Positions 1-64,000 of a stretch of 64,000 bases of DNA are shown in pieces (the stretch's first letter is position 1; each line of letters starts with the position of its first letter). The position numbers were made by a program, and so were the translations under genes. The DNA lies in NCBI GenBank assembly GCA_963774265.1, contig CAVZDU010000001.1, forward strand, positions 448,001-512,000. Reading direction: 5' to 3'. A model generated the notes under the pieces. The model saw only the letters and a program-made list of their open reading frames with translations, ran no database searches and had not been told where the DNA came from. This DNA comes from an uncultured Chloroflexia bacterium. Lineage in GTDB: Bacteria; Chloroflexota; Anaerolineae; CG2-30-64-16.

Positions 1-435
1 CAGGCTGCGCACCAGATAAAGGCGGCTGGCCTCCATCCGTGTATCCAGGGGAATCTCAAAAGTGAGACCAAGCTGTTGAGCAAAGGCCTGCACATCCGCG
101 GGTGCTTCCCCCTGGTTCACCCCGATGACTGCCACCTGACCTGTCAACCGCTCGCTTGCCGCCTGCAGCTCGGGCAGCTCGGCGCGGCAAGGCGGACACC
201 ATGTCGCCCAGAAGTTCAGGACAACTGGTGTTCCTCGTAGATCCGACAGTTTGAAGGTTTGCCCATTGGTATTGGTAAGCGTTATTTCCGGGGCGGGGTG
301 GCCGATGGCTGGGGCTGGTGGCAGCGATCCAGCAGCAGCGACCGCCTCATCCGCAGGCACCCGATTCACCCAGATCCAGCCCACACCTGCCAACAAAACC
401 ACCAGTATGAGCGTGTTCCAACGTAAGCCACTCAT
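1..435 (-). CDS. TlpA/ResA-family thiol:disulfide oxidoreductase (redoxin), 3' end runs off window
   Basis: Manual translation from ATG at 435: MSGLRWNTLILVVLLAGVGWIW (membrane anchor)...GHPAPEITL...LRGTPVVLNFWATWCPPCRAELPEL, with a WCPPC redox motif. Missing from the ORF track because the window edge truncates it. Confidence 0.9.
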   Translation of the reverse strand, partial: MSGLRWNTLILVVLLAGVGWIWVNRVPADEAVAAAGSLPPAPAIGHPAPEITLTNTNGQTFKLSDLRGTPVVLNFWATWCPPCRAELPELQAASERLTGQVAVIGVNQGEAPADVQAFAQQLGLTFEIPLDTRMEASRLYLVRSL

Positions 436-479
436 CTTCAGTCTTCAATCTTCAATCTGCAATCTTGCATCGTCAACGG

Positions 480-3237
480 TCACAGCAGATCGACCGGGTC
501 GACGTCGATTCGCCATCCGGGACCCACCGCAAAGCGACGCAGCGACATCGCGGGGTCAGGACCGCGCAAGATGATCTGCCAGCGCCACTCCCCGCGTTGC
601 CGCGCAAAGAAACACGGCGCCGGACCGATCAGATCAGTATTGGGAACCATCCCTGTAGGATCGGGGAGGGACTGGGTTGAAATCTCGGTGCGCAGCGCAT
701 CGGCCACACGCTGCGCCTCAGCCTGTGCTTTGGCGCGTTGCCCATGGTGGTAGACCAATCGAGCCAGCCGGCGCACCGGGGGGTACATCTGCTGCCGCCG
801 GAAAGCCATCTCCTGGCGGTAAAAACCTTCATAATCGTGCTCGCTGGCAGCCAAAATGGCGTAGTGATCGGGGTGGTACGTCTGTACGATGACCTCACCT
901 CCCAGTTCACTGCGCCCCGCGCGGCCCGCGACCTGAGTCAATAATTGGAAGGTCCGTTCACTCGCTCGGAAGTCCGGCAGGAACAGCCCCACGTCGGCTG
1001 CCACCACGCCGACCAGGGTCACGAGCGGAAGATCCAGCCCCTTTGCGATCATCTGAGTGCCGATGAGGACGTCCGCCTCGTGGGAGATGAATTTGGTCAG
1101 GATCGCATCGTGGCTGCCCTTGGTCCCCGTCACATCGCGATCCCAGCGGAGGGTCCGCGCGGTGGGGAACTCCAGCTTCACCGCCTCCTCGACACGCTCC
1201 GTGCCGACGCCAAAATGACGGATCCGCTTGCTCGCGCACTTCGGACAGACGAGCGGTGAGGGATAGCGGCGGTTGCACTGATGGCAGATGAGGTCCCCCT
1301 CACCATGAAAAATGAGCGGCGAAGCGCACCGCTGGCAGGTCGCCACATAGCCACAATCACGGCAGAGGATGAACGTGGCTGTGCCGCGGCGGTTCAAGTA
1401 CAACATGGCCTGCTGACCCGCCGCGAGGACGCGATGCAATCCCTCCGACAACTGCCGGCTGAACATGCTGCGGTTGCCGACGCGCAGCTCCTGCCGCATG
1501 TCGACCACGCGCACCACGGGCAAATCCGCCTTGATGCGTTGCGGAAGCCTGAGCAACGTCATCTCCCCGCGCTTCGCAGCGTAGAACGTCTCCAGGAATG
1601 GCGTGGCGCTGCCCAAAATCACGGTCGCGCCGCAAAGGCGCCCCAGCTCAATTGCCACCGCGCGGGCGTGATAGCGCGGGGTGCGCTCCTGCTTGTATGA
1701 AGGCTCGTGCTCTTCATCGACAACGATCACGCCAAGCTGGCCGAAGGGCAGAAAAAGCGCCGACCGGGAGCCGACTACCACCTGGGCTGCGGGATGCCCC
1801 GTGCGCACCCTTCGCCACACATCGAAGCGCTCGCCGTCGCCCAGTTCGCTGTGCCACACGGTGACTTTGCCGGGGAAGCGCGCGGCGAAGCGGCGGATGG
1901 TTTGCGGCGTGAGCGCGATCTCGGGTACCAGGACAACCGCCTGTTTGCCCCCTGCCAACGCCTCGGCGATGGCACGCAGGTAGATTTCGGTCTTACCAGA
2001 ACCCGTTACACCGTGTAACAGAATCGGACGCGGGCTTTGCCCGTGTTGATCCGTATCCAGCGTCTCACGCACGGCGCCCCACACGCGCTCCTGATCGGGT
2101 GTAAGGACGGGAGGCGAATCTAGCTCGAACTCGTAACCCGCAAGCGGATCCCGCCACACCATCTCCTCGGCCACGGTCACCAGCCCGGCAGCCTCCAGAT
2201 CGCGCAAGGTATCGCGGCGTCGCGTCCGTTTCCGCGTACACACGACCGATCCAGGCCGGCCCATCGTGGGAGAGCAGCAGGTCCAGCACAGCCTTGTGTT
2301 TGCTCGAGCCGCGCAGCTCGACGATTGCATCGGTAACGGCGTCAGCGGCCAGGGCCAGCGACACAAGCAAAGCAGCGCTGTGGACGGGCGTAGAGGTCTC
2401 ACGAGCAACGGCGAGGGTCACCCAGCCTCGATCCGCCAGGGCTTTGACAACCGCCCGCTCACACGGCACGCCGGTGAGCAGATCGGACAGGGGGACGGGA
2501 CCAGGGCCGTGCGCGATCAGCCAGGCAAGCGCATCGGACTGCCTGGATCTACGCCCCAGGGTGGGCAAGATACGGGCGATGGTTTCTGCGTCCGCCAAGA
2601 GCCGCACCTGGCGGTCGGTCTTGGGCCTCGGCGGCGGTGAGGGAAACTCCGCCTCGCGGGTCACCAGCCCCATCTCAATCAGCGGATCAAGATCATCCCG
2701 CTGGGTCACCCGCTTGACCGGTGGAAGTGTCCCGTGGGCGTTTGTAGTAATATCGGACCAGTCGCCTGGTGCTTGCGCAATACGCGCCAGCAACATCTGC
2801 TGCTTCTCCGACAAGCCAGCAGGTGGGGTGACAGAGGACCGGACGAAAACCGTGCGCCCACGCTGAGAGAGACCAGCAGGGAGCATGAGGCGCAACGATT
2901 CGATCAGCGGCGCCACCGTCTGTTCGCTGATCCAATGCGCCAACGCAAGCTGTGAGAAACTCAGAACGGGCTGCGCCCAAACCAGGGAGATGATTTCGCG
3001 TGTCCGGAAATCAGGAGCCGCGTCGACCAGGCGCAGTACAACGCCCTGCAGACGACGGCCGCGGAACGGAATCCAGACCAGGTGTCCCGGCTGAAGTCTG
3101 CCTGCCAACATAGCAGGCGCCTGGTACGTGAACGACTGTCCAGTATAGGTAGGCGACGCGTCCGTCGTCGCTGCGAGCTGACCTGGAGGACGAGGCGCCC
3201 CCAGAGGCGTATTAACGCAGACTTCAGCGTAGAGCAT
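480..3237 (-). CDS. priA: Primosomal protein N' (replication restart helicase), frameshifted near 2217
   Basis: ORF 2065..3237 holds the N-terminal 3'-DNA-binding domain (FTYQAP...PGHLVWIPFRGRRLQGVV). ORF 480..2408 holds GVTGSGKTEIY, DEEHEPSYKQ, the Zn-binding Cys clusters, GTQMIAKGLD, QVAGRAGR and the C-terminal DVDP. The frames join at ...YAETDAT/RDTLRDL. Confidence 0.93.
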
Positions 3238-3239
3238 GG

Positions 3240-4100
3240 CTAAGCGTGTATGCCCGCAGCCAGATAGCCGACAGTATAAGCACCCGGCCGCTTGTCTCCC
3301 GTGACATCTCCTGAAGATGTGTACTGAAGCACCTTTGCACCTTTGGCGCCAAGTCGCCTACACGTCTCCAGAAGGACAAACAAGCCGGTTGCCCCACACG
3401 CCTGCACTTGTTCTGTCTGCAGCGCTGTGCGCAGGCCGTCCAGGTCAAATGCGTTGAGCAGATCGACCAGCCTGCGGTCGGTGCTTATGACATCTGCATA
3501 GTTGTCCATATGGCTCAGATCGGTGCTGGAAACGAGCAGCGTCTCTTCGTCGAGGAGCTCGGTCAGTGCCTCGGACAGCCGGGTCGCTCTCTCTGCTGCA
3601 TGAGTATGAGAGATGTGTTCGCCGAGCATAATCGGAACCAGTCGGAAACGATCGAGGACGACCTGAAGGAATGGCAATTCGATCTCCAGTGCATGTTCCT
3701 CATCGCCCTGCACCGGGGTCAATGTGATCCGAGCACTAAGCTTATCGATGAAGTCTCGATCCAGGGGAACATCGCCAAGTGGCGTACGGTAAGCGTTTTC
3801 AGCAGGAACCATAAATGGGCCCACGGGACTGCCCCATACCGGTCGATGCAACGGGCCCAGGAGGACAACCCGCGTTAAAGGCATGCCGCGCACCTGCACA
3901 AAGGCCTGCGCGGCCGTCGGTCCGGAATAGGCGTAACCCGCGTGCGGAGCGACCAGGCCCAGGATGCGGCCTGGCCAACTCACAGCTGTGGCTTTTTCAA
4001 GATAACCGTCTATGTCCCGGCGTAGCGTGGCCGCACTTCCCGGGTACCATCGCCCTGCAATCGCCGATGGGCGAAGGTTCTGGATTGGATCGGGGCTCAT
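3240..4100 (-). CDS. amrB: AmmeMemoRadiSam system protein B (MEMO1 family)
   Basis: RPSAIAGRWYP, APHAGYAYSG, EEHALEIELPFLQ, SSTDLSH, CG and VGY motifs; AAGGAGG SD before ATG 4100. Confidence 0.9.
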   Translation of the reverse strand: MSPDPIQNLRPSAIAGRWYPGSAATLRRDIDGYLEKATAVSWPGRILGLVAPHAGYAYSGPTAAQAFVQVRGMPLTRVVLLGPLHRPVWGSPVGPFMVPAENAYRTPLGDVPLDRDFIDKLSARITLTPVQGDEEHALEIELPFLQVVLDRFRLVPIMLGEHISHTHAAERATRLSEALTELLDEETLLVSSTDLSHMDNYADVISTDRRLVDLLNAFDLDGLRTALQTEQVQACGATGLFVLLETCRRLGAKGAKVLQYTSSGDVTGDKRPGAYTVGYLAAGIHA

Positions 4101-4137
4101 CGCACACCTCCTTGAGGCGGAGAGCCGTCCCGCGCCT

Positions 4138-4950
4138 TCAGACTCCCCAACGCTGGTTGCCAACAAAGGTCAAGGCGAACAGGACAATCAACGCTAACAC
4201 CACAACAATCACCCGGACACCCTGCGATCGGGCGTCGACCAACCGCCGTGATGTCATGTAGCCCTCCTGCGACCACGTGAGGACATAACCGGGTGACAAA
4301 GCAAAACCCAATAAGAAGCCGGCCGCCAGGCCGCCAAGATGAGCGTAGTTGTTGATGTTCGGGACAGTGAAGCCGAAGAAAAGGTTGATGCCGATGAGAA
4401 CCGCCAGATTCCCCAGCCGCTGCCGGCCGAACGCACCGAAGAGCTGGCGATTGCGCAAGAAGTAGGCAACCTCGGCGCCGATCAAGCCGAAGATGGCGCC
4501 CGAAGCTCCTACAGACGGCACGTCCGCGCCGAGCACGTACCAGGCAATATTGCCGGCTAATCCGGAGACGAAATAGATCGCCGTGAACCAAAGAGGGCTG
4601 TAGAAGGACTCGATGTCACGGCCCAGGCTGTACAGAGCCCAACCGTTGAATGCCAGATGCGTCAGACCGCCGTGCAAGAAGATCGCGCTGAGCAATCGCC
4701 AATACTCACCGGCTCCAACCCAACTGTTTACTTGCGCACCCAGGTAGAAGATGATGGGCTGGCCCGTAAACCGTTCCAGAATGAAGTCGGCAATGAACAC
4801 AAGAACGATAAGGCCCAGGAGTATGTAAGTCACGATGGGACGGTAAAGCGGCAGACGAGTGCGGACCTGAACTGGCGCTGCGGGGTTCGCATCATCACGC
4901 GGAGACTGCCCGGAGGGATGCTCCTGCGGAGCAGGGTTTTCATAGCTCAT
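4138..4950 (-). CDS. Rhomboid family intramembrane serine protease
   Basis: YWRLLSAIFLH..HLAFN, catalytic GASGA and AHLGG; several TM helices; ATGA overlap with the gmk stop. Confidence 0.92.
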   Translation of the reverse strand: MSYENPAPQEHPSGQSPRDDANPAAPVQVRTRLPLYRPIVTYILLGLIVLVFIADFILERFTGQPIIFYLGAQVNSWVGAGEYWRLLSAIFLHGGLTHLAFNGWALYSLGRDIESFYSPLWFTAIYFVSGLAGNIAWYVLGADVPSVGASGAIFGLIGAEVAYFLRNRQLFGAFGRQRLGNLAVLIGINLFFGFTVPNINNYAHLGGLAAGFLLGFALSPGYVLTWSQEGYMTSRRLVDARSQGVRVIVVVLALIVLFALTFVGNQRWGV

Positions 4951-5612
4951 ATTGTCACCGGTTGCCAATCAATGCGGCTCTTTTCGGCCTCGATGATCGA
5001 GATGAGACAGTCGACTGTCTCATCCAGCGCACATTCACGATTGATAATGCGATATTTGAACTCACTCGCCCGGCACAACTCTCGGCGTGCGGTCTCGATC
5101 CGCTGCTCGAGCTGCGCAGGGTCCTCTGTCTTGCGACGGCGCAACCGTTCGACGAGGGCTTCCTCTGACTCTGCCGTGAGAAAAACCGTAATGGCCTCTG
5201 GCACCAGCCCGCGAATGGTAGCGGCGCCCTGCACATCAAGGCGCATGACGACATCCTGTCCACTGGCTAACGCAGCTCGCACGCCCGCCTTGGGGATGCC
5301 TTTATACTGTCCATAAACCAGCGCATGCTCTATCAACTCGCCTCGCGCGATTAAGTCGCTGAACGTGGCCTCTGAAACAAAGTGATAATCCACGCCGTCG
5401 ATTTCATTGGGTCGGCGCGAGCGCGTTGTCGCGGTCACCACGAAATGGCACGAATAGCCGCGCTCCTTCATGAGCTGGATTGTCGCGTCTTTGCCAACAC
5501 CTGACGGCCCAGACACGACCACCAGCAGAGGCCGCGGAAGATGAAGGGACCTGTACCATTCGCGCGTAACCTGTTCAAGGCTTGCCGAGGCAGCCTGGTT
5601 TTCGTCGCTCAT
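4947..5612 (-). CDS. gmk: Guanylate kinase
   Basis: SGPSGVGKD P-loop, TTRSRRPNEIDGVDYHFV, YGQYKG, LDVQGA. Confidence 0.95.
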   Translation of the reverse strand: MSDENQAASASLEQVTREWYRSLHLPRPLLVVVSGPSGVGKDATIQLMKERGYSCHFVVTATTRSRRPNEIDGVDYHFVSEATFSDLIARGELIEHALVYGQYKGIPKAGVRAALASGQDVVMRLDVQGAATIRGLVPEAITVFLTAESEEALVERLRRRKTEDPAQLEQRIETARRELCRASEFKYRIINRECALDETVDCLISIIEAEKSRIDWQPVTI

Positions 5613-5700
5613 TTACGAAGCATCCTCACTCAATAGCGATGCACTCACTCGATGCCAGGATTGCTTGGACGCAAGTTTAGTCCTGCGCTATAATCGCAGT

Positions 5701-6102
5701 ATGCCGATCTACGAATACACCTGTCAAGACTGCAATCGACGCGTCAGTCTGCTCTGGCGTTCATTTTCCGACGCTCAAAGTCGCGAGGCGGTCTGCCCGC
5801 GCTGCGGCGGGAATAAGCTGACGCGCCTGATATCGCGCGTTGCCGTCCTTCGCTCCGAAGAAAGTCACCTGGATAATATGTCCAGCGCAGACAACCCGCT
5901 CGGAGATGGCCTGGATGAAAACGATCCAAAATCGCTGGCCCGGTTCATGCGCAAGATGGCGAATGAGACGGGCGAGGATCTTGGCCCGGAGTTCGAAGAA
6001 GTGGTCGGCCGCCTGGAAGCTGGCGAGGATCCGGAGAGCATCGAAGATTCGATGCCTGATCTCGGCGCACCAGGCGGTGGCGACGACTTCGGTGTAATGT
6101 AG
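5701..6102 (+). CDS. FmdB-family zinc-ribbon regulatory protein
   Basis: MPIYEYTCQDC...CPRCG signature; TATAAT at 5689-5694 lies 6 nt upstream of the ATG (probably leaderless). Confidence 0.85.
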   Translation: MPIYEYTCQDCNRRVSLLWRSFSDAQSREAVCPRCGGNKLTRLISRVAVLRSEESHLDNMSSADNPLGDGLDENDPKSLARFMRKMANETGEDLGPEFEEVVGRLEAGEDPESIEDSMPDLGAPGGGDDFGVM

Positions 6103-6135
6103 GATCGGGCAGCGCAGCCTCCTGCGAGGCCATTC

Positions 6136-6462
6136 CTACACCTGCACGAACTGTTCCACGTTCAGCACGAATGCGACGGCGCCGCCAACGTTGACCTCGA
6201 TTGGCTCAGCCATCTCCAGACCTGGGCCTTCCAGAGTCGGCAGAGGGGAGACCCACTGCGTTCGTCGACGACACACCTGGCGCAAAATCTCAATCGCCTG
6301 GTTCAACTTCTGGTCGTCTGTGCCCAGGAAGAGGGTCGTATTACCCTCGCGTAGAAAACCCCCAGTCGTGCTGATCACCGTGGCCCGGAACCCGGCCTTG
6401 GTCAGTCGATCAAGCACGTCACGCGAGTCATCGCTGCTGACAATTGCCATGACAAGCTTCAT
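6136..6462 (-). CDS. darA: PII-like cyclic-di-AMP receptor (DarA/PstA/YaaQ, DUF970)
   Basis: MKLVMAIV..DD, STTGGFLREGNTT, VGGAVAFVLNVEQF; directly downstream of tmk as in Firmicutes. Confidence 0.88.
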   Translation of the reverse strand: MKLVMAIVSSDDSRDVLDRLTKAGFRATVISTTGGFLREGNTTLFLGTDDQKLNQAIEILRQVCRRRTQWVSPLPTLEGPGLEMAEPIEVNVGGAVAFVLNVEQFVQV

Positions 6463-7154
6463 TGAGTAGGATCCTCCTGTGGACTACCTAGAGTCCCATC
6501 GTGGCCAGGCATAATCTGCCGGACGCGTGCCCTGATCGCCGCCTGCACCTGCTCAACCGACTGCCTGGCATCCACCACCAGCCATCGCTCACTCGCTGCA
6601 CTCGCCAACGCCAGATATCCCGCACGCACTCGCTCGTGAAACTCTATCTCCTCGCGTTCCATCCGGTTCCATTCTGCCGTGTCGCCGCCCTGCTTGCGCT
6701 GCAGGCCGTCAAGCACGGGTAGGTCCAGGCAGATGGTCAGCTCAGGTGTGAGATCGCCGGTGGCGAACGCTGTGATCATGCGCAACGCCCCGAGGTCCAG
6801 CTTTCTCCCATACCCCTGGTAAGCCAATGTTGAATCGGCAAAGCGATCGCATAACACGACCCCACCTCGGGCCAAATGGGGACGGATCACCTCGCCGACG
6901 ATTTGCGCCCGTGCAGCCGAAAAGAGAAGGATTTCGGCCTGCGGCTGCATTTCCACGTGCTCCGGGTTCAGCAGAATGGCACGCACCGCGTCACCGATGC
7001 GCGTACCGCCCGGCTCCCTGGTCGTGATTACGTCACAACCTCGATCCCGCAACCAATCCGCCAGGAGACGGATTTGAGTTGTCTTCCCCCCACCTTCGGG
7101 GCCTTCAAAACTAACAAACAAGCGATGCTCCGGCTGGCCGGCAGGCCACATCAC
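6459..7154 (-). CDS. tmk: Thymidylate kinase
   Basis: FEGPEGGGKTTQ, TREPGGT, CDRFADSTLAYQG. Confidence 0.95.
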   Translation of the reverse strand: MMWPAGQPEHRLFVSFEGPEGGGKTTQIRLLADWLRDRGCDVITTREPGGTRIGDAVRAILLNPEHVEMQPQAEILLFSAARAQIVGEVIRPHLARGGVVLCDRFADSTLAYQGYGRKLDLGALRMITAFATGDLTPELTICLDLPVLDGLQRKQGGDTAEWNRMEREEIEFHERVRAGYLALASAASERWLVVDARQSVEQVQAAIRARVRQIMPGHDGTLGSPQEDPTQ

Positions 7155-8866
7155 TAGGATTGAAAAATCCGCACACGGCGGCGCGGTTCGGAGCCATAAC
7201 TGTGTGACACAAGATTCGCGGAGCGCGCCAGCTCATGTTGCATCCGTCGGACGTCCGGGCTGGCCGGTGGCAGTTCCTCAGACGACGATCCGCTCAGCAC
7301 TCGCCGGATGGCCTCCTGGGTCTCGACGACGGCCCGTTCCATCGGATCCTCGACCTCCACCGGCACACCGAAGATATCGCCCAGGATCGCTTCCATCTGG
7401 TTGATCGTGTTGGAACGTAGTACGTACACCGGAATACGCCGCCGCTCAGCCTCTGTGATGGGCTGCGGATGTTTGCGATAGTAGTTCTTCAGTGTCACGA
7501 CCGCGTTGGCCTGCCCCAACTCCTCCACCACCGTGACGGGGACGCCCAGGTTCTGTGAAGCCTGGATCAGCCGGCTACGGCCCACGCCATAAGGGTAGAC
7601 GCGCAGGTGGTGGTGCTGCTGCCCGCGCTCCGCGGGCGCCGCGCCTGGTCCGACGGAGTCGGACGCCGGCTGGGACTCCGGATGCGGAAGCAAGCCGGCC
7701 GAACCATTGCGATACGACTGGAGTGGTGAGGGCGTGCCGAAAGCGTCCCGTGCGCCGTCCCGTGGAGACTGCCTCCATGAGTAGTCCTGACCGAAGGACT
7801 CCGTGTGTTTTTCAAACGGAAGCCGTCCCATGCCGTTGCTCATCGAGCGCGGCTCGGGCAGGGGCGCAGGCGCCTTTTCGATGCGCAGTTGCCCGCCGTC
7901 GTCGACAAAGCGAATCTCAGGTTGGAGCGAACGACCTCGCAGAAGCGCGTCCACAGCCGCGGCTACGCTGTGATGCACTGCCAGGCGTTGACGGTCCTGC
8001 AACTCGATTAACACATCGAAGGTCGGGGGTGCACGGCGCTCGAGTACCGCTTTTTGCGTACCTCGGCGGCGCGCTTCCTCGTCGCTCAGCGTGACACTCT
8101 CAATACCGCCAACCAGATCCGACAACGTCGGATTGATCAGCAGGTTATCGAGGCTGTTGCCATGTGCTGTGCCGACCAATTGCACGCCGCGCTCCGCGAT
8201 CGTTCGTGCGGCCGCAGCTTCCTGCTCGCGCCCGATCTCATCGATGACGATGGTTTGCGGCATGTGATTTTCGACGGCTTCGATCATCACCTCGTGCTGC
8301 AGCGCCGGATCTGCAACCTGCATACGTCGCGCTCGCCCGATGGCCGGATGGGGAATGTCTCCGTCACCACCGATTTCGTTGGAGGTGTCGACCACGACCA
8401 CGCGGCGCTTTTCGCTCAGAACGCGGGCGGCCTCTCGCAGTAACGTTGTCTTGCCCACGCCAGGCCGGCCCAACAGAAGGATGCTCTGGCCCGATTTGAT
8501 GATGTCTTCGACGATATCGATCACGCCATACACCGCGCGGCCAACACGGCAGGTCAACCCGATCACCTTGCCCTGTCGGTTACGAATCGCAGAAATACGA
8601 TGCAAGGTCCGCGCGATGCCCGCGCGATTGTCGCCCGTGAACTCGCTTGTGCGAGCGATGACGAAGTCCAGATCCTCTTGCGTCACCTCTTTTGGGCTGA
8701 GGGTGAGTTCATGATCAACAAAACGCGCTTCGGGCACGCGGCCTAAGTCCATAATGATTTCCAGAAGATCATCTCCCTGGTTGGCAGCCCGCAGCGCCTG
8801 TTCCACTTGCGGCGGCAGCACCTGTAGCAGCGCATCCAGGTCGTCAGTAATCTTTCTCTGTCCCAT
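7154..8866 (-). CDS. Ycf45/SpoIIIAA-like AAA ATPase with C-terminal R3H domain
   Basis: DLGRVPEARF, TLHRISAIRNR, GRPGVGKTT, DTSNEIGGDGD, IDEIG, GTAHG; C-terminal RRMQHELA...SYGSEPRRRV (R3H). Confidence 0.88.
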   Translation of the reverse strand: MGQRKITDDLDALLQVLPPQVEQALRAANQGDDLLEIIMDLGRVPEARFVDHELTLSPKEVTQEDLDFVIARTSEFTGDNRAGIARTLHRISAIRNRQGKVIGLTCRVGRAVYGVIDIVEDIIKSGQSILLLGRPGVGKTTLLREAARVLSEKRRVVVVDTSNEIGGDGDIPHPAIGRARRMQVADPALQHEVMIEAVENHMPQTIVIDEIGREQEAAAARTIAERGVQLVGTAHGNSLDNLLINPTLSDLVGGIESVTLSDEEARRRGTQKAVLERRAPPTFDVLIELQDRQRLAVHHSVAAAVDALLRGRSLQPEIRFVDDGGQLRIEKAPAPLPEPRSMSNGMGRLPFEKHTESFGQDYSWRQSPRDGARDAFGTPSPLQSYRNGSAGLLPHPESQPASDSVGPGAAPAERGQQHHHLRVYPYGVGRSRLIQASQNLGVPVTVVEELGQANAVVTLKNYYRKHPQPITEAERRRIPVYVLRSNTINQMEAILGDIFGVPVEVEDPMERAVVETQEAIRRVLSGSSSEELPPASPDVRRMQHELARSANLVSHSYGSEPRRRVRIFQS

Positions 8867-8880
8867 ACCTCTCAAAATCC

Positions 8881-9960
8881 TTAGCGCAGCCGTTCTGCAG
8901 ACGACTGCCGCGGCCCCTGACTGCGCACGGGCAATTCACGCGCCATCTCGCGCACCGGGTGTGTGGCCGGAAGGGGTTCTGCCACGCGGACAACTGTGTG
9001 TTTCACCAACCTCGCCCGCTCCATAAACGGCGCAAACCCGAATCCGATCAGGGCGCCGCTCAAGTTGATGTCATAATCGCGTACCGTAACATACACGGGT
9101 ACGTCCCGGTGATCGCGCATAGCCCGGGCGTCGTTCAGGTGCCGTAATCCCTGCTCTATCAGCAAACGCACTTCCCGCGCCGCCAGCTCCCCCGCGCCCA
9201 ACACGCGCAGCCAATGGCCCGCCCGTCCGCGATGCATCTGCACCGCGCCGCGCACTTCACCGGCGGGCTCCCACACCAACCCCTGCCAATCATTCGGCTC
9301 CCACCAGGAAAGCATGGGAGTACCGGCCTCGGTGCTCAGAGCGCCCTCCGCTTGCTGAACCAGGCGAGGGGTGCCGCGCACATACAGACGCTGCAATGCC
9401 CAGCTATCACGCGGGTGCTGGGGACGAATACCTGGCGCCGACTCAGTAGCTGCCGGAAGCGACGCCAGGCGGTAGATCGTCTCTCTGGTATACAGACAGA
9501 AACCAGCCTGTCTTAGGCTGGTTTGCTCAAAACAATCTTCTGGAGCGCTCGCGTAGATACGCTGAAGCCCGTGTGTGGCTGCGGCCAGAGAGCAATGGTT
9601 AAGCAACCGATTCCAGATCACCTCAGCAGAGCGATCGTTTGCGAGTTGCGACATGTGGGCTGGCGCCACGTGCAAAAGGTCCGCCTCGGAACGATTGGCG
9701 CGCTTCATAAGTTGGACAAAGCCATACAGGCGTTGGCCGTTCACGCGCTCATCGAGCACAAATGTCGCAACTCCCACCCCGGCCCATGGCCATGGCGCAA
9801 TCAACGCAGTCCACAACGGCTCGTGCGGGTGGGTTAGCATGTGCTCTACGGCCAGCGTCATGCCGCTACGTTGCAGGCGTCGTACCAGCCAGATATCGTT
9901 CAGACCGAACGGGCGGATCACGGAATCGCTATCGCTCCAGCACACCCACAGAATGCGCAT
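8881..9960 (-). CDS. Hypothetical protein, possibly degenerate tandem GNAT fold; start uncertain
   Basis: Long ORF co-oriented with neighbours; two IRP.. starts and two GF-containing ends (LRQAGF, LIGFGF) typical of duplicated GNAT domains. Confidence 0.55.
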   Translation of the reverse strand: MRILWVCWSDSDSVIRPFGLNDIWLVRRLQRSGMTLAVEHMLTHPHEPLWTALIAPWPWAGVGVATFVLDERVNGQRLYGFVQLMKRANRSEADLLHVAPAHMSQLANDRSAEVIWNRLLNHCSLAAATHGLQRIYASAPEDCFEQTSLRQAGFCLYTRETIYRLASLPAATESAPGIRPQHPRDSWALQRLYVRGTPRLVQQAEGALSTEAGTPMLSWWEPNDWQGLVWEPAGEVRGAVQMHRGRAGHWLRVLGAGELAAREVRLLIEQGLRHLNDARAMRDHRDVPVYVTVRDYDINLSGALIGFGFAPFMERARLVKHTVVRVAEPLPATHPVREMARELPVRSQGPRQSSAERLR

Positions 9961-10052
9961 CCAATCGCGCCATCTCTATCTGACATTCTACCACAACGAA
10001 GGTCCTTGACAAGTGATTGCCACTACTGCCTCGCCAGGGCGACGATGCACTC

Positions 10053-10085
10053 AAAAAAAGAACCCCCGGCGAAAGGCCGGGGGTC
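10053..10085 (-). terminator. Intrinsic terminator downstream of cold-shock gene
   Basis: Minus strand ACCCCCGGC-CTTTC-GCCGGGGGT followed by TCTTTTTTT. Confidence 0.85.
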
Positions 10086-10111
10086 AAGTTGGTTCGTGGT
10101 AAGCTGCGCAA

Positions 10112-10318
10112 TTACGCAGGCATCACCGACACAGCCTGTGGACCCTTCGGCGTATCTTCAACGATAAACCGAACGCGCTCGCCGGCATCCAGGTTCCGGA
10201 AGCCCTCGCCTGTGATGTTCGAGTAGTGAACGAATACGTCCTTATCCCCACCATCCGGCGAGATAAACCCGTAACCCTTGCTCCGGCTGAACCACTTGAC
10301 GACACCCGTGCTCTCCAT
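10112..10318 (-). CDS. Cold-shock domain protein (CspA family)
   Basis: 68 aa [19 protein letters not shown]...DVFVHYS...GFRNL...KGPQA; AAGGAGG SD; the real start is 10318, not the ORF-track 10462. Confidence 0.95.
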
Positions 10319-10481
10319 TAGAAAGTGCCTCCTTGGAGTATGAAAAACTGCTCGCCGCGACTGCCAACGTGCGCCTATCAAGGGATGAATTAAGAAAAAG
10401 CCACCGGGCCAGACGTGCGCACCGGTGACTGGTGACTGTCCTACTCCCTGACAGGTCGCCATGAAGATTCACGGCAGAGAG

Positions 10482-10510
10482 ATAGTACCACTTCTGAAAG
10501 AATGTGTCAA
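10482..10510 (-). promoter_or_regulatory. Sigma70-type promoter of csp gene
   Basis: TTGACA (10510-10505), 17 bp spacer, TACTAT (10487-10482); gives a ~155-nt 5' leader. Confidence 0.75.
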
Positions 10511-10562
10511 ATGAGAATGCGCAAGACGCTGTGCCCAACGCAGGTCAATGACATGCCCTACT

Positions 10563-11252
10563 TCAGTTAGGCAACAGCGTGCCGCTGAAACCGAACTGCA
10601 CCGTTTCTGGCCAGTCCTTGCTGCCCACCATCCAGGTCAGGAGGGCGTTCTCGCGGCCCAACAGCTTCAACTCATCGGATAGCATCTGAGCCAGCGAGTC
10701 GGATCCCAACAACTCCTGCTTCTCCTTGTTATCTATCTGCATCGTCACCGCCGCCAGGTAGCCGATTTGCTGAGATGCTGAAGGAATCTCTTCGATCTGG
10801 ATTTGCAGACCGGCGGCATCGGCGATCAGTTTGATATAGCGCTCCACTTGCCCGCGCACCCGCCCGGCAACAGCGTCCACTGCTGCCGGGTCGGACGGGT
10901 CGATCATGGGCGAGGACAGGACTTCACCTCGCAGATAGGGCTGGTCATGCAACAATCGGCGGATTCGAAATCGCTCCACACCAACTGACACGATGTTCAT
11001 CGTCCCATTGTCCAGATGCGTGCTCTCAATGATGCGGGCCATGGTGCCGACTGTGTATGGCTCGGCAGTATCTCCGACCTCCTGCCCACGCTTAATCAAC
11101 ACCACGCCGAATGGAATATCCTGCGCCAGGCAATGGCGGATCATCAACCGGTATCGGTCTTCAAAGATGTGCAGCGGCAGCACCTGACCCGGGAACAAGA
11201 CGGTGTTCAACGGGAAGAGGGGCAGCTCGATCGCCTCAATCATCTCATCCAT
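10563..11252 (-). CDS. LON peptidase N-terminal substrate-binding domain protein
   Basis: LPLFPLNTVLFPGQVLPLHIFEDRYRLMI, PFGVVLI, GVERFRI; no ATPase or protease domain. Confidence 0.9.
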   Translation of the reverse strand: MDEMIEAIELPLFPLNTVLFPGQVLPLHIFEDRYRLMIRHCLAQDIPFGVVLIKRGQEVGDTAEPYTVGTMARIIESTHLDNGTMNIVSVGVERFRIRRLLHDQPYLRGEVLSSPMIDPSDPAAVDAVAGRVRGQVERYIKLIADAAGLQIQIEEIPSASQQIGYLAAVTMQIDNKEKQELLGSDSLAQMLSDELKLLGRENALLTWMVGSKDWPETVQFGFSGTLLPN

Positions 11253-11263
11253 ACGATATGGTC

Positions 11264-11953
11264 TCAGTCCAGTGTACCCGCAGCGAGACGCAGCCCTGGC
11301 ACATCACGCAATTCAATCTTCCGGTAGCCTAATTCGACCAGGCCCTCGTCCTTGAATCCGCGCAGGATCGCGCTGATCGTCTCGCGATAGGTGCCAAGCA
11401 TGTCGGCCAGCGCCTGATGGCTCGTGCCGCGAATCGCCCTGCCGCCATTGGCCAACTCAAGCAACAGGCCGGCCAGGCGCTCCGGCAGCCGCTTGTAGGC
11501 CACTTCTTCCATCCGATTCTCAACCTGCGCCAATCGCTGGCCGACCGTTTGTAACAGCCCCCAGCTCAAAACGGGATACCGCAGTGCGAGACTCTGCGCT
11601 TGTAGCTGGGGCACCGCCCACAGGATGCAATCCGTCAATGCAATTGCTTTTACACACGGATCGACGGCGCCCAGGAGCGCACCCTCACCGAACATCGCCC
11701 CAGGTCCCAGGGTGGCAATCGCCAGCCGCCGACCATTCGGGCCTTCATGAATTAGCTGCACGCGCCCTTTCATCAAAGTATACAGGTTACGTCCCAATTG
11801 CTCAGGGCCTGCAACGTGTTGCCCCACGCGGAACGACTGCGCCGTAATTGCCTCTTTGAACTCTGGATCGTCCTCACGGAGCTCGATCAAGATCTCCGGC
11901 AGCGACCTCTGCTTTCCTCGCTGAAACATCTGCATCCTTCCTTCCTCTGCCAT
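11264..11953 (-). CDS. Crp/Fnr family transcriptional regulator (LdrP-like context)
   Basis: LMKGRVQL...LGPGAMFGEGAL cNMP-fold; HTH SHQALADMLGTYRETISAIL. Confidence 0.9.
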   Translation of the reverse strand: MAEEGRMQMFQRGKQRSLPEILIELREDDPEFKEAITAQSFRVGQHVAGPEQLGRNLYTLMKGRVQLIHEGPNGRRLAIATLGPGAMFGEGALLGAVDPCVKAIALTDCILWAVPQLQAQSLALRYPVLSWGLLQTVGQRLAQVENRMEEVAYKRLPERLAGLLLELANGGRAIRGTSHQALADMLGTYRETISAILRGFKDEGLVELGYRKIELRDVPGLRLAAGTLD

Positions 11954-11983
11954 CTCTCCACACAACCACTACAAGTGTAAGAA

Positions 11984-12023
11984 ACTATACTACAGAAGCA
12001 CCCCACCGTCAATGCTTTGTCGA
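11984..12023 (-). promoter_or_regulatory. Sigma70 promoter of crp gene with CarH-type repeat at -35
   Basis: TTGACG (12012-12007), 17 bp spacer, TATAGT (11989-11984); TCGACA lies 11 bp upstream of TTGACG. Confidence 0.6.
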
Positions 12024-12039
12024 GACTCTTAATGTACCC

Positions 12040-13056
12040 TTAAGGGTTTGCCGAGTCATTGCGCGCTGAAAGGCGGATAGTCCCTGGCTCAACAACAGGG
12101 CTTCGCGAGAGCAGCATCATGATTTGCTCGACTCCCTCGCGGGCGTTCTCGCCGAGGAAAACGCCTGGGATCCGGGTCCGCAAAGCAGGCTCGACGTTAA
12201 AGATCCGACCGCCAAAAGCAAACACCGGCTGCGGCCTGCGCATCCCTTGGATTGCCTGGCCGATCGTCACCAGACCTGCGGCAGTTTCTGCTGTCGTTGC
12301 CGCCATAACAATCATCGCCGGGCTCAGCCGTACCATCTCCTCGACAAACCGGTCCGCAGGCACATTCTGGCCCAAATAGATCGTGTTGACATGACGTCGC
12401 CGGAGCATAAGGTGGATCAACAATAAGCCCAGTTCGTGCCAATCACCGGGAGCGCAGCCCAGTACTACCAGCGGCCCATTGCTGGGCTGTTGGACGGCGT
12501 TAATGATAGATTCCAGCTTGCGTCGAAGATAGTTGCTAGCGAAATGCTCAGTCGCCGTGCTCACGCGGTTCTCATGCCACATGTCACCGACCTGGACCAT
12601 GGCGGGGGCTAGGATGCTCTCAGCAACCAGCTCCAAACCGTACACCGCAAAGGCTTCTTCGAGCACCCGGTCGGCCCGGCTCTCATCGTAGCGGATCAAC
12701 GCAGATAGCAAGGCATCTCGGGACTCGCGTGGGCCCTGCAGGGGTCTACTGCGACCCACAGTATCCCAGGCGAGCGTAGCTACACGCGTAGGTTGAAGAG
12801 TCAGAAGGTTGATAGCCTGGCTGATATTCATGCCCTCATCAACGCGCGCTTTAAGCCACCTTAGGACAGTAATATCGCGGCCGGAGTAAAGACGATAACC
12901 GCTCGCGGTGCGACCGGGAGAGAGCGCTCGATATCGTCGCTCCCAGGCGCGCAGCGTGGCAGCGGGCAGCCCGGTGGCTTCCACTACTGCTTTGATATTG
13001 TAGATGGGTTGGTCTTCGTGCTCCTGGTTGGCTTCCGTCATGCCATGAGATCCCAT
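12040..13056 (-). CDS. MerR-family B12-binding regulator (CarH/LitR-type)
   Basis: MerR HTH (TLRAWERRY, RTASGYRLYS), W-x9-EH motif (WHENRVSTATEH), B12-binding DWHELG...IYLGQNVP. Confidence 0.92.
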   Translation of the reverse strand: MGSHGMTEANQEHEDQPIYNIKAVVEATGLPAATLRAWERRYRALSPGRTASGYRLYSGRDITVLRWLKARVDEGMNISQAINLLTLQPTRVATLAWDTVGRSRPLQGPRESRDALLSALIRYDESRADRVLEEAFAVYGLELVAESILAPAMVQVGDMWHENRVSTATEHFASNYLRRKLESIINAVQQPSNGPLVVLGCAPGDWHELGLLLIHLMLRRRHVNTIYLGQNVPADRFVEEMVRLSPAMIVMAATTAETAAGLVTIGQAIQGMRRPQPVFAFGGRIFNVEPALRTRIPGVFLGENAREGVEQIMMLLSRSPVVEPGTIRLSARNDSANP

Positions 13057-13121
13057 TTCAATGCACCCCCGCGAGTAGAAAGAAAAAGCCGTCCATGTGA
13101 ATACTCTTCACATTTATCTGA

Positions 13122-13172
13122 ATGATAGCACGTTTTTGATTCTTTGTCAATAGTTTGTATATGGTTTGGAAA
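13122..13172 (-). promoter_or_regulatory. Promoter overlapped by four 11-bp-phased CarH-type operator repeats
   Basis: TTGACA (13150-13145), 17 bp spacer, TATCAT (13127-13122); TTTCCA, TATACA, TTGACA and TCAAAA recur exactly every 11 bp. Confidence 0.72.
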
Positions 13173-13185
13173 ATGGGCTTAAACG

Positions 13186-13220
13186 AAAAGAAATCCGTAG
13201 TTCTCGTCCTACGGATTCCT
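13186..13220 (-). terminator. Intrinsic terminator after second MerR/B12 gene
   Basis: Minus strand AATCCGTAG-GACGAGAA-CTACGGATT followed by TCTTTT. Confidence 0.7.
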
Positions 13221-13245
13221 GATATTGGCTGGTAAAGGGGTCAAA

Positions 13246-14196
13246 TCAGCCGATGATGCCGATCAACTCTCTGGCGCTTCCTACGACCAGCGCATCCTTA
13301 AAGCGCTGGGCCAGCTCAGGACGGCCTTTGAAGCCGCAGCCGCCAAAGGCGAGTCGCGGACGCGGCTCGGGTAGTGCTGTAACCAATTCATATACTTCTG
13401 CCAACGCGGCGACGCTGTCACCGGTCGCGGCGGAGAGGCACAGCAAGTCAGGCTTGAGTTTGCGCACTTCACGCCACAAATGCTCCAGAGGCACGTTCTG
13501 GCCCAGATAGATGACGCGCCAGCCGTGCCGGCGAAGTGCCAGCGAAACCATCAAGGCCCCAATATCGTGCCATTCCGACGGCGCCGCCCCTGTGATAGCT
13601 AAGAGGCCCGCGGTTGGCTGTGGGTAGGCGTCAAACAACGACGTCAGGCGGCGTCTCAGGAAGGCCGTCGCAAAATGCTCCTGGACGATGCTCACCTCCC
13701 CGCGATGCCAGCCTTCACCGATCTCAACAAGGGTGGGTGCGATAATCTCTTCGGCCACCACGTCAACCGGATGTAACGCGAACGCCTCACTCAGGATAGC
13801 TTCTGATTGCGCCTCCTGGAAGGAGCTCAATGCTGCAACGAGTTCATCGGCGATGGCGCTCGGGCAGCGCACAGTCTCCGCGGGCGTTGTCGTACCAGAC
13901 ACGTGATCGACTTCCAACTCGGGTGCTCCACCCGCCTGGCGTCGCATTTCCAGTAACGCCACTGCGCGGCTGATTGAAACCCCCGCATCCACCTGGTTTT
14001 TCAACCAGTGAAGGGTTGCAATATCCCGTTCCGAATAGAGCCGATAACCACCATCGCTGCGACCAGGCGATAGCACGCCATAGCGTCGCTCCCACGCGCG
14101 CAACGTGGCAGGTGCAATCCCGGTCTCCAGGACGACCGTCTTGATCGTGTAGACCGGCATATCGTCGTAGCCGCTTAAGCGAGGTTCATCCGCCAT
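13246..14196 (-). CDS. Second MerR-family B12-binding regulator (CarH/LitR-type)
   Basis: TLRAWERRYG, RSDGGYRLYS, WHRGEVSIVQEH, EWHDIG...IYLGQNVP. Confidence 0.92.
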   Translation of the reverse strand: MADEPRLSGYDDMPVYTIKTVVLETGIAPATLRAWERRYGVLSPGRSDGGYRLYSERDIATLHWLKNQVDAGVSISRAVALLEMRRQAGGAPELEVDHVSGTTTPAETVRCPSAIADELVAALSSFQEAQSEAILSEAFALHPVDVVAEEIIAPTLVEIGEGWHRGEVSIVQEHFATAFLRRRLTSLFDAYPQPTAGLLAITGAAPSEWHDIGALMVSLALRRHGWRVIYLGQNVPLEHLWREVRKLKPDLLCLSAATGDSVAALAEVYELVTALPEPRPRLAFGGCGFKGRPELAQRFKDALVVGSARELIGIIG

Positions 14197-14234
14197 TGCG
14201 CATTCTCTCCCCTGCTTCGTACAGGGCCCACACT

Positions 14235-15017
14235 TCAGGCCTGCGTCGCAGCCTCCAACGCCTCGACAATACGCTCGGCTGCTGCGACAAGCTCCGGCGC
14301 CTGATCGAACACCGCCAATCCGCCCTGATCTGCGGCTACAGCATCCGCCGTAAACGGCAGGCTGCCCAGCAACGGCAGTCCGCCGGCTCGCGAGCGAATG
14401 AACTCCTCATCCTGCGGCCCACGCGTCTTGTTTGCCACAAGGAAGATCCGCGGCACGCCGATCTCTGACGCCAGGAAGCGAATTTGCTCCGCGGTGCCCA
14501 GGCTGCGAAGCCCTGGCTCGACCACGATTACAAAAGCATCGACTGCGCCGGCAGTGCCTCGGCCCAGGTGCTCGATGCCGGCTTCCATATCGAGAATCAG
14601 GGTTTGATCCTTGCGCAGCAGCAGGTGCGTCACCAGCGCCTTCAGCAATGCGTTTTCCGGGCAGAGACAACCGGCGCCGCCGGTGCGCACCGTGCCGAGT
14701 CGCAGGAGCTTCACCCCGCGATACGTGATACTCAGAGTCTCGGGAATGTCGTCGACCTTGGGATTCAGCTTAAACCAACCGCCGACCGTGCCGGGCTGTG
14801 CGCCGGTCCGCTCATAGATCAGCTCTTCCATCTCGGAAATCGGCTTGAGATCCGCGTCCAATTGCGCGGAAAGACCAAACGCCAAGCCGAGGTTGCCAGC
14901 GGGATCCGCATCGATCGCGATGACGTCTTTCCCGCGCCGCTGATAAACGTATGAGAGGAGCGCGGTGAGCGTTGTCTTACCCACCCCACCCTTACCGGTG
15001 ATTGCAATCTTAGGCAT
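14235..15017 (-). CDS. cooC: CooC/AcsF-family nickel-insertion ATPase (MinD-like)
   Basis: KIAITGKGGVGKTT, IDADP, FKLNPKVDDIP, GCLCPEN (CxC metal site), DMEAGIEHLGRGT. Confidence 0.88.
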   Translation of the reverse strand: MPKIAITGKGGVGKTTLTALLSYVYQRRGKDVIAIDADPAGNLGLAFGLSAQLDADLKPISEMEELIYERTGAQPGTVGGWFKLNPKVDDIPETLSITYRGVKLLRLGTVRTGGAGCLCPENALLKALVTHLLLRKDQTLILDMEAGIEHLGRGTAGAVDAFVIVVEPGLRSLGTAEQIRFLASEIGVPRIFLVANKTRGPQDEEFIRSRAGGLPLLGSLPFTADAVAADQGGLAVFDQAPELVAAAERIVEALEAATQA

Positions 15018-15333
15018 GTAAGTTTCCTTAAATGAGGTTCGCTGCCGTCAGTCTCAAAACACGTGCATGGTTGAACGCACGTCTAACGTTTCCGATTCTC
15101 CACGGCTTGCCGTAATGAACTTCTATGAACAAAGATAGCACATAGCCTGCATCTTGACAGGCAGGAATAATACATTCCTGTAATTGGATGATTTCGGGGG
15201 AAAATCAGACCCGGCTGCGCGGTGCGCATCCTTGCGCTCACGCAACCGGGTCTACGACTGCCTTACTCGCCTTTGAGACTAAGCTCGTCGCATGGTGAAA
15301 CCTGCAGTCAGACCTTCGAGGCCTGCGATCGGG

Positions 15334-16029
15334 TTAGATCCGCTCAAAACGGGCGGCCTCCAGGACAAAGACCGTTGCCCCGTACATCGGCATGCCGGAC
15401 TCAACCGGATTGGCTTGGGCTCGTTTTCGGACGCTTGTGTCGATCACGCCAAGCACGTCATCCACCTGAGCTTGTTCGACGCCAACTAGCAGTGTGACAT
15501 TTCCGCGGCGGAAGAAGCCGCCCGCGGTGTTCATGCGAGTTACCCGATAACCAGAAGCGATCAGCGCGCGGGTGACGGGTTCGGCATCGTCGGCTGCGAC
15601 AATGCTGACGACCATATGCATTGCGTTTCCTCCTCCGCCCGATGGGCCGCCCTTCGATCCCGGCTTAGGACCCTCAAGAGCCTTGCCGCGACCAAGGCGT
15701 TCAAACTGTACGACGGGGATCATGAAGACCGTTGCGCCGCCCACGATCACTTCGAGGGGATAAGCGGGCGCCGCCATAGAAAGATGGGCAGGCTCTGCGC
15801 CAGAGGGCAATGGATTAATGTAGCGTTTTCTCGTGTGACACGTTTTACGCACGATCTCCATGACCCTCTCGACTTCATCCTCCTGCGCTCCCACCAAGCA
15901 GGTGACGTTGACACGCGAAAGGAAGCCGCCGATCGTGTTGAGCCGGGTGACACGCACGCCAGCATTGTTCAGACGCCTCGTCAAAACATCTGCGTCCTCG
16001 CTTTGGATGATGAGGAACATCAAATACAT
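15334..16029 (-). CDS. Tandem two-domain DarA/PstA-like (DUF970 x2) PII-like protein
   Basis: Two repeats: TRLNTIGGFLSRVNVT...VGGATVFMIPV and TRMNTAGGFFRRGNVT...YGATVFVLEA, joined by a Gly/Pro linker. Confidence 0.82.
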   Translation of the reverse strand: MYLMFLIIQSEDADVLTRRLNNAGVRVTRLNTIGGFLSRVNVTCLVGAQEDEVERVMEIVRKTCHTRKRYINPLPSGAEPAHLSMAAPAYPLEVIVGGATVFMIPVVQFERLGRGKALEGPKPGSKGGPSGGGGNAMHMVVSIVAADDAEPVTRALIASGYRVTRMNTAGGFFRRGNVTLLVGVEQAQVDDVLGVIDTSVRKRAQANPVESGMPMYGATVFVLEAARFERI

Positions 16030-16248
16030 GGCGGTCTCCGAGGTAGCAGAGGTGCACACAGGTGAATTTCTGGATACTTGGGCCGAGCACAACTGCCAGT
16101 GTCCTTGTCTTTTACCCGCGAGTTGGCGTATTGTCAAGTGCAATGCTTTGCTCGCACCAGTTCACCCGCGAAACCCACCGGCCCTTTGCTCGTATAGTTA
16201 CGTGAAAGCGAAACACAACATTCAGCCAGCCGGCAAGGGAGACATAGC

Positions 16249-16509
16249 ATGACTGAGCAGAAAACACGGACCGAAGAATTCCAGATGCAGGGCGAACAGA
16301 TCGTCGGCAAGATCAAGGAATTGGTGCGGCAGGGCAATATCCGCCACATCTCGATCAGGAACGATGAAGGAAAGACCCTGGTGGACATTCCACTGACTCT
16401 GGGCGTTGTAGGCGCGCTCTTCCTTCCGCAGTTGGCAGCGCTGGGAGCAATCGCAGCCCTGGTCACCAGCTGCACCATCGTCGTGGAGAAGACCGACGAG
16501 GAAGCCTAA
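16249..16509 (+). CDS. DUF4342-like small protein
   Basis: KIKELVRQGNIRHISI...LVDIPLTLGVVG...CTIVVEK; AAGGGAG SD. Confidence 0.8.
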   Translation: MTEQKTRTEEFQMQGEQIVGKIKELVRQGNIRHISIRNDEGKTLVDIPLTLGVVGALFLPQLAALGAIAALVTSCTIVVEKTDEEA

Positions 16510-16531
16510 CGTGAACTAGACCGGCCAGGGC

Positions 16532-16560
16532 TTGACCGTAAGGTTGCCCCGCCCTATAAT
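16532..16560 (+). promoter_or_regulatory. Sigma70 promoter of selD
   Basis: TTGACC (16532-16537), 17 bp spacer, TATAAT (16555-16560). Confidence 0.7.
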
Positions 16561-16598
16561 TCCTCCCGCTCGGAGATAGATTCCGGGCGGGAGGAATT

Positions 16599-17648
16599 AT
16601 GACGCGCGAAGAAATCGTAAAGCTAACGAGCCTCAGCGCCTGCGCGGGCTGAGCGTCCAAGCTGCCGCCTGAGCAGCTCGCGCAGGTCCTGCGCTCACTC
16701 GAGAACCTTTTCCCTGCCGATCAGCATCCCGAGCTCCTGATCGGCTTGGGCGCGCCCGATGATGCCGCCGTGTACCGCCTGAATGACGAACAGGCGCTCA
16801 TCCAGACGGTGGACTTCTTCACGCCCATCGTCGACACGCCTTACGAATACGGCGCCATCGCAGCGGCTAACGCGTTAAGTGACGTGTACGCGATGGGTGG
16901 CGAAGTGTTGTTCGCACTCAATATCGCGGCATTCCCGCCCAATCTACCTTCCTCGGTCCTGGCAGAAATCCTCCGCGGTGGCGCTGAGGTGGTTCGCTCA
17001 GTAGGGGCAGCCATCGCTGGAGGGCACACGATCCAGGACAAAGAGCCAAAGTATGGCTTGGCCGTGACCGGCATCGTGCACCCCGACCACATCATAACGA
17101 AGGGCGGAGCACGTCCTGGTGACGCACTCGTGCTCACTAAGCCCCTGGGGACCGGGGTTATCACGACCGCGGTCAAGCGCGATCAGGTTGATCCTCAGCA
17201 CCTGGCCGCTACCATTCAAAGCATGATGCGCCTGAATCGGATTGCATCACAGGCTTGCCAGAGAACCGGCGTGAAAGCTGCAACCGATATTACGGGCTTT
17301 GGGTTGCTGGGCCATGCATTGGAGATGAGTGATGCGTCAGAGGTCCGCTTCCGCGTCCGATTCGACGATCTGCCGTGGCTGCCGGGCGCGTTGAAATATG
17401 CCGAGCAATGGGTCTTCGCAGGCGGCGCGTTCAGCAATCAGGCTTTCTACAAGTCGCTTGTGACGTTCTCCCGCCCTCTGACCGATTGGCAGCAGGTGCT
17501 TCTGCACGACCCACAAACCTCCGGCGGGCTGTTAGCTGCCGTCCCTACGGCACAGCTTAGGGCATTCCAGGCCTACTGCGCAGAACGCGAGCAATCTGTT
17601 TGGGTCATCGGCGAGGTGATGGAAGGCGAGGGGATCGAAATCGTGTGA
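16599..17648 (+). CDS. selD: Selenide, water dikinase, selenocysteine-containing (UGA at 16650-16652)
   Basis: GGAGG SD and ATG 16599: MTREEIVKLTSLSACAG-U-ASKL, in frame with DDAAVY, QTVDFFTPIVD, NALSDVYAMGG, TDITGFGLLGH, DPQTSGGLL. Confidence 0.93.
16670..16697 (+). promoter_or_regulatory. Bacterial SECIS-like hairpin in selD
   Basis: GCGCAG-GTC-CTGCGC (16680-16694) just downstream of the in-frame UGA, G-containing loop. Confidence 0.7.
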
Positions 17649-17656
17649 CGCGAGAC

Positions 17657-18466
17657 TCAGCGTTCGATCAGCACCTCAGGCGCGATTTCGAACCCGAACC
17701 GCCGCTTGAAACGGCGCAACACCCGCAAAATGGCGCCGCCAAACAGCAAGATCAAAGCTGCATTTCCGAGAGCACGCGCCGCGTCCCACCATAACGAGGT
17801 CACCACATAGAAAACTGCATAATTGCGCACAGCCTCCCACGCGCTCATCCCCGTCTGGAAGGCGCCTCCTTCTGCTGTCGCGCCAACGCCCCCCTGCATG
17901 AACGGCCAGAACCAGATGTTCATAATTGCGCCGAAGACCAGGCCCACGATGCCCCCAAAGACTGCCAGCATGACGGATTCCCAGCGCCGGTGGCTCGGAA
18001 ACTGCGGCAGGAAGCCGGACAATAAACCCGTCCAGCCAGTAGCGAACATCTGATAGGGCAACCACGGTCCTACACCACCCCCAATAAAGGCAGACACCAG
18101 TAGCGATAAGGAGCCGAGAAGAAAGCCGAAAGTGGGGCCATACGCGTAACCTGCCAGGATGGGCAGCACGAAGATCGCATTGAAGCCGGCCGGGCCCGGC
18201 ACCGCACGCAACACCGCATTGACCGCGGTCAGGACGCCCAGCACGGCGACCAATTTGCTGGTCATCTGCCTGCCTGCCAGATCGGCAAAAACAGCAGACA
18301 GGCACAGTCCAAGCAACACCACAGTGAGCAACGGCGCGTCATTGCTGTGCGCAGCCATACCATCGGACGCCAACGAAGGCAGAAAGAAGGGATAGAGGAA
18401 CGCCCCCAGTCCGATCAGGCTGGCGATGATCATGATAGCTGCGGAAACGGCCTTCTGCGAACGCAC
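17657..18466 (-). CDS. ECF transporter S component (predicted cobalamin)
   Basis: Polytopic membrane protein, GYAYGPTFGFLLG, GGGVGPWLPYQM, WWDAARA; last gene of the cobalamin-riboswitch operon. Confidence 0.85.
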   Translation of the reverse strand: MRSQKAVSAAIMIIASLIGLGAFLYPFFLPSLASDGMAAHSNDAPLLTVVLLGLCLSAVFADLAGRQMTSKLVAVLGVLTAVNAVLRAVPGPAGFNAIFVLPILAGYAYGPTFGFLLGSLSLLVSAFIGGGVGPWLPYQMFATGWTGLLSGFLPQFPSHRRWESVMLAVFGGIVGLVFGAIMNIWFWPFMQGGVGATAEGGAFQTGMSAWEAVRNYAVFYVVTSLWWDAARALGNAALILLFGGAILRVLRRFKRRFGFEIAPEVLIER

Positions 18467-18474
18467 GCGCCCCC

Positions 18475-20146
18475 CTAAGCCTGTCCCAAAGCGGTCAGGA
18501 CATCCTCGACCACAAGATAGTGCGGATCGCGAAACAACTTATTGATCTGTGACGCAAAGACCTGCGAGTCGCTCATTACTTCACACGCGGGACCATCAAC
18601 CACGACCTGACCTTCGCCCATCAGCACCACACGGTCGGCGCACGCGGCCGCTAATTCGACATCATGCGTGGCCATGACGACGGTCCGGCCCTCGCGCTTC
18701 ATACCGAGCAGCAACTCCGCAAGGCTGCGCTTCTGCACGTAATCCAGTCCGCGCGTGGGCTCGTCAAGCAGAATGATCTGCGGTTCGGCGACCAGGATGG
18801 CAGCCAACGCCGCGCGCTGCTGCTCACCGCCGCTCAAGTCGCGTGGGTCACGGTCACCCAGCTCCGCCAGACCGAGGCGCGCCAGAAGGGCGACATCTCC
18901 CGCCGGATCTGGGGCCATACCATGGCTCTTGCGGGTGAACGCCAACTCCGCTGCAAGTGTCTCGCTGAACAAGAGCGACCCGGGGTATTGCGGAACGTAA
19001 CCGGCATGCCGGATGATCGCGTCCACATCCGCTCGTCGCGTGTCGAGACCCGCGACCGTTACCTGGCCCTCATCCGGTTTCAGGAGGCCGACCAACGTCT
19101 TCAGCAACGTGCTCTTCCCGGAGCCGTTGCGGCCCATGAGCGTAACAAACTCGCCCGGACGAATATCCAATGTGACGCCGCGAATCGCACGGTGACCGTG
19201 GTAAGCGTAATGAAGGTTGCGGGTTGAGAGGACAGGCTCAGCGGATGCCTCACCACCCGGAACCGCGGGGCCCGAGGCAACAGAGGAGTTCACCGCCAGT
19301 GAATGCCCCCCTGTTTTGCCTGAGACTCTCGCTGCGAGCTGAGGCCCAAGGCGACGAGCGAAGGGGCGGCCCTCCTTGATCGTCAAGGGGAGGGGATCCC
19401 CACCCAAGAGTTCGACCTAAATCCACTAGGGGCGGCACAAGAGGTAGCTGAGCCATGACCGTTCTCGGCTCATCCAACACGGGCGCAGCACCGAGCGCAG
19501 GCAAGTAAAGAATACGATCGGCATACTGCGCAACTCGTTCCAGGCGGTGCTCGCTCAGGATCACGGTGAGCCCCTGATCTTCGTTTAGTTGACGCAAGGC
19601 AAGGAGGACATCTTCAGCGGCCTGCGGGTCAAGCTGCGAGGTGGGCTCATCCAACACCAGGATTTCGGGTTGCAGCGCCAGAACCGCGGCAATGGCCACG
19701 CGCTGCTTCTCACCCCCCGACAGGGTGCTGATGCGCCTTTGCCTGATCTCCGCGATGCCCATCTGATCCAACACTTCCTCGATGCGCTTGCGCATGGTGG
19801 CGGGCGGTAGGGCGAAGTTCTCCATGGCAAAGGCTAGTTCGTCCTCGACAGTATCGACCACGAACTGGGCTTCAGGATCTTGAAAGACAAAACCGACGAG
19901 ATCGGCCATGCCACGAGGGGCCAGGTCAACCGGGTTCCTGCCGCCGACCTCGATCTGGCCGGCCCAGCGCCCACCATAAAAATGGGGCGCGAGACCATTC
20001 AGGCTTCGCAGAAACGTAGACTTGCCTGCGCCGGACGGACCGACCACCAGCACGAATTCGCCCTGCCGAATCGTGACGTTGAAATCGGCCAAGGCGGGCA
20101 TCGCCTGGTCGGGATAGGTGTAGGTGACGTGTGATAGGGTGATCAC
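18475..20146 (-). CDS. ECF transporter fused double ATPase (A-A'), frameshifted near 19400
   Basis: Two ABC domains: GPSGAGKST/LSGGEKQR/LDEPT and GRNGSGKST/LSGGEQQR/LDEPT; the frames join at LGW-DPLPLTIKEG, with one extra base in a G run. Confidence 0.88.
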
Positions 20147-21273
20147 GCGGGCACGCTGACCTCACTCTCATCGATAACCGGGCGTAGCAAGAGGCCCGGC
20201 AGGGCCAACAGCAGGAGCACCGCGCCGATGACCGGGTTGAAGGTTGGCCAGGGCGAGTAGGGCGCGTAGGGATAGTAGTGCAGCCACTCGGGTCGCAACA
20301 CCAGGATCACGCCCCAGGCGGTGGCCCCCAAAAGCCCGAGCACAGAGACCACCCGGTCCATCCGGCCCCAGGGCCAACGCCGGTACCTGGTGCGTTTCGA
20401 GCGTCGACTGACATCCCAGAAGCTCCACAGCATCAGTGCCGCTCCGCAGGCCAGTTGTAATCCTCCAACGATTCTCAAGTGGGGCAAGAATCCATTGACT
20501 GCCAGCCCAAGACCGACCAGCCCCAAACCGTCGAGCAGCGCGAGCTGATGAGCCAGCCGCTGTCGCGGCGTAGCCTGCAGCACCTGCCCACCGAACCCTC
20601 GCGCCTCCATGGACTCGGCGAGTTGCATCGCGCGCTCTAGCGCAGTGACGAGCAGGGGCAGGATGAGCGGCAACAGATCACGAATTCCGCGAAGTCTATG
20701 ACCGCGTACCTGCTGCGCCTCACGAATCGACTGCCAGGTGGCGACCATCTGTGGCACGAAGGCAACCGCAATGCCGGTCACCACGCCTGCCTGGTACATG
20801 AAGCCGGGAGTCATCCGCAACAAGCGCGCCTGATCTACCGCAACGTTGAACGTCGCGAAGATCAGCAGGAGTGCAACAAGCGCCAGCCCGCCGGTCAGAC
20901 CATACAGTAGCGCCTCCAGGGTGATCGCACCGCCGATGATCGGCCAGGAGCGCGGCAGGTAAAACAGCACGATGGTGCCGTGGTGCGACATAAGCATCGT
21001 GAAGGGTATCGTGAGCAGCCAAAGGAATGCGCCCAGCCGGACGAACGCACTCCAGCTACGAGCGGTCGGATTGCGCTGGCCCAGGGCGATGTAGGTGATG
21101 CCGACCGCTGTGAGAATCAGGCTAAGGTAGAGCGGATTGCGCGTGGAGAGCGCCGGCAGCGCTGCCGCGACCAGCCAGGCCGTCCAGGCCACGGGATGAA
21201 AAGTATCTTCAGTGGTCAAGGTTCTTGTGCGGCCTATTCGCGACCTCGGCCGCGCACCTCGTGAGATAGCCAC
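20143..21273 (-). CDS. ECF transporter T component (CbiQ/EcfT); start uncertain
   Basis: FHPVAW, TM helices, EAQQVRG and LAESMEARGFG coupling motifs. Confidence 0.88.
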   Translation of the reverse strand: MAISRGARPRSRIGRTRTLTTEDTFHPVAWTAWLVAAALPALSTRNPLYLSLILTAVGITYIALGQRNPTARSWSAFVRLGAFLWLLTIPFTMLMSHHGTIVLFYLPRSWPIIGGAITLEALLYGLTGGLALVALLLIFATFNVAVDQARLLRMTPGFMYQAGVVTGIAVAFVPQMVATWQSIREAQQVRGHRLRGIRDLLPLILPLLVTALERAMQLAESMEARGFGGQVLQATPRQRLAHQLALLDGLGLVGLGLAVNGFLPHLRIVGGLQLACGAALMLWSFWDVSRRSKRTRYRRWPWGRMDRVVSVLGLLGATAWGVILVLRPEWLHYYPYAPYSPWPTFNPVIGAVLLLLALPGLLLRPVIDESEVSVPA

Positions 21274-22127
21274 CGGTCATCGGGCGCCAATTTCCGGACG
21301 TGCGCCACCCCATGCCCGTTCTTGCGGTGCAGCACATACCACCCGATGACTAGCAGGATTGTCAGCGCCAGCACATACGCCGCGTATCCAGGAAGAAGGC
21401 TCGCGCTGAAGGACCGGCTCTCCGCAAGTTGCCGGGCCGCAGCCGAGACCGTCGACGGGCCCACAGAATTCACGGAGGCGGCCTCACCGCCAGTCGGCGC
21501 CGCAGACGCGCTCCCCAGAAAAATGGGCGTCGCAGTGGCTGCACCGGTGGCTGCCGGAGAAGGCGTTGAAGTCCCACCCGCGCCCGTTGCCGCCTGGCAG
21601 ATCTGTTCAAAGGGTATGACGGGAGGCTCTACGCCCTGCTGGAAGTTGCCCTGCCCCCAGGACCAGCCCTCCAATGCGCCCTGGGTCACCCTGTAACTCG
21701 TGGCGCCGATAGATGAGTATGACCACTCACCACCCAGCCGATGGTAGTAAGCCCAATACTTACATTCCGGGAATGGGCACCTGCAGAAACAATCATCGGA
21801 AGCACAGCCCAGGCCACTGATGCCACAGACCGTGCCTTCCGATGAGATGACCGGTGCAAGGCCCGAACGCTCCAGCAGTTCATCGCCGCGGATTTCTGCT
21901 TCGGAGAAGGCAACGCAGCGAGTCTGCACACTGCCGTCTTCGTATCGAACGACCAGCGCGGCCAAATTCGGTCCTTTTCCAACCACCTGGCCCTGTCTCT
22001 CCGGCTGAGGCGCTGTGGAGGCCTGCACGTCAGGCAACGGCGCGCGGCCAAGAATCCAGGCGGCTGCGGTGAGCAGTCCGATAAGGAAAAGGCGCCGAGC
22101 CAGGCGAACGGATCTCGTTCTAACCAT
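21234..22127 (-). CDS. Exported, C-terminally anchored protein with transcobalamin-beta/DUF4430-like domain
   Basis: Signal peptide, VCGISGLGC...KYWAYYH...WSYSSIGATSY...EGWSW, low-complexity Ala/Thr linker, C-terminal TM helix plus basic tail. Confidence 0.65.
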   Translation of the reverse strand: MVRTRSVRLARRLFLIGLLTAAAWILGRAPLPDVQASTAPQPERQGQVVGKGPNLAALVVRYEDGSVQTRCVAFSEAEIRGDELLERSGLAPVISSEGTVCGISGLGCASDDCFCRCPFPECKYWAYYHRLGGEWSYSSIGATSYRVTQGALEGWSWGQGNFQQGVEPPVIPFEQICQAATGAGGTSTPSPAATGAATATPIFLGSASAAPTGGEAASVNSVGPSTVSAAARQLAESRSFSASLLPGYAAYVLALTILLVIGWYVLHRKNGHGVAHVRKLAPDDRWLSHEVRGRGRE

Positions 22128-22139
22128 CTCTCGATCTCT

Positions 22140-22718
22140 TTACCGGGCGGACCGTCTGCGCATTCGCAGCAGGTACCACACCAGTGCAACAAGGCCGACG
22201 GCCAGAAACACCAGCGCCACGATCTGCACGGTCGACAACCCTGGCGCCTGCTTCGCCAGCATCTGGTCGAAAGCGTAGACGGGCGGTTGAACCGTGGCAT
22301 TGAAATTCGCGTCAAACCCGCTCCAGGCGAACCCTTCCACGGCCTTATCTGCGGGCACATATATCCCAACGCCTTCCTGGGCGCCGGCCCAGGCCGTCCC
22401 GTTTAGGTGATAGTAGGCCCAGTAGGTTTTCTCATCACAGAAACAGTTGTCTACCGGACAACCGGTCGTGTTGATGTTGCACAGAGCGGGTCCAAACGAA
22501 CTCTCAGCAGTCACCACATTGAGTTTTGCGGCCTTGAGCGCGTCGAGCGCGGTGGCGGTTGCGGGCACAGTCACGACCTCAGTGTGCGTTGCACCATCCG
22601 GGAAAGTGACGACGATGCCGACCTGCTTCGTTCCTGCGGTTTGTGCGAAGGACACGCCCGCGGTCAAGGCGAGCATGACGACGATCAAAAGAATGACGAA
22701 CGGAGTGCGATAAGACAC
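22140..22718 (-). CDS. Paralogous exported, anchored protein with transcobalamin-beta/DUF4430-like domain
   Basis: Signal peptide, TALDALKAA, LCNINTTGC...YWAYYH...EGFAW, C-terminal TM helix plus RRRSAR. Confidence 0.65.
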   Translation of the reverse strand: MSYRTPFVILLIVVMLALTAGVSFAQTAGTKQVGIVVTFPDGATHTEVVTVPATATALDALKAAKLNVVTAESSFGPALCNINTTGCPVDNCFCDEKTYWAYYHLNGTAWAGAQEGVGIYVPADKAVEGFAWSGFDANFNATVQPPVYAFDQMLAKQAPGLSTVQIVALVFLAVGLVALVWYLLRMRRRSAR

Positions 22719-22766
22719 TAGATTTCCTCCTCAAATCAGACGGCGGACCCCTGTGGAGCAGCCTGT

Positions 22767-23771
22767 TTAGCGGGCCAGGATCATTGGCAAATAGGGCAAC
22801 TTGCAGGGCGACGGCTCTTGTATTAGCAGGGTCAGTGCAGACAAGGCATCGGTGGTCGCCACGATTCTACTCTCCTCCAAGCCGGCTTCTTTCACGTACA
22901 CGAACGCGCCGGACGGCTCCTGAAACGACAGCAGCGTGTCAAGCGCGCCCTTGCTGCCCGCCTGGATGCCTGGGGTCTGCACATCAGAACCAGCAGCAAT
23001 GAGGCCTGCGATGGAAAGAGCCGTCGAGTTGGCATTGGCGGGCCCTGCGATGTATCCGGTATTCCAACCGCCGCCTGGCAGTTGAGCATTCTTCAACCAG
23101 TCGGCCGCCCTGGCATATGTGGAGAGTGCAGACGTTTTGGCCAGTCCGCCCATGACCATCAAGACCCGGCCGGTGGTATCCACGTCGCTCTGCTCGCCAT
23201 CGAAACTCCAGAACCAACCACCATCCGAAAGTTGAGAGTTGATCAGCGTATCGTAGGCAGCCTGGGGCACCTTCACGCCACTGCGCAGCAGTCCTTCGAC
23301 GGCAAGGGTGTGGCGGAACAGCCAGTTCGGGTGATAGCGGCCGGTTGTCGCGTCGTAGAAACCTTCGATAGTCTCCACCAAATCAATGCCGCCGAAGTCG
23401 CGCGGATTCGCACCGGCTGCGGCCACGGCGCGCATTACCTTGCCCGCCTGACCAGGATCCGAGGTCGCGTATTTCGGGAGGCTGAGCGCCTGCAGTGCGT
23501 CGAGAGCGCTTTTGCCGGATGCGGCTGTCCAACGAGGGCTGTCCACATCCTCCCCCAGCAGCGCGAGCACGTACACAACATCAGAGGTGACCGCGGCGCT
23601 GCTCTCTTGCGTCACACCGAATCCGCCGTCCGATTTCTGCTGGCCACGCAACCACGTCACCGCACGACACGCCGCGCCGGAAACAGCGTCCTCTGCGTGC
23701 GCCGGCGCGGCCAAGCCGGTCGTCAGTAGAATCACCAATGCCAGGAGGCGGGCCACTCTGCGCATTTTCAT
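22767..23771 (-). CDS. Secreted prenyltransferase/squalene-oxidase repeat (alpha6/alpha6 barrel) protein
   Basis: Signal peptide (AHA|E); repeats QQKSDGGF, SQLSDGGW, AQLPGGGW, FQEPSGAF; SDVDTT and NANSTA; ends YLPMILAR. Confidence 0.8.
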   Translation of the reverse strand: MKMRRVARLLALVILLTTGLAAPAHAEDAVSGAACRAVTWLRGQQKSDGGFGVTQESSAAVTSDVVYVLALLGEDVDSPRWTAASGKSALDALQALSLPKYATSDPGQAGKVMRAVAAAGANPRDFGGIDLVETIEGFYDATTGRYHPNWLFRHTLAVEGLLRSGVKVPQAAYDTLINSQLSDGGWFWSFDGEQSDVDTTGRVLMVMGGLAKTSALSTYARAADWLKNAQLPGGGWNTGYIAGPANANSTALSIAGLIAAGSDVQTPGIQAGSKGALDTLLSFQEPSGAFVYVKEAGLEESRIVATTDALSALTLLIQEPSPCKLPYLPMILAR

Positions 23772-23820
23772 CGTTGATGAACCCCAAAAAGAAAGCACCC
23801 TTGACAACGGGGTGCTTCAC

Positions 23821-23856
23821 AAAAGAAAAACCCCTTGCCCAACTGTGACAAGGGGA
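23821..23856 (-). terminator. Terminator/expression platform of cobalamin riboswitch
   Basis: Minus strand CCCCTTGTC-ACAGTT-GGGCAAGGGG followed by TTTTTCTTTT, between the aptamer and the first CDS. Confidence 0.75.
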
Positions 23857-23942
23857 GCATCCGGGACCTCATTCAACAAAGGAATAAGATCGACCGGTTC
23901 CCACTCCCTTTGCCTCGAAGGTCGTTGAGAACCCGACGGAGA

Positions 23943-24045
23943 AGGGTTTTCTGGCTTGCCCATGCGATTGGCAGGGCCTACAGTTGCGGGACAGCGCCGG
24001 CCTTGCACCGGCTTTCCCCAAATCTCCACCGAATATTATTCAGTT
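23943..24045 (-). ncRNA. Cobalamin riboswitch
   Basis: Minus strand GGTG...GGGAAAGCCGGTGCAAGGCCGGCGCTGTCCCGCAACTGT...AAGCCAGAAAACC (B12 box); upstream promoter TTGACT(24085-24080)-17 bp-TACGCT. Confidence 0.93.
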
Positions 24046-24276
24046 CTTCGACGCCTAGCGTAACACAGGGAGGGGGAGGAGTCAAATGACTTGCGTCATA
24101 ATCGACCTTCTTACACCAACACCGTAAGCTTTGTCTGTGACCAAAGCCACTCTGCATACTGTAAGCCAGACGCCTAGCTCAAACAGAAGAAACCTGCTAT
24201 AATTATCGGGAAGGTTGTGGGCTGTCGCTCTGAGTTAGTTCTGCGCTGAGGACTGCCCATCTGGAGGTTGTCAATC

Positions 24277-26213
24277 GTGAATGCCAATTGGCGCAAAAAC
24301 GGCCTCGTCTACATTTTGATCGTAGTTGCGGTGGCCGTTCTTTTCTACAGTGCATCGCAATCCACCGACCGCCCGGACGAGAAGGGGCTGACAGATGTCG
24401 CTGCGTTGATCCGCCGCGGAGAGGTCAGTCGAATCGTGGTCGCGGGTGATCAGCTGACGGTGCAGCTAAAAGACAAAACGATGTTCGTCTCCCAAAAAGA
24501 GGAGGACGTTAATCTGACGACCTCGCTGACGCGGTTGGGCGTGACGCCTGAACAGCTTTCTAAGGTTGAACTGAAGGTCTCGCCGCCCAGTGATATGTCG
24601 GGCTGGTTGACGATCTTGGGAACAGTGCTCCCCCTGCTGCTGATCGGCGGTCTGTTCGTGATGATCTTGCGGCAAGCGCAAGGATCAAACAGCCAGGCCA
24701 TGTCATTCGGCAAAAGTAAGGCGCGTGTATTCACGGGCGACAAACCGACCGTGACCTTTGCGGATGTGGCCGGCGCGGATGAGGCCAAGCAGGAGCTGCA
24801 AGAGGTCGTCGAGTTCCTCAAGGAACCCCAGAAGTTCGCTTCGCTCGGCGCGCGCATCCCGAAGGGCGTGCTGCTGGTCGGCCCACCCGGCACCGGCAAG
24901 ACGCTGATGGCCAAGGCCATCTCCGGTGAAGCGGGCGTGCCCTTCTTCTCCATCTCCGGCTCGGAGTTCGTCGAGATGTTCGTCGGTGTGGGTGCGTCGC
25001 GGTGCGCGACCTGTTCGAGCAGGCCAAGCGCAACTCGCCGTGCATCATCTTCATCGACGAGATCGATGCGGTGGGGCGGCAGCGCGGGGCGGGGCTGGGC
25101 GGCAGCCACGACGAGCGGGAGCAGACGCTGAACCAGATTCTCGTGGAGATGGACGGCTTCGACACGGACACGAATGTGATCCTGATTGCGGCGACGAACC
25201 GGCCCGACATTCTGGACCCGGCGCTGCTGCGGCCCGGCCGTTTCGACCGGCAGGTGGTGATGGACCGGCCGGACATGAAAGGCCGCGAGCAGATCCTGAA
25301 GGTGCACGTGCGGGGCAAGCCGCTGGAGCCGACTGTCAATCTGGAGACGGTTGCCCGCGGGACGCCGGGCTTCGTGGGTGCGGACCTGGAGAACCTGGTC
25401 AACGAGGGTGCGATCCTGGCCGCGCGGCGCAACAAACGAGCCATCGGCATGCCGGAATTGCAGGAAGCCATTGAGCGTGTCATCGGTGGGCCCGAACGGC
25501 GCTCCCGCATCATTTCCTTGAAGGAAAAAGAAATCATCGCGTTCCACGAAGCCGGTCACGCGCTGGTGCGGCGAATGTTGCCCAAGTGCGACCCCGTCCA
25601 CAAGATCAGCATTGTTTCGCGCGGCATGGCGCTGGGCTACACCATGGCGCTCCCGGAAAACGACCGCGTGCTGATCAGCAAGACGAAGTTCGAGCAGGAT
25701 CTCAGTGCGATGCTGGGCGGCCGGGTGGCGGAGCAACTGATCTTCAGCGATGTCACCAACGGTGCGGTCGATGATCTGGACAAGGTGACGAAGCTCTCGC
25801 GCGCGATGGTGACCCAGTATGGCATGAGCCCACAGATGGGACCGATGGTTTTCGGCCAGCGACATGAGATGATCTTCCTCGGCCGTGATATCGGCGAGCA
25901 GCGCAACTACTCGGAACAGGTGGCGCGAGAGATCGACAAGGAAGTGGACCGGATCGTCACTGAGGCCTACGATCGGTCCACGGACATTCTGACCCGCCAT
26001 CAAGACCTGCTGCGTGCCATTTCGAAGAGGCTGATGGAAGTAGAGACGCTGGACGCAGCGGAGTTTGAAGCCTTCTTTGCGGGTGTGCCGGGCATCCCGC
26101 CGCGCAAAATAGGGCCGGTTGACTCCTCAGAAAGCCCTTCGCCAAACCGCGGCAACGCGCCTGCAGCCGATCGTCCTAGCGCCGCGCCAGCGCCGCGTCC
26201 TACGCCGGCGTAA
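24277..26213 (+). CDS. ftsH: ATP-dependent zinc metalloprotease FtsH, frameshifted near 25001
   Basis: Two TM helices, [21 protein letters not shown] split by one missing G, FIDEID, PGRFDR, HEAGH. Confidence 0.94.
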
Positions 26214-26638
26214 TGAGCGAAAGAGAAACGATGTCTGAGAACACCCCATTCCCCATCGGCCTGATCGGTGAGGCCAGCGTCACCGTTGCACCGGAGCTGA
26301 CCGCGCAGCACCTGGGAAGCGGCGCCGTGGCAGTGTTTGCCACGCCCGAGATGGTGCGTCTGATGGAACACGCGGCGGTGAATGGACTGGCGCCTCACCT
26401 CGACCCCGGCCAACAATCCGTCGGAACGAGTGTCAATGTGAAGCACCTCGCAGCGACACCGCTGGGTGCAACGGTGACTGCGCGGGCGGAGTTGGTTTCC
26501 GTCGAAGGCCGGCGCCTGCTTTTCAAGGTCTCCGCCCATGACGGGGTGGACCTGATCGGCGAGGGTCTGCACGAGCGCGCGTTGGTCGACCTGGCGAAAT
26601 TCGAGGCGCGCGTCGCCGCCAAGCAAGTGCAATCGTAG
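26213..26638 (+). CDS. Hotdog-fold thioesterase (fluoroacetyl-CoA thioesterase FlK-like)
   Basis: GSGAVAVFATP.MV.LME, SVGTSVNVKHLAATP, IGEGLHER. Confidence 0.87.
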   Translation: MSERETMSENTPFPIGLIGEASVTVAPELTAQHLGSGAVAVFATPEMVRLMEHAAVNGLAPHLDPGQQSVGTSVNVKHLAATPLGATVTARAELVSVEGRRLLFKVSAHDGVDLIGEGLHERALVDLAKFEARVAAKQVQS

Positions 26639-26683
26639 AGACGTTGCACGCCTTCGGCGAACGTCTCTACGAATCGCGGGTCC

Positions 26684-29053
26684 CTAAACGAGTCCCCCTG
26701 AGTACACCAGGCTGAAGTCCTGCGGCCCGCTGGGCACGTTGAACGCGCGGACGCGAATGCGATATCGCCCGGGTTCCGGCTGGGCGATCACGAGTCGCTC
26801 AACGTTATTGATACGGTCGGGCGCGCCGCCGGGCGTGCCATTGCGCGTATTGCCGTAGAAGATGGCCCCCGACGGACTGGTGACCACTAAGTCCAGGTCG
26901 TTGACCAGGTTCGGGTAGATGCTCGGGCTGCCAGGGTAATCGGTCCAGACCAGGGTGAACGCGAGTGCCACACTCGTGTCGTTTACTGCACAAGACCAGC
27001 GCCAGCTTTGCCCGGTATTCAGGCCAACACGCTGGTCATACCAGCGCACCTCCACCTCCGCTGCCCCTGGCAACTCCAGGCTCGTCCTCAGGTCCAGGTG
27101 TCCCCAACCCTGGGACCAATCGTACAAACCTTCGCCAACGGGCTCGTGGCGATACCGGCGGTAGGCCGCGCCATGCAGCAGGGTCGCCTTGATCAGCGCG
27201 GCCGAGGGGTTTGCACGGCGCTTCACCGTCCTTAAGTACTGGCGAACCAGTGCGGCCGCGCCGGCCGCCAGGGGCGTCGCCATACTGGTGCCACCATTGA
27301 ACATGTAACGATTGCTGGCGGTCCACACACCCCAACCGGGACTGCTGCTCTGTAGGGCCGAGGAGCGGGTCGACAAAATATTGGTGCCGGGCGCAACGAG
27401 ATCTGGCTTAACACGCCCATCGCGCGTTGGCCCGCGGCTGGAAAACGCGGCGACATCGTCCGCATTGTCCGACGGCATGTCGTCCTTCAGGGGGGCGACA
27501 CTGTAGTTATCGGGCCACAGGCTCCCTAAGGCCCGCTGGTAGCCACCTTGCGCGCGAACCGACTCGGCCGCGCCGACAGTGATGCAGTTCTTGGCGGTGC
27601 CCGGTGGCGTTACGCTGCCTGGGTCCACCACCCCGTCGCGGTCCCCATCCTCCCCATCATTGCCTGCAGCGATCAGGACGAGGAAGTCTTTGTGTTCCCA
27701 CATAAATCGGTCGACGGCCTCGGCGTAGTCGTCGTACGCTCCGAACGCGCCACCGCCCCAACTGTTGCTGTGAATGCGCGCGCCTGCGTCGTAGGCCTGC
27801 TGAAAGACGCCCTTGAGATCGGCAGGAAGACCAGCCAGGCCATAGTCGGGCGGATACCGGCGATATTGCCGATAGTAGGCCTGGCGATAGGCATCTGTCC
27901 ACTTCAGACGCTGTTCGATCGCTTGAAAGACCAACGTCGCTTCGTAGGCCGGCCCGCGCACCGCAGCACCCTGCTGGCCCAGCGCTTGCCAGGCCGATCC
28001 ATTCCCGAGGATAGAACCGGCGACGTGCGTGCCATGGCCGGAGCGAGCATCAGCCGGCCCGTCGTCCTCCCCAACGTTGGTCACAACAGAGGACCAATCC
28101 GTCGCGACGGGCCAACTCAGAAGGGTGACGATCCGTCCGGCGAAATCCGGATGAATCGTGTCGGCGCTGCCGGTGTCCAGCCCCGAATCGGCCACCCCCA
28201 CAATCTCGCCCCGGCCACTAAGACCTAACCCCGAAGGGTCCTGCACCTCCTGCACACCCATCAAGCCAGCCGCGACGTCATTCCGAAGCTGGCGCAAGAT
28301 GGTCGGCTCAATCGAACGCACACCGTGCAGGCTCGCGATCTGAGCGACAAGGGCCTGCGTGTCCTTGGTGCGCGGATCGAAAGCCACGGTAACGACGCTA
28401 CCGCCAGGCGCCGGTACGCTCGGCTCCCCACCCATTTTTTGGATAGCCGGGAGGGCCTGCTCGAGGTCTGCGGGTTGGAAAAAGCGGACGGTGAACGTGT
28501 TGGGCACGCGCTCGACATGAGGCGGCGTCTGCATGTCCCTCGCGGCCTCGCCGCGGATGGCGCCGCGCGAGACGGCGGGATCCTCACCCAGCCCTTCCGT
28601 CAGGTCGGGGCTGATACGCCGATCGGCGCCGTAGTGCAGAACCTCATCGACGTACTGCGCCTTGGTCACCCACTCGTATGCCGGATCGTCAAGCGCCACG
28701 ACGTATCCGTGAGGCGGCTCGGGATCCTGCAGTCGACCACCGTGCTGAACAATCTCCGTCAGCCACTCTTTCTTGATGGGGCCAGCAAAGTTAACCAGAT
28801 AGTAATGCTCTCCCGGCCCGAAGGTGGATGGACCGGGGTCATGCTTCGGCGCTGTAGATTCGAATCCGAGTCCAGGGCTCGGTTGCGTACGATAGATCTC
28901 AACTTCGTAGCCGCTCTTGCGAAGCTCGCCGACCTGCTCATCGCTGACGCGGACCAGAATATAGTCCTCGTATTCGGCAATTGATTCGTAGCCTTGCCGG
29001 ATCAGGCGGCGGCGCTCGCGTTGGGATGCATAGATCAGGACCGTTTGGGTCAT
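26684..29053 (-). CDS. S8 subtilase (KP-43/TagA-like) with C-terminal beta-sandwich domain
   Basis: Catalytic triad VADSGLD, GHGTHVAG, GGTSMATP; AAGN oxyanion hole; NDLDL..NNVE C-terminal domain; AAGGAGG SD before ATG 29053. Confidence 0.92.
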   Translation of the reverse strand: MTQTVLIYASQRERRRLIRQGYESIAEYEDYILVRVSDEQVGELRKSGYEVEIYRTQPSPGLGFESTAPKHDPGPSTFGPGEHYYLVNFAGPIKKEWLTEIVQHGGRLQDPEPPHGYVVALDDPAYEWVTKAQYVDEVLHYGADRRISPDLTEGLGEDPAVSRGAIRGEAARDMQTPPHVERVPNTFTVRFFQPADLEQALPAIQKMGGEPSVPAPGGSVVTVAFDPRTKDTQALVAQIASLHGVRSIEPTILRQLRNDVAAGLMGVQEVQDPSGLGLSGRGEIVGVADSGLDTGSADTIHPDFAGRIVTLLSWPVATDWSSVVTNVGEDDGPADARSGHGTHVAGSILGNGSAWQALGQQGAAVRGPAYEATLVFQAIEQRLKWTDAYRQAYYRQYRRYPPDYGLAGLPADLKGVFQQAYDAGARIHSNSWGGGAFGAYDDYAEAVDRFMWEHKDFLVLIAAGNDGEDGDRDGVVDPGSVTPPGTAKNCITVGAAESVRAQGGYQRALGSLWPDNYSVAPLKDDMPSDNADDVAAFSSRGPTRDGRVKPDLVAPGTNILSTRSSALQSSSPGWGVWTASNRYMFNGGTSMATPLAAGAAALVRQYLRTVKRRANPSAALIKATLLHGAAYRRYRHEPVGEGLYDWSQGWGHLDLRTSLELPGAAEVEVRWYDQRVGLNTGQSWRWSCAVNDTSVALAFTLVWTDYPGSPSIYPNLVNDLDLVVTSPSGAIFYGNTRNGTPGGAPDRINNVERLVIAQPEPGRYRIRVRAFNVPSGPQDFSLVYSGGLV

Positions 29054-29149
29054 GTTCCCTCCTTCTTTAGCCGAAGTAGGCAGGTTGATTATACCACTGG
29101 TTCGGCGACCTGCTCGGTCATTCAGCAGATGCAGTGGTAAAATGCGTTC

Positions 29150-31423
29150 GTGACCGCTTCCACACTGCGCGGAACGATCGAGCGCATCACTTACCACAAT
29201 GAGGAAAACGGGTACACCGTCGCACAATTGCTGCCTGAGGGGCAGTCCGCTACGGTCGCCGTCGTCGGCAACATGCTGGGCATCAATGTCGGTGAGTCCG
29301 TGGTGCTGACGGGTGTGTGGGTGGCGCACGCGCATTATGGCCGGCAGTTCAAGGCGGAGAGCGTGCAGACCGTTCTCCCTGCGACAGTCGCCGGCATGGA
29401 GCGCTACCTTGGCAGCGGGCTGATCAAGGGCATCGGCCCGGTCACCGCCAAGCGCATCGTGCGGAAGTTCGGAGCCGAAACGCTCACCGTGATCGAGCAA
29501 GAGCCGGCGCGTCTGGTGGAGGTGCTCGGCGTGGGCCGCAAACGCGTCGACCTGATTGTGCGCGCCTGGGCCGAACAGCTAAAAATCAAAGAGGTGATGC
29601 TGTTCCTCCAGAGCCACAATGTGTCGACCGGCCTGGCCGTGCGCATTTTCAAGCGCTACGGCGACGACGCGGTGGACATCGTGCGCACCGACCCGTACCG
29701 CCTGGCACGCGAGGTGTTCGGCATTGGATTTTTGACTGCGGACAAAATCGCCCGCGAACTCGGAATCGCTCATGACGCACCCGAACGAGTCGCTGCGGGA
29801 GTGGCCTACGAGTTGAGTCAGGCCGCCGATGAGGGCAACACTTATCTGCCTGAGAGTGAGCTGACGAAGCGCGCGGCCGCATTGCTCGGTGTGACCGAAG
29901 CGCAGACCTCTGAAGGCATCCGCTCCTTGCTCCAGGACGAACAGGTGTGGGTGGAGGGTGAGACACCTGGCTGGGCCGAGAGCCGCGACCCGCGCACGCG
30001 ACCAACTCCCGTGCTGTCATTGGCCGAGGAGAAGCCGGTCTATCTGCTACCCTTCTATCGCGGCGAGGTAGGTGTGGCGGGACGCCTGCGACGCCTGGCC
30101 GAAGCGCCTGGAGATCGGCTTGCGTCCTTTGCGGCCTTCAATTGGACCGCCGCATTCGCCTTGCTTGCGGCGGAGTCGCCGCATCGCCAATCGCTCACGC
30201 CAAAGCAGATGGAAGCGGTGCAGACAGCGCTGACCCGTCGTGTGGCAGTGCTGACCGGAGGCCCGGGCACAGGGAAGACCACAACCGTCCGCAGCATCAT
30301 CCGGCTGGCCGAGGCCGCAGGAGCACGGCTGGCGCTTGCGTCGCCGACGGGCCGCGCGGCGAAACGCCTGGCAGATGCCACCGGGCGTACGGCCAAAACG
30401 ATCCACCGGTTGCTCGAATTCAAACCGGGTGAAGGGACAACGTTCCAGCGCAACGAAGAGAACCCGCTTGAGGCAGACCTGGTGATCGTCGATGAAGCAT
30501 CGATGTTGGATCTGCTGCTGACGAACCATTTGCTGAAAGCGATCCCGGCGGGCGCCCATCTGCTGTTAGTTGGCGACATAGACCAGCTGCCCAGTGTCGG
30601 CGCAGGGAACGTGTTGCGCGACATCATTGCCGCCATTGAGGCGGATGGCGAGTTGCCTGACACGGCCGTTGTCCGGCTGGATACGATCTTCCGCCAGGCC
30701 GAAGGTAGCTATATTATCACCAACGCACACCGGATCAACCGCGGGGAGATGCCGGTGCTGGACAACAAGCATGCGCAAGATTTCTTCATCTTCAACGAGG
30801 AGGACCCGGAAAGGGCGGCAGAACTCGTGGTCGAGCTGGTGCAAGATCGCATCCTGCGTAAGTTCGGATTCACACCCGATCAGATCCAGGTGCTGAGCCC
30901 AATGCACCGCGGCGCTGTGGGTGTGACCAACCTGAACGCTGCATTGCAGGCCGCGCTGAACCCGCCGAAGGCTGCGCTTGGAGAGCGCCAGGTGGGAGGA
31001 CGAACCTACCGCATCGGCGACCGCGTGATGCAGATCCGAAATAATTACGACAAGGAAGTATTCAACGGCGATATGGGACAGATCACCATGATCAACCTGG
31101 AGGAACAGATGGTCGGCGTGCTCCTGGACGGGCGCGTCGTGCATTACGACTTCTCGGAGTTGGACGAACTGGTCCACGCATACGCGGTGAGTGTGCACAA
31201 ATCCCAGGGCAGCGAGTTTCCCGCGGTGGTGATCCCCCTGTTGCCGACGCACTACATGATGTTGCAGCGGAATCTGCTCTACACCGCAGTAACGCGCGCA
31301 CAGAAGCTGGTGGTCCTGGTGGGCACGCCGCGAGCGGTGGCCATCGCGGTCCACAACGATCGCGCACATCAACGCTACTCGGGGTTGGCGGAGAGGCTCG
31401 GCGCGGTCAAAGAGAAGTATTAA
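29150..31423 (+). CDS. recD2: ATP-dependent RecD2 helicase
   Basis: IERITYHNEENGYTV, GIGPVTA HhH, GIGFLTAD, GGPGTGKTT, VDEASM, GDIDQLPSVG, HKSQGSEF, YTAVTRA. Confidence 0.95.
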   Translation: MTASTLRGTIERITYHNEENGYTVAQLLPEGQSATVAVVGNMLGINVGESVVLTGVWVAHAHYGRQFKAESVQTVLPATVAGMERYLGSGLIKGIGPVTAKRIVRKFGAETLTVIEQEPARLVEVLGVGRKRVDLIVRAWAEQLKIKEVMLFLQSHNVSTGLAVRIFKRYGDDAVDIVRTDPYRLAREVFGIGFLTADKIARELGIAHDAPERVAAGVAYELSQAADEGNTYLPESELTKRAAALLGVTEAQTSEGIRSLLQDEQVWVEGETPGWAESRDPRTRPTPVLSLAEEKPVYLLPFYRGEVGVAGRLRRLAEAPGDRLASFAAFNWTAAFALLAAESPHRQSLTPKQMEAVQTALTRRVAVLTGGPGTGKTTTVRSIIRLAEAAGARLALASPTGRAAKRLADATGRTAKTIHRLLEFKPGEGTTFQRNEENPLEADLVIVDEASMLDLLLTNHLLKAIPAGAHLLLVGDIDQLPSVGAGNVLRDIIAAIEADGELPDTAVVRLDTIFRQAEGSYIITNAHRINRGEMPVLDNKHAQDFFIFNEEDPERAAELVVELVQDRILRKFGFTPDQIQVLSPMHRGAVGVTNLNAALQAALNPPKAALGERQVGGRTYRIGDRVMQIRNNYDKEVFNGDMGQITMINLEEQMVGVLLDGRVVHYDFSELDELVHAYAVSVHKSQGSEFPAVVIPLLPTHYMMLQRNLLYTAVTRAQKLVVLVGTPRAVAIAVHNDRAHQRYSGLAERLGAVKEKY

Positions 31424-31507
31424 CCGCAAAGATCCCTACGCATTCAACCCGGCTTCTCTTGGTGAACCTTTGTGGCTTGGAGTCTTCGTGTTTACGGGAG
31501 GTCACCG

Positions 31508-32107
31508 ATGACGATCATTACTCTTTCCAGGGAGTTTGGGAGCGGCGGCGACGACGTAGCGGCCCTCGTAGCGGAGCAGCTCGGGCTGCGCCGTATCGGG
31601 CGCGAGATCATCAACCGCGCTGCGCAGGCCGCTGGCGCAGGCGAGGCCGCTCTCGCGGAAATCGACGAGTTGGGGCTGTTAGGGGTAAAGCCGTCGCCGG
31701 CCGCGCTCAAGCTTTATCGTGAGAAGGTGCGCACAGTCATCGAAGAACAGGCCCACGAAGGCAACCTACTGCTGGTGGGCCGTGGCGGACAGGTGGTGCT
31801 GGCCAAGCGGAACGACGTCCTGCACGTGCGGATTTTCGCCCCCAGGGAACTACGCTGTGCAGCTGTGCGCGAGCGCTGTGGTGTCCCCCTTGAAGTGGCG
31901 GCAGCCCGGGTGGATGCATCAGATCGCGCGCGGGCGACATTTCACAAGCGCAACTACGGCGTGAGGTGGGACGATCCTGCTCTGTACGACCTGGTGATAA
32001 ACATGGCGTATCTCAGTGTCCCGATGGCGGCGGACATCATTATTGCAGCTGCCAGGGCGCAGGTCTCAGGCAGCCAGGAATTCACTCACGAAGGCTACGA
32101 ATCATGA
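31508..32107 (+). CDS. Cytidylate kinase-like family protein
   Basis: IITLSREFGSGG, LVGRGG, LHVRIFAP, SDRAR, YDLVIN. Confidence 0.88.
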   Translation: MTIITLSREFGSGGDDVAALVAEQLGLRRIGREIINRAAQAAGAGEAALAEIDELGLLGVKPSPAALKLYREKVRTVIEEQAHEGNLLLVGRGGQVVLAKRNDVLHVRIFAPRELRCAAVRERCGVPLEVAAARVDASDRARATFHKRNYGVRWDDPALYDLVINMAYLSVPMAADIIIAAARAQVSGSQEFTHEGYES

Positions 32108-32463
32108 CACTCGAAGTCCCTACGCCTTTCTCTCATCCGGTTGAAGCGGAATTTGCGCATATCCTCGACTTCTATGGCATTCCGTGGGACTACGAGCCCC
32201 GGACATTCGTCCTCGAGCGCCACGGCGATGGCCTCGTGCGGGAGGCTTTCTCGCCAGATTTCTATCTGCCCGACCAGGACTTGTACGTTGAATTGACGAC
32301 GATGCAGCCAAACCAGATCCGGCACAAGAACCGGAAGCTCAAACGGCTGCGCGAGCTGTACCCGGAAATCAACGTCAAGCTTTTCAAGCGAGGCGACATA
32401 CGCAACCTGCTCCTCAAGTTCGGGGTGGCCGATATTCCTGACATGATGGCGAATGAATTATGA
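32104..32463 (+). CDS. Small conserved protein with PD-(D/E)xK-like nuclease motif
   Basis: ATGA overlap with the upstream gene; EAEFAHILDFYGIPWDYEP...FSPDFYLP...YVELTT...KNRK. Confidence 0.6.
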   Translation: MTLEVPTPFSHPVEAEFAHILDFYGIPWDYEPRTFVLERHGDGLVREAFSPDFYLPDQDLYVELTTMQPNQIRHKNRKLKRLRELYPEINVKLFKRGDIRNLLLKFGVADIPDMMANEL

Positions 32464-33026
32464 TAATATCTCCCACTAACGACCTGACGCGCGGCTTGGG
32501 ACGCGTGGTTTATAGCGAAGCCGAGATTCGCCAACGCATCGCAAAGCTCGGGGCACAGATCAGCAGCGACTATACTGGGTTGAATCCGCTCGTTGTAGGC
32601 GTATTAAAAGGCGTGATGTTCTTCATGAGCGACCTGCTGCGAACACTAAGCGTACCCGCTCGGGTCGACTTCATGGCCATCTCGCGCTATCATCCCGGCA
32701 AGGGAGCCAAAGGCCCGGTGCGACTGATCAAAGACCTAGAAGAGCCAGTAGAGGATCAACACGTACTGTTTGTCGAGGATGTGATCGACACGGGGTTAAC
32801 CCTCAGCTACCTGCTACGCAACCTGAGCGCGCGCCATCCCGCCAGCCTGGAAGTCTGTACACTGTTCGATAAGCCGCAGCACCGTCTGGCGAAGGTCCCT
32901 GTGAAGTACAAGGGCTTCGACTTGCCGGACAGGTTCGTGGTCGGCTATGGTTTGGACTATAAAGAGGCCTATCGGCACCTCCCTTATGTGGCGGAGCTAA
33001 CTCCGGAAACCTTGGGGATAAAGTAG
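32460..33026 (+). CDS. hpt: Hypoxanthine phosphoribosyltransferase
   Basis: VGVLKG, VEDVIDTGLTL (PRPP loop), LFDKP, FVVGYGLDY. Confidence 0.93.
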   Translation: MIISPTNDLTRGLGRVVYSEAEIRQRIAKLGAQISSDYTGLNPLVVGVLKGVMFFMSDLLRTLSVPARVDFMAISRYHPGKGAKGPVRLIKDLEEPVEDQHVLFVEDVIDTGLTLSYLLRNLSARHPASLEVCTLFDKPQHRLAKVPVKYKGFDLPDRFVVGYGLDYKEAYRHLPYVAELTPETLGIK

Positions 33027-33030
33027 AAAC

Positions 33031-34941
33031 ATGAAACGTTGGTCGATGTTCGCGGTCGCACTCGTCCTGCTCTTTACGCTTTCGGCAGCACCGGCCCTCG
33101 CCCCGGACAGCACCTTGCCGGGCGTGGAGATGTCGAGTGCCGTACAGTTGGCGCCTGAAGGCGAGATCGATCAAACCGGCTACATCAAGGGATTCTACGT
33201 CTCATACCCCGCGATGGGCAATGCAGACTTCCTGGCGCGCACCTATGAGTTACTCCAAGAGACTGAGCTGAACGCGGTTGTGCTGGATTTCAAGGGAGAT
33301 GACGGCTTGTTGACGTTCCCGACACAGGTCCCCCTCGCATTAGAGATCGGAGCAGGACGGAGTCCGATGGTAAGAAACCCGTCGGAATTCCTGGGGCGGT
33401 TCAAAGAGCGCAACGTCTACCTCATCGCGCGAATCGTCACATTCAAAGATAATCAACTCGCCGAGGCCTACCCCGGCTGGGCCATTACTGACAGGACCAC
33501 TGGCGGCATTTGGCACGATCAGAACGGCATGGGGTGGATCGACCCGAATCGAACTGAGGCGCGGGACTACATCGTGGCGTTAGCTTTGGAGGCAGCGGCT
33601 CTGGGTTTTGACGAGATACAATTCGACTACGTCCGGTTCCCCACCGATGGGAATGTGGACAGAGCGAGTTACTCGCGACCGAACACCTACGAGAACCGCG
33701 TGGCAGCGATTACGGGTGTTCTGCAGCAGGCCAGCAACGCTTTACGTCCATTGAACGTCAAGGTCGGCGCGGATGTCTTCGGTTACATACCCTGGTCATC
33801 CGACGATTTGGGCATCGGGCAACATCTGGAGACCATCGCACCGTATATCGACGTGCTTGCTCCGATGGTCTACCCTTCGACTTTCGCTGCCGGCTTACCG
33901 GGGGAAGACCCCAAGTATCGCACTGCCGTCGCATATCCATATGGGATCGTCCGCAAAACCACCGAGCGATCGTTGCGCCGGGCAAAAGAAATAAACCCCC
34001 GGATCGAAATTCGGCCCTGGCTGCAGGATTTCCGAGACTACACATTTGACTATCGCACGTTCACACCCGCCGAAATCAGGCTCCAAATCGACGGAGCGCG
34101 CGATGCCGGCGCTCGGGGCTGGCTCTTGTGGGATTCGGCAGTACGCTACACCAAGAAGGCTCTGGTCTCGGCGCAACCAGCATTCCTTCCCAACCGCTTG
34201 GGCCGGGTGCCGGTGCTCGTCTACGAAGAGGTGGATCCCGCCGTGCTGCGCAGCGATCTCTCATGGCTACTGGAGGAAGGGTTCTATCCGACCACAGTGG
34301 CCGATCTGGCGCAGGGGCACTTGCACGGCGTGCCGGCAGGCAAAAAAGCAGTGGTGCTGACCTTCGACGGCTCACCGATCAGCCAGCTCCGACTGCTGGA
34401 TGGTGGCCAGATTGACCCTGAGTGCGTTGTTGGGGTGTTGTTGAACTTTGCAGCGGCGCACCCGGCGGATTTTCCAGCACGCGGCACGTTTTTTATCCGG
34501 CTGGGCGCGGACGGCGACAATGCAAGCATCTTCGGCACGGCCAACCTGGCCGGTTTCAAGCTGCAAACACTGGCGACCTGGGGGCTGGAGATCGGCCTTC
34601 AGCTTACCATAGATGAGTCGCTGGGAGAGATGAGTGCCGATGACATTCAGCAGCGGCTCGGGCAGGCTAAATCGCAGCTGGGCGTCCTGCTGCCGGGGTA
34701 CGATCCGGTTTCTTTGGCGCTCACCAAGAGCGAGCCGCCGCAGGCACCCGAATTGCTCGCTGCAGGGACGAATGGCGACGTGCAGTATGGATTCACCTCA
34801 GCCGTACTGCCAGATGGCGGCCTCGCCCAATCTCCATTCAGCCCCAAATTCGCCCCCTACCGCATCTCCCGGCTGCCGGCGGGTGCATCGTGGCGACAAG
34901 CCCTCGCATCTTCAGAAATCTTCGTGTCGGCTGGCGAGTAA
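33031..34941 (+). CDS. Secreted putative glycoside hydrolase (DUF4015-like) fused to polysaccharide-deacetylase-like domain
   Basis: Signal peptide; NAVVLDFKGDDG, IARIVTFKD, GFDEIQFDYVRFP, PMVYPS, RPWLQDF; C-terminal VPVLVY...VVLTFDGS. Confidence 0.78.
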   Translation: MKRWSMFAVALVLLFTLSAAPALAPDSTLPGVEMSSAVQLAPEGEIDQTGYIKGFYVSYPAMGNADFLARTYELLQETELNAVVLDFKGDDGLLTFPTQVPLALEIGAGRSPMVRNPSEFLGRFKERNVYLIARIVTFKDNQLAEAYPGWAITDRTTGGIWHDQNGMGWIDPNRTEARDYIVALALEAAALGFDEIQFDYVRFPTDGNVDRASYSRPNTYENRVAAITGVLQQASNALRPLNVKVGADVFGYIPWSSDDLGIGQHLETIAPYIDVLAPMVYPSTFAAGLPGEDPKYRTAVAYPYGIVRKTTERSLRRAKEINPRIEIRPWLQDFRDYTFDYRTFTPAEIRLQIDGARDAGARGWLLWDSAVRYTKKALVSAQPAFLPNRLGRVPVLVYEEVDPAVLRSDLSWLLEEGFYPTTVADLAQGHLHGVPAGKKAVVLTFDGSPISQLRLLDGGQIDPECVVGVLLNFAAAHPADFPARGTFFIRLGADGDNASIFGTANLAGFKLQTLATWGLEIGLQLTIDESLGEMSADDIQQRLGQAKSQLGVLLPGYDPVSLALTKSEPPQAPELLAAGTNGDVQYGFTSAVLPDGGLAQSPFSPKFAPYRISRLPAGASWRQALASSEIFVSAGE

Positions 34942-34945
34942 ACAC

Positions 34946-34977
34946 AAAAAATGGGAGCGCTACTTCTAGCGCTCCCA
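34946..34977 (-). terminator. Intrinsic terminator (11-bp perfect stem)
   Basis: Minus strand TGGGAGCGCTA-GAAG-TAGCGCTCCCA followed by TTTTTT. Confidence 0.85.
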
Positions 34978-35220
34978 CCCTTTAACAGAGGTGCCCCAAG
35001 CAACCTTCTGGCTTATTTCATTCCTGGCTCGCTGTTCACTCGTTTTTTTGTTGCCGTACTCTTGAACTTTTGCGCTTATCAGACGCTATTTCTCATTCGG
35101 CTTACGAGTTTCCAATTACTTGGTTTTCTTCGAGCCTGAACCCGCCATTAGATTTCTCGGGGCTCCCTCACCAACAGATTGACAACTCCCAGTTGATTGT
35201 TTGTTGCTTTTCTATTGGCA
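34946..35220 (-). ncRNA. Putative structured non-coding RNA (~275 nt), family unknown
   Basis: Bounded by a consensus promoter and a strong terminator; the minus-strand ATG ORFs I traced are only ~10 codons or less; several hairpins plus a long-range closing stem. Confidence 0.6.
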
Positions 35221-35225
35221 CTTAT

Positions 35226-35254
35226 AGTATAGCAGGGAAGTAAGGCTCTGTCAA
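35226..35254 (-). promoter_or_regulatory. Near-consensus sigma70 promoter
   Basis: TTGACA (35254-35249), 17 bp spacer, TATACT (35231-35226), with TG extension. Confidence 0.8.
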
Positions 35255-35337
35255 TAGGTATTAAGACAATATGTAGACGCACGCGAAAATATTAAGCTTT
35301 CCTGACAAAACAAAGCGTTTCTCAAAGAACGTGCCGC

Positions 35338-35610
35338 TTTAGTGTTATTCTATATTTAATGTCTATTTGATAATAGTAGTAGTAGGCCCTGGGGATATGT
35401 GGGCAACATGCGTCGTAGCCTGGAGCTACGCGGACAGTTGCGTTACGGCCTAGATGGGCCACTACATGTGGGGTGACCGTATAATTCGTAGGCGTCGAGG
35501 AATTGTGGACGACCGAGGTGCCCAGGAGGCTGCGGCAAGCCTTTCTGATTGCTGGGGATAAGTGCCTGGCTTATCAGGAGCGTTATCCCCTGGCAGCTGT
35601 GGATAGGGTG
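35338..35610. other. Putative chromosomal replication origin (AT-rich DUE, DnaA-trios, DnaA-box cluster)
   Basis: Minus strand TTGCCCACA-TATCCCCA-GGGCC-TACTACTACTATTATC then an AT-rich stretch; further boxes TGTGGACGA 35504, TGGGGATAA 35553, TTATCCCCT 35583, TGTGGATAG 35598. Confidence 0.78.
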
Positions 35611-35731
35611 CATTTTTGGGTATGTGGCAAGGCTCAGTGTATACTCCTTTTCACGATCGCGACGCCGCCCTATGGGGCGGCGTTTTGCCTGTCTGGGGTT
35701 TGAAGTTGAAAGTTTGGAGGCCTAGGATTCA

Positions 35732-36535
35732 TTGAGTACCGTTCGTGTCATGACCTATAACATCCATCGCTGGGCTGGCCGCGACAAACGATTGGATTTG
35801 GAGAGACTGGCAAGTGTTATCGCTGAATCTGGGGCTGATATCGTCGGATTCAATGAGGTCTTGCACCCCGTCACCACTCCCCATCACACATATGCTCCAT
35901 TGGCTGAACTCGCCGAGCGACTCGGCATGTGGTACGCGTTTGGCGCCAGCGGCTGGATCGATTACGGTCCGGGCTGGCAGGGACCGGTCGGTAATGCGCT
36001 GCTCAGCCGGCAGCCGTTGACGGACGTATCAAACACCTTGTTGCCGCAGCTGCCAGGCACCAAGCGAAGGTCGCTGCTTTCTGCCACCCTGGCAAGCGGT
36101 GGTCCGCTGGCCGGGCTGACGGGGTTTGTGACGCATCTCGACCACGCCTTTGAGGGAACGCGGTTGCTTCAGATCCGCGGGGTGTTGCGGCGCATGGAGC
36201 AACGATCTCAAGGGCAGCCTCACGTTCTGATGGGCGATTTTAACACACCCGGGTTCCTGGGCAGTTGGACGCGCCAGCTCATCCCGCCGGTGCTGCAGGC
36301 GATGCACAGCGCGGGGTATCAAGATGCTTTTCGGGCAGTTGGCGAGGGCCACGGTAGGACGTTCCCCTCGCATTCGCCTCTTGTGCGCATCGACTTTCAG
36401 TTTTTCCCGGAGCGCTGGGCGCAAGGCCTGAGGAAAGCAGAGGCGCTCAATTGGGACCAGATCCCGGAGGCGTCGGATCATAGGCCGCTGCTGGTAGAAT
36501 GGCTCTGGCCTGAACGGTCTCCCGCAATGGCGTAA
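35732..36535 (+). CDS. Endonuclease/exonuclease/phosphatase (EEP) family protein
   Basis: VMTYNIH, FNEV, GNALLS, THLD, MGDFN, RIDF, ASDHRP. Confidence 0.9.
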   Translation: MSTVRVMTYNIHRWAGRDKRLDLERLASVIAESGADIVGFNEVLHPVTTPHHTYAPLAELAERLGMWYAFGASGWIDYGPGWQGPVGNALLSRQPLTDVSNTLLPQLPGTKRRSLLSATLASGGPLAGLTGFVTHLDHAFEGTRLLQIRGVLRRMEQRSQGQPHVLMGDFNTPGFLGSWTRQLIPPVLQAMHSAGYQDAFRAVGEGHGRTFPSHSPLVRIDFQFFPERWAQGLRKAEALNWDQIPEASDHRPLLVEWLWPERSPAMA

Positions 36536-36544
36536 CCGAGGTCC

Positions 36545-37354
36545 ATGAAAGTCCTGACTTACAATGTCCATGGCTGGCAGGCGCCCGAAGGCGGGTCAAA
36601 TCTTGATCTCGTGACCGAGGTCATCGCTGCCAGCGCCGCGGACGTGGTCGGGCTAAATGAAGTCTTTCATCCGGCGGGAGCGCCGGATGAATGCCCTCTG
36701 AGGCTTCTTGCAGCGCGACTTGGCATGGCCTACGCGTTCGGCGCAACTCAACCGGCCGACCCACATCCCGATCATCCCCCATACGGAAACGCACTCCTCA
36801 GTCGATGGCCGATTATGGCGCACGCCGCACACCATCTGTCACCCGCAATTAGCTATGGCAAGCGCGGGTTGTTGGAGGCGCGTCTGCTATTGCCCTCAGA
36901 TGATACGCTCACCCTGTATGTGACCCACCTGGATCACCGTTTGGAGGAGGTGCGGGTAGCACAATGGGCATCAGTCAACACGTGGCTGTTGCGGGATCGC
37001 CTCCGGCCGCATCTGCTGCTCGGTGATTTCAACGCGTTGGCGCAGACCGATTATACGACGCCCGATGCTGTGGAAGGGCTGGCAGAGTATCAGGCTCAAC
37101 ACGGTTGGCCCACGCCGGCGTTCGATCTGGTGGACCAGGTGCTCAAGGCGGGGTACATTGACGCGTTCGCGGCTGCCGGCAATCCGCCGATGAGTGGAGC
37201 GACGTATCCTGCGTCTGCGCCCGAGCGACGGATCGACTACATCTTCCTTCCTTCATCGTGTGTAGGCGCACTACGGGCATGCGCCCCCTTCGTTGTGGAT
37301 CTCCGTCCGGCGGCCTCTGACCACTTGGCGGTCTTGGCCGAGCTCAGTATCTGA
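36545..37354 (+). CDS. EEP family protein (paralog)
   Basis: VLTYNVH, LNEV, YGNALLS, THLD, LGDFN, RIDY, ASDH. Confidence 0.9.
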   Translation: MKVLTYNVHGWQAPEGGSNLDLVTEVIAASAADVVGLNEVFHPAGAPDECPLRLLAARLGMAYAFGATQPADPHPDHPPYGNALLSRWPIMAHAAHHLSPAISYGKRGLLEARLLLPSDDTLTLYVTHLDHRLEEVRVAQWASVNTWLLRDRLRPHLLLGDFNALAQTDYTTPDAVEGLAEYQAQHGWPTPAFDLVDQVLKAGYIDAFAAAGNPPMSGATYPASAPERRIDYIFLPSSCVGALRACAPFVVDLRPAASDHLAVLAELSI

Positions 37355-37380
37355 CCGAGCATCGTGAGGAGGAGGTCCGG

Positions 37381-37989
37381 ATGACGGGGTCAGACATGCC
37401 TGATCGCAGCGATGTGGCTTGGTGGGACGGGCGTTATCTCAGCGGCGACACCCCGTGGGACACCGGCATCGTACCCCCGGAAGTTATCACGCTCATTGAG
37501 TCATCCGTCGTGTCGCGAGGATGGGTGCTAGACCTGGGTTGTGGCAGCGGCGTAACGAGCTGCTATCTGGCCGCGCATGGCTTTCGGGTAGTTGGCGTTG
37601 ATCTGGCGCAGGTCGCATTGCGGCGCGGATTAACGAGGGCCTCCACGCGCGGATTGCCTTGCTTCTTTGTCCGGGCAAGCGCTGCGCACCTGAGCCTTGT
37701 GCGCCTCCAGGCTTCCTTGGCGATAGATATCGGATGTTTTCATAATCTTACCCCCTCCGGGCGCACGTCCTATATCCGATCGCTCGCTGAGCATCTTCAG
37801 GCGGGCGCTCACTATCTGCTGTACACCTTCTTCTCATCGGAGGCAACCTCAACTTCTATGATCGGTCCTGCAGATATCGCCGCCTTCGCTCCGCAGTTCA
37901 CGCTGCTAAAGGCTACCCATGGTCAGGATCGCGAACGGCCATCCGCTTGGTTCCTAATGCGTCGTGCTTGTCGTGATGCCACGACGTAA
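37381..37989 (+). CDS. Class I SAM-dependent methyltransferase
   Basis: TPWDTG, VLDLGCGSG, VVGVD, DIGCFH. Confidence 0.88.
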   Translation: MTGSDMPDRSDVAWWDGRYLSGDTPWDTGIVPPEVITLIESSVVSRGWVLDLGCGSGVTSCYLAAHGFRVVGVDLAQVALRRGLTRASTRGLPCFFVRASAAHLSLVRLQASLAIDIGCFHNLTPSGRTSYIRSLAEHLQAGAHYLLYTFFSSEATSTSMIGPADIAAFAPQFTLLKATHGQDRERPSAWFLMRRACRDATT

Positions 37990-38145
37990 CCCTAGACGCA
38001 ACCTAGTGGAGTTCAAGATCCCTCGGCGGTCCGGCTTCATGCGTTGGCAGACTCAGCCTCTTGGAGAACGTTGCCCGGCTTACTTACCCCTCGTCGCCCT
38101 ACTGCTACAATTACTATCGTCCTAAGTCATTCATCGGAGGCATTT

Positions 38146-38778
38146 ATGCGTTTTGAGAATCCGCTGAAGCGGGTCGAACGGCTGAAGCGGGTCCGCAATC
38201 TGCCGGGCGAGAACACCGACGAGCGCGTGCCGCCTGGCCAATTCCTGACCGAAAAATTCCCGGTTCTTCACTATGGGTCGGTCCCGATCTATAGCAGCCT
38301 GAAAGACTGGGATTTTCGCGTCTTTGGTCTCGTTGAAGAACCGCTGCGCTGGAGTTGGGACGCGCTAATGAAGTTGCCCAAGCAAAACCAGACAGTCGAC
38401 ATCCACTGTGTCACTCGCTGGAGCAAGCTCGATACCACGTGGACAGGTATTCCGTGGCGCGAGCTGATGAAATTCGTTAAGGTCAAGCCAGAGGCGACGC
38501 ATGCGATGGCTCATTGCGAGCACGGCTTCACAGCGAATATTGGGCTTGACGTGCTGGATGATGACGACACCATGCTCGCGTACGAGTATGATGGGCATCC
38601 GCTGACCCCCGATCATGGTTATCCGCTGCGCCTGCTCGTCCCCAAGAAGTATTTCTGGAAGAGCGCGAAGTGGCTGCGAGGCATTGAGTTCATGTCCGGT
38701 GATCGGCCCGGCTTCTGGGAGCGCAACGGGTATCACATGGAAGGCGACCCTTGGCGGGAAGAAAGATTCGGCTGGTAA
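38146..38778 (+). CDS. Sulfite-oxidase-like molybdopterin-dependent oxidoreductase (YuiH-like)
   Basis: [46 protein letters not shown]; GGAGG SD before ATG 38146. Confidence 0.9.
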
Positions 38779-38796
38779 TCGCCCAATAGGTCATCC

Positions 38797-38827
38797 GGGG
38801 CCCCGCTGGTTCGGGGCCTTTTCTTTT
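38797..38827 (+). terminator. Intrinsic terminator
   Basis: GGGGCCCCG-CTGGTT-CGGGGCCTT followed by TTCTTTT. Confidence 0.75.
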
Positions 38828-38875
38828 GTGCCGGCCTGCGCTATGATGCCGCCGACTTCACAATGAGGCCTGTCG

Positions 38876-40426
38876 ATGATCAGCTATCAGCTTCGTCAGC
38901 GCGAGTACCTCTTGCAGATCAGCCGCGCCATGACCTCGCGGTTGGATCTGCCTTCTTTGCTTCGATTGATCCTGACCAGCGCGGCCGACCTGGTGCGCGC
39001 CGAAGCGGGTGTGGTCGCGTTGCGCCGGGGGCGGTCGTCAACCTTGGACATCCATGCCAGTTATGGCGTCCCGGTGGCACAGTTGTCGCGCTTTGCCCCA
39101 CTCCTGACAGGCTTCCCACTGAAGGCGGAGGACTACGCGCTTCCTGACCTGGAATCCCGTCTCAACCTTGTAGCGCGCGCCGTGCGCCTGCCGCTAAGCC
39201 AGGTCATCGCTCTGCCTCTGGTGGTGCAGGATCTTCTCTCAGGCGTCATTTATCTGTTCCGTAGTGGCGGCATCGCATTTACAGAGAACGACGAAGCGGT
39301 GCTTGCGAGCTTCGCGGACCAGGCAGCCATCGCAGTTCGCAACGCTCAACTCTATCATCAGATCAGCTCAGAGAAGCGACAATTGGATGCGGTAATCCAG
39401 CATAGCGCGGACGGTGTGATGATCTTGGACCCCGAGTTACGCATTCAGGTGTTCAATCACACGTTGAGCCGCCTCACTGGCTGGCCCGCGGATCAGGCGA
39501 TCGGACGTCCATGTTACCAGGTCATGGCGCTGGAGAAGGTGGATGGGGATGATCTGTGCAGCGCCGCAGGGGGAGAACCGGCTTTTCCTGAGGGCAAACC
39601 GTTGGTGGCCGATGGTGTGCTTGTCCGGCCGGGAGGCTCGCGCGTTTCTGTGAGCGTCACCTACTCGCCGCTGTATGATGAGGAAGGGCGCCTGACCAAC
39701 ATCATTGCCAACATCGTCGATGTCACGCGCTTCCGTGAGGCGGAGGAGATGAAATCGACGTTTGTGTCGGTGATTTCGCATGAGTTAAAGACGCCAGTCG
39801 CGCTGATTAAAGGGTATGCCAATACGCTCGCGCGTGAAGATGCCGAATGGGATCGCATCACGCTGCGCGAAGGCCTGCAGGTGATCGGAGAAGAGAGCGA
39901 CCGGCTTAATGCGCTGATCAATAATCTACTCGACGCGTCGCGCATCCAGGCGGGAGGGTTCAAGGTGGAGCGCGCGGACGTGGACCTTGCTGCGCTGGCG
40001 CGCGAGGTGGTCGAAAGCTGGCGTACGCAAACGGATCGGCACCGCTTCGTTCTGGACTTTCCCGTTGACTTCCCACTGGTTTTCGCGGATCAGGAGCGTT
40101 TGCGCCAGGTGTTCAACAACTTGCTGAGCAACGCCATCAAGTACGCACCTCAAGGGGGCGAAGTACGGGTCGGGGGCTGGCGCGACGGGGATCATGTCAC
40201 GGTGTACGTGGCCGATCAGGGCATCGGCATCCCTGAAGTCGATCAGGCGAACCTGTTCCAACGTTTCTATCGTGTCGATTCAAGCTTGCGCCGGTCGACG
40301 CAAGGTGCAGGGCTGGGGTTGTTCTTGTGCCGCTCGATCGTTGAGGCACACGGTGGGCGAATCTGGCTGCGCAGCGAGCCGGGCAAGGGGACGACGGTGT
40401 TCTTTACGCTGGCCGTGGAGGAGTGA
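38876..40426 (+). CDS. Cytoplasmic GAF-PAS sensor histidine kinase
   Basis: GAF ([12 protein letters not shown]), PAS, H-box [29 protein letters not shown]; no TM helix seen. Confidence 0.92.
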
Positions 40427-40427
40427 G

Positions 40428-41135
40428 ATGAAAAAACGCATCCTGGTCGTGGACGACGAACCGCGCATGCGCCGTTTTGTGCGGATGAATCTCGACCTGG
40501 AAGGATATGAGGTGATCGAGGCGGACAACGGTCTCGCAGCGCTGAACAAGGTGCGCGACGATATGCCCGACTTGGTGCTGCTGGATGTGGCTATGCCCGA
40601 ATTGGATGGATTCGAGACACTCGAGCATATCCGAGAGGTCTCGGCCGTTCCGGTGATCATGCTGACCGTGAAGAGCGATGAAGATGACCGTATTCGCGGA
40701 CTGGACCTCGGTGCTGATGATTACGTGACGAAGCCATTTAGCCCACGCGAGCTGTTGAGCCGCATCCGCGCCGTGTTGCGCCGCGTGGAGCCGGCAAAGA
40801 GCAGCGTGGAAGAGCCGCTGGTGGTTGATGAGGATTTGCAGATCGACTTTCCAAGGCGCACCGTGATTGCTCGCGGCGAGCACATCAAGCTGCGGCCGAC
40901 GGAGTATCGCCTCTTGTTGCACCTGGTTGACAACGCCGGGTGGATTGTGCCCCAGGAGACCCTGCTCTCCAAGGTGTGGGGGCCGGAATACCGTGACGAC
41001 AGTCAGTTGCTCCGTCTCTACATCACCTATCTGCGCAAAAAGATCGAGCCGGACCCTGCCAACCCGAGATATATCCTGACGGAACGTGGGGTGGGGTATC
41101 AGTTTGTGGATTACAAGAAGCGCCAGGCAAAATGA
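40428..41135 (+). CDS. OmpR/KdpE-family response regulator
   Basis: [24 protein letters not shown], winged helix ILTERGVGY. Confidence 0.93.
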
Positions 41136-41151
41136 GAGCGGGGTGCGCCGC

Positions 41152-42249
41152 TCAGGGATGCTGCGCAATTGCTGGCATCATTCGGTGCGCGCTGTAGATC
41201 GTGTTCGCGTGATGCGTGATGTACTCGTACGGCAGATACCCATAGCCGGGCGCCCAGGCCCCATCCCATGCCCATGGCTGCCATGAATTGCGCACCAGGA
41301 AATAGCCCCCGCCCGGCGTATTTGGATCGTCCTGGTACCCGACCAAGGTCATCGCGTGACCGTCCAACACCGGCTCACCGGTGAGTGGCAAGGTGATCTT
41401 CCCCCAACGCGCCATCGCAGGCGACCTGTACCAACTTTCGAAAACAGGCACGGCAAAGGCGATGGTGCGACCTTCGACCAGGCACGTCTTCATTCCGGTG
41501 ATATCGAGGCGGTTGAAAGCCAGCGTTTGTGCGGTGCGATAAGCGGGGTCGCCGTCAGCCGCACTCTCGGGAGGAGGTCCCTGCCCCTCGTCTGACCGCG
41601 GCGCACTCACGTAGGGCCAGACCACTTCGATGGGCGCACCCATCTTTGCCAGGCAGCGCATGCCGAGCGAGAGGTAGGTGCCGGATCGCGTGGGCAGCCC
41701 ATCGTGTTCCTTGCACCACCAGTAAACGTACTGTTCCGACAGGTCGACGTCGCGCGGCGCACTCGCTGCGATTTCCAACTGCTCCCGCACCGCGAGCGCC
41801 GCAAAGGCCACGCATGTGCTGCGGCGGCCCTGGTTGCGCAAGGGTGGCAGCTGATCGAGCAGGCTGTGGCTGGCAGGAAGGGGTGCGCGAAGGGCGCCCT
41901 CATAAGGCGGCAGATCCCTGTGGCGTTGTTGGACGATATCGGGATCGTCCAACAACGCCCCCAGGCCGTATTCTGTTTCGGCAACTTGGAGATCGATGGC
42001 CCTGGAGGATGTGTAGTGCGCCAGGGGGATCAATCGTTGCGCGGCATTCACAATGGGATCGAACGCCGACCGGTGGATGCCCAACGCGGTGGCCAGGCGA
42101 CCACGAGTCGGCTCACTAATCCCGTAGACGCCGACCAGCTCCTGCGCCGTGTTGATCCATAGGCCATTGAGCGTACGAATTTGTGCCGCATTAAGGCCGC
42201 GTACACTGGTTAGCGGAATACCGCCACGGATCAGTTGGGGAGGGGCCAC
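41152..42249 (-). CDS. C1 (papain-like) cysteine peptidase with N-terminal extension
   Basis: RNQGRRSTCVAFA, LSEQY, GHAMTLVGY, VRNSW, GYGYLPY. Confidence 0.87.
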   Translation of the reverse strand: MAPPQLIRGGIPLTSVRGLNAAQIRTLNGLWINTAQELVGVYGISEPTRGRLATALGIHRSAFDPIVNAAQRLIPLAHYTSSRAIDLQVAETEYGLGALLDDPDIVQQRHRDLPPYEGALRAPLPASHSLLDQLPPLRNQGRRSTCVAFAALAVREQLEIAASAPRDVDLSEQYVYWWCKEHDGLPTRSGTYLSLGMRCLAKMGAPIEVVWPYVSAPRSDEGQGPPPESAADGDPAYRTAQTLAFNRLDITGMKTCLVEGRTIAFAVPVFESWYRSPAMARWGKITLPLTGEPVLDGHAMTLVGYQDDPNTPGGGYFLVRNSWQPWAWDGAWAPGYGYLPYEYITHHANTIYSAHRMMPAIAQHP

Positions 42250-42262
42250 GCGTACCTCCGGT

Positions 42263-43442
42263 TCAAATCAGGCCGGTTTCCTTGCCCACCCTCTCGAAGA
42301 CGCTCAGGACGCGATCCATCTGCTCAAAGGTGTGAGTAGCCATGTAACTCGTGCGCAAGAGCTCGCGGCCGGGCTGGACGCCAGGCGAGAGCACCGGATT
42401 GACAAATACGCCTTCATCGAAAAGACGTTTCCAGACATAGATGGTCAGCATTTTCTCGCCGATCACCACCGGAATGATCGGCGTCGTGGAGTTGCCGATG
42501 TTAAAGCCAAGCTGGCGGTAGCCCTTCCGCATGTAGTCTGCGATCTTGCCCAGATGCTCCACGCGCTCGGGTTCGTCGCGCATGATCTTCAGTGCGGCCA
42601 ACGCGGCTGCGGCATTTGAAGGCGGGATGCTGGCGCTGAAGATTATCGAGCGTGCATGGTGCTTGATGAAGTGTACGACCTGCTCGTCGCCGGCGATGAA
42701 GCCACCCAAGGACGCGAATGACTTGCTGAAGGTGGACATGATGAGATCCACCTGGTCGGTCATGCCGAAGTGCGCGGCGGTGCCGCGGCCGCCCCCCAGA
42801 ATGCCAATGGCGTGCGCATCATCCACGAGGAGCCGGGCGCCGTATTTCTTGCACAGCGGGACCATCTCGGGCAGTGGAGCGATGTCACCCTCCATGCTGT
42901 AGAGGCCATCCACCACCACCAGTTTGCCCTTGTCTTCGGGCAGGCGAGAGAGCACGCGCTCCAGTTCCTCCATGTCCTGGTGGCCGAAGCGTTTGGTTTC
43001 ACCGTAGCTCAGTTTGGCGCCATCCACGATGCTGGCGTGATCTTCCTTGTCCAGGATCACGTAATCCCCGCGGCATACTCAGCGCGCTGATGGCACCCAG
43101 GTTGACCTGCATACCGGTGGAGAACACCAACGCAGCCTCTTTTCCTACGAATTGCGCCAGCTCGTGTTCGAGCTGCTCGTGCATCTCGAGCGTGCCGTTG
43201 AGAAAGCGCGAGCCGGTGCAACTGGTGCCATAGCGATGGATCGCTGCGATGGCGGCTTCGCGCACGCGCGGGTCAGTGGTTAGTCCCAGGTAGTTGTTCG
43301 ACCCGCACATGATCAAGCGATGGCCTTTGAACACCGCTTCGGAGCCTTCGTTCTCAGTCAGGGGAATGAAGTACGGGTAGTAACCCGCTGCGATGGCTTC
43401 TTTGGCCTCAGTGAATGCGTATGCCTTGTCAAAAAGATCCAT
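42263..43442 (-). CDS. spt: Alpha-oxoamine synthase, serine palmitoyltransferase-like; frameshifted near 43073
   Basis: [45 protein letters not shown] lysine in STFSKS; AAGGAG SD before ATG 43442. Confidence 0.75.
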
Positions 43443-43452
43443 GATTGCTCCT

Positions 43453-44433
43453 TCAGGAAATATAGCCGTGTTCGACGTACCAGCGATAGGCCCGAGCCAC
43501 AGCGTCGCGGAATGGAAGGATGTGATAATTGAGTTCTCGGATCGCCTTGCCCGAATCGAAAAAGACGTTATGGGCGGACAGGCGCAGTTGATCGCCACTG
43601 GCGATTGGGCGCGCCACAAAGTGGTTAGTCATATCGAGCGCTGCGGCGGCTGGCGGCAATACCCAGGCCGGAATGGTCCAGCGCGGCGCGCGGCGACCGA
43701 CTATCTCCGCAATGACAGCCGTGATCTCGTTGTAAGTCAGATTTTCGCCACCAAGAATGTAGCGCTCGCCGGTGCGGCCTCGCTCTGCCGCAGCCAGGTG
43801 GCCCTGCACTACTGCATCGATGTCGGCCACGCTGACCCCGCCGGGTGGCGCAGCGGGAAGGGGCCACTTTGCCATCTCGACGATCAGGCTTCCGGAGATT
43901 TGGTTGTGATCCCCAGGGCCGATCACAATGGCCGGGTTAACGATGACGGCAGAAAGACCGTGGGCGACCGCGGCGAGGACTTCTTGCTCGGCCAGGTGTT
44001 TGCTGTGAGCGTACGCCCAGCGCTCCTCATCGCGGCCGAGCGATTGTGTTTCGTCGGCCGGTCGGCCATTGCGGGGCGCCCCGAGCGCCGCAACGGATGA
44101 GGTGTAAACCATCCGGGGGATCCCCGCTGCCAGGCAGGCGTCCAGGACCGTCCGCGTCCCTTCGAGGTTAACCCGGTAAACCTCCTCACGACGCGCCCGC
44201 CAATAGGATGAAACGGCGGCAACGTGAAACACGACGTCGCACCCACGCACCGCTGCATCGACAGACTCGCGTTCTAGAATGTCACCGAAAACGCACTCCA
44301 CGTCCAGTCCATCAAGCGCGATCATACTCGAGGTCTTGCGACGCAGCACCCGCACGTGGTCGCCGCGGCGAACGAGTGCGGCGGCGACCTGGCTGCCGAC
44401 GAAACCCGTAGCGCCAGTGACGAGGGCTTTCAC
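43453..44433 (-). CDS. NAD-dependent epimerase/dehydratase (extended SDR; candidate ceramide reductase)
   Basis: [33 protein letters not shown]. Confidence 0.85.
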
Positions 44434-45564
44434 AGAGTTTTCTCGTAGATGCGATAGGTCTTGTAGCGCACGCCGCCAAGACGTTCGATGATTTGATTCA
44501 TCATCGTGTTGGTTTCCAGGATCCAGGATCCTTCAAGCCGCTTGTACCCACGGCGCAGCGCTTCCTCGGCGGTCTCCAGGTAGAAGATAGCGTCTGCGCC
44601 GCGACCGCGGTACTCCTCCATCATGCCCATGATCATCAGACGCACCTGGTCAATGTGGCGCCTGTGCCAGAGAAATTTGGGCAGGCCGAAGGGCCACATG
44701 TGACCGCCGCCCGACCGTTTGAGCGCCTGGTGCAGGTCGGGCATGGTCAGCGAGACCCCAGCGGGTTTGCCGTCTTCCGTTTCAGCAACGAAGATCAGGT
44801 TGGGATCGATCATGGGTTTGAGACTGGCCGCGAGATGGTCGATCTCATGATCGGTCATGGGCACAAACCCCCAGTTCTTCTGCCAGGCGCCATTATACGC
44901 CGCCTTGATTTTGATGACTTCTTCGTCGAAATGCTTCATGTCGATCTTGCGTACGCGCAGACCCTGCTTTTCAGCGGCCTTCCTGGCAACGCGGCGTAGC
45001 TTTTCGGGCGCCTCGGCCAACCCCTTTTCAATGTCCGAGAGCCAGGCATAGAGATCCATCGCCTTTATATAGCCAGCGTTTTCGATGAGATTTGGATAGT
45101 AGCGAGGGTTGTGTGTCATCATGAGCATTGGCGGTGTGTCGAACCCGTCGATCAGCGTTCCCACTTCGTCGTTCATGGAGAAGTTCAAAGGGCCGCGGAT
45201 AGCTTTCATCCCTTCCTGACGACACCAATTCTCGGCAGTCTCAAGCAGCGCATCTGCCACAGCCTGATCGTCGATGCACTCGAAGAATCCCCAGCCGCCG
45301 GCTAACTCGTTGTGCACCTGGTTGTGACGGTCATTGACCAACGCGCCGATGGTCCCCACCACCTCACCGAGCGCGTCGGGCTATGAAGAGCTGGTAGCGA
45401 GTATGCTCGTATAGCGGGTTCTTTTTCGTGTCGAAATAGGCCAGCCGTTCCTCGATCAGGGGGGGCACCCAGCAAGGATCGTCTTTGTACAGCCTGAACG
45501 GGAACTGGACGTATTCCACCATGCCCTTACGGGAATTGACGGGCTCGATGACGATATTGTTCAT
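44430..45564 (-). CDS. GNAT N-acyltransferase of bCerS/YghO type (candidate bacterial ceramide synthase); frameshifted near 45371
   Basis: FPFRLYKDDPCWVPPL, GFFECIDD, IRGPLNFS, GFDTPPMLMMTHNPRYY, NWGFVPMT, EYRGRG, SWILETN. Confidence 0.75.
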
Positions 45565-46418
45565 GATGCCTCCCCTGATGCGACTTCTCTTGAGGACTGC
45601 TGCGCGCGTTTGCGCCGTGAACGGGCGATGAGCCGATCCAGGACCGAGAATTGAAGGTCTCCCAGGAAATTCGCCAGATGTGCGACCGCGGTCATTTCAA
45701 TCCCAGGCGTGATCGAATAGCGTTTGTGCCTTATCCCGTCGACGATTGAACGCGCTACGATTTCGGGTGAGATAACGGTGCCGCCATACACGTCGCGCGT
45801 TTCCGGCGGTTTGTAGGGCATCTCCCCGGCAAGTTGCGGTGTGTCAGTATCGGGTGGGTAGACGACTGATACGTGGATATTGTACGGCTTGAGCTCGAGT
45901 CGCAGCACATCGGAGAGGCCCCGCAGCGCGTGCTTGGAGGCGCCATACGCCGAGTAGCCGAACACGCTTAGCAGCGCCGCACCCGATGCCACGTTGACGA
46001 TGTGTCCGGATCCACGCGCGATCATCCCCGGCGTTACAGCCCGAATCGTATGCAGCGCGCCGAAGTAGTTGATGTCCATCATCTCGCGAAAGACGGCGAG
46101 ATCGAGTTCTTGGAAATAGCCTGGCCGGGAGACGCCGTGCGAATTGATGATGATATCCGGCAAGCCGGCAACGCGCGTCACCTCCGCCACCGCGAACGCC
46201 GCCTGGTCCGGGTCGGCGACATCTGCAGGTATGACACCACACTTTTGGTCAGAGCACTCACAAGCTGCCTGAACCTCGGGCAGTGCATCCGCGAGGCGCC
46301 CTGGTGTGCGCGCCACCAGCCAGACATGCGCTCCCTCTCGGGCGAAGTGTCGAGCCGTTGCCAGTCCGATGCCGCTCGAACCGCCGGTGATGAGAATGAC
46401 TTGGTTACGGAAGGTCAT
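45561..46418 (-). CDS. Classical SDR, 3-ketodihydrosphingosine reductase (KDSR/FVT1/Tsc10)-like
   Basis: ITGGSSGIG, INYFG, FGYSAYGASK, ELKPYNIHVSVVYPPDTDTP..KPPET; start placed downstream of an extended -10 TGtTATAAT (46473-46468). Confidence 0.78.
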   Translation of the reverse strand: MTFRNQVILITGGSSGIGLATARHFAREGAHVWLVARTPGRLADALPEVQAACECSDQKCGVIPADVADPDQAAFAVAEVTRVAGLPDIIINSHGVSRPGYFQELDLAVFREMMDINYFGALHTIRAVTPGMIARGSGHIVNVASGAALLSVFGYSAYGASKHALRGLSDVLRLELKPYNIHVSVVYPPDTDTPQLAGEMPYKPPETRDVYGGTVISPEIVARSIVDGIRHKRYSITPGIEMTAVAHLANFLGDLQFSVLDRLIARSRRKRAQQSSREVASGEAS

Positions 46419-46498
46419 GAATGGAATACTCGGCTGGGTGGGATCGTTTCCGCGAGGTAACGACAGCATTATAACACGCTTATGATCTTATGCAAACA

Positions 46499-49129
46499 TC
46501 AGTTTTCAAGCGCCGCTCGCAACAGCGCCTCCGTAAGCATCTTCGTGTCCAGTGCATACTCGTGCTCCAGCACCGGGCCGACACATGCGGGACAACCGTT
46601 CTCGCAGGGACAGGCGGTTACAAGATCGAGCGCAGCCCGCAAGACATCGGGCATTGACGCGAACAGCTGCTCGGCATACCCCACGCCACCCGAGGTTCGC
46701 TCGTATACGGTGATCGTGGGCATCCCGGTTGCGGAGTCCTGTGGCTCGGCAACGATGCCCAGGTCACGGCCGTCGCACATAAGAAACAGCGGCGCAACCC
46801 CTTCGATCAACGCCGCGACGCCGCCGAGACCGGAGCGGGTTCGCACGCCCGATTCGGCGCGGTGGTGGCAGGATTGGCACAGTGTGACCAGGTTATCCAA
46901 CCGGTTGGCTGCTTGCCAGGCGAGGCCGACCGGCAGGTCTTCTCGTCGGCTCACGTCCGCGACGAATCCGCGAAACGGAATTTTGTGATGTACGTCGTGT
47001 TGGCGGCCCGCCATCTCGATCGTGCCGCAGCCCTGACAGCGATAGCCATCCCGCTGCCGGACCGCATTCCGTGTTGCTGTCCACTGCGGTCCATAGTCAT
47101 TGGGGTCCGACAACCATTCGCCGGCTGCCTTCAGCGCCTCGACGGTGTGCTCGGGAAACGCTAACCAGCAGCCTTGTGTGTCCAGCGTCTGCTCGGGCAG
47201 GTCCACCTCTCCGAAGCCAAGCACTTCGCCCGTGTTGCGGCGTAGAATTTTGTACCCTGTGGCCTGAGACGTCACGCGTACATCGCCCCAGCCCAGATCA
47301 TACGGCAACACCTTACCTGTGGCACGGTGCAAGTCTGTCTCGTCTGCTGCCGACCCGCGCACTATCTGTATCTCGATCTTCTCCGCCGTGATTGGGCGCG
47401 TGTAGAAGTCGGCGTCGATCGCGCGCACGGTGGCCGCACCCGCTTCCCAGTCGAGCTTCTCCACTACATAGGATGCACCCTCGTGCAGGTAGACCGCCCC
47501 CTTGTAGAGCAACAAGGGCACACCTTCGCGGTCCAGCTCGCCGATGACCACAGGCTTGCCGTCATCCCCATGCGCCTGAATGACGACCCGGTCGTTCCCT
47601 GCGTTTCGCAGCCCCAAGGCCTGAGCCGGATTGCCCTCGCCTGCCCAAAAGTAGCGACCGCCCGAAAGGTAGAGCTGGCCTGTCTCAACGAGGTCCGCGA
47701 GCAGTCCCGTTGTTGTAGAGACATTGCCCGCAACGTCTTCACTACCCCCTGGGTAGGAAACACCGAGTTCCTCGGTCTCTTGCAGGGGCAGTTCTGCCGC
47801 CGCGCAGGCGAGATGCCCGGCCAGGATGATTTCATTATCAGGGTTGATGCGCGCATGTTCGGGTGAGCGCTCGAGTAGCCACCGAGGATGGGTCACGACA
47901 TATTGGTCGAGTGGCCCCGCTCCAGCCACGAACACCGCGACCGATGCGCCCTGCCGGCGGCCCGCGCGTCCCATCTGCTGTCGCGCGCTGGCGATGGTCC
48001 CAGGGTGCCCGGCCAGGATGGCCGCGCCCAGATGCCCGATATCGATGCCCAGTTCGAGTGCATTCGTTGCCACCACTGCCCCCACCGCACCCTTTCGCAA
48101 ACCCTGCTCGATCTCGCGACGATCTGCAGGCAGGTAGCCTCCACGGTAGCCACGGGCGCGGCTGCGTGCGGGAGCCGGCAAGCGCTCGCGCAGGTGTGTC
48201 AACATCAACTCAGCCGCGAGTCGCGCGCGGCCAAACAGGATGGTCTGCACGTCGTGTTCGACGAAATGGGCCGCAAGGTCCGCCGACTCCTGGACAGTGC
48301 TCCGGCGGATCCCCAGGTTGGGATCGACCACGGGTGGGTTGTAAAAAAGCACGTGCCTTTCGCCCTGTGGCGCACCGTCCATGTCTGGCCCTACCACGGT
48401 GACCGGCGCCTCGACCAGCCGCTCGGCGAGTTCGCCGGGGTTGGCAATGGTTGCGGACGCGAGGATGAATTGCGGTGTGGATCCTGCCCCGTAGAATCGG
48501 CAGATGCGGCGCAACCGGCGCAGCACGTTGGCGACGTGTGATCCGAAGACCCCGCGATACACGTGCATCTCATCGATGACTACGACGCGCAGCGAGGCAA
48601 AGAACGCGGCCCAGCGCGGGTGCTGCGGCAAGATGCCCATATGGAGCATGTCCGGGTTGGAGAGAATGATGCGCGAGTTGTCGCGAATTCTTGGGCGCTG
48701 GGCGGAAGGCGTGTCCCCGTCGTACGCGGCGGCGAGACCGCCAAGGGGAGTGGCGGCAAGCAGCGCGGTCAGTTCCGCGAGTTGGTCGTGACCGAGGGCC
48801 TTGGTTGGGAAGAGGTACAGGGCACGGGCGCGTGGATCGCTCAGCAGGCGCTGAAGCACAGGCAGGTTGTAGCAGAGTGTCTTCCCGCTGGCCGCGGGTG
48901 TGGCCACCACAACATGCTCGCCGTTGAGCGCCGCCGTGACGCTTGCCGCTTGATGCGTGTATAGAGCATTGACCCCACGTGCAGACAACGCGTTCAGCAG
49001 CCTCTCGTCCAAGCCTGCCGGAAAGGGCGCGAACTGAGGCGCTCGCGCAGGGACTCGCTCCCAGCGCACGACATTGCTCATGAATCGCGGCTCGAATCGC
49101 AGGGCCTCGAGGGCGGATTCGACGGACAT
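46499..49129 (-). CDS. Hrq1/MrfA-type DEAH-box helicase (DUF1998) with inserted HNH domain
   Basis: LYTHQ, ASGKT, YLFPTKAL, DEMHVYRGVFG, ATNALELGIDIG, GRAGR, GGVGY, CPCENGCPACV; HNH insert RDGYRCQGC..DVHH..NLVTLCQSCH. Confidence 0.9.
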   Translation of the reverse strand: MSVESALEALRFEPRFMSNVVRWERVPARAPQFAPFPAGLDERLLNALSARGVNALYTHQAASVTAALNGEHVVVATPAASGKTLCYNLPVLQRLLSDPRARALYLFPTKALGHDQLAELTALLAATPLGGLAAAYDGDTPSAQRPRIRDNSRIILSNPDMLHMGILPQHPRWAAFFASLRVVVIDEMHVYRGVFGSHVANVLRRLRRICRFYGAGSTPQFILASATIANPGELAERLVEAPVTVVGPDMDGAPQGERHVLFYNPPVVDPNLGIRRSTVQESADLAAHFVEHDVQTILFGRARLAAELMLTHLRERLPAPARSRARGYRGGYLPADRREIEQGLRKGAVGAVVATNALELGIDIGHLGAAILAGHPGTIASARQQMGRAGRRQGASVAVFVAGAGPLDQYVVTHPRWLLERSPEHARINPDNEIILAGHLACAAAELPLQETEELGVSYPGGSEDVAGNVSTTTGLLADLVETGQLYLSGGRYFWAGEGNPAQALGLRNAGNDRVVIQAHGDDGKPVVIGELDREGVPLLLYKGAVYLHEGASYVVEKLDWEAGAATVRAIDADFYTRPITAEKIEIQIVRGSAADETDLHRATGKVLPYDLGWGDVRVTSQATGYKILRRNTGEVLGFGEVDLPEQTLDTQGCWLAFPEHTVEALKAAGEWLSDPNDYGPQWTATRNAVRQRDGYRCQGCGTIEMAGRQHDVHHKIPFRGFVADVSRREDLPVGLAWQAANRLDNLVTLCQSCHHRAESGVRTRSGLGGVAALIEGVAPLFLMCDGRDLGIVAEPQDSATGMPTITVYERTSGGVGYAEQLFASMPDVLRAALDLVTACPCENGCPACVGPVLEHEYALDTKMLTEALLRAALEN

Positions 49130-49248
49130 GGGTGTCATTATACTCTACAAGTGAGAGCAAACGTGACGCGTTGACAGAGGCGTGCGCGTGGTCTATCATA
49201 CGCGTCTTGCTGGCCGTGCCAGCGATCAAGTGACTCTATCGAGGATTC

Positions 49249-50274
49249 ATGTCCGAGCCCACCCTGTTGCCTGCCGGCAAGTTGCCACTTCCTTTTTTGG
49301 AGAAGTTGCTCACGCGTTTTGCACCGCACGACCCGCGCATCATCGTTGGGCCACGCGCGGGGGAGGATGCTGCCGTGTTCGATCTCGGCGATCGCTACCT
49401 GGTGGCGAAGACCGACCCGATCACCTTTGCCACAAGCGAGATCGGCTGGTATGCGGTAAACGTCAATGCAAACGACGTGGCCGTAATGGGCGCGCGTCCG
49501 CGCTGGTTCCTGGCGACGGTGTTGCTGCCCGCGGGCAAGGCAACCACCGAAATGGCAGAGAACATTTTTCAGCAAATCTCCGATGCCTGCGCGGCGCTAG
49601 GGGTGAGCCTGGCTGGCGGGCACACGGAGATCACCGTCGATCTGAATCGACCGCTCGTCAGCGGGACCATGCTTGGCGAAGTTGCGCCAGAACGATTGAT
49701 CATGACCGCGGGCACGCGGGTGGGCGATGGGGTGCTGCTGGTCAAGGCCGCGCCCATCGAGGGAACCGCTTTGATTGCGCTGGAGCGCGCACAGATTCTG
49801 CGCCAGCGGGGCTATAGGGAGGATTTCATCCGCCGCGCGCAGGGCTTCCTGCATGAGCCAGGCATCAGTGTGGTGGCGCCTGCGTTGCTCGCCGCCGAGA
49901 TCGCCGAGGTCCATGCAATGCATGACCCTACTGAGGGTGGCATAATGACCGGCTTGCTGGAAATGGGGCGGGGCGCCGGAGTGGGGCTGCGCATCGATCT
50001 GGATTCTATCCCGATATTGCCGGAAGGTGCGGCACTGTGCCGGGAGTTTGGGTTGGACCCGTTGGGGACCATCGCATCAGGCGCGATCTTGATGGCTGTT
50101 GCCGGGGCGGATGCGTCGCGCCTGTGCGTGGAGCTCTCAGCACATGGTTATCCCACAACATTGATCGGCCGCGTCATACGGGCAGAAGACGGCCTGGTTG
50201 CATTGCGGGAAGGGCAGCCCGTCACGTGGCCGTTGTTTGCAGCGGATGAGATCACGAAGATTTTTTCCCAGTAA
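49249..50274 (+). CDS. AIR-synthase-related (HypE/ThiL/PurM fold) protein
   Basis: GKLP, GEDAAV, TDPIT, NANDVAVMGA, GGHTE, MHDPTEGG. Confidence 0.85.
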   Translation: MSEPTLLPAGKLPLPFLEKLLTRFAPHDPRIIVGPRAGEDAAVFDLGDRYLVAKTDPITFATSEIGWYAVNVNANDVAVMGARPRWFLATVLLPAGKATTEMAENIFQQISDACAALGVSLAGGHTEITVDLNRPLVSGTMLGEVAPERLIMTAGTRVGDGVLLVKAAPIEGTALIALERAQILRQRGYREDFIRRAQGFLHEPGISVVAPALLAAEIAEVHAMHDPTEGGIMTGLLEMGRGAGVGLRIDLDSIPILPEGAALCREFGLDPLGTIASGAILMAVAGADASRLCVELSAHGYPTTLIGRVIRAEDGLVALREGQPVTWPLFAADEITKIFSQ

Positions 50275-50276
50275 CG

Positions 50277-50981
50277 TCACGACTTGGAGTCGTCGGTGTC
50301 TTTCCTCACGCCGGCCTGTTGAAGGATCAGCTGCAGCCCGTGCTCGCCGAGTAGCGCCATTAACACGGGCCAGGCGATCAGCACTGTCACGGCCAGTGCG
50401 ATGCTGACTGCAGTCATCGCTCCCGCGAGAACGAGCAACAACACGGAAAACAGGGGGTTCGCAAGGACGGACAGCGCTGCCATACGCAGGCTGGAGACCA
50501 CCGTCGGTCTTTCCAGTGCGATAAAGAAGGGGTAGACATAAAGCTGGACGCTCAGCCAGAAGACTGTCAGGTAGCCCCAAATGATGCCGAACATTCGGAG
50601 CAGCGTGGTTGACTGGTAGAAGTAGAAGATAAGGTTGAGAAACAGCAAGCTGAGGACAACCATGCCGATCGCGTTCAGCGCCAGTCCTTGCTTCCACTGC
50701 GTCTTGTAAGCCTCGAAATATTGACTGCGTTCCACGTGTTGGTCGCGTGCGCAGCGACGGGCCACAGCGGCAAGGGCCATGATGGCCGGGCCGGCAGGGA
50801 TGGCGAGGATGGGAGCGATCCACCATGGTCCATCCGCCGAAAAAAACAAGTAACCCAATGCAAAGGCTAAGCCAACGAATACTCCGCCGGTTGCCCACCA
50901 CAGCAAACTCAGTCCAATCAGGAAGAACAGCTCATTGTAGAAGCTGACAAGTGCGCGCCAGGCGACGTTGAATGCTTTCAT
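50277..50981 (-). CDS. Integral membrane protein (YesL/DUF624-like)
   Basis: Several TM helices, AGPAIMAL...YFEAYK..WKQ; start overlaps the upstream stop. Confidence 0.65.
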   Translation of the reverse strand: MKAFNVAWRALVSFYNELFFLIGLSLLWWATGGVFVGLAFALGYLFFSADGPWWIAPILAIPAGPAIMALAAVARRCARDQHVERSQYFEAYKTQWKQGLALNAIGMVVLSLLFLNLIFYFYQSTTLLRMFGIIWGYLTVFWLSVQLYVYPFFIALERPTVVSSLRMAALSVLANPLFSVLLLVLAGAMTAVSIALAVTVLIAWPVLMALLGEHGLQLILQQAGVRKDTDDSKS

Positions 50982-52018
50982 GGCGCCAAGACCGATAAAA
51001 TGGCCGTTTGAATTTCGGGGTTTGCCAATTGCCGATGATGCGAAACGACAGGCAGGGCATCGAGTAGGGAACGGGGCTCGGGTAGTGCCGGCGCGGTGGT
51101 TAAAGTCATGGCAATGCTCTTTCCGTCGACGAATGGGTAAGCTGTGCACGGCGTGTGCGGGATTTCTCGTGCGCTTTCGGCCGTCACGAGCAGGTCGCCA
51201 AAACTAACCGTGTGGTCGACCAGCGTGATGCGGTTCGCGCGAATGGTGATGCTGTAGCGGATGTCGCCGTATACTGTGTGACAGTTGACATGCCCCGGCA
51301 TCATCCCAGGCTTGTTCAATTCAGCCAGTACCGGGCTATCGGGGTGAAGTTGGCCGTAGATGGGTGAGTCCGTGAGCAAGACCCGGTTTTCCGGGAAGCC
51401 CGGGCTGTGTGCGGTTCGCTCAGCCACTTGTTGAGCATGCAACGCAGCCTCAAGTTGCTCGATAGTCGTCGCGGGTCGCGCAGGCGCCAGGCCAAGTCGT
51501 TCCAGCAGGCGGATGAACCGCCACATGAGTGAGCCGCGTGGGGCGAGGTCAATCAGTCGCGCGAGATCAGCCCCGCGGTGCGGGCTGCCGATGGTGATGA
51601 GGCGCCCTACATTGCCGCGATAAAGCGTTCCCCAGTCATCGTACATCGCCCGACTCAGGTAGTAGCGGCAGATGATACCGCCGAGGCTGTGTGCGATCAA
51701 CGTGACCTCTGCAGGACCACCGCGCGCCACGCTGTTGTCGCTGAGTTGATCGACGCTGCACAGGAGCCGATCTTCGGTTGACAGGTTTGCTCCCGCCAGC
51801 CGGCTGGCGATTTCCCGCAGGTCGCCCCGGTTGTTGTACGTCCCGTCTGGAGCGATCCCATAGTCGAAGGTGCGGATCAGGTTCGGGTCCAGATTGCCCT
51901 TTAGGATCAGACGCTGGCGAAAACCGGACTCGGTCCAGACAGAAGGCGCGCCGTCGAATCCATGCACCAGCATGATCGGGATCAGTCTTGGCACGACGCG
52001 CCTCCTTTTAGAAGTCAC
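50978..52018 (-). CDS. Alpha/beta hydrolase (PGAP1-like lipase/esterase)
   Basis: MLVHGF, IAHSLGG nucleophile elbow, ITIGSPHRG, GDLLV, C-terminal His. Confidence 0.82.
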   Translation of the reverse strand: MTSKRRRVVPRLIPIMLVHGFDGAPSVWTESGFRQRLILKGNLDPNLIRTFDYGIAPDGTYNNRGDLREIASRLAGANLSTEDRLLCSVDQLSDNSVARGGPAEVTLIAHSLGGIICRYYLSRAMYDDWGTLYRGNVGRLITIGSPHRGADLARLIDLAPRGSLMWRFIRLLERLGLAPARPATTIEQLEAALHAQQVAERTAHSPGFPENRVLLTDSPIYGQLHPDSPVLAELNKPGMMPGHVNCHTVYGDIRYSITIRANRITLVDHTVSFGDLLVTAESAREIPHTPCTAYPFVDGKSIAMTLTTAPALPEPRSLLDALPVVSHHRQLANPEIQTAILSVLAP

Positions 52019-52029
52019 GAAGATGCGAT

Positions 52030-53115
52030 TTAGGCGGCCGTGACGATCTCCTGAAGCAGTAGGGCCACGTTCGTCATATCGGCGATGGCAATATGTTCAT
52101 TCGGCGTGTGCACATCAGCCATGCCCGTGCTCAGGATAGCACAGTGGATGCCGTGCTCCGAGTAGATGTTGGCATCCGTGCCGCCGCCTGAGCTCTTGAT
52201 GATGGGGACCCAGCCCAGTTTTTTAATTGCTGCAACAGCAGCCGCCACAACAGGGTGGTCGTCGGACAGCTTGTAGGTGGTGTACATCCGCTTGATCTTC
52301 AACTCAACGCGTGCGCCGTTCTGCTCGGCCGCTTCCTGAAAAGCGAGGGCCATAGCCGCAGTCTGAGCGGCCAGCTTTTCGTCATCGCGGCTGCGCGCCT
52401 CGCCCTTGATATACACGTAGTCGGGCACGATGTTGGTGGCCACACCGCCTTGAATCAAGCCGATGTTGGCTGTGGTTTCAGCGTCAATTCGCCCAAGGGG
52501 CATGGCTGCAATTGCCTGGCTTGCCACCCGGATCGCGTTGATGCCATTTTCTGGCTCCGAGCCCGCATGGGCAGTTCGCCCGTGGACTTTGATCTCCAGG
52601 CTGTCCTGGCTCGGGGCGCTGGTGACCACCACACCCGACGGTCCGCCCGAGTCCAGGACATAGCCGCGTTTTGCGCGTAGCCTGCTCTTATCCAAAATGC
52701 GAGCGCCCTGAAGTCCCACCTCCTCGCTCACAGAGATGACAGCTTCCAGCGGTGGATGTGGCAGATCATCCTCCCTGACGGACGCAATCATTTCTAGAAT
52801 GGCTGCTACGCCGGACTTGTCGTCACCGCCGAGAATGGTCGTCCCATCGGAGTAGATGATCCCATCCCGAATCTGCGGTTTGATGCCCCGGTCCTTGCCG
52901 ACCGTGTCCATGTGTGCGCTGAGTATCAACCAATCGCCGCTGTTCGATCCGGCGAAGCGCGCGATGAGATTGTGCTGTTCGTCAGTTTCGACCTCCCCGC
53001 CGAGCGCCGAAAAGCGCCGCACGAGATCCTTGCTGATCACGCCCTCTTCGCCCGATGGGCTATCGATTGCGACCAGGTCAAGGAAGGTTTTTACAAGCCG
53101 CTGCTCATTGATCAA
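52030..53115 (-). CDS. M20 family metallopeptidase (peptidase T-like)
   Basis: DSPSGEE, AHMDTV, GGDDKSG, EEVGL, AHAG, GGTDAN, HTPNE. Confidence 0.9.
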   Translation of the reverse strand: MINEQRLVKTFLDLVAIDSPSGEEGVISKDLVRRFSALGGEVETDEQHNLIARFAGSNSGDWLILSAHMDTVGKDRGIKPQIRDGIIYSDGTTILGGDDKSGVAAILEMIASVREDDLPHPPLEAVISVSEEVGLQGARILDKSRLRAKRGYVLDSGGPSGVVVTSAPSQDSLEIKVHGRTAHAGSEPENGINAIRVASQAIAAMPLGRIDAETTANIGLIQGGVATNIVPDYVYIKGEARSRDDEKLAAQTAAMALAFQEAAEQNGARVELKIKRMYTTYKLSDDHPVVAAAVAAIKKLGWVPIIKSSGGGTDANIYSEHGIHCAILSTGMADVHTPNEHIAIADMTNVALLLQEIVTAA

Positions 53116-53131
53116 GATTCACCTCTGTTTA

Positions 53132-54229
53132 TCAATCTATCCAGGTAATGCGGCCCGCATCACGGGTTTCATAGCCGCCCAGCGCTTCAATCGCCGCGCG
53201 ACCCTCGACAGAAGCCAGCCATGCGGCGAGCGCTTGCACCGGAGGTAGGGACCAGGAATCCGCGGGGATAATCAGGTCATACGGTTCGGTGGTCAGTCGG
53301 ACGAAACCTAAACCATAGGCGATGGCGGCGGCTTCGATGCCGAGGCCGACGTTTGCCTGATCTTCAGCAACCGCGCGTGCAACTTCTGCGTGCGTTGTGA
53401 CTTCACGGTTGTAACCTGGCACAGCCGAGATGTCCACCCCGGCGCGCCGCAGTTGGGCGTCGAGCCAGACGCGCGTGCCTGTACCACGCTGGCGGTTGAC
53501 GAAGCGGACGCCGGCCCGGGCAAGATCGGCCAGAAAGGTCAGGTTCAAGGGGTTGCCTGGTGGCGTGATCAGCCCCAACCGGCGATGGGCCATAGTAAGC
53601 AGCGCCACCCTGCGGCCAGGCAGTAGCCGGCGAATGAAGGGTGCGTTGTACGTGTCGCTTTCCTGATCCCACAAGTGGCTGCCCGCGATTTCGGCCGTTC
53701 CTTCCGCCAGCGCGATCAGACCGCCGAGACTCCCGGTGTAAGCGACGTGCAAGCTCCACCCCGCGCAAAGCTCGCCGAAGTGCGCGGCGACCAGTGAAAC
53801 CGCGGGATCGTGGCTGCCAGCAAAGCGGAGGATCTGCGCACTGGTGTCCGGGATTGCGACCGACAGCGCGCGCCAGCGGTCGAGGGCCGCCCGGAACCCA
53901 CTCTCTGTCTCCGCGATCGTATAGCCGGCCGAGAGCATCTCCAACAGGAACGCCTCGGCCTGATGCACAACGGTTGCGCGACGAAGTGGCGTTTCGCCGG
54001 CTAAGGCTGACGGTGCGCTGCCGATGTGTGTGCCCTGGCCGGGCCGGCTCACTGCAATGCCCTGCCGCGCCAATTCCTTGTAGGCCTGCTGAACGGTGCC
54101 TGGCGTACACTTCCATCTTTCGGCCATCTCGCGCACAGACGGCAGCGTGGCGCCTGGGCGCAGCCGTCCCTCCAGCAGCTCCTGCCGGATGGCTTCGGCG
54201 ATTTGCAGGTAGAGCGGTCGTTTCTCCAT
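53132..54229 (-). CDS. GntR HTH regulator fused to PBP-like (molybdate-type) binding domain
   Basis: PLYLQIA..LPSVRE..TVQQAYKEL; AGSHD, GSLGGL, FVNRQRGTGTR, LGGY. Confidence 0.85.
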   Translation of the reverse strand: MEKRPLYLQIAEAIRQELLEGRLRPGATLPSVREMAERWKCTPGTVQQAYKELARQGIAVSRPGQGTHIGSAPSALAGETPLRRATVVHQAEAFLLEMLSAGYTIAETESGFRAALDRWRALSVAIPDTSAQILRFAGSHDPAVSLVAAHFGELCAGWSLHVAYTGSLGGLIALAEGTAEIAGSHLWDQESDTYNAPFIRRLLPGRRVALLTMAHRRLGLITPPGNPLNLTFLADLARAGVRFVNRQRGTGTRVWLDAQLRRAGVDISAVPGYNREVTTHAEVARAVAEDQANVGLGIEAAAIAYGLGFVRLTTEPYDLIIPADSWSLPPVQALAAWLASVEGRAAIEALGGYETRDAGRITWID

Positions 54230-54234
54230 AGTCC

Positions 54235-55731
54235 TCAGGCGGAGTCTCGGTCCATCGTACACCCCGGTTCCGTCACCTCCACCGCGCCGATCTCCTCTGC
54301 GGTGTGATTCAGGAGACGAGTCGCGAAGCGAATGAAGGCATCAACGTCCGCGAAATTGGAGGCCACCCCGACCGAGATGCGCACAGCACTCACATCGCGG
54401 CCGAAGTGCGATTTCATCTCTCGGCGCAGCTCCTGGAATGAGAGAGGTGTGGCCGACGCGAAGAACGAGCGCATGATCTCAGGACCCAATCCGTGAGCCA
54501 CCTCACCCGCGCCGGGGTTGCAGAAACAGCCTGTGCGCAAGGAGATGCGCTGGTGATTAGCCAACTCCTCGATGCGCCGGTCATCCAGCGCGCGGCCGTC
54601 GCGGTCAAAGAATGTCATGGTCACTGTGCCGCCGCGGGCGATCAGGTTACGCGGGCCGTGAATTTCGACCAGTGGCTGGCCCGAGTGATGTTGGAGCTCA
54701 GACAGGCTGCCTATCAGCCAGCCGGCCAGGCACATCACCCGGTCGTGGATCTGATCCATTCCCACCGACGCCAGATGGCGCAAACCGATTTCCACCGCCG
54801 GGATGTTCAGGTAGTTGACCGTACCATCCTCGAAGCCCGCCTCGCCGGAGGCCAGGTAGTATCCGTCACCCTGCACGGATGAGATGGTGATGGTGCCGCC
54901 CGCATACCAGGGCCGTTTCAGCTTCGCCAGCGCCTCTTTGCGGGCCAGGAGGCACCCCATTCCTGTAGGGTAACCGAACATCTTGTAGAAAGACAGCGGC
55001 ACGAAGTCTGGTTGCCAGCGTGCCAGGTCGAGACGGTTGGAGGGCGCAAAGGCTGCCGCGTCGACGAGCACATCCCAACCGCGCTCATGTGCATAGGCAA
55101 TCAACTCCAGCGGGTGTTGCACGCCTGAGAAGTTCGATTGCGCCGGGAACGCGAACAAGTTCGCCGTGCTGGGCCCCGGCGCGTTGAGTTCCGCTTTCAG
55201 CCCGTCCATGTCGATGCGCAGCTCGGGCGCGACAACTGGCGCATAGGTGAACTCCGCGCCGTTGTGCCGGGCAAATTCGCGGATGCCGTTGACCGAGTTG
55301 TGATTATCGAACGTCAGCAGGTAGCGGGTGCCTGGCTCGAAAGGATACGCTTCCCCAACCAGCTTGAGAGCGTTGCTGGCGTTCGTTGTGAAGACAACCA
55401 CGTACTCTCCAGGCGGCGCGTTGAAGTATTCCAGAACATAATGCCGCGCATCGTCGATGAGACAGGTCATCGCCTGTGACGTCGGGTTATTCGAGTGCGG
55501 GTTGCCGAAGACGTTGCGCGCCAACAGGTTCAGGTGGTCGCGGAGTTGGCTCTCGGCGTACAGGCCGCCCCCGGTGTAGTCCAGGTACACCTGGCCCGTG
55601 GCATCCAGGCGGCCGTATTCTCTTTCGCGCAAGTCATCCAAAGGCCGCGTTGCCTCGTACGCGGGATATGCCTGCAGGAACTCCGAATAGGCCGTCTTGT
55701 TCACAAAGCGATCACTCGCGACTTGGGTCAC
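54235..55731 (-). CDS. Class V PLP enzyme, Moco-sulfurase (ABA3/HxB) NifS-domain-like
   Basis: VYLDYTGGGLY, GNPHS, DNHNSVNGIRE, AFPAQSNFSG, SFYKMFGYPTG, FEDGT, LRTGCFCNPG. Confidence 0.85.
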   Translation of the reverse strand: MTQVASDRFVNKTAYSEFLQAYPAYEATRPLDDLREREYGRLDATGQVYLDYTGGGLYAESQLRDHLNLLARNVFGNPHSNNPTSQAMTCLIDDARHYVLEYFNAPPGEYVVVFTTNASNALKLVGEAYPFEPGTRYLLTFDNHNSVNGIREFARHNGAEFTYAPVVAPELRIDMDGLKAELNAPGPSTANLFAFPAQSNFSGVQHPLELIAYAHERGWDVLVDAAAFAPSNRLDLARWQPDFVPLSFYKMFGYPTGMGCLLARKEALAKLKRPWYAGGTITISSVQGDGYYLASGEAGFEDGTVNYLNIPAVEIGLRHLASVGMDQIHDRVMCLAGWLIGSLSELQHHSGQPLVEIHGPRNLIARGGTVTMTFFDRDGRALDDRRIEELANHQRISLRTGCFCNPGAGEVAHGLGPEIMRSFFASATPLSFQELRREMKSHFGRDVSAVRISVGVASNFADVDAFIRFATRLLNHTAEEIGAVEVTEPGCTMDRDSA

Positions 55732-55782
55732 GACGGTGTGTCCCCCTTTCCAAAGGTATCGTAGAGACTTTGCATACTGCTG

Positions 55783-57591
55783 CTATTTGTCCGCAACGAG
55801 CGTCTCCAAACGATCTACGAAACCGGTCAACACCTCAAACGCGGCCTCGACCGGTTCTGGTGTGGTCATATCGACGCCCGCGAGCTTGAGCGCGTCGACC
55901 GGGTAAAGGGCGTTGCCGGACTTGAGAAAGCTCAGGTAGTTATCCACCGCGCCCGGCGTCCCCGAACGAATGCGACGGGCCAGCGCATTCGCTGCCGAGA
56001 TGCCGGTAGCATACTGGAAAACATAGTAGTCGACGTAAAGGTGCGCGAAGGTGGCCCAGGTGATGCCGACACGTGGCCGATCGACATGCACCTCACCGCC
56101 GTAACCCTCGCTGAACAGATCGGTCATCAGTTCGATCATGTCATCTGCGCTCATGCCCTCGCCGCGTTCTTCGCGTTGGTGGACTTCCAGCTCGAAGCGC
56201 GCCAGAGTCGGCATGATGAAGAAGTAGCGGTGGAAGTTCGACATGGCCTCTTCAATGACTGCCAGTTGGAACGCCGGGTCATCGACGGTGTCGAGCAGGT
56301 GGGCGCGCACCATTGCCTGGTGGAAGTTCGAGGCGGTTTCTGCGACGAACATCCCGTATTCAGAATAGAGCACAGGTTGGTTCTGCCAGGTGAGGTACGA
56401 GTGCATGGAATGGCCTAACTCATGCGCGAGGGTGCTCATGCTGAACACCTCATCAGTGTAGGTCATCATGATGAACGGATGCGTCCCAAGTGCACCAGAT
56501 GAGAAAGCCCCGCCTTGCTTACCGTGGTTCGGGTACACATCGACCCAACGATCCGTCGTGCACCCGCGGCGCACAGTCTCGACGTATTCTCGTCCCAGCG
56601 GCGCCAGACCCTCGCAGATCAGCTCGACGCCGCGCGCATACTGCACCTTGGGCTGGTTGCCAGAAAGCGGCGCCCAGATGTCGTAGGGATGAAGTTCTGC
56701 GACCCCCAAGGCCTTGCGGCGCACGCGCCAGTAGCGTCGCCATGTGGGCAGGTTCTTCTTGAAGACATCGATCAGATTATAGAACACCGCGGACGGGATG
56801 TTCCACGGGAAGAGCGCCAGGTCGAGGGTGGACTCGTGGCGTCGGGCGCGCATTTTGAAGACGTTTGCCTTCACTGAAGTCATGAGGTTTGACGCCTGGG
56901 TGTTCTTGAAGGCCAGGAAGGTGTCATTGTAGCCTTCCCATGCGGTCCGTCGCGCCTCACGATCGGGACTGGCCAGAATCCCGGGCAGGTTGCCGCTAGA
57001 GACGGACAGCTCTTTTCCGTCTCCTCCCTTGGCCGGCGGATACTTGAAGTCCGCGTCGACCATAAGGCTATGCGTTTGCTCGACATTGCCGAACGGATCG
57101 GAGGCCATGCCCAGCAGTTCCTCGACCTCCGCGGATCGGACGTGAGCTTGCCGGCGGAGGAGATCATCAACATAGTGTTCCAGGTACGCCAGTTTTGGCT
57201 CTTCGGCAAGCCATCTGCGGAGCGTCTCTACGCCGATGGCCAGCAACTCGGGGTCAACGAAGGCCATGGCCGCCGCAGCCAGGCCGTGGAGCCCGTTTGC
57301 GCGGCTGTAGCGCTTCGCGGCATCCGCATTGGTGGTGTCCACCGCGTAGGCCATGCCCGCGTAGGTGCTAAGGACATAGACGCGGCGAAGGAGTTCTTGC
57401 ACAGCGGCCAACGCTTCAACGACTAGCGGCGATCCTTCCGCCAGCCTGCCCTGGTAGCGCTTGACGTCGTTCACCGCCGCATGCACACCGGCCGCTTCGG
57501 CTTCCCAATCAGACTCCGAGGCAAATACGCTTTCAGCGTTCCACTTAAAGCGCTGTTCGATTTCAGTGCGAGAGGGGAGATTCTGGGTCAT
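55783..57591 (-). CDS. pepF: Oligoendopeptidase F (M3B)
   Basis: [41 protein letters not shown]. Confidence 0.93.
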
Positions 57592-57603
57592 GGTTGCCTT
57601 TCA

Positions 57604-58479
57604 TCAGGGTTCGAATTCGTATTCGTTGGAATCGCACACCGGCCGGTAGCCGATGCGTTGGTAGATGCTGTTGGAGGTCGGGTTCGCCAGGTCGGTGTAC
57701 AGGGTGCAGAATTCCCAGCCAGCATCGAGCAATTGCTGGCTCAGCGCTGCCACGCACACGGACGCATAGCCACGGTTGCGGAGCGCGCGCGGGGTATATA
57801 CCAGGTTCACGGTGATGCCATGGCTGGAAGGTCGTGACTTGGCAGCCATGGAGACGGGCCGGCCTTCGTCCTCCCAAATGAACAGATCACCGCTGTTGAT
57901 CCGTCGCTTCGCAAGATCGCGCGCCTCGGTTGCGCTGCTGGACAGGTTTGCATCGCAGTTGAAACTGACGATCCAGTCTGCCAGCAAATCAGCCTCGTCG
58001 TCGCGTGCGGAGCGGAGATGACCGGACACACCTGCCGGTGGCGTTACCTGGCGCAGTTCGTAGATCCGTAGGCTCATGCCTGGTTTGAACGGTTTGCCGG
58101 TGCGATCCTGCCACAGTTGCGCAAAGGCCAGCGCTGCCGTCGAGTGTGCCGTGACCCCGGGAATATGTCCCAGTGGACTCTCTGGCGGAAAGCCGGCCGT
58201 GTAGTCGAGGAGGTCGTCGAGAATCAAACGGAGCGGCGCAGGGTCGGCCAGCGCGCTATACACGATCACGCGATTAGGCGGAGTACGGACGGCGGCGGCC
58301 ACTAAGCGGTCGTCCACATCCACGGTGGCGAAATAGGCGGGGAACTTGGCCTGTTCGGGGTGCTCTGCGACTCGGGTTGCGATGCCAACGATCAGGTTGT
58401 TGGCCACCTCTTCGACCTCAAGCGGCGTACGCGCACGCCTCAGAAAGTCCACAGCGCTATCGTATCGGGTCAGCTTCAT
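57604..58479 (-). CDS. GNAT family N-acetyltransferase
   Basis: EVANNLIVG, VYTPRALRNRGYA, LYTDLANPTSNSIYQRIGY. Confidence 0.88.
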   Translation of the reverse strand: MKLTRYDSAVDFLRRARTPLEVEEVANNLIVGIATRVAEHPEQAKFPAYFATVDVDDRLVAAAVRTPPNRVIVYSALADPAPLRLILDDLLDYTAGFPPESPLGHIPGVTAHSTAALAFAQLWQDRTGKPFKPGMSLRIYELRQVTPPAGVSGHLRSARDDEADLLADWIVSFNCDANLSSSATEARDLAKRRINSGDLFIWEDEGRPVSMAAKSRPSSHGITVNLVYTPRALRNRGYASVCVAALSQQLLDAGWEFCTLYTDLANPTSNSIYQRIGYRPVCDSNEYEFEP

Positions 58480-58550
58480 CAACATCTCCCCTTGTCCCCT
58501 CAAGATGTTTTTCGCCACATTCTTCGTGGTAGCTACTTTCGTGACCCCGG

Positions 58551-60352
58551 TCATTTTTTTGATTTTAGCGCGGTGACGTCGGTCATCATTTCCGTGACGC
58601 TGACGCGGCCGGATTCGGTATCTGCCCCCATCATCCTGGCCAATTCCGTGACGCGCGAGTCGTTCGTCAGGTGATGCACCTCGGTGATGGTGCGGCCATC
58701 GGTCACGTGCTTGGCGACGTGATAGTGGACATCGCCATAGGCCGCCAACTGTGGCAGGTGAGTGATGCACAACACCTGGTGGCGAATTTCGCCTGCATTA
58801 CTTGTCGCAGCCCTCGCGCCGTTGTGAACCGTCAGTTCCCACAGCTTTCGCCCGACGGTGCCGCCGACGCGCCCGCCGATACCCTGGTCTATCTCGTCGA
58901 AGATGAGCGTCGGTGTCTCATCAGCGCGGCCTAGCACGGTCTTGAGTGCCAGCATCAGCCGCGAGGTCTCGCCGCCCGAGGCGACCCTGGCGAGGGGCCG
59001 TAGTGGTTCCCCGGGATTGGCTGAAACCAGGAATGCGACTGCGTCCAGGCCGTGTGTATCGAAGGTGTAACGGTCAGGGTTGACCTTGATTCGTGTAGCC
59101 GAATCGGGGTCAACGATGGCGCCGCTGGGATCCGGGGTCCACTGGAGGCTGACCGCGAAGCGTGCGCGCACCATGTGGAGGTCGGCTAACTCCGCTTCGA
59201 TCGCCTGGGCCATGCGATCGCCTGCTAAGCGCCGGGCCCCAGAGAGCTCCGCACCCCGCCGGCCCAGGTCCGCCAGCAACTGGCCCTCCTCCGCCTCCAA
59301 CTGGCCGATGCGCTCCTCCGCGTGGCTGATGGTCTCTAGCTCCTGAGCCGCCCTGTCAGCATAGCTAAGCACGTCATCGATGGTGTCGCCATATTTTCGC
59401 TGTAGGGAGTGGATCAAGTGCAGCCTCTCCTCGACCTGTTCGAGGCGTCGCGGGTTGAATTCGATCGTATCGCGGTAGTGCGTCAGCGCGCGGGAGATAT
59501 CGTCCAGGAGTGCGGTGGCCTCGCCCAGTTGCTGCAGAAGCGGCGCAGCGGCCGGGTCGATACGCGCGAGCCGCGAGAGCGCTTGTTCGGCGGAGCCGAG
59601 CGCATCGAGCGCACCGGGCTGCCCGTCATCCGCGCCGGCCAGGTGCAGGCTTGCCTCTCCGCTCAGTTCTGACAACTGCTCGGAGTTTGCCAGCCGGCGG
59701 CGCTCGGCGTCGAGATCCCCTCTTCACCAGCATTGAGCTTCGCGCTGCCGATCTCTTCGACCTGGTAACTGAGTAGATCGATGCGCCGCGCACGTTCGCG
59801 CTCGTCTTGTCGCAGGCTTTCCAGTTCCCTGCGTACGGCGCGGACTCGGCGAACCAGCTCGGCGACAGCCGAGACTTTTCCCCCGAGCCCCGCGTAGCGG
59901 TCGAGCAGGTTGACATGTTCACGTTCGTGCAGCAGAGAGAGATGCTCGCCCTGTCCATGGACGTCAACCAGGAGACCGCCGATATCGCTCAGCAGCGCAG
60001 TGGTCACCGAACGTCCATTGACGCGTGCGACGGAGCGGCCGTTCACGCGCACCTCACGTGCAAGAATCACCTCGTCGCCTTGGTCGCCTTCTAATCCGTT
60101 CTCGGCCAGCAAGGGGGTCACCTTGGCGGCCACCGTGGGGTCGAGATGAAACCTGCCCTCAACCTCGGTGCGGTCGGCTCCCGCCCGGACGACTTCTTGT
60201 GATGCGCGATCGCCGAGCAGTAAGTTAACCGCATCGATGATGATCGACTTGCCCGCGCCCGTTTCACCGGTCAAAACATTGAAACCAGGGCCGAAGGTCA
60301 GGTCAAGCCGGTCGATGATGGCAAGATCGCGAATACGCAATTCGTTAAGCAC
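58551..60352 (-). CDS. recN: DNA repair protein RecN, frameshifted near 59718
   Basis: LTGETGAGKS, DVHGQ, NPGEPLRPLARVASGGETSR, FDEID, CITHLPQ; the frames join at GEE-DLDAERRRLAN in a G run. Confidence 0.94.
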
Positions 60353-60364
60353 GAGTTACTAGCC

Positions 60365-60877
60365 CTAAAGGATTCTTGCGTAGAGTGTACTGGCTGCCAG
60401 TGCTCCGAACAACATGACGCTCAATCGCAAGAACATACCCGGGAACCCGACCAGAATGAAGCCTATCGCCAGCAGACCCACCACGAACGCTGCTGCAGCA
60501 GCCACCTTCATTCCTTGGACACGCCGCTTGCGCAGGCCGCGCCGGATCACTTCGGCGACGGCTCCGCCTGCTGCTGGGCCGGCGATAAACGCGATGATGA
60601 AGCTGAAGAAGCCAAGGAGACCGATGAATAAGTAGGCCAGCGCGCCAAAAACAGCGCCTAACACCGCAGCGATAAGTACACCGAGCGGTATGTCGTATCC
60701 TTCCCCGTTGTAGTACTTCGCCCGCTGCGCCCTTACGCACTCACGGCAGCGATAACCAACGGGCGTTTGTACTGCGCATTGGTAACAAATGGGCTTCTCG
60801 CAGCGGTTGCAGCGAAGTAGCGTCTCCCGGTCAGGGTGGTTTGTGCAGTAAAGGGGCGACGTCCCTGGTTGCGTCAT
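60365..60877 (-). CDS. B-box-type zinc-finger membrane protein
   Basis: CTNHPDRET..RCNRCEKPICYQC..VGYRCREC followed by TM helices. Confidence 0.78.
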   Translation of the reverse strand: MTQPGTSPLYCTNHPDRETLLRCNRCEKPICYQCAVQTPVGYRCRECVRAQRAKYYNGEGYDIPLGVLIAAVLGAVFGALAYLFIGLLGFFSFIIAFIAGPAAGGAVAEVIRRGLRKRRVQGMKVAAAAAFVVGLLAIGFILVGFPGMFLRLSVMLFGALAASTLYARIL

Positions 60878-60898
60878 TTTGTTCGCCTTTCCCCTCTC

Positions 60899-61749
60899 CT
60901 AGGCTCTCCAGCGGAGTCGATCCATCAGGGTCCGATAGAAATAGGCACGATCCTGGACGTGCACGAAATGCGAGACGTGGCGGCTGGCGCACACCTCCAC
61001 CCGGTCCCCTTCGGCCAGCGTGATTTCAAACTGCCCGTCTACGGTGAGGATGGGAGCATAATCGCCGTGCGCCTCCAGTCCGACTGTTGCGCCCTGCGCC
61101 AGGACGATGGGCCTGTCGAGGCTCAGGTGTGGGCAAATAGGGATGACAAGGATATTCTTAAGCTCAGGCGGGAGGATCGGACCCCCGGCGGCCAGCGCGT
61201 AGCCGGTGCAGCCTGTGGGGGTTGACACAATCACCCCATCGGCCCGATAAGTAGTCAGGTAGCTCTGGTCGACCCAGGTCTGCACGGTGACGATGCGCGC
61301 GAGGCCGCCACGGCTGATCACAACATCATTGATCGCCAGGTAGGAATGGTTGACCGGAGGCTTGCCGGAGCGCGTGACAGCCACATCGAGCAGCATGCGC
61401 TCTTCCAACCAATACTCACCCAAGAGGATCTGCCCCAGTGGCCGTTCCCAGTCTTCAGGTGCAATTTCGGCCAGGAAGCTGACGCGGCCGAGCTTGACGC
61501 CAACCAGGGGAATGGCATCGCTGCCGCCGATGCGCGCTGCGCGCGCAACATGGTGCCGTCGCCGCCCAAGGCAACAAGAATGTCCAGGTTCTGGAGATGG
61601 GCGAAAGCCTCTGGCTCGTCCCAGGCAGAGCCGATCCATACCGTGCAACCACGTGCTTGAAGGAACTCCCGCATCTGCTCGGCCAGAGGTCCGCTTTCGG
61701 GCTTCTTTGGGTGGCACAGGATACCGAAGTGTCGCGGAGGATTTTGCAT
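60899..61749 (-). CDS. nadK: NAD kinase, frameshifted near 61543
   Basis: LGGDGTMLR in ORF 61318..61749; GVKLGRVSFL, AIND, ADGVIVSTPTG.T.Y..AAGGP, VDG in ORF 60899..61717. Confidence 0.92.
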
Positions 61750-61753
61750 GATC

Positions 61754-63019
61754 TTACGCCTGTCCCAGTCGGGCGCGCAGCCAGTCCAGGACTTCCTCGC
61801 TCTTCACCGACGTTTGCTGGCTCGTGGCCATTTCGCGCACCAGGACGGTGCCTTGGGCCAGCTCCTGTTCTCCCAGGATCAGCGTGTAGTCGATGTGGGC
61901 CTTGTCCGCGCCCTTGAGTTGCGATTTGAGGCTGCGGCCGCCGAACGCGAGCAGCGCATCGATTTCAGCTTCACGAAGCTGGCGGACCAGCTTGATGGCG
62001 GACACGCGCGCCTGCTCACCCAATGGCGAGACCTGGACGCGAGGCGCCGGCAGCGGCGGTGGCTGCACCTCCTGCTGCTTCAGGCTGGCGATGACGCGCT
62101 CGATGCCCATGCCGAATCCGATGCCCGGTGTAGGCGGCCCGCCTAGTTCCTCGATGAGTCTGTCGTAGCGCCCTCCGCCGCACACAGCCGCCTGCGCGCC
62201 GATGCCCTTGGCCCAGACCTCGAAGACAGTCTTCGTGTAATAGTCGAGGCCGCGCACCAGCCGGAAGTTGATGCTGTGTGGCATGTTGAGCGCGTCAAGA
62301 TAGCCGCGCAGCGTCGCCAGGTGCGCGGCGCACTCTTCGCACAAATAATCCGCACTGTGCGGCGCGGCGTCGAGCAGCGGCTGCGCGGCCTCCTCTTTGG
62401 AGTCAAGCAGGCGCAACGGGTTGATGGACAGCCGGCGGCGGTCCACCTCGTTAAGGAGGTCTTCGTATTCGCGGAAGTAGTCGATCAGTGCCTGGCGGTA
62501 GGCTGGGCGGCACTTAGGACAGCCCGTCGAATTGAGCTGGAAGCTCAGGCCGCGATAACCAAGCCGGGTGAGCAGCGTCCAGGCGACCGACATAACCTCC
62601 AGATCGACGGCAGGGTCGATTTCACCCAGCACCTCCACGTTAAACTGGTGGTGCTGGCGAAATCTTCCGGCCTGAGGCCGTTCGTACCGGAAGATGGGGC
62701 CCATCGAATAGAGCTTGACCGGCTGCGGCCAAACATGCATGCCGTGTTCGATGTAGGCACGCATTACTCCCGCGGTCCACTCGGGCCGCAGTGTGATTTC
62801 CGCCCCGCCCTTGTCTTGGAAGGAGTACATCTCCTTATCGACAATGTCGGTGCCCTCACCGACCCCGCGCACATAGAGTCCGGTCTCCTCGAAGATCGGT
62901 GTATCGATCTGGACAAATCCGAACAACGCGGCCACCGTGTGCATCTCTTCCGTGACATAGCGCCAATAGGGGCGATCAGCCGGCAGGATATCTTGCGTGC
63001 CGCGAGGCGCCTGATACAT
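61754..63019 (-). CDS. hisS: Histidine--tRNA ligase
   Basis: APRGTQD, TPIFE, KEMYSF, FRYERPQAGRFRQ, LVRGLDYY, GGGRYD, GFGMGIER. Confidence 0.96.
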   Translation of the reverse strand: MYQAPRGTQDILPADRPYWRYVTEEMHTVAALFGFVQIDTPIFEETGLYVRGVGEGTDIVDKEMYSFQDKGGAEITLRPEWTAGVMRAYIEHGMHVWPQPVKLYSMGPIFRYERPQAGRFRQHHQFNVEVLGEIDPAVDLEVMSVAWTLLTRLGYRGLSFQLNSTGCPKCRPAYRQALIDYFREYEDLLNEVDRRRLSINPLRLLDSKEEAAQPLLDAAPHSADYLCEECAAHLATLRGYLDALNMPHSINFRLVRGLDYYTKTVFEVWAKGIGAQAAVCGGGRYDRLIEELGGPPTPGIGFGMGIERVIASLKQQEVQPPPLPAPRVQVSPLGEQARVSAIKLVRQLREAEIDALLAFGGRSLKSQLKGADKAHIDYTLILGEQELAQGTVLVREMATSQQTSVKSEEVLDWLRARLGQA

Positions 63020-63121
63020 GCTTGCCTCCAAATCCGATTTCCGCACCTCTCGATGGAGGACGGCAACGGTCGGATTATAGCTTATTCAGGTGCCCTTGTC
63101 TAAGCAGAACACGCAAAAGTT

Positions 63122-64000
63122 CTATGACTTGGGTGGGTGCACGCTGAGGTATTGGTGCAGAAATGGGAAGGTTGCGTCCAGTAACTCGTAGCTTTCCCAG
63201 CCGGGGGATGCGGCGGCTGCGAAGATGGCGGCGCCGAGGACATACGAGTCCTGTTGCAGGTGTGCATCGTACCAGGCGAGTTGTTCGATATAGTTGCCCG
63301 GTGCGTCGGTCCCCATGCCGAGTGAATCCCAGTAAGTGGCGAAGTCGATCCAACCTTTGCCGTCCGGGCCAGGGCGGTTCGTAACGAGCCCATCGATGCC
63401 GACTTCGGTCAGCAGTATCGGAATGTTGAGTTTGTTTGGCTTGAGATAGCCGCTGTAGACCTTGCGATAGCGGAGGGTTAGCCAGCCCTCATCCGCACCG
63501 TTAACAGCCCAGCCAAGTGGATCCTGTGACGTTCCATACTGCAGCGTGGGCGCACCGTATTCGTGCAGACCCAGGTAGCCTTTGTGTTTGATGGCGGCTT
63601 CTATGGCGGGTCGAAACTGCGGCCACCATTCGAGAGGCGGGCTGCCTGAGCTGAAGTTGCCGATGCATGAGCGGATGCCTGCCCCTGCGAATAGTTCAAC
63701 GCGATGGGCTTCGAACTCCGCAAGGCGGCTCATCTGGTCCTGATCGCCGGGGGCCGGTTCGTTGAACGATTCCCATGCGTCGATGGCAGCCATGCGCCTT
63801 GGCTCGGTCGCAATCGGCAACAACTGGTCTGCGAAGGCCTGAGCCGCCGCTTTGGGATCGGCCATGTCTGCCAGGTTAACCTGGGGGACATCCATGCGTC
63901 CAACAACAAGCGTCTTGGGTGAGATGGACTTGATTTCAGCCACGAAATTCGGATCGTATTCCAGCGTTTTGACCAGCGTCACGTTCCCGGTACGCAGCAA
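63122..64000 (-). CDS. Hypothetical protein with glycoside-hydrolase-like barrel; 5' end outside window
   Basis: Open to the window edge; WESFNEP, LGLHEY and ILLTEVG resemble clan GH-A acid/base and nucleophile motifs. Confidence 0.6.
   Translation of the reverse strand: MLRTGNVTLVKTLEYDPNFVAEIKSISPKTLVVGRMDVPQVNLADMADPKAAAQAFADQLLPIATEPRRMAAIDAWESFNEPAPGDQDQMSRLAEFEAHRVELFAGAGIRSCIGNFSSGSPPLEWWPQFRPAIEAAIKHKGYLGLHEYGAPTLQYGTSQDPLGWAVNGADEGWLTLRYRKVYSGYLKPNKLNIPILLTEVGIDGLVTNRPGPDGKGWIDFATYWDSLGMGTDAPGNYIEQLAWYDAHLQQDSYVLGAAIFAAAASPGWESYELLDATFPFLHQYLSVHPPKS

What the first reader, a model, noticed from the sequence alone, without database searches (positions are those of the whole stretch)
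34946..35254. Unannotated ~275-nt multi-hairpin RNA gene firing away from the putative origin
Seen (minus strand): a consensus promoter, an A-rich transcript with no credible ORF, and an 11-bp terminator. Foldable by eye: a 5' stem GCCAATAGA/TCTGTTGGT enclosing CAACT-GGG-AGTTG; a long-range stem GAGG-GA-GCCCCGAG/CTTGGGGC-A-CCTC closing about six small hairpins (CGGGTT/GGCTCG, CCAA-GTAA-TTGG with a GNRA loop, CTCGT/ATGAG, GCG/CGC, GTTCA/TGAAC, AGCGAGCC/GGTTGCT) separated by A-rich linkers; TAAGC recurs three times. Many pairs are G-U on this strand only. It lacks the hallmarks of tRNA, tmRNA, RNase P and SRP RNA and the rod shape of 6S. Inference: a novel protein-sponge or scaffold RNA. Its promoter lies ~90 bp from the AT-rich unwinding region, so divergent transcription could also aid origin opening.
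Basis: partly seen in the sequence, partly recalled or inferred. Interest (0 to 1): 0.75.

Follow-up and report, generated by a model that had tools for sequence, protein, structure and literature searches.

The report
New abundant structured RNA in Anaerolineae
A stand-alone gene makes a highly folded, strongly expressed RNA of about 200-275 bases that is kept across a whole class of Chloroflexota bacteria and matches no described RNA family; its job is unknown, but its invariant closing stem most likely serves as a docking site for a protein.

Summary
The finding is real. On the minus strand, a near-consensus sigma-70 promoter (35254-35226) and an intrinsic terminator (34984-34945) bracket a ~275-nt RNA. 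It matches no Rfam 15 family. The genome's 6S, SRP, tmRNA and RNase P RNAs lie elsewhere.

A covariance model built here finds the RNA in 36 of 37 genomes of its order. In that alignment, 28 of 37 modelled base pairs show compensatory changes. The consensus fold is a ~30-bp closing rod, a three-way junction with a small GNRA hairpin, and a ~20-bp apical arm.

More distant copies keep the rod but have a variable interior (about 130-400 nt). They lie convergent to hpt in other Anaerolineae families, and probably in Dehalococcoidia.

RNA-library contigs from four studies cover only the RNA gene, not its flanks.

Function is untested. My best guess (about 0.45) is a trans-acting protein-binding RNA with the rod as the docking platform. 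A second 6S/Ms1-like RNA polymerase binder is the main rival; canonical 6S coexists in 55 of 61 class genomes.

The origin-opening idea is unsupported. The 10-codon ORF is not conserved. I found no published description of this family.

The parts
35226..35254 (-). sigma-70 promoter: -35 TTGACA (35254-35249), 17-nt spacer, TG-extended -10 TATACT (35231-35226). The predicted start is about 35222-35219.
   Evidence: 11 of 12 matches, the only such site in 33500-37000. Promoters scoring 10-11 of 12 sit at the same place in 12 of 36 order-level loci. Near-consensus promoters also precede the distant homologues.
35170..35219 (-). 5' hairpin: outer stem GCCAAUAGA/UCUGUUGGU, inner stem GCAAC/GUUGU.
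   Evidence: MFE fold. The outer and inner stems are kept with changes within the genus. The hairpin is variable or absent in other genera.
35131..35169 (-). 5' strand of the closing rod: P1 35169-35166, bulge, P2 35163-35156, P3 35154-35150, internal loop, P4 35147-35144, P4b 35141-35138, P5 35136-35131.
   Evidence: CCCCGAGA is identical in all 36 order-level rows.
35112..35123 (-). P6 hairpin CCAA-GUAA-UUGG (GNRA tetraloop) at the three-way junction.
   Evidence: All 4 pairs show compensatory changes. The loop is GNRA in most rows.
35038..35109 (-). Apical arm: P7 35109-35104/35043-35038, P8 35101-35098/35056-35053, P10 35095-35092/35066-35063, P9 hairpin 35086-35072.
   Evidence: P7 and P9 covary. 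The P8 strands differ between genera but stay complementary in the single-sequence folds.
34988..35031 (-). 3' strand of the closing rod: P5' 35031-35026, P4b' 35023-35020, P4' 35012-35009, P3' 35006-35002, P2' 35000-34993, P1' 34991-34988. It holds the invariant GGUUGCUUGGGG.
34945..34984 (-). Intrinsic terminator: 18-pair hairpin plus U-run.
   Evidence: Most order-level loci have a hairpin plus T-run here. No RNA-library contig laid covers it.
32460..33026 (+). hpt (hypoxanthine phosphoribosyltransferase). It is the only neighbour conserved across the class, always convergent to the RNA. In this genome a DUF4015 gene (33031-34941) lies between them.
   Evidence: TIGR01203, 192 bits against a cut-off of 150. 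Synteny.

Best explanation
Window 35222..34946 (minus strand) is an independent gene for an abundant, trans-acting, highly structured non-coding RNA. It is a member of an RNA family not recorded in Rfam. The family is near-universal in the window's order of Anaerolineae, recognisable in many other Anaerolineae families, and probably present in Dehalococcoidia.

Shown:
- The RNA has its own promoter and terminator.
- It appears in RNA libraries.
- Its fold is conserved and covaries: a ~30-bp closing rod formed by the 5' and 3' parts, a three-way junction with a small GNRA hairpin, and a ~20-bp apical arm.

Inferred:
- The rod is nearly invariant in sequence, including its unpaired purines: an A bulge, a 1x1 mismatch, and a 4x4 purine loop (GAAC/AGAC here, GGAA/GGAA in other families).
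- I take this rod to be the working part, a docking platform for a conserved protein.
- The apical domain is free to vary, so I take it to be a lineage-specific add-on.
- The RNA would then act like other protein-binding housekeeping RNAs (6S, Y RNA, Ms1), by holding, titrating or delivering its partner, rather than by base-pairing with mRNAs.
For: Gene signals: promoter and terminator; folding z = -8.3 and -5.4.

Not a known RNA:
- No Rfam gathering hit, and only chance hits at E <= 10 on the terminator.
- No Rfam hit on 11 + 6 homologous loci apart from tRNAs and one sub-threshold chance match on a tRNA.
- The own genome has 6S, SRP, tmRNA and RNase P RNAs elsewhere.

Conservation:
- Model R1 hits 36 of 37 genomes of the order, in 17 of 17 genera; the one miss is 63% complete.
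- It is single-copy in the own genome.

Structure:
- 96.6% of cells are paired, against 32-52% when partners are slid.
- 28 of 37 pairs have changes on both sides, and 0 of 500 shuffles reach this.
- 30 of 36 single-sequence MFE folds give the same rod-plus-two-arm shape.

The rod is the constant part:
- GGUUGCUUGGGG and CCCCGAGA are identical in all 36 rows.
- Distant homologues keep the rod, with compensatory changes, around interiors of about 130-400 nt.
- Natural short paralogues keep only the rod: 83 nt with its own promoter, and 52 nt.

Trans action:
- In genus g6 the full-length gene lies away from hpt and the Exo_endo_phos gene, and a 52-nt remnant sits in the old slot.

Expression:
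- Contigs of 4 RNA libraries from 4 studies cover 34984-35210 only.
- The flanks 34400-34983 and 35211-35800 are bare, except for one depth-2.8 contig.
- Near-identical contigs reach word depth 243 and 108.
Against: - No partner protein was identified, and no protein gene co-occurs next to the RNA other than hpt, a metabolic enzyme.
- Hfq, CsrA and TROVE/Ro were not found in the own genome, which is 84% complete. The usual sRNA-binding proteins are therefore not candidates.
- Sequence invariance of a rod could also reflect an RNA-RNA or RNA-polymerase contact.
- The alignment used for the pair counts was fitted to the model's structure, which inflates 'percent paired'.
- Expression rests on assembled contigs, not raw reads. 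Ends, strand and level are therefore not measured, and the runs were found through this very sequence.
- All genomes of the order are metagenome bins.
Confidence: 0.45

Rival explanations
1. It is a second, non-canonical 6S- or Ms1-like RNA that binds RNA polymerase. The closing rod would mimic downstream DNA, the junction an open bubble, and the apical arm upstream DNA.
For: - The dimensions fit 6S: a core of about 190 nt, a ~30-bp closing rod, an open junction of 7+3+7 unpaired nt plus a small hairpin, and a ~20-bp arm.
- It has a consensus housekeeping promoter and high depth in RNA libraries.
- Three complete Dehalococcoidia genomes have no RF00013 match. Each carries an RNA gene at the syntenic place, and the one I folded (about 190-200 nt) forms an unbranched rod.
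- A 2026 paper on D. mccartyi CBDB1 reports a 188-nt sRNA without an Rfam match. It is the third most abundant RNA, 6S-like, and has putative product RNAs (PMC12961961, passages read).
Against: - Canonical 6S coexists with it: 78.8 bits in the own genome, and 55 of 61 class genomes, at other loci.
- There is no 6S hit at E <= 10 on this RNA.
- The strongest conservation is in the distal rod, not around the junction.
- Interior length ranges from about 130 to 400 nt, and 83-nt and 52-nt paralogues exist. That fits poorly with a fixed promoter-mimic geometry.
- Whether the CBDB1 sRNA1 is the hpt-adjacent RNA cannot be told. Its coordinates are in supplements I could not open.
Confidence: 0.2
2. 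It is a base-pairing regulatory sRNA that uses its A-rich single-stranded linkers as seeds against mRNAs.
For: It is a stand-alone gene with a promoter and a terminator, has A-rich unpaired stretches, and acts in trans.
Against: - The unpaired linkers are the least conserved parts, and the paired rod is the most conserved.
- No Hfq was found.
- No complementarity longer than 16 nt exists elsewhere in the genome.
- The size and the 60-odd conserved pairs are atypical for seed-type sRNAs.
Confidence: 0.08
3. It is an RNA-only machine, such as a ribozyme or a self-assembling ornate RNA, that needs no protein partner.
For: It has a complex conserved fold with a GNRA tetraloop, purine-rich internal loops and many invariant nucleotides. 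This is as in other orphan structured RNAs.
Against: The whole interior, including the GNRA hairpin, is dispensable in distant homologues and in the mini paralogues. What remains is a simple irregular duplex.
Confidence: 0.07
4. It acts in cis on its neighbourhood, in one of two ways. Either convergent transcription or a shared terminator controls the hpt operon, or, transcription helps open a nearby replication origin.
For: - The convergent pairing with hpt is kept from this order to other Anaerolineae families and to Dehalococcoidia-like genomes.
- Two DnaA-box-like sites (1 mismatch each) lie at 35553-35561 and 35598-35606.
- The GC-skew minimum of the contig falls inside the window.
Against: - A 1.9-kb DUF4015 gene separates hpt and the RNA here and in many genera.
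- In genus g6 the RNA gene has moved away.
- A cis role does not need 60 conserved base pairs.
- DnaA-box-like sites number 8 against 6.4 expected, and 31 of 100 shuffles reach 8.
- dnaA lies at C1:126867-127346, 355 kb away.
- The skew minimum is at about 460-472 kb, which is window 12-24 kb and not 35.3 kb.
Confidence: 0.05

Closest known systems
6S RNA (Rfam RF00013)
   Same: It is an abundant stand-alone RNA of about 190 nt (core) made from a consensus sigma-70 promoter. It has two irregular helices on either side of an open central region. It is near-universal and mostly single-copy in its lineage.
   Different: There is no match to the 6S model at E <= 10. Canonical 6S is present elsewhere in the same genome and in 55 of 61 class genomes. 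The centre is a three-way junction with a hairpin. Sequence conservation sits in the distal closing rod. Interior length is very variable.
Ms1 RNA of mycobacteria (PMC4191392; only the search listing and the start of the abstract were seen)
   Same: It is a lineage-restricted, highly expressed RNA that is not 6S, and it is reported to bind a core housekeeping enzyme (the RNA polymerase core).
   Different: No sequence or family match was found here, the phylum is different, and binding to polymerase is untested.
Bacterial Y RNA / YrlA with Ro (Rsr)
   Same: A conserved stem formed by the 5' and 3' ends is the protein-binding module, and the interior is variable (this description of Y RNA is recalled, not tested here).
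   Different: No TROVE/Ro gene was found in the own genome. There is no Rfam Y-RNA match and no tRNA-like module.
raiA motif RNA (PMC10861870; passages and section 5 read)
   Same: It is a large, highly structured, abundant, trans-acting orphan RNA with a fixed genomic neighbourhood and a lineage-wide distribution.
   Different: There is no Rfam match. The neighbour is Hpt (TIGR01203), not ComFC or RaiA. The paper itself says Anaerolineae have few if any raiA RNAs. The architecture is different, and no pseudoknots are evident.
Unnamed sRNA1-3 of Dehalococcoides mccartyi CBDB1 (PMC12961961; passages read)
   Same: They are abundant monocistronic RNAs of a Chloroflexota species with sigma-70 promoters and no Rfam match. 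sRNA1 is 188 nt, close to the 190-200-nt RNA I see convergent to hpt in Dehalococcoidia-like genomes.
   Different: The authors read sRNA1 as 6S. They give no family, structure or distribution beyond the species.

Membership tests
6S RNA (RF00013) | Scores against the Rfam covariance model at or above the gathering score | tested here: not met
   No 6S hit at E <= 10 in window 34700-35500 and none at the gathering score in the window.
6S RNA (RF00013) | Is the genome's 6S locus, with no other canonical 6S present | tested here: not met
   Canonical 6S lies at G000:C2:209990-210187, 78.8 bits. It is present in 55 of 61 class genomes at other loci.
6S RNA (RF00013) | Long rod with a large central bubble that mimics an open promoter | tested here: inconclusive
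   The consensus is a ~30-bp rod, a three-way junction (about 17 unpaired nt plus a 12-nt hairpin) and a ~20-bp arm. This is 6S-sized but branched.
6S RNA (RF00013) | Binds the sigma-70 holoenzyme and templates product RNAs | not testable with these tools
   Needs co-immunoprecipitation and small-RNA sequencing.
SRP RNA / tmRNA / RNase P RNA | Family match at this locus, and no other copy in the genome | tested here: not met
   SRP is at C2:340926-341026. tmRNA is at C2:32802-33212. A partial RNase P match is at C10:210418-210520. ARAGORN finds nothing in the window.
raiA motif RNA | Rfam match and a comFC/raiA neighbourhood | tested here: not met
   No Rfam hit. The PRT-domain neighbour is Hpt by TIGR01203, 192 bits against a cut-off of 150.
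Y RNA / YrlA | Ro (TROVE) protein encoded in the genome, usually adjacent | tested here: not met
   PF05731 was not found in the own genome, which is 84% complete. No Rfam match.
CsrB/RsmZ-type sponge | Many GGA motifs in hairpin loops, and a CsrA protein present | tested here: not met
   Only 5 GGA in 277 nt. PF02599 was not found.
Hfq-dependent sRNA | Hfq present in the genome | tested here: not met
   PF17209 was not found in the own genome. Absence is not proven at 84% completeness.
Riboswitch / cis-regulatory leader | A regulated gene downstream on the same strand | tested here: not met
   The RNA ends in a terminator facing the 3' end of a convergent gene. Upstream neighbours are unrelated across families.
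New family defined here (model R1) | Closing rod P1-P4 with the RCCCCGAGAA / GGUUGCUUGGGG strands, P5, the P6 hairpin and the P7-P9 arm | tested here: met
   163 bits, full length 1-197. The window's sequence was among the 29 used to build the model, so this match is by construction. Independent support comes from the 36 of 37 genomes of the order.

The most novel reading that the evidence does not exclude
This is the founding example of a housekeeping ribonucleoprotein RNA of Chloroflexota, present in Anaerolineae and Dehalococcoidia. Its invariant purine-looped closing rod binds a core cellular machine. That machine is either a so far unrecognised RNA-binding protein, or RNA polymerase as a second regulator unrelated to 6S that works beside canonical 6S. 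In the second case it would be the identity of the 188-nt, rRNA-level '6S-like' sRNA seen in Dehalococcoides mccartyi.
Probability: 0.3. Interest if true: 0.85.

Novelty: categorically new. Interest (0 to 1): 0.72.

Why it matters
Widespread, large, structured bacterial RNAs with no assigned function are few (OLE, raiA, ROOL, GOLLD; recalled). Each one has opened, or may open, new biochemistry.

This RNA is near-universal in one order and recognisable across a class that dominates anaerobic digesters, sediments and wastewater sludge (that ecological role is recalled). RNA libraries from four studies hold contigs of it at high word depth, yet it is annotated nowhere.

The comparative data already mark the part to work on: the rod with its conserved non-Watson-Crick loops. 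They also supply natural minimal versions of 83 and 52 nt. Partner identification by pull-down and structure work are therefore directly feasible.

If it turns out to be the hpt-linked RNA of Dehalococcoides, it can be studied in a cultured, biotechnologically important organism.

For annotation, the model gives a new RNA gene for Anaerolineae genomes: 36 of the 37 genomes of its order searched here carry it. It also explains a long 'empty' intergenic stretch.

Tried and rejected
- **Known housekeeping RNAs.** Rejected. Rfam gives no match, and 6S, SRP, tmRNA and RNase P lie elsewhere.
- **raiA homologue, suggested by a phosphoribosyltransferase neighbour.** Rejected. The neighbour is Hpt, not ComFC.
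- **Y RNA, CsrB-like sponge or Hfq sponge.** Rejected for lack of TROVE, CsrA and Hfq, with the caveat that the genome is 84% complete.
- **Small ORF.** Rejected, because its start codon is not conserved.
- **rRNA mimic or long antisense target.** blastn-short against the own genome found nothing above 16 nt.
- **Phage or mobile origin.** 0 pattern matches in viral contigs.
- **Functional clue from upstream neighbours.** None; they are unrelated across families. A Cytidylate_kin2 gene lies near hpt in several families, and also next to one paralogue in G001. I could not turn this into a test.
- **DNA-level BLAST.** It found only 23 of 61 relatives. The covariance model was needed.
- **The 'order' search.** It repeated the 'family' search because the order has one family. 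One search was wasted.
- **R1 on the class sample.** 13 of 151 genomes at E <= 0.01, of which 4 belong to the order. The model is too narrow for other families.
- **A broader second model.** It could not be built.
- **R1 on 28 hpt loci of other classes.** No hit at E < 0.05. The Dehalococcoidia-like examples rest on synteny, a short motif and reading by eye.
- **Strict two-motif census.** 30 of 401 class genomes against 2 of 401 for the reversed-pattern control. This is a lower bound, because many variants seen by eye do not fit the pattern.
- **mafft-qinsi.** Not installed.
- **Uncovered parts in the RNA libraries.** The terminator hairpin 34946-34983 and the first ~10 nt after the predicted start are not covered by any contig laid. 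With contigs this does not show processing.
- **Small word shares.** The shares of 0.06-0.08 say nothing about habitat.
- **Literature.** Six full-text searches found no description of this RNA. The main text of PMC11109978 holds none of Chloroflex*, Anaerolin* or hpt.
Full report
**The observation**

On the minus strand of window 34945-35254 the sequence carries a promoter and a terminator.
- The promoter is TTGACA, a 17-nt spacer, and a TG-extended TATACT at 35254..35226. It scores 11 of 12 and is the only such site in 33500-37000.
- The terminator is an 18-pair hairpin followed by a T-run at 34984..34945.

The ~277-nt transcript between them folds far better than shuffled controls.
- Whole RNA: z = -8.3, 0 of 200 shuffles as good.
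- 193-nt core without the terminator: z = -5.4, 0 of 200.
- It is 63% purine, with 97 A.

The gene downstream on the other strand is a convergent DUF4015 glycosyl-hydrolase-like ORF (33031-34941). Upstream and divergent lie two Exo_endo_phos genes. The RNA therefore leads no gene.

The 10-codon ORF has its ATG only in the window's own sequence among 29 aligned homologues.

**Not a known RNA**

- Rfam 15 at gathering scores finds only a cobalamin riboswitch elsewhere in the window.
- At E <= 10 on 34700-35500, only chance hits on the terminator hairpin appear.
- ARAGORN finds no tRNA or tmRNA in the window.
- The same genome holds the usual RNAs elsewhere:
  - canonical 6S at C2:209990-210187, 78.8 bits;
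  - small SRP RNA at C2:340926-341026;
  - tmRNA at C2:32802-33212;
  - a partial RNase P RNA match at C10:210418-210520.
- Homologous loci from other genomes likewise give no Rfam hit, except tRNAs and one sub-threshold chance match lying on a tRNA gene.

**Conservation**

A DNA search found the stretch in 23 of 61 relatives. All were in the window's own family: 22 of 36, against 0 of 24 genomes from other families.

An exact scan of 185,579 species genomes used a 25-letter pattern taken from the 3' strand.
- It gave 29 places.
- 27 of them also carry the 5' motif 151-177 nt upstream.
- One is cut by the start of its locus, and one is a chance hit.
- All true hits are titled Anaerolineae, Anaerolineales, Chloroflexia or Chloroflexota bins.

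I then built a covariance model, R1, with 197 positions and 37 pairs, from 29 sequences.
- It finds one copy in the own genome.
- It finds the RNA in 36 of 37 genomes of the family, which is also the whole order, and in 17 of 17 genera. The single miss is a 63%-complete bin.

**Structure**

On the model-fitted alignment of 45 distinct sequences:
- 96.6% of cells are standard pairs, against 31.7-51.9% when the 3' partners are slid by 1-3 columns;
- 28 of 37 pairs show changes on both sides;
- 0 of 500 column shuffles reach any of the observed measures.

The alignment was fitted to the structure, which flatters the first figure. The double changes are also visible in a plain MAFFT alignment, where 12 of 28 RNAalifold pairs show them.

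Independent MFE folds of the 36 order-level cores give the same abstract shape in 30 of 36. Its parts are:
- a closing rod: P1 (5 bp), an A bulge, P2 (8 bp), a 1x1 mismatch, P3 (4-5 bp), a 4x4 loop, P4, P4b and P5;
- a three-way junction;
- a small P6 hairpin, mostly with a GNRA loop;
- an apical arm, P7-P8-P10-P9.

The other small hairpins it drew are replaced by the long-range P5, P7 and P3. Its inner 5' hairpin is replaced by GCAAC/GUUGU.

**What is constant and what is free**

- In all 36 order-level rows the strands CCCCGAGA and GGUUGCUUGGGG are identical.
- The junction linkers and the arm vary.

R1 finds weak matches in other families of the class.
- 13 of 151 genomes match at E <= 0.01, of which 4 belong to the order.
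- Inspection shows the same closing rod, with compensatory changes such as GCUCCGAG/CUUGGAGC.
- The rod closes interiors of very different size.
- Each gene sits behind its own near-consensus promoter.

All these genes lie convergent to, and just 3' of, hpt. TIGR01203 scores 192 bits against a cut-off of 150 for the window's copy. I used that synteny as a guide.
- I fetched 28 hpt loci from other Anaerolineae families.
- R1 without filters gives 5 hits at E < 0.05, every one in the convergent slot next to hpt.
- 10 of 28 loci have a promoter scoring at least 10 of 12 on that strand.
- 10 of 28 show the rod: a script found 6, and I saw 4 more by eye in the printed sequence.
- The interiors run from about 130 to 400 nt.

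A strict two-motif pattern hits 30 of 401 class genomes, against 2 of 401 for the reversed-pattern control. This is a lower bound.

In 28 hpt loci from other classes of the phylum, R1 finds nothing at E < 0.05. However, three small Dehalococcoidia-like genomes carry an RNA gene with a recognisably similar rod in the same convergent slot. One of them folds as an unbranched rod of about 190 nt (z = -3.4). I rate that homology as probable, not shown.

**Paralogues and relocation**

- Genome G001 has three extra copies within 15 kb. One is an 83-nt version that is essentially the rod with a cap. It has its own TTGACA promoter and a compensatory GCCUCGAG/CUUGAGGC change.
- G007 has one extra copy.
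- In G012 the ancestral slot reads methyltransferase, Exo_endo_phos, [RNA], hpt, kinase-like gene. It holds only a 52-nt remnant (P1+P2). The full-length gene lies on another contig without those neighbours.
- Upstream neighbours in other families are unrelated.

Together this says that the RNA works in trans and that the rod is the indispensable module.

**Expression**

The index of public runs returned eight runs holding small shares of a 1.4-kb query. Five are on record as RNA. I laid four RNA libraries from four studies on 34400-35800.
- Contigs cover 34984-35210 only.
- Both flanks are bare, except for one depth-2.8 contig at 35750-35785.
- Near-identical contigs have word depths of 243 (195 nt, 2 differences) and 108 (161 nt, 3 differences). 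Others, from relatives, reach thousands.
- The flanks act as the silent control for the near-identical contigs, so contaminating DNA does not explain the cover.

These are contigs, not reads. Ends, strand and level are not measured, and the runs were found through this sequence.

**Mechanism**

The comparative pattern points to recognition of the rod by a macromolecular partner.
- The rod is invariant, including its unpaired purines: GAAC/AGAC here, GGAA/GGAA in other families.
- The interior is free to vary.
- Rod-only paralogues exist.
- The RNA acts in trans, is made from a housekeeping promoter, and is abundant.

I therefore commit to a protein-binding, scaffold or decoy type RNA, at about 0.45.

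The usual suspects are not there: no Hfq, CsrA or TROVE/Ro in this 84%-complete genome.

The main rival is a second 6S- or Ms1-like RNA polymerase binder.
- For it:
  - the dimensions fit 6S;
  - the Dehalococcoidia genomes that carry the syntenic RNA lack any RF00013 hit;
  - a 2026 paper reports a 188-nt, Rfam-less, rRNA-level, 6S-like sRNA in D. mccartyi (PMC12961961, passages).
- Against it:
  - canonical 6S coexists in 55 of 61 Anaerolineae;
  - conservation is in the wrong place for a 6S-like RNA;
  - interior length is not constrained.
- Whether that published sRNA is this RNA cannot be told without the paper's supplement.

**The origin idea**

- DnaA-box-like sites with at most 1 mismatch number 8 in the window, against 6.4 expected. 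31 of 100 shuffles reach 8. Two of the sites lie 300-380 bp upstream of the promoter.
- dnaA is 355 kb away on the same contig.
- The cumulative GC-skew minimum of the 1.5-Mb contig is broad and lies at about 460-472 kb, which is window 12-24 kb. The RNA gene is at 483 kb.
- An origin somewhere in the window is possible. An origin at 35.3-35.7 kb that is helped by this promoter is not supported. Relocation of the RNA gene in genus g6 argues against a position-dependent role.

**Novelty**

- No Rfam 15 family matches.
- Six full-text searches and a term search in the 50-genome discovery paper found no description.
- The raiA paper even lists Anaerolineae as lacking raiA RNAs.
- The nearest thing in print may be an unnamed sRNA of one Dehalococcoides strain.

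I therefore file this as a new RNA class of unknown function. It is real and widespread, and it can be attacked experimentally through its rod.

Noticed in passing
window 23924-24064 (-): Cobalamin riboswitch aptamer (RF00174), 50 bits against a gathering score of 31.5. It is the only Rfam hit in the window.
   Followed up: no
window about 12000-24000 (contig C1 about 460-472 kb); also 35553-35561 and 35598-35606: The cumulative GC-skew minimum of the 1.5-Mb contig falls inside the window, about 11-23 kb left of the RNA gene. Two 1-mismatch DnaA-box-like sites lie 45 nt apart in the 480-bp AT-richer spacer upstream of the RNA promoter. dnaA itself is 355 kb away.
   Followed up: partly
window 35732-36535 (+) and 36545-37354 (+), then 37381-37989 (+): Two tandem paralogous Exo_endo_phos genes, followed by a TPMT-like methyltransferase. 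They are syntenic with the RNA gene throughout the order.
   Followed up: partly
L100 (G001:C25) 2742-2918, 15482-15660, 17478-17560; L101 (G007:C7) 2709-2879; L102 (G012:C6) 2721-2772: Extra, diverged copies of the RNA. They include natural 83-nt and 52-nt rod-only versions. One copy lies next to a second Cytidylate_kin2-like gene, and a Cytidylate_kin2 gene also sits upstream of hpt at the main locus.
   Followed up: partly
G000:C10:210418-210520: The own genome's RNase P RNA is seen only as a partial match (model positions 111-207, 59 bits, below the 100-bit cut-off), although E = 3e-17. The RNase P RNA of this lineage may fit the bacterial type-A model poorly.
   Followed up: no
L106 (G073:C171), the ~300 nt beyond the 3' end of hpt: In place of the RNA gene there is a tandem array of units of about 30-40 nt, each containing a short GC-rich palindrome (printed). 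Its nature was not examined.
   Followed up: no
L157, L159 (G213, G202) and L153 (G190): Three complete Dehalococcoidia-like genomes of about 1.5 Mb have no RF00013 6S match at E <= 1. Each carries an RNA gene of about 120-200 nt with a closing rod, convergent to hpt. In two of them (L157, L159) it lies just downstream of a tRNA gene.
   Followed up: partly
G000:C10:370563-370931: A second, shorter hpt-like match (143-aa open frame, 49% identity) lies in the own genome. Many class genomes have two hpt paralogues.
   Followed up: no

Follow-up and report, generated by a model that had tools for sequence, protein, structure and literature searches.

The five-gene operon that we describe from an uncultured Anaerolineae (Chloroflexota) is most likely intact in nature and directs the synthesis of a dihydroceramide-type lipid, as judged from homology and gene context. 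What is new is that it appears to keep the synthase Spt and the acyltransferase bCerS, with CerR swapped for an enzyme of the HpnA clade and a KDSR-like enzyme added. bCerS and CerR were reportedly defined by Stankeviciute et al. in 2022. Spt, bCerS and CerR define bacterial sphingolipid synthesis, in which the place of the reduction, before or after N-acylation, is disputed between two groups (PMC11087976). Since the sphingolipid potential of Chloroflexota is already in print, the general picture is unchanged: passages of Ding et al. 2024 (PMC11334938) report Spt-like genes in 218 Chloroflexota MAGs and connect ceramides with Anaerolineae. Sediments are rich in Chloroflexota, which have been put forward as a major source of the sphingolipids found there (PMC12619533), and a defined gene set would help work on such sources.

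The features discussed below lie in the window, i.e., the whole 64,000-nt stretch of DNA that was analysed.

46468–46496, minus strand: sigma-70-like promoter match (TTTGCA-17-TATAAT with TG; 10/12 matches), just upstream of the first gene
45561–46418, minus strand: SDR1, classical KDSR-like SDR, candidate 3-ketosphinganine reductase, intact (Pfam adh_short, 168 bits)
44430–45564, minus strand: GNAT of the YghO/bCerS family, candidate ceramide synthase, in two frames (45364–45564 and 44430–45380)
45369–45371, no strand: extra-base site in the GNAT gene (one base left out in contigs, at 45369 in runs X2 and X4 or at 45371 in run X1)
43453–44433, minus strand: SDRe, extended SDR of the HpnA clade (TIGR03466 and tree), candidate 3-keto reductase replacing CerR, intact
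42263–43442, minus strand: Spt-like alpha-oxoamine synthase, candidate serine palmitoyltransferase, in two frames (42999–43442 and 42263–43078)
43080, no strand: extra-base site in the Spt-like gene (one base left out at 43080 in 4 of 4 runs)
41152–42249, minus strand: papain-family (C1) cysteine-peptidase-like gene, probable fifth gene of the transcription unit (Pfam Peptidase_C1, E 2.7e-7)
41136–41153, minus strand: terminator-like hairpin and T-run directly 3' of the fifth gene (a lead, by consensus match only)

ORF calling in the window yields four co-oriented minus-strand genes in the order SDR, GNAT, extended SDR and alpha-oxoamine synthase. Direct reading agrees with the ORF coordinates and with the tight packing given in the preliminary description: the SDR and GNAT genes share an ATGA overlap (45564–45561), the GNAT and extended SDR genes a GTGA overlap (44433–44430), and a 10-nt spacer containing AGGAG (43452–43443) separates the extended SDR stop from the ATG of the synthase. 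The peptidase-like gene starts on the same strand 13 nt past the Spt stop, with GGAGG in the spacer, and, judged by coordinates, at least 16 of 25 genomes of the family have it immediately downstream of Spt. Domain identities of the cluster genes were confirmed using Pfam and NCBIfam, and the catalytic motifs of all four enzymes were found in their translations. The SDR1 ORF spans 45561–46469; the ATG at 46418 is the start in the intact orthologue and is also favoured by the position of the promoter match. Promoter-like sites in the region are not in excess of the shuffle expectation (2 against 1.9), which leaves that match as a lead only, and 7 terminator-like matches were found where 3.5 were expected.

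The arrangement is not due to chance, since relatives from the same genus and family repeat the order helicase-SDR-GNAT-SDR-synthase-peptidase. The closest relatives are titled Anaerolineae (Chloroflexota) MAGs, in line with the phylum first proposed for the host. GC content is flat across the window and nothing points to a horizontal island. LpxC and BamA were not found in the host assembly (10 contigs, 84% completeness), which agrees with a lineage devoid of a typical LPS outer membrane. The claim that sphingolipids would be notable in such a lineage is weakened, given that Chloroflexota potential was already named in 2024 (in passages of PMC11334938) and that monoderm hosts are known from the spt-GNAT-reductase operons of Streptomyces and Rubrobacter.

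Synthase and acyltransferase

The synthase is, by sequence comparison, nearest to proven serine palmitoyltransferases. Its two fragments in the window score 153.7 and 359.9 bits on the SPT model NF047600, on which the intact orthologue reaches 525.8 bits, as compared with 365.6 for bioF, 338.2 for Kbl, 238.1 for ALAS and 200.4 for CqsA. It nevertheless misses the NCBIfam SPT equivalog cut-offs (525.8 against 640 for the CFB type, 395.2 against 500 for the BetaP type and 335.7 against 670 for the AlphaP type), and none of 41 relatives reaches one. The ranking of solved structures also puts SPT first: experimentally studied SPTs (429, 306 and 287 bits) precede the Thermus Kbl/BioF (261 bits) and the cysteate acyltransferases (226–231 bits), the top match being the Sphingobacterium multivorum SPT, aligned over residues 5–388. 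Both rankings bear out the Spt-type assignment of the preliminary description and place the enzyme apart from BioF and Kbl, the grouping that would have told against it. TFSKS and DDAH, which we take to be the PLP-lysine and His/Asp active-site motifs, align with the S. multivorum and Sphingomonas SPTs, and both lie in the window's own C-terminal fragment. GSRFLNGT, and YPYF as Y-x-YF, likewise align with the S. multivorum enzyme, as expected of the SPT-type motifs they had been taken for. Among the 41 relatives, an Spt clade (498–562 bits) is set off by a gap from other oxoamine synthases (440 bits at most); the host genome encodes two more oxoamine synthases that could fill BioF/Kbl roles.

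The GNAT, a single 377-aa ORF in relatives, is 35.9% identical to E. coli YghO over residues 4–377 of 377 (99% of its length, E 6e-82). YghO is ECD_02850, which the legend of Fig. 9 in PMC9386255 lists alongside CC_1154 under "aca", a gene of dihydroceramide synthesis; family membership was judged through YghO, standing in for the Caulobacter CC_1154 protein itself. Full-length identities of 36–42% connect the GNAT to YghO, to the GNATs of the Streptomyces, Rubrobacter and Aureispira spt operons and to one near spt in Sphingomonas, so that GNAT-spt linkage extends across phyla, and an Spt-like gene adjoins the GNAT in about 48 of 80 loci found by a GNAT profile. This homology and linkage uphold the bCerS-type assignment. 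The family must nonetheless be wider than ceramide synthesis, because GNAT homologues occur in relatives with no Spt (G030, G032 and G035) and paralogues are present in the host genome. The protein has no sequence match among NCBIfam models or solved structures; its fold model is a tandem GNAT (pLDDT 77.5) resembling MshD and glucosamine N-acetyltransferase (TMq about 0.6), which is consistent with, and no proof of, amine acylation.

Two reductases outside the CerR clade

According to the preliminary description, the operon encodes candidates for both known routes of reduction. Its extended SDR, however, is no CerR, so that the operon holds two non-CerR reductases instead. In a 36-row maximum-likelihood tree, SDRe falls in a clade with HpnA and Anaerolineae proteins (100/97), and a separate clade (99/99) gathers all 17 Spt/bCerS-linked CerR-type reductases, including the E. 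coli "epi" orthologue of CC_1164. SDRe is 41–43% identical over its full length to hpnA products of hopanoid clusters and 30–33% to CerR-type reductases, with pairwise scores of 220 bits to HpnA versus 66–93 bits to the CerR types. On the HpnA model TIGR03466 it scores 333.5 bits (332.2 in the genome scan), below the cut-off of 367.65. Squalene-hopene cyclase was not found in the 84%-complete host genome (best score 34.4 bits against a cut-off of 431.1). The translation contains a Rossmann GATGFVGS and YAHSK as YxxxK, and scores 124.7 bits on Pfam Epimerase and 112.6 bits on 3Beta_HSD. In passages of Ding et al. 2024 (PMC11334938), CerR is sought by BLASTP at E ≤ 1e-30 against reference CerRs; with SDRe outside the CerR clade, searches that demand a homologue of CerR would overlook the reductase of genomes like this one.

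SDR1 is a candidate bacterial counterpart of the eukaryotic 3-ketosphinganine reductase, with TGGSSGIG and YxxxK in its translation. Among 235 PDB matches, the reductase TSC10 (8jat) ranks second at 99.9 bits (E 2e-27, residues 8–240), behind a hydroxyacyl-CoA dehydrogenase (119.5 bits) and by a narrow margin ahead of the third (97 bits). The KDSR-like label of the preliminary description rests on this margin and on automatic names: JGI calls homologues "3-dehydrosphinganine reductase", and the Atlas structure neighbours include eukaryotic KDSR clusters (TM 0.93–0.94), which agree with the label and are no independent tests of it.

Relatives separate the two reductases. SDRe lies between GNAT and Spt in all 24 family relatives, and SDR1 adjoins GNAT in 15 of them and in the host genome. 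In the remaining nine, which carry GNAT-SDRe-Spt, SDR1 is absent at E ≤ 1e-50. Completeness is 93–99% in seven of them (G012, G013, G015, G016, G017, G018 and G023), and the 1.3 kb upstream of GNAT were inspected in four of the nine loci. SDRe-like genes at E ≤ 1e-50 occur in 32 of 35 Spt-positive relatives versus none of six Spt-negative ones, and one abuts Spt in another family as well (G031). In families f18 (G203 and G145) and f20 (G162), in whose genomes an SDRe orthologue was not found, it is an SDR1-like gene that lies directly beside Spt. Either reductase type alone thus accompanies Spt in other Anaerolineae families.

It is possible, if on the unlikely side, that Anaerolineae make ceramides with no CerR by means of two unrelated recruited reductases, a KDSR homologue and an HpnA-clade SDR, perhaps acting on different intermediates. 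Should the substrates be free 3-ketosphinganine for one and 3-oxo-ceramide for the other, the "eukaryotic" and "bacterial" step orders would stand side by side in one lineage, offering a natural system for settling the disputed reaction order and a first lipid-ketone substrate class for the HpnA family. Rather unlikely is a division of labour in which SDR1 alone reduces the sphingoid ketone before acylation, as in eukaryotes, leaving SDRe to head-group sugar chemistry or other tailoring. The SDR1-Spt pairs of f18 and the sugar epimerase annotation of HpnA speak for such a division. It would however leave the nine SDR1-less family relatives with no reductase at all, and SDRe is the best host-genome match of all four CerR queries (69–103 bits) and also matches the lipid 3-keto/3-hydroxy enzymes 3Beta_HSD, SdmB and OleD. 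The operon allows cloned-gene-sized tests of either step order and points to a function that HpnA-like proteins may have.

Predicted product and frame breaks

Substrates, product and step order are those we infer by homology. The Spt-like PLP enzyme would condense L-serine and a long-chain acyl-CoA into 3-ketosphinganine, with no dedicated ACP or acyl-ACP synthetase, as in the Sphingobacterium type. The tandem-GNAT YghO/bCerS homologue would N-acylate the amine, and the 3-keto group would be reduced by the HpnA-clade SDRe, by the KDSR-like SDR1 or by both, the canonical CerR being missing. As noted earlier, the cluster contains no ACP or acyl-CoA ligase gene; with the E. coli AcpR as query no homologue was found in the host genome, and the E. 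coli AasR gave only a weak 65-bit match.

A different lipid, such as a 1-deoxy or other amino-acid-derived N-acyl amino-ketone or alcohol, a sulfonolipid-type base or a signalling molecule, is an improbable product. The missed Spt cut-offs, the non-canonical reductases and the unexplained peptidase-like gene, predicted to be co-transcribed, all leave room for it, as do 1-deoxyceramides and further uncommon types, which passages of Ding et al. 2024 (PMC11334938) report from environmental bacteria. Against these stand the roughly 200 bits by which the proven serine-using SPT (429) exceeds the cysteate acyltransferases and Kbl (about 220), the end-to-end SPT alignment with its common motifs and the separation of the Spt clade.

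The dihydroceramide reading supposes that the two broken genes are whole in nature. Each frame break consists of one extra base that is missing in relatives: in the GNAT gene the frame changes between ...FIARRA and GEVVGT..., and in the Spt-like gene a DNA alignment with five relatives gives a single-base insertion. Short-read metagenome contigs are devoid of the extra base at both sites (for GNAT in 3 of 3 runs covering the site) and show no other indel. Being 90–99% alike and drawn from other samples, these contigs show intact frames in the population rather than in this very cell, and they cover the stretch incompletely, parts of it being bare in some runs. Given these contigs and relatives, both extra bases most likely arose as errors of long-read assembly, and real frameshifts in this strain, a possibility raised in the preliminary description, are improbable. 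Programmed frameshifting was rejected, near-identical contigs simply having no such base and the two sites sharing no slippery motif.

It is highly improbable that true mutations abolish both Spt and GNAT and that the cluster is decaying into pseudogenes in this strain. Two of the four biosynthetic genes are indeed broken within 4.2 kb, where a background of about one break per 10 kb (four over some 39 kb compared with a relative of 90% identity) predicts about 0.4, and none of the sequencing runs searched supplied reads of the source sample, the best of them containing 0.17 of the sampled words; a search for RNA runs found none. Yet the 4.2 kb contain no other indels, stops or deletions, the fragments of both genes remain 86–97% identical in protein to the relative, two further window genes are broken likewise, and few-contig, low-completeness relatives show different breaks in the same genes (14 nt away in G007; split genes in G001 and G008).

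Comparison with known systems

SDRe and HpnA (TIGR03466) are sisters in the tree, and SDRe differs from that family in its sub-threshold score, in its embedding in an Spt operon and in a host genome with no squalene-hopene cyclase detected at 84% completeness. KDSR/TSC10 (PDB 8jat) is, like SDR1, a classical SDR and its second-best solved relative, although the margin over other SDRs is small and SDR1 comes from a bacterium and has no demonstrated membrane anchor.

The synthase has its best relative, in structure as in sequence, in the S. multivorum SPT (PDB 3a2b and 8guh; NF047600, CFB-type; 429 bits, residues 5–388), with which it has a 12-residue stretch and TFSKS in common, and neither gene is accompanied by an ACP gene. 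The Anaerolineae enzyme differs in falling below the equivalog cut-off (525.8 against 640) and in belonging to another phylum. A passage of Ding et al. 2024 (PMC11334938, citing its ref. 38) describes the three pathway genes of Bacteroidota as dispersed.

Compact spt-GNAT-reductase operons on plasmids of Streptomyces sp. NBC_01001 and Rubrobacter radiotolerans, both monoderm Actinomycetota, resemble the Anaerolineae operon in lacking the setting of an LPS outer membrane, with GNATs 39–42% and synthases 47% identical. They differ in their CerR-type reductase, in having no KDSR-like SDR and in Spt being the first gene.

The pathway of Caulobacter crescentus and E. coli B (spt, acpR, epi/cerR, aasR and yghO), for which an E. 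coli B-type locus on a PLSDB record stood in for the Caulobacter genes, likewise clusters an Spt-type synthase, a YghO/CC_1154-family GNAT and an NAD(P)-dependent extended SDR, and has the same three-step logic. Since LpxC and BamA were not detected in the host, the periplasmic CerR model (PMC11087976) cannot apply as such. The Anaerolineae operon dispenses with AcpR and AasR, places its reductase outside the CerR clade and adds a KDSR-like SDR and a peptidase-like gene, in the order GNAT-SDR-Spt rather than the Spt-GNAT-CerR of the known pathway.

Gene organization and frame breaks

Five co-oriented genes were called as ORFs on the minus strand of the window, from 46418 down to 41152. The source genome (G000) is a 5.5 Mb assembly of 10 contigs with a completeness rating of 84%, the window being G000:C1:448001-512000.

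Features of the operon and its borders (window coordinates)
46499-49138, minus: MrfA-type DEAD-box helicase carrying an MZB zinc domain, plus a weak match to HNH; immediate upstream neighbour of the operon
ends at 46468, minus: putative sigma-70-like promoter; good match, but to a consensus only
45561-46418, minus: SDR1, classical SDR; ORF call, alternative ATG at 46469
44430-45564, minus: GNAT; two frames, 45364-45564 and 44430-45380
43453-44433, minus: SDRe, extended SDR; ORF call
42263-43442, minus: alpha-oxoamine synthase (Spt-like); two frames, 42999-43442 and 42263-43078
41152-42249, minus: papain-family C1 peptidase-like gene; ORF call, 371 aa
41153-41136, minus: hairpin and T-run 3' of the fifth gene; consensus match only

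The operon reported in the preliminary description is present, and the junctions claimed for its four genes were recovered by direct reading: the overlaps ATGA (45564-45561) and GTGA (44433-44430), then, ahead of the synthase ATG, a spacer of 10 nt containing an AGGAG. The fifth, peptidase-like gene is closely coupled translationally to Spt, across a 13-nt spacer containing a GGAGG. By coordinates, it lies directly 3' of Spt in at least 16 of the 25 genomes of the window's family; its open frame reaches about 630-850 aa in many relatives versus 371 aa here. The helicase, whose upstream position is kept in relatives, is probably without relation to the lipid genes. A two-component system lies downstream of the operon and GC content is even over the whole window. 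Elsewhere in the window, a cobalamin riboswitch (RF00174) was detected at 23924-24064 on the minus strand (50 bits versus a gathering score of 31.5).

GNAT and the synthase gene, both split in the window, are uninterrupted in same-genus and same-family relatives (ORFs of 377 and 392 aa, respectively), and DNA alignment with five relatives reveals one inserted base in the window's synthase gene. The stretch 42263-46469 was compared with Logan contigs from four public metagenome runs, which belong to two studies. Over these 4.2 kb, the indels listed are limited to a single letter missing from the contigs at 43080 (4 of 4 runs) and another at 45369 or 45371 (all 3 runs covering the site); one contig has only 2 other differences from the window in 151 nt. 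This comparison rests on contigs of public metagenome runs, the best sequencing run containing 0.17 of the sampled words. That the frameshifts are real, an objection anticipated earlier, is disfavoured since the extra bases are absent from relatives and Logan contigs; we infer the window's frame breaks to be residual indel errors of a long-read assembly.

Over about 39 kb of synteny with G002, a relative about 90% identical in protein, the window contains four frame breaks, including those of GNAT and the synthase; the same genes occur in split copies in G001 and G008 (few contigs, 65-75% complete). Frame changes at about 59717-59720 and 61534-61543 interrupt two more genes, as compared with the 605-aa and 301-aa ORFs of their G002 orthologues; these splits fit indel errors at a frequency of about 1 per 10 kb across the assembly. 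A site flagged at about 60889-60908 was rejected as it looks like a break in G002 instead, and the remaining flags were antisense ORFs. In G007, a few-contig genome from the window's genus, Spt carries a separate insertion of one base (L015, G007:C6), 14 nt from the window's site and bordering the same GCGC-rich stretch. There may be a systematic base-calling error at this GCGC-rich context of the Spt gene.

The synthase and the candidate ceramide synthase

An intact orthologue of the synthase scored 525.8 bits with NF047600, the NCBIfam model for SPT of the CFB type (equivalog cut-off 640), and 395, 366, 338, 238 and 200 bits with the BetaP SPT, BioF, Kbl, ALAS and CqsA models, respectively. 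Among solved structures, the best match was the SPT of S. multivorum (429 bits, the alignment spanning residues 5-388), followed by Sphingomonas SPTs (287-306), Thermus Kbl/BioF (261), cysteate acyltransferases (226-231) and Kbl (about 220 bits). NF047600 scores among 41 genomes fall into two groups, one of 498-562 bits with one copy per genome and one of at most 440 bits corresponding to other oxoamine synthases, two more of which are encoded elsewhere in G000. The alternative that the synthase groups with BioF/Kbl is unlikely, as the SPT model and SPT structures outscore BioF/Kbl, and the protein is Spt-like, a candidate serine palmitoyltransferase. The absence of ACP and ligase genes from the cluster, already remarked upon, holds: the AcpR (ACP) query used found no homologue in G000, and the AasR (acyl-ACP synthetase) query gave only a 65-bit match.

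With GNAT, Pfam returned a weak Acetyltransf_6 match and nothing else, while NCBIfam and PDB sequence searches returned no match. Full-length homologues of 35-42% identity, found by tblastn against plasmid records, include E. coli yghO, which an annotated record places divergently at a locus ordered aminotransferase-ACP-epimerase/dehydratase-acyl-AMP ligase. From the context of citing papers, we take CC_1154 to be the gene later named bCerS. In PMC9386255 (legend to Fig. 9), the genes needed for dihydroceramide biosynthesis include "aca: CC_1154, yghO ECD_02850 ...". Homologues of GNAT also belong to the spt operons in Streptomyces, Rubrobacter and Aureispira, and in Sphingomonas one lies close to spt; the window's GNAT family is 30-44% identical to them, the same level as among these homologues themselves. 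A profile scan of species genomes yielded at least 594 relatives, of which the best 80 were retained. By title, the closest of these 80 are MAGs of Anaerolineae or Anaerolineales; the others belong to Myxococcota, Gemmatimonadota, Zixibacteria, Bacteroidota, Acidobacteriota and further groups. A Spt-like gene adjoins GNAT in about 48 of the 80 loci by our count, and several loci lacking one are short contigs. The AlphaFold model (pLDDT 77.5, pTM 0.80, shallow 9-row alignment) is a tandem GNAT, with a clavulanate tandem GNAT, glucosamine N-acetyltransferase, MshD and FemX as neighbours (TMq about 0.6). By homology, GNAT is assigned to the YghO/bCerS family.

A paralogue of 31% identity (L142, G000:C10:157000-169500; ORF 5810-6931, minus strand) is flanked by genes for a DegV fatty-acid-binding protein and a MGDG-synthase-like glycosyltransferase, the latter split into two ORFs; this locus is another lipid context for the GNAT family. 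A third paralogue (G000:C1:207614-208743, minus strand; 29-36% identity) is also in two pieces. Three Myxococcota loci (L058, L062, L084) are ordered Spt-GNAT-CerR-type-GNAT, the second, more divergent GNAT (40-41% identity to the query) following the reductase. On the Diaphorobacter IncP conjugative plasmid pDCB2 (L032), a YghO-family GNAT has LptF/G-like permeases, CDP-alcohol phosphatidyltransferases, nucleotidyltransferases, a P450 and a NRPS as neighbours, and the surrounding 6 kb contain no Spt.

The two reductases

The SDR1 translation contains TGGSSGIG and YxxxK. TSC10 ranks second of its 235 PDB matches, by a narrow margin, and all JGI-named homologues among the matches listed are automatically named "3-dehydrosphinganine reductase". 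Its structure neighbours in the Atlas are Chloroflexota clusters, then eukaryotic KDSR clusters (TM 0.93-0.94 by query). SDR1 is a candidate KDSR-like protein, a likeness that rests on automatic names and one close score.

SDRe scored 333.5 bits with the HpnA model (cut-off 367.65), on which the E. coli and Streptomyces reductases linked to Spt reach only 93-97 bits. It shares 41-43% identity along its whole length with hpnA genes of hopanoid clusters, versus 30-33% (66-93 bits) with CerR-type reductases; squalene-hopene cyclase was not found in G000 (84% complete), the best match being 34 bits versus a cut-off of 431. SDRe is the top G000 match for all four CerR queries (69-103 bits), with no closer CerR in that genome. 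A maximum-likelihood tree (LG+C20+F+G4; rooted at the midpoint purely for display) built from 36 extended SDRs, with long branches for the E. coli CerR and C3 paralogue rows, groups all 17 Spt/GNAT-linked reductases from other phyla, including those of E. coli, Streptomyces, Rubrobacter and Aureispira, in one clade (99/99). A second clade (100/97) gathers ten SDRe-type rows from Anaerolineae (98/93), four HpnA rows (100/100) and a paralogue from G000. Among the best 80 GNAT loci, a SDRe-type gene accompanies GNAT/Spt only in the window family's 2, the typical order elsewhere being Spt-GNAT-CerR-type. The preliminary description took the extended SDR as a candidate for the bacterial, CerR route; as SDRe falls with HpnA and Anaerolineae rows, outside the 17-row CerR-type clade, it is, on phylogenetic grounds, not CerR. 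That part of the interpretation is abandoned, while the Spt-like synthase and the YghO/bCerS-family GNAT are retained.

Distribution and proposed pathway

Distribution was surveyed in 40 relatives and G000; these kin are not independent, so counts among the 41 genomes describe and do not test. GNAT is found in 38 of them and a Spt-type synthase of at least 498 bits in 32, or 35 with the split or partial copies of G000, G007 and G008. At E<=1e-50, SDRe-type genes occur in 32/41 genomes, in all 24 family relatives (always between GNAT and Spt) and in none of the six Spt-negative genomes. At the same threshold SDR1 occurs in 17/41 (15 of the 24 family relatives, G000 and one other); it is absent from the 1.3 kb upstream of GNAT in four checked SDR1-less relatives. 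Outside the family, the genes are dispersed across the class, with some exceptions. A SDRe-like gene directly adjoins Spt in G031, as does a SDR1-like gene in G203, G145 and G162, where no SDRe orthologue was found (best 29-38% identity), and a CerR-type gene lies near Spt in four genomes of other Chloroflexota classes. Across an even phylum sample, the Spt type at E<=1e-135 is present in 14/201 genomes (13/200 without G220, flagged unpublished), its frameshift causing G000 to be missed at this threshold. Neither LpxC nor BamA was found in G000, control queries being positive in diderm model genomes.

In the proposed pathway, Spt would convert serine and acyl-CoA into 3-ketosphinganine, GNAT would N-acylate, and the C3 ketone would be reduced by one or both SDRs. 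Since each of the two SDR types is, in some lineages, the only one that goes with Spt, we think that both are sphingolipid reductases, either redundant or specific for the free versus the acylated base. Ding et al. (2024, PMC11334938) mention Spt-like genes in 218 Chloroflexota MAGs and a correlation of Anaerolineae with ceramides, findings repeated by Ding et al. (2025, PMC12619533) with a call for culturing. In literature searches on Chloroflexota/Anaerolinea sphingolipids, confined to main texts, we found neither a paper with sphingolipids from a cultured member nor a description of CerR replaced by other reductases. Set beside the studied bacterial pathway of Spt, bCerS and CerR, the operon, all of whose chemistry we infer, is a variant of a known system.
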